DNA of 28,152 bases from Cyanophora paradoxa CCMP329 (GCA_004431415.1 QPMI01000598.1:1-28152), one strand, 5' to 3'. Counted from the first letter of the stretch, positions 1 through 28,152 are shown. Notes: generated by a model not told the origin, from the letters alone. A program made the numbers and translations.

Positions 1-674
1 GCCGCCTTATTTAATCCCATCTCCCTCCTAACTGGAAGCCCTGCTCCTTCTCCCGCCCCCGCCCATGCCCCTTCTGCTGCCAACCAAGACTCCAATCTCT
101 CCACCTTCTCCAGTGACGGGCCTGTCTCTTTCGGGCCCCTGCCACGAGCTCCGCCCGCTGGCCTGCGCGAGTACTTCGGCGTACCTTCGCGCGACGCCCT
201 CCTCTACGAACGTGCTGTGGCTGCACTTCGCCGAAATGTCTACCAGGCATGTCATGCTCCCCCTCCGGAGCTCCTGCAACCAACTCACTTCGCATCAGGA
301 GGGTCACCTCTACCTCTTTGCAGGCCACGTGGCGTTTGGCAGCTTCAGCGGTTCGTATAGGGAATCATTCCCGCATGAGGTCATCGAGGCTGTCGAGAAG
401 GTGGCGTCCACCGACTCTATCACCTCGTGCTGCATACCTTTGTGCTGACTGGAACTTCTCAGGTGGCTCCATCCATGGATGTTGCTCGCTCGCGGATCCG
501 GATACGTCACAGGTAATGCTGCACATGGAATGGGTGTTTTTGCATGGCTGAGCTTTATGCAGTGGTGGGAAAGAGCTTGTTCTGGTCTCAGAGAACAAGC
601 GAGATGTCGTCTTTGAAGCCATACTAGCTGCCGCCCTGCCCAAGAACAACAAGATCCGGACAGGGAGACTCTAG
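1..674 (+). CDS. 3' portion of a spliced GRAM (PH-like) domain protein
   Basis: Joined exons read EGHLYLFAGHVAFGSFSGSYRESFPHEVIEAVEK|VAPSMDVARSRIRIRHS|GGKELVLVSENKRDVVFEAILAA...RL*, matching the GRAM pattern GxLY..F.S..I..IEK..I.I..RD; GT-AG introns near 401-460 and 513-561; stop TAG at 672-674. 5' end uncertain or outside the window. Confidence 0.6.
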
Positions 675-1113
675 GGCATAATGCCCCACCCACCCCACCC
701 CGCCGAAACCAAGGCCGAGATTGATCGAAATCGAAAATCTGATTGCTCTGCCATGTATAGTATCTGGTCAAGGTACGGCCCTTAAGCTTAAGCTTGTCTG
801 ATCGCGAAGCCTTTTGAAGCCTTGAAGGCTTGGCCGAAGGCTCGGCCTATCCTATAATTATACAATTCAACGTTACAAGTAGTAAGGCAAGCTTAAGTAT
901 GTATCACCTGAGCCGGCGCCCGCGGCCGGCGCCTCTTTTTCAGGTGGCGTTCGAAAACTTTTTTGTTCCCACCCCGTTTCAGGATATCGATTTGAGAGAG
1001 AACTAATGAGGTACTACGGTGTGCATAGTGCAGCTCGTACTACGGTAAGGACCCTCCCTCACATTCGATCAGCGCCCCCCCCACCCCCCCCCCAGCGTCA
1101 CATTCCCGTACCC

Positions 1114-2113
1114 ATGGCGTTCGCCTGCGCCGCGCCCCCGCGTCCCTCACGGACGCCCCGAGCGCTGTTTGCACCTGCAGAGGCCTCGTACACAAACGCT
1201 GCGAAGCAGAACAGGAAGCAGCACGAATCTCGCCAGTGGGTAGCAGGCAAGCCCCTCCGCACAACATGGCAGCACCAAGCGGAGAAACGTAGCTTTGATT
1301 CCAGCCGTAGATGTAGCAAGCGCTCGAGCGTCCCGTTCGCGTCCGCGGACTCCAACGCGCGGCGCGAGATCGAGGGCAAGGACCAGGAGCCGGGCTCTGA
1401 GGCGATGCCGTTCGCCTGGGTTCCTGAGGAGTCGGTGCGTTCCTCTTGCGCGGCTACGTGCCTCGCGCCTCACTGATGTGAGCTACCGCGTCGTACTCGC
1501 TGAGATTCTTTCGGGCTGTGCGGCGTACTTCTCTAGCTAAGCTCCTATCTAGACCTCTAAGACACTTTCAAGTCTCCTACGCACTCGATCGCGTTCCCGC
1601 GTGTGCCTTGCCTGTCGCGGCATGTTTCTGCCACACCGTTCCTTTTCCTTTTTTGCAGCCTCAAGATCTCTTAGTATGGGGAATGGCTCTCGCACTAGAA
1701 CCCACGATACAGTTCTTTTCTGATGATTCTTGGGTTCGCAGATGAAGCCTTTCGCCGATCCCCTCTACGTCAAATTTGAGGACTGGCCGACTATGATGGA
1801 GTTGAAACGGGACGAGCGCGCCCCTGTGCTTCCCGACGTGCACACAGAATCAGTTGAGGAGTTCCTGCGTCGGATAGGCCGGCTAAAGGACAAAGTCGCC
1901 CCATGGGAGGACGACGAGTTCGATGAGGAAGTGCGCCGGATCTTACGAGTGACCCTCTATTAAACATCTCTCACGCCCACTCCGCAGGACGAGGACGAGG
2001 ACATCTTGGAAGGGGATGAGTTCTCTGAGATTCTGGACTATATTGGCGATGTGGAGGACGACGAGGACGACCTGCAGTCCCTGATCGACATCGACCGTGA
2101 CACGCCCCTGTAG
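1114..2113 (+). CDS. Spliced hypothetical protein with transit-peptide-like N-terminus and highly acidic C-terminus
   Basis: ATG at 1114 (MAFACAAPP...RR..VPFASA); donor gtgcgt at 1435; micro-exon PQDLL near 1659-1673; exon MKPFADP...DEE 1742-1930; intron 1931-1987; last exon DEDEDILEG...DRDTPL* ending 2113. Confidence 0.6.
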
Positions 2114-2399
2114 ATACGATTGCTGCCCGGATAGTTCGAAGAAGATAGTTCGGATTGTTGCTTCGCCGCGTGAGCAGCAAGGCGCGAACGCGCCGGGGGT
2201 GCGCAGACAAAGGCGATCCCCTCCGGGTCGCCCATGAGTGTTCCCATTTCAACTGTATTTACGAACCCAATCTATCACACACTGCACCTGAATCTGCTGC
2301 ACAATCTACAGCATCCAAAACTGCTCGAAAGACCTCTACAGGTTGCAATCTTGGCCGTGGGAGGGAAGGAAGAGAAAGGAAGAGCGAAAGTCGGGGCAT

Positions 2400-3248
2400 C
2401 CGGCATTACTGACTCGACTCCAGGTCTGGAAGTGGGAGAGGTCGTGAGCCCGACCTTGGTAAGCAGCTCGGCCTGCTCTTTGGAGCAGTTCTTGAAGCCG
2501 CCACACGCTTGAAGCAGTGTGTCGCCTTGCACTCGCAGTCGAACGGGCACTCCATCGTGTACTCTGAGGAGAGGGAAACGATCAGCGAACCGAGAGGGAC
2601 ACGCGCGACCGTCGAGCGGGATAGGGCACGTAAGCCACGAGGGATTCAGCAGCGCGCAACTGCATGTCATAGACATGATACGCACCGGTAGTGAGATAGT
2701 TGAAGGTCAGCTCGCCGCCGGCCTTGATTGGCCGCCGGGCGTAGAAGTGAGGTCTTGAAGTCGAACGCGGTGCTCGGGTCACAGCTGACGGACTGCATCT
2801 CAATACAAGGCGTCTGAATGACCTGAAAACGGGCGCTGACCTGTGTTCATGAACGCGCAGTCCGTCCCGGTGGGTCCAATACCGGCCGTTCGAAATGGTA
2901 ATCGCGTACTTGCTGCGAGTGCGAACAGTGTGTAAATAAAGCGACAGAAAGGGCGACGAGCGCCAGCGCAGACCTGTTGATGGGCACGATGGGAAGGCCC
3001 GATAGCTGGCGGCAGCGTCAATTCGCCGCCGCGGCGTCGGCGGACGCTGGCACGTACGGAAAATATGGTCTCGCCCTCTCCGATATCCGTGGTGGCTCGA
3101 CTATGCTGCGCGACGGCGTCGAATGACGTTGACGCCTAACAGGCGAAGCACGTACCTGCCGAGGTTCCCGCCGAGGAAGTGACCTTCACCTGTGCGAGTA
3201 TCCAGGCGCATTGCGAGCGGGCTCCTCGAGATTGCCCAGCGAGCCCAT
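2400..3248 (-). CDS. Small SET-domain protein (lysine methyltransferase-like) with post-SET cysteines
   Basis: Minus-strand exons give ATTDIGEGETIF, FMN(H)S|CDPS across an intron (one base missing), ARRPIKAGGELTFNY, then TCSC and CGGFKNCSKEQAELL. NHSCDP and ELTFxY are SET signature motifs. Both ends approximate. Confidence 0.75.
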
Positions 3249-3573
3249 CTTGCTACGCGGTACGTACTCTATCGCCCAATCGAAAACCGATTGTACCCTC
3301 CCCGACTGGACAGTGCACGGGGCGGGCCGGGCGGGCCCGCGCCGGCGCCACGAAACTGGCCGGCGCCGAATTTCGAGGCGCGAAAGACCAGATCGATCAG
3401 AATGCACGTGCTTTAAAATTTGCCGCTGCATCTGCAGCGCTAGCTCTAGCGCTATGCTAGCTTCATCCTTCTCTCCCCCTCCTTCAAATTCCGAAGTTCC
3501 CCCCCCCCCGGCAAGCCGAAAAAAAGGAATCGGCAGCAGCAGTACTAGTGCAGCTCGTAGACGCGTTGCAGCC

Positions 3574-4547
3574 ATGAGCACGGCGCGCTACAATGTGTTC
3601 CCGACGCGTATGACACTCGGAGTGATGAAGCAGAAGTACGTGGGCGCCGTCAAGGGTCACAACCTGCTCAAGAAGAAGTCCGATGCCCTCACGATGCGCT
3701 TCCGCGCGCTCATCGGCAAGATCATCGAGACGAAGGAGCAGATGGCGTGCAGATGAAGCAATCGTTCTTCTCGCAAGTCGAGGCGAAGTATGCAGCTGGC
3801 GACGACATCAAGTACTCATCATACAGAACGTCGATAAGGCGACGCTCAAGCTAAAGATGCGGGTATGAGCTGCGCGCGCGCTCCGCCGCGGCGCATCCTG
3901 AGCAGCCTCCACGACCTTTCCAGCCGACAACGTTGCTGGCGTGCAGCTGCCTATCTTCGAGCAGTTCGCGGAGGGTTCCGATGGCACTGAGCTTACCGGC
4001 TTGTCGAAAGGCGGCCAGCAGGTTCAGAACTGCAAGCAACTCTTCGTGAAGGCGATGGAGCTGCTCGTTCAGCTTGCGTCCCTGCAGACCGCTTTCATCA
4101 CCTTGACGAGGTGCAGCTGAGAAACCATCTTTCCGTGCGGCTGCGCTCACCCGCCTTGCAGGCCATCAAGATTACGAACCGCCGCGTGAACGCTCTGAGA
4201 ACGTCGTGAAGCCGAAGCTTTCGAACACCATCTCGTATATCATCAGTGAGCTCGATGAGCTGGAGCGTGAGGAGTTCTTCAGGTGCGCTCTTGGTTCTCG
4301 TGGAGTCCCTGCACTGGATGTCTGATCGCTGGCGCAGGCTGAAGAAGGTGCAAGGCAAGAAAAAGCGAGACGTAGAAGAAGAGCAGGCGGCACAGGCGCT
4401 GAAAGACGCGAGCTCCAAGCGATCAGGCTCTCAGGCTTCCAGCATTCTGGAAGAGCACTCTTCGAAAGAGGGTTCGTTGCTCCTGGAGGCTTCCTACACG
4501 CCCTTTCATGCTGATGGCTTTTTTCGGACGCAGATATCATCTTCTAA
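3574..4547 (+). CDS. ATP6V1D: V-type proton ATPase subunit D
   Basis: MSTARYNVFPTRMTL...GAVKGHNLLKKKSDALTMRFR, DNVAGVQLPIF, LASLQTAFITLDE|AIKITNRRVNAL, YIISELDELEREEFFR|LKKVQ, ending DIIF*. Introns at about 3863-3923, 4111-4161, 4283-4337 and 4472-4533; several 1-nt indels. Confidence 0.97.
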
Positions 4548-5808
4548 GCAACCTTATCGCTCTCTTATCGCCATCCTCCAATGCCCTCTTCCCGTTTCCT
4601 TTCCTCTCTTCCTCATCGTCGTTCCTCAGACTGTGTCCCGAACCAAATCTGCTCTTTCTAAGCTACGGGCGCGCGGACCACTCTGGTATTTTCGGGTACC
4701 AGTGGAATAGCGTAGGGGCCTGCGCATGCACAAAACGCTAGCCTAGTAGGTGTTTAATTTGGCACTGGTATTTCCACCATGGGATTGGGGCGGGGAAACA
4801 CAGCTTCTAGAAGCTCTAGCACGCCGTGACGAGCTCCTCAAAATCTCTCCCCCCCTCTTGTTGCATTAGGGCCGCCTAGTAGCTTTGATCGCATTTGACA
4901 CATACGAAAACGCAGGTCCGGCTACAAGTGTGGAATGTACACTGCGGCCGCCGCGCCGCGGGCCCAGCCCACCAGCAAGCTGGCCAGCCGGCCCTGCGTG
5001 GCCCTCTAAGGAGAGTAATGCGCCTCCCGCGGACACTCTAGCTGGCTAGAGCTACACGTGCCCGCACGGCGTGGTGCTGCATCGCGTCTTGCGGCGGCGG
5101 GGTCGTCTCGGGGCGGTGGCGGGAGCCCCTACAGGCCCTGGGGGGGAGTCAGCCTGCGGTGGGCGCGAAAAGGGTCAGATCGAAATCGAAAGGAATGCAG
5201 ATCCAAATCAAAGCAAACGGGGCGCACTCGATCGACGAGCCTCCCGCCAGAGGAGCGCCTGCGCGGGCGATCACCTGGGGCGGCAAGCCTAGTAGCTTTG
5301 ATCGTGATTGGAGTTGGGCCGGCCGCCGGGCGAGGTCGGACTTTGTTTTGAGTTCGTCTGTGGCCAAAGAGGTTTGACTTCGATTCCAATATCAGAGTCT
5401 GGCCCTTCGAATTCGAATTCGCGCCCCGGTGCAGCCTGCAGCCTGGCAGGCAGACTCCATGTACATGTCGGATCCCCAAGCCCGTAAAAAAAAGGCTCCC
5501 ACCAACACCCAAGACATGTTCATGACCGCGGCTGGTACCATGGGCCACCGCCTCGAGACACTGTGACATGTGGACGTTGCATAAATTGTCCACCAATATA
5601 AATTAGTTCAGCGTCTGCAGGTGATCATACGATCCGGCACTCGCCGCCAGTGCCCGGGGTGAGGCACATTACCCCCTCATAGGGAAATGCAGGCACGCGT
5701 TGCAGAGGGTAATGCGGCGGGCTGGGAGCTGAGAGCTAAGAGCCGATATCGTTTTAGTGCGTGTCAAATGCGTACTGGTTGGAAACTACAGAAGTCAGAA
5801 TTAGATCT

Positions 5809-5981
5809 AGAGTTGCGGTTACGATCGGAATCAGAGCTGCGATTACGATCGGAATCAGAGCTGCGATTACGATCGGAATCAGAGCTGTGATTACGATCGG
5901 AATCAGAGCTGCGATTACGATCGGAATCAGAGCTGCGATTACGATCGGAATCAGAGCTGCGATTACGATCGGAATCAGAGC
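5809..5981. repeat. 24-bp tandem repeat, 7 copies (AGAGCTGCGATTACGATCGGAATC)
   Basis: Directly visible; contains the near-palindrome GATTACGATCGGAATC; no spacers. Confidence 0.97.
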
Positions 5982-6014
5982 CTAGCCACGGCCTAGCCAC
6001 GGCCTAGCCACGGC
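5980..6014. repeat. 11-bp tandem repeat, 3 copies (GCCTAGCCACG)
   Basis: Directly visible, abutting the 24-bp array. Confidence 0.9.
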
Positions 6015-6319
6015 GTTATTTTCCGTCTAGGCGGGCTCGCCCTCCAGCGCCGCCCGATCGCAATCGTAATCGTACTAATCGCACAGACCTCTCGCAGGAG
6101 CATCTTCATCCGCTACGGCACCGCGTGACGCGAAGCGCCTGCTCACTGGAGTCAGCTCGTAGCTAGGCTCGGCTCCGATTCCTTTTTTCCATCAGGGCAC
6201 CAGTCCCTGCGGATTACGCTCTATCCCTAACAGCACGGTACAGTTAAAGCGTTGACGGTCTAGGAGTGTCCCGCGCGCCCGTAGCTTAGAAAGAGCAAAT
6301 GCAGTGTACATTCCACACT

Positions 6320-9300
6320 CTATCCTAGAAAGAGCATACCTGTACCCTGGCGACTAGTATCACAGGACATTGCCTTCATCTCAGAGATTTTCTCCAAGAT
6401 TTCGTCACGCTTCCAGCTCTTGAGGTTTGTGCATGTTCCATTGTGAACAAGTGCGCCTATTTGATCCATGCTGTACTCCTGCTCCAATTTCAGCAAAGTC
6501 GAGGAGAGATACAGGGGAAATTTGGCGAACCATGTGCTGGCTGACCCAGTCCACAAACTCGCTTTCAGGTATAGAGAAGCCAACTATATAGTTTTGGACG
6601 TAATCCACTGCAGGAATTGGCCTGAAAACATGGTGAGGGTTGCGGAAACGAAAACACTGAAGGACATGCTCACCTGACAGTGCATCTTGATTCCAGTGCT
6701 GCAACGAGAACCAGCAGATCCTGCTTCATCTGGTCGTAGCCATCCTTGGGCACTGCGTACAGTCATTCAGCACGGCTGCAGAATGAGGTTGCAGGATGAC
6801 GCAGGATGACCCACCTTGGACACCGAGAGTATGAGTCCACAATTGTCTGCATGCCATGTGTAATCGATGCCTCCCAAAGCCCGTCCTAGCCTGAAGAGGC
6901 ACGCCAGCTTGAAGAGGCCGCCATTGGAGTCTAATCCAGACCTAGTCTGAAGAGGCATGCCGTTCGAGTCCAGTGATGATACCTTATCCATATACTGTGC
7001 CAGCTCTTTCACAAGCACATCTGAAAGAAGGCAGTCAAAGCTGCAGCTCGAATGTGCGAATGTGTGCCAACGAGTCTGCACTTGCAGGCAACAAAGCATT
7101 GCAGCTTGCGGCGCAAAAAAGGATACTGACGTAGGGTTGAATGGAGGCCGGTCTTCTTTGTCAGGTAGGCTATCCACCGAATATCGAGAATAGTTGCTTC
7201 ACGCTATCGAGCTGTTGCGGAAGGCGAGGTCAAGAGCCGTGAGCCTGCGGTGCACAAGGCGAAAAACGAACAGGTAGAAATTGGTGCAGATGTTCAGGTA
7301 CATATGTTGCGGAGCTCTGGAACAAGGTCAACAGATCTTGCAAAGAACTGCTTTGCAGTCTCTGTCTCGTCTTTGGGCAAGAGCTTTTGTATCCTCGGCT
7401 TGAGGAGATTGAGCACATTGCAAACGAACATCAGCGATTCGGTGGACACAGTCCTGAGAACAATGCCGAACATTGATGCCTCGGAATTCAATCGTTCCTG
7501 TCGGAAATGTTTTCAATCTCTTATACAGGATATCTGAAACAAAGTCGGGACACTCTCCCACCTGGACAGCAAAATTGACTGCAATTCCACCAGCAGCGCC
7601 AACCTCAATGCCCGGTGCAAGGGCTGAGGACGAGCCAGGCTTGTTGATGAACTGGTCGCGCAGATGCACAAGGAGATTCCGCAGGCGAGGTGTAATTGCT
7701 GTGATATGGTGAGATTGCGCAGAAGGTCGATTCGCACATGAAATGGATGAACTCGCACCAGAGAATACAAACCAGTCCTGCATATCATTTGTGTGGGTTG
7801 GGCTGAGCGCAAAAAGGCTGAAAACAGTGTAAATAAAGAGATCCACAAGATAGGTCATGCCCTGAGCTCGAATTAGATAAAACGATTTCTTGCAGAAATT
7901 CAATGCACTGACATGAAAAGCATCCAGCGCAATTGGAGACAGGATCTCCATCATGCTGACATATCGTCCAACTGTCCTTATCACCCTGAGGGACGTAGGG
8001 ACAACAACAGGCCCTGCCAATGTGTCGAATCCATCTACAATTACGTGAGCATGAAGTGATTGAGGGTACAGAGGAATTTGGTTGCAAAGGTCGTACCGGG
8101 AGTTCTGCCAACAGGCGTCACGCCATCCTCCTGCTTCTCGCACAACTCCTCGTCTTGGGGAACATCAACAAGCTCCTCCTGCGAATTCATGAATGCACGC
8201 TCTGCTCAAATAATTGCAGAGAGTGCACCTCATCTATGTCGTCACCAGCCTCATCTCCACCAACACTGGCACGTTCCCTTTGCGCCTTGGCACTTCTAAA
8301 CGGGTTGGCGCCAGTCTGCAGAAATGTTCGACCAGATTCCGAAACGATGGCCTTTGCCAAAGCTCGGGATGAAGATGCCCGCAGTTCCTAGATTGCAAAT
8401 TTAGTCTGGCAAAGCTGGCAGCAAGGATTCGTTGACCTTAATTTGGGAAACGTTGAATCCAATCGGCACAGGTGACCGCTGCCATGTCTCGTTCATAACC
8501 ATGGTCCGAATAGCCTGAGATGGATCAGTCTACAAACGATTGCCCGAGGGGAGAAAAAAGTGCCTCGATTGTCTCGTGGTGGTAGTGCTCGAAGTAACTC
8601 TTGCTCTGCTCTTTGATGCACCTTCTTAATACATTGGAGTCGCTCCACTGAACTCTTCACCAGCCCTGATAAACTGCGGAAAAAAGTTACGGGCAGGGAA
8701 GACAGAAGTGCGGGGTGCTCACGTTGTTTGTTGTGTCCATAAGAGTGAGAAACTGCTCCACTTTAAGGTGTGTAAACTGAACTGTGGACAAAAACTGAGC
8801 GATTCTCCTCTGCATTGCTTCCCACATGGTTGCCGACACCTGCTGACGAGTTTCGAATCCGTAGAGCTGATAGTAAAGCGAACTACCGACCTGTCGAGTG
8901 CGACTTCGATGTCTGGAAGCTGGGCTCCTCGAGATGCTGTCGGCGCCCCAGCTGGTCGTTTTGTGGCTCCACTTTCCCTACAGTTGCACATGAGATCGAG
9001 AGATCATTTCTACTGCAAAGAGATGTCGCACAGGGACTTGGCTCGGAGCCATGAAAGCATTGCATGGTGAGAGTGCATCAAGTCCACGAAGGCAGTGAAC
9101 ATTGTCCTCAGGCATTCCTGCACTCGGTCCTCCTCAAGGCGCGTCAAGAGATCCTTATATTTGGTCCTGCGTAAGGGAGAGGTCTCGGCCATAAATCAAA
9201 TGGCGAGGCAAGAAGCAGACTCACTTTGTCTCGGAGCCTTCTGGGGGATGGCCTTGGTGGTGGAAGATGATGCAGACCAGCAAAGGATGAGCGAGAAGCA

Positions 9301-10564
9301 AAGGATGGGTAGGTGGGTGAGGTTGGCGAAGAAGGGTTGGGACAAAGGAAGAGAGAGCCTGGGTGGCTGCCAGCTTTACAGCGTCCTCGAAGAATTCCGG
9401 AATCTGCAAAAATGTGAGAAAAAAAAGACATGATTCATGCCACAAGCAATACCGCCAACCTTGAAGACAACATACTGCATCATTCGCATCGACTCGTATG
9501 CCGCCAAAACCCGCTGGTACGCGGCAGAATCGAATGCCCTGCACAATCGCGACAGTGCCTGCTCGACATGGACCTGGATCTCCTTCATGGTGTCCTGCAT
9601 GGCATCTGCAAGAAGCCGCATGGGTGCCAGGTGCTTGAAGCGCTGAGCCTCTTTTTCGCAATCCTTGCAGTGGCGATAGGCTTCAGCGTAGTCGCCGCTT
9701 GCAAGAGCAGCCCGCATCGCCTCATGCATCTGCACAGCCCCTTCCATCTGCTTTAGCACCGCAGTGATGCCCTGAACTCGAGGTCAGCACAATGGGTGTG
9801 GTTTCACGGCAAACTCAAAACGAAGCAGAGACGCACGGATAACATGTTTCGCTTCTGGAACTTGGTAAGCACAGAGAGCCCCCCGCAACAAGCTCACGCT
9901 CCGATGTAGCTAGAACTTTGCGACTCGTCCTGCACAGTTCGACCGTGCTCGCAAGTCTTCCTCCAGGTGGATATCATGTCCAGCTGCTCCACTGACACAG
10001 CAGCAGTTAGTGAGGCAAGGACACTGCGGACTTCATGCGCACTGAAATCATCATGCTTGGTAAACACCGAGTCTGCAAGCTTTGCCGAGACAGCGCGCAG
10101 TGAGCGCTGCTTGGCACGAAGCTCCGTCTCCATCATCGCCTCATCCGCAAGAGCAGGGAGGCGCTCCAGCACAGCGCGTACTCCGTCGTAGTGTGGCTGA
10201 TAGTACGCCTCGTGCAAACTCTGCATGGCCTCGACGTCTTCCAAAGGGTCGTCCGTCGACCGGAGCGGCATCTGCGGGATCGAATCAAAAGTCGCATAGT
10301 GTGCTGCGTTCGAGGAAGTCTGTGCACCAGGACAGGAACGATCGGCTCGTTCGCCGTCGTCGCGTAGTTGAAGAACAAAGGCTGCGCGGGTATCGCGAAG
10401 CGCTGATACTCCGACGCATGCGCTCCTGCCTCGCCTTCTTCGCCCGCAGGGCCAGGCTGCGCAGCGGCTGCCGCCGCCGCCGCGCCAGCAGGCCCCGCGT
10501 TCGGATCCTCCTCATCCGACGACGAGTCGATCATGCGACGCGCGGCATCGAACACGCCGCCCAT
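6320..10564 (-). CDS. VPS50: Syndetin / VPS50 (EARP complex subunit), multi-exon
   Basis: Colinear segments resembling VPS50: YYQPHYDGVRAVLERLP...AVSAKLADSVFTKH; ASGDYAEAYRHCKDC...MQDTMKEIQVHVEQALSRLCRAFDSAAYQRVLAAY; KYKDLLTRL...CLRTMFTAFVDLMHSHHAMLSW; C-terminal RPIPAVDYVQNYIVGFSIPESEFVDWV and EYSMDQIGALV. Confidence 0.9.
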
Positions 10565-10822
10565 CTAAGCAGCGCAAGGCGATTAGATTAGCTAACGAAG
10601 CAGACGAGGCCAGTGCGCTTGCCTTGCGCTTCCAGTTGTCAAAGCGGATGCCCTCCTTGCCGCCACCTTTGTCGGATGCCTGGAAGCTCATCGAACGAGC
10701 CTTATCGAAGAGCCTAGCGACAAGCGGTCAGAGGCGCTGGCAAGGCGCGCCGCGCGGACGGACCCGCCAATCGCAGCTCCAAGCGGTCTCCAGCGGCGCT
10801 CGCCGCTGCCGTCGCCTGGCTC

Positions 10823-11800
10823 ATGGACGACGGCGCCGGGTCGCTCGATCCGTACAGCGCCGCGGAGAAGCCAGCGGCCGGCGCCGCGGCGCAGCTGGCG
10901 GCGATGCGGACATCGGGCAGCTCACGCCGCGACCCGCTTTGACCGCAGATGCGAATGGGAGCGCCCTCGGAGGTGCGCCGCGCCTTCGTCAGGCTGCCGC
11001 GTACCCCCGAAAACCTGGCGTTGAGCGTTCGTCCGTTTCTTCCTTGAAGCCTCCCACGAAGGCTGCCTGCAAATAGAGAGTAAATTGCAGTCTACGAGCG
11101 CTGTCCGCTGGCGACTCCCGTCGCGAGCCGACAGGCCTCGCGCCGCAGCATGTGGCCGCGCGGCCCGCTTTCGCGCGGGCGTTCGCGTGCCAGCTGCAGC
11201 ACGGGGGTCGGAGACGCCGGAATACGTGCAGATCGCCGGCGTTCTCATCGGCGTCTACGCCCAGGGCTCTCGCGCGACTTTCCTCAGTGCGTTCGAACTC
11301 GAACCCAGTCAACACGGCCGCCGGGCCGCAGCAGTCGAGCGCTGACTCGGCTCGCGTTTTGATTTTTTGCAGTCGACGACGGGACTGGCGTGGTGGCGGG
11401 CGTGTCGTGGACGAGGATTTCTTCGAGCTATGCGAATGCCTGCGCGTGCAGGACGCACGGGGGTCCTTCGTCGTCGCGCGGGGACGAGTATCGTGGAAGG
11501 AGGAGGCCAGGCAGTTTCTCCTCCTGGAACTACAGAGCTGCACCTTGCGTCGCTCGGTAAGCTAGTAACAACGTAACAACGGAGCTGCTGGAACGTGAAC
11601 CACGGAGCCCAAATGTTTGATCCAATTGCGCATGGTTTCGAGCTTCCTCTGATCGGGGTGCGGCAGCCGAAGACAACGAGCGAGACGCGGAGGCAAAGCA
11701 CTGGGTGGATGTGGTGTCGAAGTCGCCCTTGGCGGGGACCCGCACGCCAGCAGGACATAAAGCAGATCTGCTGTGTGCATCTGAAGCGCCATCCCTATAG
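10823..11800 (+). CDS. OB-fold ssDNA-binding protein (STN1/RPA2/RMI2-like), spliced
   Basis: EYVQIAGVLIGV, VDDGTGVV directly after a ttttgcag acceptor (11372), GSFVVARGRV...RQF and DAEAKHWVDVV follow the STN1/RPA32 OB pattern; divergent from VPS50. Confidence 0.6.
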
Positions 11801-11852
11801 CTAGTTCCTCGCCCTAGATTACATTTTAGATTGCAAAATTCGACTACTTCTA

Positions 11853-12070
11853 CTCTTTCTAAGCTACGGGCGCGCGGGACCACTCCTAGACCGTCAACGC
11901 TTTAACTGTACCCGTGCTGTTAGGGATAGAGCGTAACCCGCAGGGACTGGTGCCCTGATGGAAAAAAGGAATCGGAGCCGAGCCTAGCTACGAGCTGACT
12001 CCAGTGAGCAGGCGCTTCGCGTGGCCGCCTTGGCCGCCAGCGGCCGAGCAGCCGCCGAGTCTGCCGAGCC
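11853..12070 (+). mobile_element. Solo or truncated end of the TIR element family fused to a fragment of a GC-rich repeat
   Basis: 11853-12022 is near-identical to 23600-23774 and to the reverse complement of about 6130-6295; 12022-12070 matches about 24448-24495. Preceded by TA. Confidence 0.9.
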
Positions 12071-12774
12071 GTGCACTCATAATTATAAGATGTCAGTAAG
12101 AGGAGTTTAAGTACAGCCCGCTGCAGCTCCAAAAGAAGCTATGCATCAGCTAGTCTTGTGGCTAGCCCTGTGGGTTTCTCTGCAGCTGCAAACTTCAGAA
12201 GGAGCATCTACCCGTCCATGAGAGGACAATAATGCTCTGGAAGAGCATCAGAGGACAAGTGCGAAGTAAATTTGCCAGGGGGTCAGGGCACACACACCCT
12301 CGAGAAAATGAGCCAGACAAATCCAAACTTCCCGCATATCACTCCTCCGGGGCTTGATGATTATCCTCCAGTTGGACTCGACTGTGCTTTCGGTCGAGGA
12401 GAAGACACAAATCTAGAGAGAGTGTGAGGCTAAAAAAAATCGACACAAATCGGATCTTCAGACTCACAGGATGGCCATACACCTCACTGGCTGCAATCAG
12501 CGTATAATGATCTCCCCACATGACACGTTTCAAACTGAACGGAGTTTGCGTCACGCCCCGCCCATTGTTAACTTCTTCCGCCAATGAAATTAGCCCAGCG
12601 CAAACTTGAGCTCGAACTTGGCCTCGTACACAGTGGCGTACACACGCGGCCACAACGGTCACAGTAACGGTCAGCAGGCCGGCTTGCTAGTCAGCTTCCC
12701 TCGGCTAGGCCGGACTAGCTAGCTTCCCGCCATCGCGCACGCCCGAGCGCGAGCATTCCTGCACGCCGCCGTGC

Positions 12775-14692
12775 ATGAAGCAGTCAAAGCGAAAGGAACC
12801 CAGCCTCTGGGATGACGGCTTCGACGAGGCCGACGTCGGCACCGCTGGCACGGCAAGCGACCCGACAGCAGCAGCTCGTGGGCCGGCAAGGGCAACATGA
12901 AGCGTGTCAACAAGATCACTCAGCAGGCGCGCAAGGCGAAGGAGCCCAAGCTCCCTGACCTCGACATCCTCAAGGGCGAGCACCCCGCGGCAACGGTCCG
13001 CTGCCTGGACACCAGCGGCCGCGCCTACCACGTTCGCCTTGGCGACTTCGTCATCTGTTCAGTTAGCTCAGACACCCAGCTGTGTCCAGAACTCAGCGTC
13101 GTTCGCCGAAGCCCTTCCATTTCCCGCGCCCAGGTGAAACGATTTTGGCGCGAGTCGAGGGCGAGTTCCCAACACAGACGAAGGCGAAGCGCGGCGACTT
13201 CAACTACTCCGTCAACGGCGTCATCCTTCGGCGCTTCGTGCGCCCGGAGGACTCCGATGTGAAGGACTGCGGCTCGGCAGCGTGATCATCAAGGCAGACG
13301 GGGAGCAGGCAGCCGTGGCCATCGCAAACCACCTCATCTACTACTCGAACGTGACGGTCCGCCGCCGCGCCCGCGCCCCGTTCCAGCGTCCGATGCCCGT
13401 GCGCGCAGGTTCACGCACCCGCGAAGGTGGTGGCCGCGGACGAGTACAAAGCCCTCAACCACGCCGATCCCCACATCTACGTCTGTAAGCAAATCATGAC
13501 GTTCCGGGCGACGGCTCCTTCCAGTTCGACGTCGCCCTCGCCTTCAACGCGAGGCTCAAGCGAGTGGCGAAGAAGAAGATGGCGTGCTTCCTCCGGCCGC
13601 TGTCGAGGCCGGAGGAGCGCGTGAGGCGATTGGCTACCTTCAGGACGCCGCCGCGAACGCCCTCAAGCGCCGGAAGACCGGGACGCAGCTTGTCAACGTC
13701 AAGATCCCGGTGGCCGGGCCGGCAATGTTGGTCTGCGGCTCTTATGACTCGTTCGAAGTTCTTTTTCCTATCCTCTAACGGTGCGCATCGCAGGAGAACA
13801 TCGTGGCGCAGGTCGCGCACGTCGCCACGCCCATCGACCCGAAGACGGGCCAGCCGATCCCGGTTGACAAGCTGCCGGCGGCGAATCGCTTCGTTATCGA
13901 GCTTCCGGACCGCGAGACCGCTGCTGGTGGAAGCCGCTTCCTTTTTCCCGCTCGCTGTTCTTTTTCCGACCTCTTTGCAGCTGTTCTCGGTCCCTCCGGC
14001 GTGGCGCAAGCGTCCAAGCGCGTCTGCAAGCGGGACGCGGACGGGAAGGCGATCCGGAAGCACAGCGAGATGCAGACCGTCACCGTCGAGAAGGCGTACG
14101 GCGGCTTAATCGTGCCGCGCCACACGGGCTCCCATGACGTCGTCCAGTTCGACGAGCGTGCGCCCGGCCCGCCCTCGCCGCGCCGCTCGCTTACGAAGCT
14201 CTGCTCCTTGGGCGCGGCAGGTCCCGGTCGGATCGTGGCCACGAAGCGCTCGGGCAGGAAAGGTGGGCACGTCACGCTCGAGCTTCCGAGCTACGAGTAC
14301 GGCCCCGACGGCGAGCGCATCGCCAGCCTCGCGGGGCCCCTCGCGGCTGTCCCGTGAAGCGCCCGCGCCGGTGCCGCGCCGGCGCCAACACCGTCGCCAA
14401 GGCGCCGCCTGTCCCCGAAGCAGCCCCTTCAGAACCTGCCGCCGCCGCCCTGCCGGCCCCGCCGCCGCCGCCCTGCCGGCCCCGCCGTCGCCGCCCCGCC
14501 GGCCCCCGCCGCCGCCGCCCTGCCGGCCGCCGCCGCCGCCGCCCCGCCCGCCCGCCCCGCCGGTCGCCGCCCTGTCGGCCCCTGCTGCTGCTGCCCCACC
14601 GGCCGCTGCCGCCCTACCTGCCCCCGCCGCATCCGCCTCGGTCCCCAAGTGCGCCCCTCCCCTCGCCCCCGCTCGGCTACTTGCTCGCCTAA
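12775..14692 (+). CDS. BAH-domain protein with uncharacterised middle region and Pro-rich tail, spliced
   Basis: YHVRLGDFVICS|..ILARVEG..VILRRFVRPEDS..NHLIYYSN|..KVVAADEY..PHIYVCKQIM is the ordered BAH motif series. Start may be 12775 or 12897; stop 14357 or 14692 depending on indels. Confidence 0.75.
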
Positions 14693-14805
14693 TCCTGCAG
14701 CAGGAAGGATCGCGCGGCACAGCTCGCGGCCGCGGTGGCGGCGCGCAAGAGGGCAAAGTCGTGAAGCTGCTACTGAGAATCGCACTATCTAGGTTACAAG
14801 GTGCG

Positions 14806-17800
14806 CTATGTCTGGTCCAAATCCATTTCGTCTATTTCCCCCTCCGCTAGATCGTCTGCTAGAACCTCTGCTAGGGCCCTATCATCGAAATCGAGCATGT
14901 TGGCGCCCTCATCCTCCGCCTCCATCTCCTCCTCCGCCTCCTCCTCTGCCTCGGCGTCGTACTCGGCGGTCTCCTCCTCCTCCTCCTCCTCGTCCCGCTC
15001 TCCTCGGGCACCTCGTCCTCCGGCACCGGATCCCCCTCCTGCAGCTCAATATCCTCGTCGATCTCCTCCTCGTCCGCAGGCAGGGGCACCGCTGCCACCT
15101 CCTCGCCCCCGGCGGCGCCGCCGCCGCCCTTCGCCCTGCATAGCCGCTGACCGGTGGGACGGGCCGCAGGTCGGGGATGAAGGGCCCATCTGGCCAGGCC
15201 TTGGCGGCGACGGGCGCGTCGTACTCGGCGTGGGCAGCGTCCTTCCGCCGGCGCTCGCCTCCGTCATGTTCCGCATCCACAGCGCCAGGCGCCGCCGCTG
15301 GTGCGTCATGATCTGCTTGAGCATGTCGAGGTCCTTGTTCCACCCGCCACCGAGAGACGTGACGGTGTGTCGCAGGCGCCGAAGGAGGCCCATGTAGGAC
15401 TCGATGACCTCGCAGCTCCAACGGCCGGGCGCGTTCGTGTTGTCGACGCGCGCCCAGAACGCGAGGTGCGCAAGCGTCGAGTGCATGTAGCGTGTGAAGA
15501 TCTTCCATAACGGGAAGTGTGTCTCCATCAGGCCCTGGAGCTCGGCGACGGCCTCGATAACTTGCTGCCGCGCCTCCTCGTCGGGCTTCATGTTCCGCTC
15601 GTACTGGTAGATGATCTGGCGGAGCTGCCAAATCTCGTGCATGCCCTCGTCTTCTCGCTCCAGCTCTCCTTACTGTCGCCGAAGCAGATGCTGAAGAGGG
15701 TGTCGGGCGCCTCGGGTCCTCCAGGATCTTCTTGGCGGTGTTGGCGGAGATCTTCTGGAAGAACTTGTAGGTGGCCCCGTTCTCGGTCTTCTCGAACTTG
15801 ATGTTCCGCGCGTATTTATCGCGAAGATGACGCTGCAGGTCTTCGATGCGCTTCTGCTGGTCCTCGGAGGCACCACAGGCGAGGGCGAGGAAGAAGTAGA
15901 CGAAGAACCCGGCCACCCAGCTCTTGATGCCGTGCAGGGCGTCGTCGAGCCGGACCTGAGGTGCGCGTTGGCGTCCGCTGAGGCGAGGTGTCGCGGGCTT
16001 CTCACCTCGACGGCAGCGACGGGCAGCATGCTGTTCGGAGCGGCTGCAGGAGGGCGTTGGCGTCGTGCTCGGGGTGCGGATTCTCTGTTCGCTGGCTGGA
16101 GGGAGGCCGTCCCGATCCCGCGGCCCTGCTGCGCGCACGACTTCGACCGCCGAGCACTCGGACCTGCAGTAACGTGAGCCCCATGCCGAATCTCAGCGCG
16201 TGTGACTCGGCGAACTGACCCGCGTCGGTGGACAGAATCGCAGTGCGGGCACAGGTCGAAGCCGAGGAGGACGCGGAGGAACTTGTAGTCGCCCGTCACC
16301 AAGAATTCGACCTCGACGGGCTTGTCGTGCTCGTACCCGGGATCAGGGTGAGCGGGTTCTCGTTCAGGTACTCGACCATGTCGGCGAGGGCTTGATGCGT
16401 GGGCGCAGGTTCTCCTCGCTGTCGCTACCGCCGAAGAGCATTAGGGGCAGGAGGGCGTAGCAGCTCTGAACGCCCTTCAGCGGGTGGTACGCCTGCGTCC
16501 CGTCCTCCTCGATGACGTAGTAGCCGTCGACGATTGCCACGATGCAGGTCATGCCGTCGGTCGTGGAGACGCTCTTCCGCGGAACGCGATCGTCCCGTCG
16601 CCCGCCAGGCGGACTCGAGGTCTGATCTTCTTCCCCCTGTGCTTGTGCAGCGGGACGAAAGCGCTGATGAGGGCCGACAGGGCGGGCGTCGGCGTGACAG
16701 CTCTGCGGGGCGGCGGCGCTGCCGCCTCTCCGCCCGCCGCCGGCGCTGCGCCTCTCCGCCCGCCGCCGGCGCTGCGCTCGACGGAGGCACAAAGAGCTCG
16801 AGCATGACGCCCGGCTTGCCCTTGTTCTCCTCGTCGCCGACGCCCGCCGCTGTTTCGACGATCTGCACGATCTGCACCGCTCGTGAGCCTCGTCCCTCAC
16901 CCCGCCCGCGCGCGCGCGCCGCGCCTTCTCGAGGTCATCGTTGACCTTGCCCGTAGCTTCGTGATGCAGTGCTTCGACGGGAGGAAGGCTCGCAGCCCCA
17001 CGAAGTGCTTCTTCAGGGCCTTCTTGAGGAGCTTCGTGAACTCAAAGTACGTCGCCTGCCCGGTCGGTTTAGAACGGGATGGGGGTTAAAACATTCGAGA
17101 AAGGGCGCACGTCCGAGATGCAGTGGCGGTCCTTCCACTCTAGAATCTCGCAGTCGGGAAGGTGTCCCGCAGCTTCCTGCAGGCGATGCTCATCGCCTTC
17201 TTCACTTGCAGCTGACCCGATTTGCTCGTTTCCAGGGCTCGTTGGGCCTGCGGACGGTGGTTCAGAAAGGTGCTCTTCTCCAACGATTTTGTAGCCTATT
17301 AAAGTACGATTCTCGGTAGCTCTTTTTATGTATAATAACGCGCACTGCGTGTGGCCCGATGATGCTCACGAGGCGGCGTGCCTCCGCCTCCAGCGCCTCC
17401 CTCCTCTTCTGATAGGCGCCCTCCTCCTCTCCTTTGTTCCTGGGCGCCCTGGATAAGCATGCATATGCCTGCGCGCGCGCCGCCCCGCCTTGTACCTCGC
17501 GAAGTTCTTTTTAAACATGGGAGGCGGATCTGGATGTCCGGACTCGCAGCGTTTAGAATCGTCGAGAGCAGCATGCGGAGGAACCGCGTGCGCCGCTGCC
17601 TGGACGTATCCGAGCATCCCTTCCCAGGACCTGCCTAGCTATGCGCGAGATGGTCGCTGCACGCTGTGCCGAAGTCCGCGGGACCTTGGCGCGCTTCGAC
17701 TGGTGCTCCTCCCTAAGCTTCTTGTTCTCCGCCTCAAGCACTGCGATGCGCTCGTCGCGCGCTTTGAGCGTCGCCTTGCGGACGATCCGCTCCTCAGGCG

Positions 17801-17880
17801 GCACATCTTCCTTGCCGCGAGCGCGTTTCGGGGCGGTGCCGGGCCGGGGGCCGGCCGCGGCGCCGGGCTCGGCGCCTCAT
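14806..17880 (-). CDS. RAG1/Transib-family DDE transposase/recombinase, spliced, with acidic C-terminal tail
   Basis: In order: WKDRHCISD|ATYFEF..LPSKHCITKLR; VRLAGDG (D at about 16597); QSCYALLPLMLFGGSDSEENL; FLVTGDYKFLRVLLGFDLCPHC (D at about 16288); DDALH (about 15935); TRYMHSTLAH...GRWSCEVIESYMGLLRRLR (E at about 15400); stop TAG at 14806-14808. Core 15300-17260 is well supported; the 5' extent to 17880 is uncertain. Confidence 0.85.
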
Positions 17881-17941
17881 TAAGAACTGCATTCGTCTGC
17901 TCGCGGCCGGGCAGAGAGCATACACTCGTAAGCGCGGCAAG

Positions 17942-18280
17942 TCAAGTCATGACATCGAATTTGAATGAGCGGCATACCACGTCGGCGCCGAACGCGCGAC
18001 GACCGCGCTGCTGCTGCTGCTCTGGGCTAATCTGAGGCGATTGCGGGCTCGCTGGAGCCGATGGCGACCCGGGTGGCGAAGCTGGAGGGCTCTGCAGGAT
18101 GCACTGGAGGAACACAGCCACTGCGGTGGCCTCTTGAAGCGCCGCCGTGCAAGCTAAGCTATGCGGATACAATGGAGACGCAATGCCGCGCGCCTCCAGT
18201 TCCAGGGTGGCGTTTCGGCTGTGGGTGAGCACTGCGATGATCCGCATAAGCGCCTGGTACGCGACCGACGCGTCCGCCAT
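17942..18280 (-). CDS. Small hypothetical protein (MADASVAYQALMRII...SP-rich)
   Basis: Open frame with a real ATG and protein-like composition directly upstream of the transposase on the same strand; no recognisable domain. Confidence 0.35.
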   Translation of the reverse strand: MADASVAYQALMRIIAVLTHSRNATLELEARGIASPLYPHSLACTAALQEATAVAVFLQCILQSPPASPPGSPSAPASPQSPQISPEQQQQRGRRAFGADVVCRSFKFDVMT

Positions 18281-18712
18281 CTCTAAAACGACTGCTGCGG
18301 GCGCTGGAAACGTTTGGGCGCGGGCTGGGCCGCGGGACGGGGCGCGATGGGTCGCTGCATCGCGCGGCGGGTTCAAAACTCGGAAAAAAGATCGCGTGTA
18401 CCTCCCCTGCCATCTGCGGAAGCGGCAGCTCCGAGCGCCGCGAGCAAGCATACACATCCGCGACAGTTAGGCGCCGAAGAGCAGCAGGCGAGCCAGCATG
18501 CGCGATAATGCGCAATTGCGATGCATAGCTACCTTAGGCGAAGCGGCTGGTCCACCCGCGCGGTCCTTGCCGGCCGCGATGCTCGCTCGTCGATATGGTA
18601 TGACGCGCTAAGCAAGGGAGCATGCCCAGACTGGGTACGCAAACTGCTGAACGTCCAACTCCAGCTGAACGCCCTGCAGCTGGTGGGCCTGAAGCAGCCT
18701 CAAGCGTTAGCT

Positions 18713-19486
18713 ATGTCGCATCGACAGTGTAGCTATGTTAGCTGTGGAGCGAAGCATATGCCCGCTGACTACGTGTCCGAGGAGGAGGACCAGGAGGAGA
18801 CCATCAACGCGCCGTGCAATCGCCCAATGACTTCGTCTGTCATCGAGATCAACAGCAGCGACTCGGAGAGCGATGGACCAGCGGCAGCGCGCCGAGCGCA
18901 GGGCGCGCATGAAGGCGGACGAGGAGCGCGCGCTCGAGGAGGAGGATGAGATCAGGCGGCGCCACCAGGCAGCTTTGGAGGTCAACCTCGCAATAGAGCG
19001 CGACTCGGTGAGGCCATACAAGCTGGCCGAGCTCAAGCAGTTGCTGGAGTACGCGCGCGCGTGGATGCGCGAGCACGAGCAGCTGTACGAGCAGTTCGAG
19101 GTCGCGCTGGCGCACAACAACCTCCTCGAGGCCATTAACCTGCGTCGGAGATCCGCAAGCACCGCAGCACGGCGCGCTTCTGCGGCAGGACCCCTCGGCT
19201 CTACGAGGAGGCGGCCTTCAAGCCTCTCTATGACAACGTGACGGCCTTGCAGCGGCGGGCGGGGCAGATGGAGCATTTCGGCGACAATCTCTTCAAGTGC
19301 GCGGAGCACTTCCAGCGGGTGCGCATCCGGCAGCAGCAGGCGGCGGCGGCGGCGGCGGCGGAGGCGGCGGAGGCGGCGGCGGAGGCGGACGGGGCTGCTG
19401 CTGCTGCTCGGTGCAAGCGCCGCCGCCTGCGTCGCGGCGACGGCGTGCTCGTCTCGCGGCCGGACGATGCCGACGACGAAGCGTAG
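18713..19486 (+). CDS. Hypothetical helical/coiled-coil protein with SIM-like motif
   Basis: Overlapping frames join into ...VIEINSSDSESD...ERALEEEDEIRRRHQAALEVNL...QQQAAAAAAAEAAE...KRRRLRR...DDEA*; probable intron near 19141-19188. Confidence 0.55.
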
Positions 19487-19496
19487 CGCCGTTAGC

Positions 19497-19747
19497 CGCC
19501 CCGCCCGCCGTTAGCCGCCCCGCCCGCCGGCCCCGCCCCGCCCGCCGGCCCCGCCCCGCCCCGCCGGCCCCGCCCCGCCCGCCCGCCCGCCCCCGCCCGC
19601 CCGCCCCGCCCGCCCCCGCCCGCCCCGCCCGCCCGCCCCGCCCCGCCCGCCCGCCGCCCCGCCCCCGCCCGCCCCGCCCCGCCCGCCCCGCCCCGCCGCC
19701 GGCCCCCGCCCCGCCGGCCCCGCCCCGCCCCGCCGGTCGCCGCCCTG
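19497..19747. repeat. Low-complexity (CCGC/CCCCG)n tract, G-quadruplex-prone on the minus strand
   Basis: About 250 nt almost entirely C/G, with runs of 2-5 C. Confidence 0.9.
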
Positions 19748-20933
19748 CCGGCGACGGCGTCCTCGTCTCGCGGCCGGACGATGTCTGCAGCTAGAGTCAC
19801 CAGCTGCAGTCTGCACCTGGCTTGAATACGACAGATTTACTAGTTATTCTGCTATCGTGCGCGCACCGTGCACCGTGGCACCGTGGCACTCAGTGACTAC
19901 CGAGAGTGGCGGGCGGGCTGGCGGGGCGGGCTGACAGGGCGGGGCGCCTGGCGGGACAGTCGGGGCCTCCGGACACTCTGGCAGTCCGGGGCCTCGGAGC
20001 CTATTTTCGCGCCATACAAGGCCTCCCCGACCCTGCAGCTGCATAGGAGGCCTTATATAGTGCTTTAAAAAGGTTCTCTAAGCTTTTTCGATGTCTCCCA
20101 GCTCCTGGGCGATGGGCCCAATTTGGAAGGGCCAAAAGTCAGCAGAAGACTAGCTGTAACGTAGTGTATAGGCGTATGATGAGTCATATGGTATGACGGG
20201 TTAAATGGGCCCATCGCGGGGCTTTGTGCAGGGCACTAAATAACGCCGTGTGACGCCTCTACATCTTGAATAAAAAGTTCTAATCAAGATACGAGGCTGC
20301 CGTGCTTCAATCGCAAGCCTCGGAGTGCAGATTCCCTGCAGATCAAAAATTGCGAACGCGATACCGGGGTCGCCGCGCGCTCGCAGCCTTGCGAAACCTT
20401 GAGAGCGGATAAGATTGCCGCCGACAGCGAGCCCAGCTCCCGCTCGCAGTGCAGCCGCGCGCTTAAGGCGCCGGCCAGCCACTTGGCCCGGCTGCAGCTG
20501 CTCCGGCACGGGCGGCCTCAGCCAGCCGGCACCATGCTATCGCAGCTTCAGCCATGAGCCTCGGAGAGGGCGGAAGTCTCCGAGGCTCGGTCCGCGATCC
20601 AGGGCAGGCGTGCGTATGTTCCAAGTTCGCGGCGAGGGCGTGCGCCTCGCCGAATCGTTGTCGCGGCGTGCGCCTCGCCAGGTGTACTACAGTGCCACAG
20701 TGCCACGTTGTCGAAAGCGCGAGCCGCTCAGTCAGCCGAGTTTCCTCCGCTGCCAACCGGGTACGCATACGCCCGGCCCGGCCCGGCATGCCACGAGAGC
20801 GCCCGCGGCGCTTCACGCGGTCTTCCTTCATCTCCGTGACCCGCTTCTGCGAGACGAGGTCGGTGGGGCAGCGGCTGCTTGCCGCAGTGCATGGATTGCC
20901 AGCCCCAGGTGCGAGGCCTTGACTCATCCCGAG

Positions 20934-21085
20934 CTTCCCGAGCAGATTACCAGGCGCGCCGGCGTAGCTCAGCGCCGATTGGGTCTGGCACGGTCCGCCT
21001 TTGCGGCCGACCCCGGTTCCGTGCCCAAGCCGTTCCGACCTTCCCGAGCAGATTACCAGGCGCGCCGGGCGCACCTAGCTCAGCG
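20934..21085. repeat. Direct repeat pair CTTCCCGAGCAGATTACCAGGCGCGCCGG...TAGCTCAGCG
   Basis: 29-bp exact copies starting at 20934 and 21040. Confidence 0.85.
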
Positions 21086-21231
21086 TCGCCGAGCTTATAG
21101 GCTAGGCTTGCTCGGAGGCTCCGGATGCACGCACAGTTAGCCAACCCAGCCGCGCCCCGCGTCCCCGCCCGGCTGTCGTGTGGCGACGCATGCGCAAAAG
21201 GAACACAAATTTTTCTCATCCGATGAGAGCT

Positions 21232-22927
21232 CTAGCTATGCAGGACGAAGCGAGCGGCCGGGGCTAGCGCCCGATGGCGGCGCCTCGAAAGGCGACGTCT
21301 CCGCGGCACAGCAGCGTGTAGCTGCTGGACCGCGGCGACCCACCCTGCGACCCTAGGCCCCCGGGGTTCCCGCATGAGCACGTCCCTCATGTAGAGATAC
21401 TCGATAACGGCCTCCAGCTCCTCCACCTCCTTTATGTACATGCGCTCCTCCTTCCGCCACACCTTCGCCTCACGCTCCAACTCCAAGTCCCAATTCCTCT
21501 TCATCCTTGAGACCTGCGCCGCGCCGCGTTACGCGCCAGCGGCGCACGCACGCGTGTGGGCAATCGCGGACCTTGTTTCCAAGTCATCCACCTTCGTCTG
21601 CAGCGCAGCGTTCTGGTTCTGCAGCTCCTCGCACTCCTCTTCGAGGTTTTTGACCCGAGTCGCTCTCTGCGGCGCCGGAGGGACCGCCGTCAGCAGCGCA
21701 TTGCGGCGCCGGCGGCGCGGGCGGCGCGGCGGCCGGCGGCTCACCAGACTGGCGTTGAGCTGCATCATCTCCTTCTCCAGCTGAGCGATCTTCTCCTCCC
21801 GTTGAGCGATCTGCCGCTGCTTCTCCCTGTTGGCCCACCGCAGATCAGGGAGCTCCCGCTCCAGGGAGCTGCACTTCTGTTGGAGCTCCTCACGCTGCGC
21901 CGGTGCACGGAGGAACACGTCGACTTTCGCCTTCAGTTGATTGGCGAGCTCCGCGCCAGTTAGACCCTTGTCTAGGACATCCTGCGGCCCGAATCAGCGA
22001 GGCAAGCTGCGGGCGAAGCGCACGGCGGCGTGAAACGGCGCGCGCACACGCTGCTGAAGGTACTCGATCGCTTCAAGGAGCTTGGACGCCATGCGAACCG
22101 CATCGGAAACCCGCTTGCAGCCGGTGAGCCTCCGATAGAGTGCGGCGTCCTCCTCCTCGATGCGAAAGCGGTGCCGCCCGGGCTTGTCCCAGGGGGTGAA
22201 TCGATCTTCCTCCTCGCCCGTCATCTCGACATCGCACTTGCGCCGCTTGCACTGCTGCTTGGTGGACGTGGCGGCTTCTTCGGGCTGGCTTCTTCGCGGC
22301 TGAGCTGGCAGGCGACGGCGCGACAGAGGGATCGTCCATATACCGCTCCATGGCAACGAAGGGATCCTCATATTGCTCGCTCGGTGCCGCCGCGGGCGAA
22401 GGCTGGGAGGTCGCCGCCGCTGCCCGCTTGCGACTCACGCGCTAGGCATGTCCACGGGGTCGCTGGCGAGGCCGCTGCCGCCGGCGGCTGCGTGCGTGGA
22501 GGCGTGGCGGCTGATCATGCGAAGGCTGCGATTGCGAGGGCGCAGCTACTACCCGCTTGCGACGCGGCGATCAGGCGTGTACACGGGGTCGCTGATGAGG
22601 CAGCTGCGACAGGCGGCGTACACGGCTGTACAGGCGTACCCCCCCCAAAGGCGTCCCTGGCGTCTCACAGCAGCCGCTGCCGGGGCTCTGCTCGAGCTCT
22701 GAGCGTACTGGCGAGACTTGTGGGAGTCGCTCCCGCCCGCCGGCTCCGCCGCGGAGGCGCCAGCGCGACCGCGGCCGTCGCATGCGCAGCTGGCGCTGCA
22801 TGCGCAGGCTGAACGACTTGCTCGCTCAAAGCTGCGTCGCCAAAGTCGTCTGGATTCACGTCCTCGCCGAGGTCGTCCTGGCTGCCGCAGGTGCTGCCGC
22901 CAATCTGGCCGTGCCGCGGCCTGCCAT
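21232..22927 (-). CDS. Spliced hypothetical coiled-coil protein
   Basis: Exon-like frames RFRIEEEDAALYRRL..KLLEAIEYLQQ; EELQQKCSSLEREL..EEKIAQLEKEMMQLN; VKNLEEECEELQNQNAALQTKVDDLE; YIKEVEELEAVIEYLY, separated by short GC-rich introns. Ends approximate. Confidence 0.6.
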
Positions 22928-23235
22928 CGCTGGCGCCGCCCAGCCACGCTCTAATGGAACCGAACGCTGAGCCGACCTGGCAGACAGCACAGAGAGCGGC
23001 ATCTCGATCGCCGAACGCTAAGCTATAAGCGCTTTTGCTTTTCCCGCGCAAGTCCGTGGCTGGCCGCAATCTAGCTGCAGCTGGCCGTGGCTTGGAAGGG
23101 GGGGAGATGGCTTGGGGGGATATAGAATTTGGTCTAGCCAGCTCGAACTCGAACTCAGCCGGCTGATAGCCGCCGTGACACGGCCGTGTTCAAAATTCAA
23201 ATTCCATCCATTGTTAAAGCTCGCGAACTAGCGGG

Positions 23236-23599
23236 ATGTCCAAAAGGTCGCGCCGTTTTCGGCCCGTCGAGGTCCGTCCGGGGCCGTCTGCGACATGCGA
23301 AACAGCTCCTTACGACAACCGGCTTGCGGTCAGGATCCGCCATTTGGTTACAGTAATCGCCCCACGACTCGAATCCAAGGAGGTCCTTTCGTTTGAGCCT
23401 TCAAACTGTGCAAGAAGACCGTCGGACCATCGGTATGTCGGAGCCTCGGAGCACGCGAGAGGCTGGAGAAGCGAGCAGCTGACTTCGGCCTGGCAATCGT
23501 TGATGGCACTGATTGCTCTGGAAACTGCCAGTTTGACAGTGTGCGTCTGTATTAGGGTTAGGGCTCTCAGAGTCTTTTGATATCAACCAGAAGGACCTA
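23236..23599 (+). pseudogene. 5' fragment of an OTU-like cysteine protease gene truncated at the TIR-element end
   Basis: ATG at 23236, intron donor gtccgt, then ARERLEKRAADFGLAIVDGTDCSGNCQFDSV, resembling the OTU RL..GL...DGNCQF motif; donor gtgcgt at 23541; no His-loop half is seen after 23600. Confidence 0.55.
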
Positions 23600-24047
23600 C
23601 TCTTTCTAAGCTACGGGCGCGCGGACCACTCCTAGACCGTCAACGCTTTAACTGTACCCGTGCTGTTAGGGATAGAGCGTAACCCGCAGGGACTGGTGCC
23701 CTGATGGAAAAAAGGAATCGGAGCCGAGCCTAGCTATAGCTACGAGCTGACTCCAGTGAGCAGGCGCTTCGCGTCCACGCCGGTGCCGTAGCGGATGAAG
23801 ATGCTCCTGCGAGAGGTCCGTAATTCTTGTCTAGCTGCAAGATGCGAGGGGGAACTTAGCTAGCTGCATGATGCTTGGAGCTGATCGTAATCGTAATTCT
23901 TGTCTAGCTGATGCTTGGAGCTGATCGTAGTCGTAATTCTTGTCGAGGGCGCGGGGGTGCCCCCGGGCCTCTTAGCTCTCAGCTCCCAGCCCGCCGCAAC
24001 CGGTACCGTGATTACGATCGTACTTCGGATCGTAATAGTAATCGTTT
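23600..24047 (+). mobile_element. Truncated sister copy of the 4652-6295 element (one end plus subterminal repeats)
   Basis: 23600-23818 matches the reverse complement of 6086-6295; 23969-23998 is the exact reverse complement of 5713-5742; a 40-bp tandem unit containing GATCGTAATC lies in between; preceded by TA. Confidence 0.9.
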
Positions 24048-24087
24048 ATATTTAAATTGCTTTCTCGTCCAGCGGCCCGACGCCGCC

Positions 24088-27000
24088 ATGCTTTTAGACG
24101 CACTCCGAAACGATGCATTCTTTCCTGTTGGCTTGCCCCTGAACGACGCCGAGAGCTGCTGAAGTTGAGTCCGAATCCAGACCTGGACCCCGTCAAGTCT
24201 AGAGTGCGGCCCGATCCGAGCTACGAGATTTGTCGAGATGATCGGCGCTAGTTGCGTACGACTCACTTGTTCGTATCCCGCAAGCTCCGGCTGTTACTCC
24301 GAGCGAGCGGCGCCTTAACGAAGCCCTCGGGTGCCCGCGTTGTCATCGCCCGATTGACCGAGCGATCTAAAAGAGCCTTTGCCGCTAAGCCGCCTTAACC
24401 GCTAAGCCGCGCAGCGTCTTGGCTGCCTTGGCCGGCTTGGCCGGCTTGGCCGCCTTGGCCGCCAGCGGCCGAGCAGCCGCCGAGTCTGCCGAGCCTCAGC
24501 AGCCGAGCCTGCGAGCAGCCGAGCCTGCCGAGCGCAGCCGAGCCTGCCGAGCAGCTGAGGCTGCTGAGCAGCTGAGGCTGGAGGGGGGTACAGAACGACT
24601 GGCTTCCTGTGAGGCCAGGGCGCAGTGAGATGCACTGGCGCGGTGCAGTTTTCGGGTGAACGACGAGAGAGCTCGCTGCGATGGGTCCGTAGCGTTCGAA
24701 GTCCTGCAACGCCCCTCGTGACCGCACTTAAGCGCTTAATTCGCAGGCGACGATGAGGCGAGAGCTGCCGATGTGCAGGAGATCGCCGACGGCTTTGCCT
24801 TGGCCGTGTGCGGTATCCTTGCTGCGGAGAGCGTCCAGGCGAGCCACGGAGACAGCGCCGCGACGGAGTAGCAGAGATCGTCGAGCGTGGGTATGATGGA
24901 TTGATGCACACTCGCTCTGTACGTGCTGACATTCACGCGGCGGACAGGCTCGAGGCGGCCAGCCGGCTCTTCTCAGGTGCGCTTGCTTCCTCTGCATGCA
25001 ATCCGCGCATTGCACATTCGTAGCTAATATGATCTGCAGTGCTGACCGGCAGGGCCTTCGACCACGCGTTCGCGCTGGTGTCCGCTGTGCACGGCCTGGT
25101 CGAAGCGGAGAAGGTGTCCCTCAGCCGGAAGCAGTTTCAGTACCTCACATCGATCATATCTTCGTTGTCGACTGTGCCGGACAACGAAGCGCGCCTGTTC
25201 AAACTGCTATGCTGGCGCATTTGCTCGGCCGGCGCGGCCAAGACGAAAGGTGCGGCCCGCACGAGCACAATACATCTTTCGCTGAGACGCCGTGAAGGTG
25301 CAAATTACAGCGGCATCTCCGAGGCGGTCGAGAAGGCGCTACGGAGCACACAAAATGCAGAGCTGAGGAGGAACATAGCGGATATCAAGAAGGAGCTCAG
25401 CGGTGCTCCGGCGCAGGGCAAGAAGTGCCAAGCGTTGTTCGACCTGCAGCACATGCGCGCGCAAGCTGCGAAGGCGGTTGGAAACTGGAGCTTCTCACAG
25501 GGGGCCTACCAGAAGGCGCGTGCTGCGGCGTCGCGCCTGCGGATCTCGCTGACACGGAGCAGGCAATCGTGTGCTACGATTTCGCAATCCAACAGTCTCC
25601 GGAAGACAAAGAATCGACTCTGCCATCTTCTGGTCGAACCGCGCGCAGTGCCACTGGAAGCTGGAGCGCTACCAGCAGGTCATCCTGGATTGCACGGAAG
25701 CGATCGCCCGCGCGCCCTTTGCCAAGGCCTACGTGAGCGCTTCCGCATGCGATCGCGGGGCGCGCGAGCTGATGCGCACCCCCGAACGAAGGCACGGCGT
25801 TCCAAGGCCCACGAGCAGCTGGGCGACCTCCTCGCTGCCTTGCGAGGTGCGCGGGGCGCCGGGCTACTCTGTCGCTCCGCGCCCGAGCGCCGCGCAGACG
25901 CACAGCAGTACATGAGGCTGGTCCCCGAGGACCGGGACGAGGCCGGGCGCGTTGCGGCCCTGCAGGCCACGGTCACGAAGCTGGGGCTCAGGCCCCCGTC
26001 GCCCTCCCCGGAGCCCGCCGCCCCGCCTCCGCCATCGGCCCCGCCCGACGAGGAGAAGAAGAAAGGGGCGGCGAACGGCCCCGCAGAGAAGAAGGGGCAA
26101 CAGCCGAAGGCGAAGGAGGAGGCGGCGACGGCCTCCTCCAAACGAGCGAAAAGGAAAGAGACGGGGACGAAGCAAAACGGGGCGGCCCCGCGGCGCCGCC
26201 CCGCCCCCGCCCCGCCCCGCCAGGTGCCGCGCCGCCCCATCCGCACCTCGCCGCCGCCGGGCCCAACGCGCCGCAGCGCCCGAAGAGAAGGGGGTGCTGG
26301 TGAAGTGCGAGACGCCGGAGGGCCCGATGGAGATCCGGGTCCCGGAGGCCTCTCATTCTCGGAGTTCAGACGGACCCTCATCACGTACCTGCAGGAGAAA
26401 GGCGTGTCGGGCCGCCAGCTGCGCTTCCTCCAGCTCCCGGAGAGGGGCCCCTGCAGAACGAGGAGCAGCTGAAGCAGTTCCTCTCCCGCCGCGTCCCTCG
26501 CTCGCCGTCGGTCCGGCCCGCCCCTGCGCCACGCGCCCCCGCCGCTTCGATCCGTGCGCCTGCAGACACCTCTTCTGCATCGGTCGCCTCGTCTGCGCCG
26601 CCCGCGCGAGAGAAGAAGCATGAGGAGGCACCGAAACCAGCGCCGCCGGCCCGGCTCCGCAGGCGAAGCTGCGCGCCGCGGCCAGCGGAAGCCCGAGAGG
26701 GCGCGGGGCGTCGGTAAACGGCAGGTCCCGCGGAGGCGACGAGGCGCCTAGCGAGGCCCCGCGGGTCGCCTCCGCTGCCGCCGCCTCCGCCGCTGCCCCG
26801 CCCGCGTCAGAGGCTGGTGCGCGCCGCGCGCAGCGCCCCGCGCCGCGCCGCCGGGCCGGTCCGAGGACGGCCGCCGCAGGCCGCTTCGAGCCGCTGCTGG
26901 AGCGCTAGAGGAGGCACGGGGCGGACGGGAGCCCCGAAGTCGAGCTGGCGGTCCTGGCCCGCTCCTCCGGTCGCGCCTGCCCAAGGCGCAGGGCGGCCGC

Positions 27001-27849
27001 CTCGCGAATACGTCCAGTCGGCCGCCGACGCCGGCGCCGTGGGGATCCGGCGGGACGGCGGCCTCCTTTTCGTGCGGCTGCCGGGCTCCCCCGGGGCGGC
27101 CGAGCACCGGCGTCGTCGAGGCCGTGAGCGACCCTTCGCTTCATCCGGCCCAGCGGGCCGCCCGCCGCCGGCGACCTCATCCCCTTCCACCGCCTCCACG
27201 TCGCCGTGCGCCCCGCCCCGCCCCGCCCCGCCCCCCGCCCGCCTCTCGCTCGCCCTTGTTCATTTTTCGCTCAGAGAGCTCCCCAGTGCCCTCCGTGGGC
27301 GACGCCGTCGAGTTCGTTGCCGTGTACGACCCGCAGACGAATCATGTGACGGCCTCGCATGTCCGCTGCATGGCGGGGCCGGTTTCGCCCCCCGCCGGCG
27401 AAACCTCCTCCCCGCCGCCCGCCGCCCGCGACGGCGGCTGGCACACCGTCGGCGCGAGGGCCGTCCGTCCCGCCCCCGCGCCCAACGCCCCCCCTGCCCC
27501 CCTCGCCCACGGGGGCCCCAAGCCCTCCGTCACGCCTCTCTCCACCCCGCAGCGCCCCGGCCCCGCCGCCCCATCCTCTCCCGACCTCCAGCGCCACCCC
27601 GGCCCGCGCCCCGCCTTCCCCGAACCTCGGACCCCGTACCCCCGGCTCGGCGAGGCCCTCCCCGGCCTCGCCGCCCCCCGGCCCCCATCCACCCCCCTCC
27701 GACCCGTCGCCCCACGCCTGTCCAGACCCCCGCCTGGACCTTCGGGACAGGATCTTTCCTACCTCCCCAAGGTCCCGCCCGCGCCCCGACCGCCCCGCCC
27801 CGCCCCGGCCCGCCGCTTGAGAGCTTCACGCCGCCTCGCAGGAGCTTAA
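24088..27849 (+). CDS. Multi-exon TPR-domain protein with possible PB1-like and cold-shock/OB-like domains and Pro-rich tail
   Basis: gccgccATG at 24088; short GT-AG introns; TPR motifs AKAVGNWSFSQGAYQKA, EQAIVCYDFAI, IFWSNRAQCHWKLERYQQVILDCTEAI..FAKAY; VLVKCETPEGPMEIRVP..LSFSEFRR; VGDAVEFVAVYDPQTNHVTASHVR. Confidence 0.7.
24370..24588. repeat. About 219-bp GC-rich repeat insertion in an intron of the TPR gene, flanked by TA
   Basis: Tandem TTGGCCGGC and GCCGAGCC-type units; TA at 24368-24369 and 24589-24590; removal restores ...ttgaccgagcgatcTAcag, a normal 3' splice site; partly duplicated at 12022-12070. Confidence 0.65.
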
Positions 27850-28152
27850 GGACATCGATCTAAAAGGCTGCAACGCGCCTTGCGCCTCAAGACGAAGATC
27901 TGCCGCCGCTGATGGACACAGGGTACTGCGAACACGGGAAGGACTGCTGGTTCGCCACGGCTCCCACGAGCTGCGAGACACCTCAGAGGTGCGCCGGTTG
28001 GATCGGGTGGGTCGTTTTCGGAATCTTTCTTGGGGCTTGCGGTTTGTGATGAGCAACCTTCACCAACGCTGACGGCGGCGCCGTTAGCGGTGAACTCCCC
28101 TCGGGGAGGGAACGCGCGCGGCCCGCCTGAAGTATCAAAACTTCTCTGTATT

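Follow-up and report, generated by a model that had tools for sequence, protein, structure and literature searches.

A mobile element of the alga Cyanophora paradoxa pairs a RAG1/Transib-type transposase with a convergent gene, probably for an accessory factor other than RAG2

RAG1-type enzymes outside animals are few and comprise AanRAGL of the unicellular alga Aureococcus, scattered fragments and the Transibs. RAGL transposons are characterized by a RAG1-type DDE core that has RAG1-like catalytic spacing and a zinc site of CxxC and H-x4-H ligands (PMC10629977, PMC9435367), together with a RAG2L gene for a six-bladed kelch domain to which a PHD may or may not be added, CAC heptamer ends and 5-bp target-site duplications. 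The second gene is convergent in BbeRAGL, whereas AanRAGL lacks this arrangement (PMC9435367). Classical Transibs are single-gene elements of 3–4 kb with CAC ends and 5-bp duplications, and their second Asp and catalytic Glu (D2-E) lie 206–214 aa apart, compared with 253 aa in RAG1 (PMC1131882). Subgroup I Transibs feature a longer D2-E form and have kept the RAG2-binding helices without any RAG2 (PMC9435367), and 3-bp and TA duplications as well as variable ends have been reported for some members of Transib (preprint 10.64898/2026.08.26.747230). Members of the CMCT clade are defined by two motifs between the second Asp and the Glu, C(2)C and H(3-4)H, and some families carry chromatin-related passenger genes, i.e., TET/JBP (PMC12730594). 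We found no paper that brings together Cyanophora paradoxa, transposon and RAG1, and none that describes a BAH protein paired with a RAG1-type transposase.

Here, we analyzed a window of 28,152 nucleotides from C. paradoxa, part of which had been read as a two-gene, ProtoRAG-like transposon with a BAH protein in place of RAG2. Our results rather point, with a probability of roughly 60%, to a RAG1/Transib-type cut-and-paste DNA transposon in which the second gene provides an accessory factor and no RAG2 equivalent exists. A RAG1-type transposase indeed travels with a fixed, convergent, non-RAG2 partner. In contrast, the ProtoRAG assignment was not borne out, given ends without RSS-like heptamers, a duplication that looks to be 3 bp and at least four genes; with neither RAG2, RSS-like ends nor a 5-bp duplication, the element is thus not a RAGL transposon. 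Nor is it a two-gene element, since at least two more open reading frames lie inside.

Near-identical copies (about 8–13) and apparent insertion polymorphism mark it as a mobile element. Read depth rises from 146 in the flank to 1945 at the left edge and amounts to 1758 over the partner and 1141 over the transposase, that is, about 8–13 times the flank (partner about 12 times, transposase about 8 times), with depth being a rough proxy for copies and the baseline taken from one contig. The higher depth over the partner suggests that the family includes some copies with the partner only. Transposase models were found on eight contigs, six of them identical across the 75-aa stretch compared, and on tig00000249 (g22158–g22160) a partner fragment is numbered next to the transposase. 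The two refuting outcomes named with the original prediction (a single-copy partner, syntenic in relatives that have no transposase, or further RAG1L copies without the partner) were not encountered among the C. paradoxa copies. A flank contig of sample X1 matches the window through 12525 and then runs into other sequence, and the insertion site is apparently empty in this sample; ahead of 12525, the flank in an X15 contig is another one. The element comprises the following boundaries and additional genes:

12523–12525, no strand: left candidate 3-bp target-site duplication (ACA), from the X1 flank contig and a constrained search
12526–12537, plus strand: element left end (5'-CGT...), depth 146 to 1945 at 12527 in X1, X15 flank different before 12525
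17400–22548, no strand: breakpoints around 5.1 kb apparently deleted from the interior of another copy, from an X17 loose end
18521–19486, plus strand: third gene, frameshifted in the assembly, helical with an Ala-rich tail, presumably inside the element as judged from its ends
21232–22438, minus strand: fourth gene, coiled-coil protein, with only generic coiled-coil matches below cut-off in Pfam
23303–23314, minus strand: candidate right end (...ACG-3'), best of 14 eligible sites, not covered by reads
23315–23317, no strand: right candidate 3-bp duplication (ACA)

The element likely extends from 12526 to 23314, with CGT..ACG ends, a 3-bp duplication and at least four genes, and probably represents a young multi-copy family of about 10.8–10.9 kb. 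Its first base is 12526 or 12527. Against the proposed position stands the X1 contig, which begins at 12527 and thus a single base further in. The candidate right end, whose statistical backing is weak, is symmetric with the left end at 7 of 12 bases, where 0.2 such sites are expected by chance. Sequence from 22548 on continues the X17 loose end at 17400, with no canonical splice at the joint, which shows that the element extends to 22577 or beyond. A 5-bp duplication did not occur at any of the top-scoring ends that agree with the empty allele, and 3 bp would fit best. A heptamer scan found no RSS-like inverted repeats with a CAC heptamer at the element ends, and the CAC-type inverted repeats with 5-bp duplication of classical Transibs were not found either. 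The third gene matched no Pfam family above cut-off.

Other boundaries were considered and rejected. CAC ends (left 12524, right 23541–23543) are not flanked by a duplication, and the C is missing from another copy; the CAC at 12524 is not an end because shared sequence begins at 12526–12527, after it, and a CAC-based inverted match at 23529–23543 was no better than shuffles (231/300). The 170-bp direct repeats (11850–12022 and 23597–23775) that had been taken to bracket the block lie outside the element because 12350–12525 is still at low, flank-level depth before the depth step; a third copy stands at about 6083–6300. A 7-bp duplication with 17948–17954 was discarded, as X1 depth is near zero at 17922–18300 and the transposase upstream exon (17978–18280) occurs in other copies as well. 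A clear terminal inverted repeat was not seen in the element.

The minus-strand gene ends at 14806 as predicted and has the RAG1/Transib DDE-plus-zinc architecture, its catalytic and zinc motifs standing in RAG1 order with RAG1-like spacing:

14806–18280, minus strand: RAG1/Transib-type DDE transposase gene, stop at 14806, start uncertain
15400–15402, minus strand: catalytic Glu, with a D2-E distance of 262 residues
15466–15483, minus strand: H-x4-H zinc ligands, aligned with RAG1 YFHKTLAH
16240–16251, minus strand: CxxC zinc ligands, motif order as in RAG1
16288–16290, minus strand: second catalytic Asp (GDYK motif), with a D1-D2 distance of 104 residues
16597–16599, minus strand: first catalytic Asp (AGDG motif), assigned by motif order

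EukProt models of the gene begin at 18280, an RNA piece reaches 17974, and a sense-strand intron was seen in RNA near 17440–17495. Frameshifts in the window are assembly errors, and reads show both transposase and partner to be intact. For the transposase, 12 frame-restoring single-base insertions derived from database models coincide with 12 gaps shown by reads between 15004 and 16743, and their restoration yields 613 open codons with a GC3 of 0.87. The D2-E distance of 262 aa is outside the classical Transib range and nearer to RAG1, and the long zinc-domain insert is as described for subgroup I Transibs. Transibs (HzTransib, subgroup I and the Nozomi/Hayabusa group) likewise have a RAG1-type enzyme without RAG2. 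The C(2)C and H(3-4)H motifs of the CMCT clade are present, and the gap from D2 to CxxC is short (13 aa). No RING or Cys-rich N-terminal domain was seen in the transposase. After the catalytic Glu follows a long, acidic, Cys-free tail, in contrast to the cysteine-type tail of RAGL enzymes.

By sequence, the match to RAG1 is weak alone (Pfam E 0.05–0.11, PDB E 0.13), although the PDB alignment gives a residue-level match around the histidines and the catalytic Glu; a PDB search with longer transposase models found nothing. In ESM Atlas features the enzyme reaches 0.94 to RAG1 clusters; unnamed animal clusters make up 24 of 30 matches, the best one (0.95) among them, and the only named families are RAG1 domains. 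In VIA-align, the top four among 48,161 chains are BbeRAGL (Z 9.6, rmsd 4.2, 147 aligned) and RAG1 (Z 8.7–8.8), with HzTransib matching less well (Z 6.6), values obtained with a helical single-sequence model of mean pLDDT 48 and in a range (Z below about 13) that can be generic. Foldseek with this model returned nothing at E<0.001, the Atlas shape search gave a TM of at most 0.36 by query, and the poorly folded RNase H piece (pLDDT 37) found nothing in a fold search. Pfam yielded a weak DUF1280 match (E 0.19) and nothing above noise for EnSpm/CACTA, Mirage, Chapaev, Plavaka, ESTA or Lanisha. Among 1.84 billion representatives, relatives were restricted to C. paradoxa and one repeat artefact (P0003). 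Searches of metagenome, viral and GTDB contigs gave no relative, a search for encoding contigs found nothing, and an Rfam search gave no match.

The predicted convergent gene on the plus strand was confirmed, with its ATG at 12775 and splicing in three RNA runs:

12775–14764, plus strand: partner gene of about 570 codons, spliced and expressed in three RNA runs
13025–13500, plus strand: BAH-like motif series, by eye on the translation against a BAH consensus

Four introns are documented in RNA runs X15, X17 and X18 (13357–13408, 13731–13793, 13927–13980 and 14158–14220), and RNA depth of 0 at 14653–14665 points to a fifth at 14649–14700. The ends at 14357 or 14692 initially assigned to this gene are wrong because both come from single-base assembly deletions; with eight read-supported single-base insertions the frame is open past both, and the stop probably is 14762–14764, 41 nt from the transposase stop. 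Read and RNA checks of the gene models thus restored both frames and confirmed splicing of the partner, and both genes are intact and transcribed. The partner comprises a basic N-terminus, the BAH-like region, an unassigned middle, a Pro/Ala tract and a basic tail. In agreement with the original prediction, an exon-by-exon search of limited sensitivity detected neither kelch nor PHD families in the partner pieces or in the other reading frames. A search for a full-length partner model gave a 106-aa fragment, within a length window that hides longer models, and no host parent gene was found among proteins of 106–336 aa.

For the proposed BAH identity, five short motif blocks stand, by eye, in BAH order at about residues 86–225. 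A domain match was not obtained from Pfam, PDB or Atlas with stop-free exon pieces of 28–148 aa; assembly errors together with an intron divide the region in four, and each piece was searched singly. In SHL, the aromatic cage consists of Tyr41, Trp63 and Tyr65 (PMC6013494). In the partner, Ile124, Arg154 and Val156 stand at these positions in a register set by eye against the consensus, and in contrast to SHL/EBS the methyl-lysine cage residues look absent. Nor does the partner have an attached PHD, chromo or methyltransferase domain, unlike the BAH domains with which it was compared. A cage-less precedent is PBRM1 BAH2, which binds unmodified tails (PMC10425938). We consider the partner most likely a nuclear protein whose BAH fold is divergent and lacks the cage. 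As such, it would bind to the surface of nucleosomes, to unmodified tails or to chromatin proteins of the host. CpG methylation in C. paradoxa amounts to 32% and is concentrated on repeats (PMC12344493). In such a host, the partner may keep the element expressed or steer its insertion, for which we see slightly less than even odds.

Could the partner nevertheless be a functional RAG2 stand-in, i.e., a BAH protein that binds the transposase in a heteromeric transpososome and couples cutting or insertion to a chromatin state? The fixed convergent linkage with 41 nt between the stops, expression of both genes and the BAH-like motif order would agree with this, as would the RAG1-length D2-E spacing, whose region includes the RAG2-binding helices (PMC9435367). 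However, subgroup I Transibs have the same helices and no RAG2 (PMC9435367). Moreover, partner depth exceeds that of the transposase, with the partner seemingly kept without the enzyme in some copies, and the cage aromatics look absent. RAG2 docks via its kelch propeller, which is missing from the partner, and we regard the stand-in role as improbable. The same low probability applies to the fullest version, in which an active glaucophyte RAG1-clan transposon independently recruited a bound BAH subunit tying cutting or insertion to chromatin and limits itself by partner antisense read-through. Convergence does not speak for a RAG signature either, as it is found in MuDR (PMC3440606), lacking in AanRAGL (PMC9435367), and common in C. 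paradoxa, whose genes frequently lie end-to-end and overlap in their 3' UTRs (PMC6704402). This dense packing, at least two further unassigned genes inside the element and the lack of a confirmed partner domain would suit a partner that is captured cargo, a host gene fragment with no transposition role whose convergence and antisense RNA reflect host gene packing. But the partner gene has its full length, an open frame, correct splicing and good representation in each of three RNA runs, and no host parent turned up in the size range searched, which makes cargo unlikely.

A further question is whether the enzyme belongs to another CMCT branch (EnSpm, Chapaev, Plavaka, ESTA, Lanisha) and is not especially close to RAG1. 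The CMCT families, EnSpm/CACTA and Mirage included, share the zinc motifs and have 2–5 bp duplications; accessory genes and 2–3 bp duplications are normal there, CxxC and H-x3-4-H are clade-wide, and ESTA enzymes match RAG1 by HHpred (PMC12730594). The predominance of unnamed clusters among the Atlas matches, the 13-aa gap, the candidate 3-bp duplication and the DUF1280 match fit as well, and the PDB search showed no solved clade members other than RAG and Transib for comparison. Against this stand the RAG1 residue match around the histidines and Glu, the RAG1-like D1-D2 and D2-E distances (104 and 262), RAG1 domains as the only named Atlas families, and the 3-bp and TA duplications also found within Transib (10.64898/2026.08.26.747230). 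CMCT termini are mostly CA..TG, as opposed to the candidate CGT..ACG here, of which the right end is not read-confirmed. We consider such a branch plausible but less likely. Domestication of the pair into an immobile host locus, or its decay to a dead relic, might be suggested by the many frameshifts and the lack of a clear terminal inverted repeat; with the frameshifts being assembly errors, about 8–13 near-identical copies, a site apparently empty in X1 and another flank in X15, this reading is largely refuted.

For the preferred RAG1/Transib-type transposon with an accessory factor, knowledge of the family suggests that the transposase alone would excise the element by nick-and-hairpin chemistry and that the poorly symmetric CGT..ACG ends would be recognized and inserted with a short stagger, here 3 bp. 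With about 10.8 kb and at least four intron-rich genes, it differs from RAGL elements, and its CGT..ACG ends with 7/12 symmetry set it apart from Transib. As an intact, expressed and apparently mobile element without RAG2 in a culturable haploid alga, it could be used to test which role the RAG2-binding helices played in the time before RAG2, and in what way a RAG1 scaffold allows end recognition and duplication length to vary. If a bound BAH subunit were true, it would parallel the PHD finger of RAG2 and offer a live natural test of a RAG1-type enzyme gaining a chromatin-reading partner.

In layout and proposed regulation, the element may be compared with MuDR and VANDAL/VANC. In MuDR (mudrA/mudrB), transposase and accessory gene are convergent and antisense RNA arises from failed termination (PMC3440606), and VANC is an element-encoded accessory protein countering methylation (PMC6719617); both, however, belong to the Mutator superfamily, with transposases unrelated to the one here. 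New in this work is a spliced RNA across the transposase gene:

14779–17090, plus strand: spliced antisense RNA of the transposase gene with 11 GT-AG introns, the first at 14801–15169 and the last at about 16883–16956

This RNA was read from contigs, which give strand, level and the unity of a transcript only indirectly; its splice signals lie on the plus strand. A protein-coding antisense gene finds no support, as the intron lengths break the frame and the RNA is out of frame with the partner; it holds no AUG-led frame of more than 48 codons. The RNA is probably non-coding read-through of the partner gene, whose transcript would continue, spliced, through the transposase gene. Tentatively, it could lower the output of transposase, be it through interference or via small RNAs, although the odds are rather against this. 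It may also be incidental, since overlapping 3' UTRs are common in the C. paradoxa genome (PMC6704402). Three RNA runs, each from a different study, contain the antisense splice joints, whereas the DNA shows none.

The element is intact and expressed, and apparently mobile. It carries a minus-strand gene that is likely of RAG1/Transib type (the transposase) and, convergent with it, a plus-strand partner gene. By analogy, it most likely acts like a RAG1/Transib cut-and-paste transposon plus an accessory gene. EukProt models of Cyanophora paradoxa match the minus-strand gene at 92–100%, and host genes lie in the flanks.

Features of the element and its flanks
3572-4400, plus strand, V-ATPase subunit D gene, host gene in flank
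about 6300-10564, minus strand, Vps54_N-domain (GARP/EARP) gene, host gene in flank
15400-15402, minus strand, catalytic Glu, motif order as in RAG1
16288-16290, minus strand, second catalytic Asp, motif order as in RAG1
16597-16599, minus strand, first catalytic Asp, motif order as in RAG1
18521-19486, plus strand, third ORF inside element
21232-22438, minus strand, fourth ORF inside element
25039-26600, plus strand, TPR protein gene, host gene in flank

Single-base deletions are numerous in the window, in runs of C or G. One DNA and three RNA runs restored the missing bases at identical places, hence the apparent frameshifts are assembly errors, not gene decay. For the transposase, frame changes against database models implied 12 insertions in 15004-16743, where the read contig had exactly 12 gaps. 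Given these and two model introns, the frame stays open for 613 codons, with a GC3 of 0.87. Its motif series on the minus strand (Asp, Asp, CxxC, DALH, H-x4-H, Glu) has the RAG1 order and is followed by an acidic tail that reaches the stop at 14806. The catalytic Asp residues are 104 residues apart, and the second is 262 residues from the Glu, a distance of 253 in RAG1 and 206–214 in Transib (PMC1131882). Sequence matches to RAG1 were weak (E 0.05–0.13). In the Atlas feature search, RAG1 clusters scored 0.94 and an unnamed arthropod cluster 0.95, with 24 of 30 matches unnamed. Structures were searched with a single-sequence model of P0008:1-345, a transposase sequence (pLDDT 48). Out of 48,161 chains, the four best were BbeRAGL (Z 9.6, rmsd 4.2 with 147 residues aligned) and a trio of RAG1 chains (Z 8.7–8.8), and HzTransib reached 6.6, Z values that are modest for a helical model. 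Foldseek with this model gave no significant match. Motifs, spacing, features and fold all agree with the RAG1/Transib-type assignment, in line with the original prediction of a RAG1-type DDE gene ending at 14806. The zinc motifs are common to the whole CMCT clade, the group of EnSpm/CACTA and Mirage (PMC12730594), and special closeness to RAG1 within this clade is thus no more than likely. Searches of protein representatives and of metagenome, viral and GTDB contigs retrieved no relatives outside C. paradoxa. A sense transcript exists, with a minus-strand intron near 17440-17495 in RNA. At 16927-18300, the DNA run X1 has almost no contigs, yet RNA runs and models from other contigs cover the region; of the words in 12775-17880, all 14 DNA-like runs contain 0.77, roughly the fraction that lies up to 16743. 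The scarce DNA may reflect either a filter hole or a true lack in those samples.

The partner frame is open from ATG 12775 with read-supported insertions and four RNA-supported introns. The GT-AG segment 14649-14700, in which RNA depth is none at 14653-14665, is a candidate partner intron, and its removal places the stop at 14762-14764, 41 nt from the transposase stop, for a protein of about 570 residues. The ends at 14357 and 14692 proposed earlier are artefacts of the uncorrected frame, and the tail-to-tail layout holds, with an intact convergent partner. Its Pro/Ala linker is encoded by a C/G-rich tandem tract at 14438-14628 (24-nt unit).

For the proposed BAH identity of the partner, the evidence is a motif order read by eye. 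Five short blocks at about residues 86-225 (VRLGDFV, ILARVE, RFVRPEDS, KVVAADEY, IYVCK) are ordered as in the BAH consensus. In contrast, Pfam, PDB and Atlas searches with stop-free pieces found no BAH; this is weak evidence, as the domain was cut into four pieces of about 30–55 residues. Kelch or PHD signals were not found in searches of the partner, as expected from the original prediction. In a by-eye register, partner Ile124, Arg154 and Val156 correspond to the cage aromatics Tyr41, Trp63 and Tyr65 of SHL, a BAH protein (PMC6013494); if a BAH, the partner would probably not read methyl-lysine. An atypical cage that favours unmodified tails has a precedent in PBRM1 BAH2 (PMC10425938). We regard it as unlikely that the partner is a bound BAH subunit of the transposase.

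A transposon of two genes bracketed by 170-bp repeats had been suggested; the third and fourth ORFs lie within the element, however, and the repeats belong to a separate dispersed intergenic family (170–220 bp, 94–98% identity) at 11850-12022, 23597-23821, 6083-6300 (inverted) and 4647-4683 (partial). Another C/G-rich tandem tract (19496-19749) follows the third gene. At 5809-5981, a tandem array of a 24-nt unit (7.2 copies, 97% matches) precedes an 11-nt array, and similar words reappear around 23870-24020. The element is also flanked, at 12019-12070 and 24444-24580, by a 52-nt direct repeat (98%), its right side expanded into short tandem units.

X1 depth was 146 at 12350-12525, 1945 at 12527-12667, 1758 in the partner and 1141 in the transposase. 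The last three values exceed the flank about 13-, 12- and 8-fold, which serves as a rough copy proxy with a one-contig baseline. Depth steps lie at 12527-12667 (1945 to 1758) and 14480-14551 (to 1141). The data suggest that some copies are left ends only and that others retain the partner without the transposase 3′ part. An X1 flank contig continues for 310 letters in sequence not matching the element, apparently an empty site, and in a contig of the RNA run X15 the sequence preceding 12525 is another one. Transposase models were found on 8 contigs; on tig00000249, the gene numbered directly after the transposase is a partner fragment. This adjacency, together with the partner depth, supports co-occurrence in other copies. 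In a contig of the RNA run X17, 17400 is fused to 22548; this apparent deletion derivative indicates that the element reaches at least 22577. Among sites compatible with the empty allele, the best-fitting right end was 23314 (10,789 window bases, 7/12 symmetric, ACA duplicated), a fit weak alone with 0.2 expected by chance; the CGT..ACG ends and the 3-bp duplication are candidates. Two exact 10-mers occur in the same orientation once near each end (12562/23208 and 12609/23140), possibly as promoter or subterminal binding motifs.

The transposase would cut two weakly symmetric ends and insert with a 3-bp stagger, with hairpin chemistry presumed from its family. The partner is most likely a chromatin-associated accessory factor, which would help the element to persist in a methylating host, whose CpG methylation of 32% is focused on repeats (PMC12344493). 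VANC serves VANDAL in a comparable anti-silencing way (PMC6719617). Unlike RAGL transposons, the element lacks a RAG2L gene, ends of heptamer type and a 5-bp duplication and is therefore not one of them, so that the ProtoRAG-like identity is abandoned. It also departs from the classical Transib definition; ends and duplication length reportedly vary within Transib (10.64898/2026.08.26.747230). Genes are tandem in AanRAGL (PMC9435367) and convergent in MuDR, hence convergence alone says little on RAG ancestry. Our literature searches, mostly of open-access papers, turned up no description of the element and none of such a transposase paired with a BAH protein. New are the corrected gene ends, the frameshifts as errors, partner–transposase co-occurrence, the candidate element ends and, in the by-eye register, the absent cage.

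Spliced antisense RNA is also new. Across the transposase, the most prominent RNA joints do not correspond to the introns of this gene. There are eleven, the first at 14801-15169 and the last at about 16883-16956, and they are GT-AG on the plus strand (three allowing one missing base), with intron lengths of about 48–75 nt except for the first (369 nt). RNA data from three studies contain these joints, and DNA lacks them. As the first intron begins 36 nt beyond the partner stop with depth similar to the partner's, read-through of the partner, as one presumed transcript, would be the simplest source. The antisense RNA has no usable AUG frame; at 15170-16742 (plus strand), one frame has 1 stop in 340 codons, and random intron sets did as well in 34 of 5000 cases. 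For the GC-rich C. paradoxa genome, both long antisense frames and overlapping 3′ UTRs have been described (PMC6704402). The read-through RNA may restrain the transposase; MuDR combines a convergent layout with antisense read-through, and there added antisense RNA left sense transcripts unsuppressed (PMC3440606). Predicted sense introns overlap RNA-supported antisense introns at 15956-16016 and 16164-16235.
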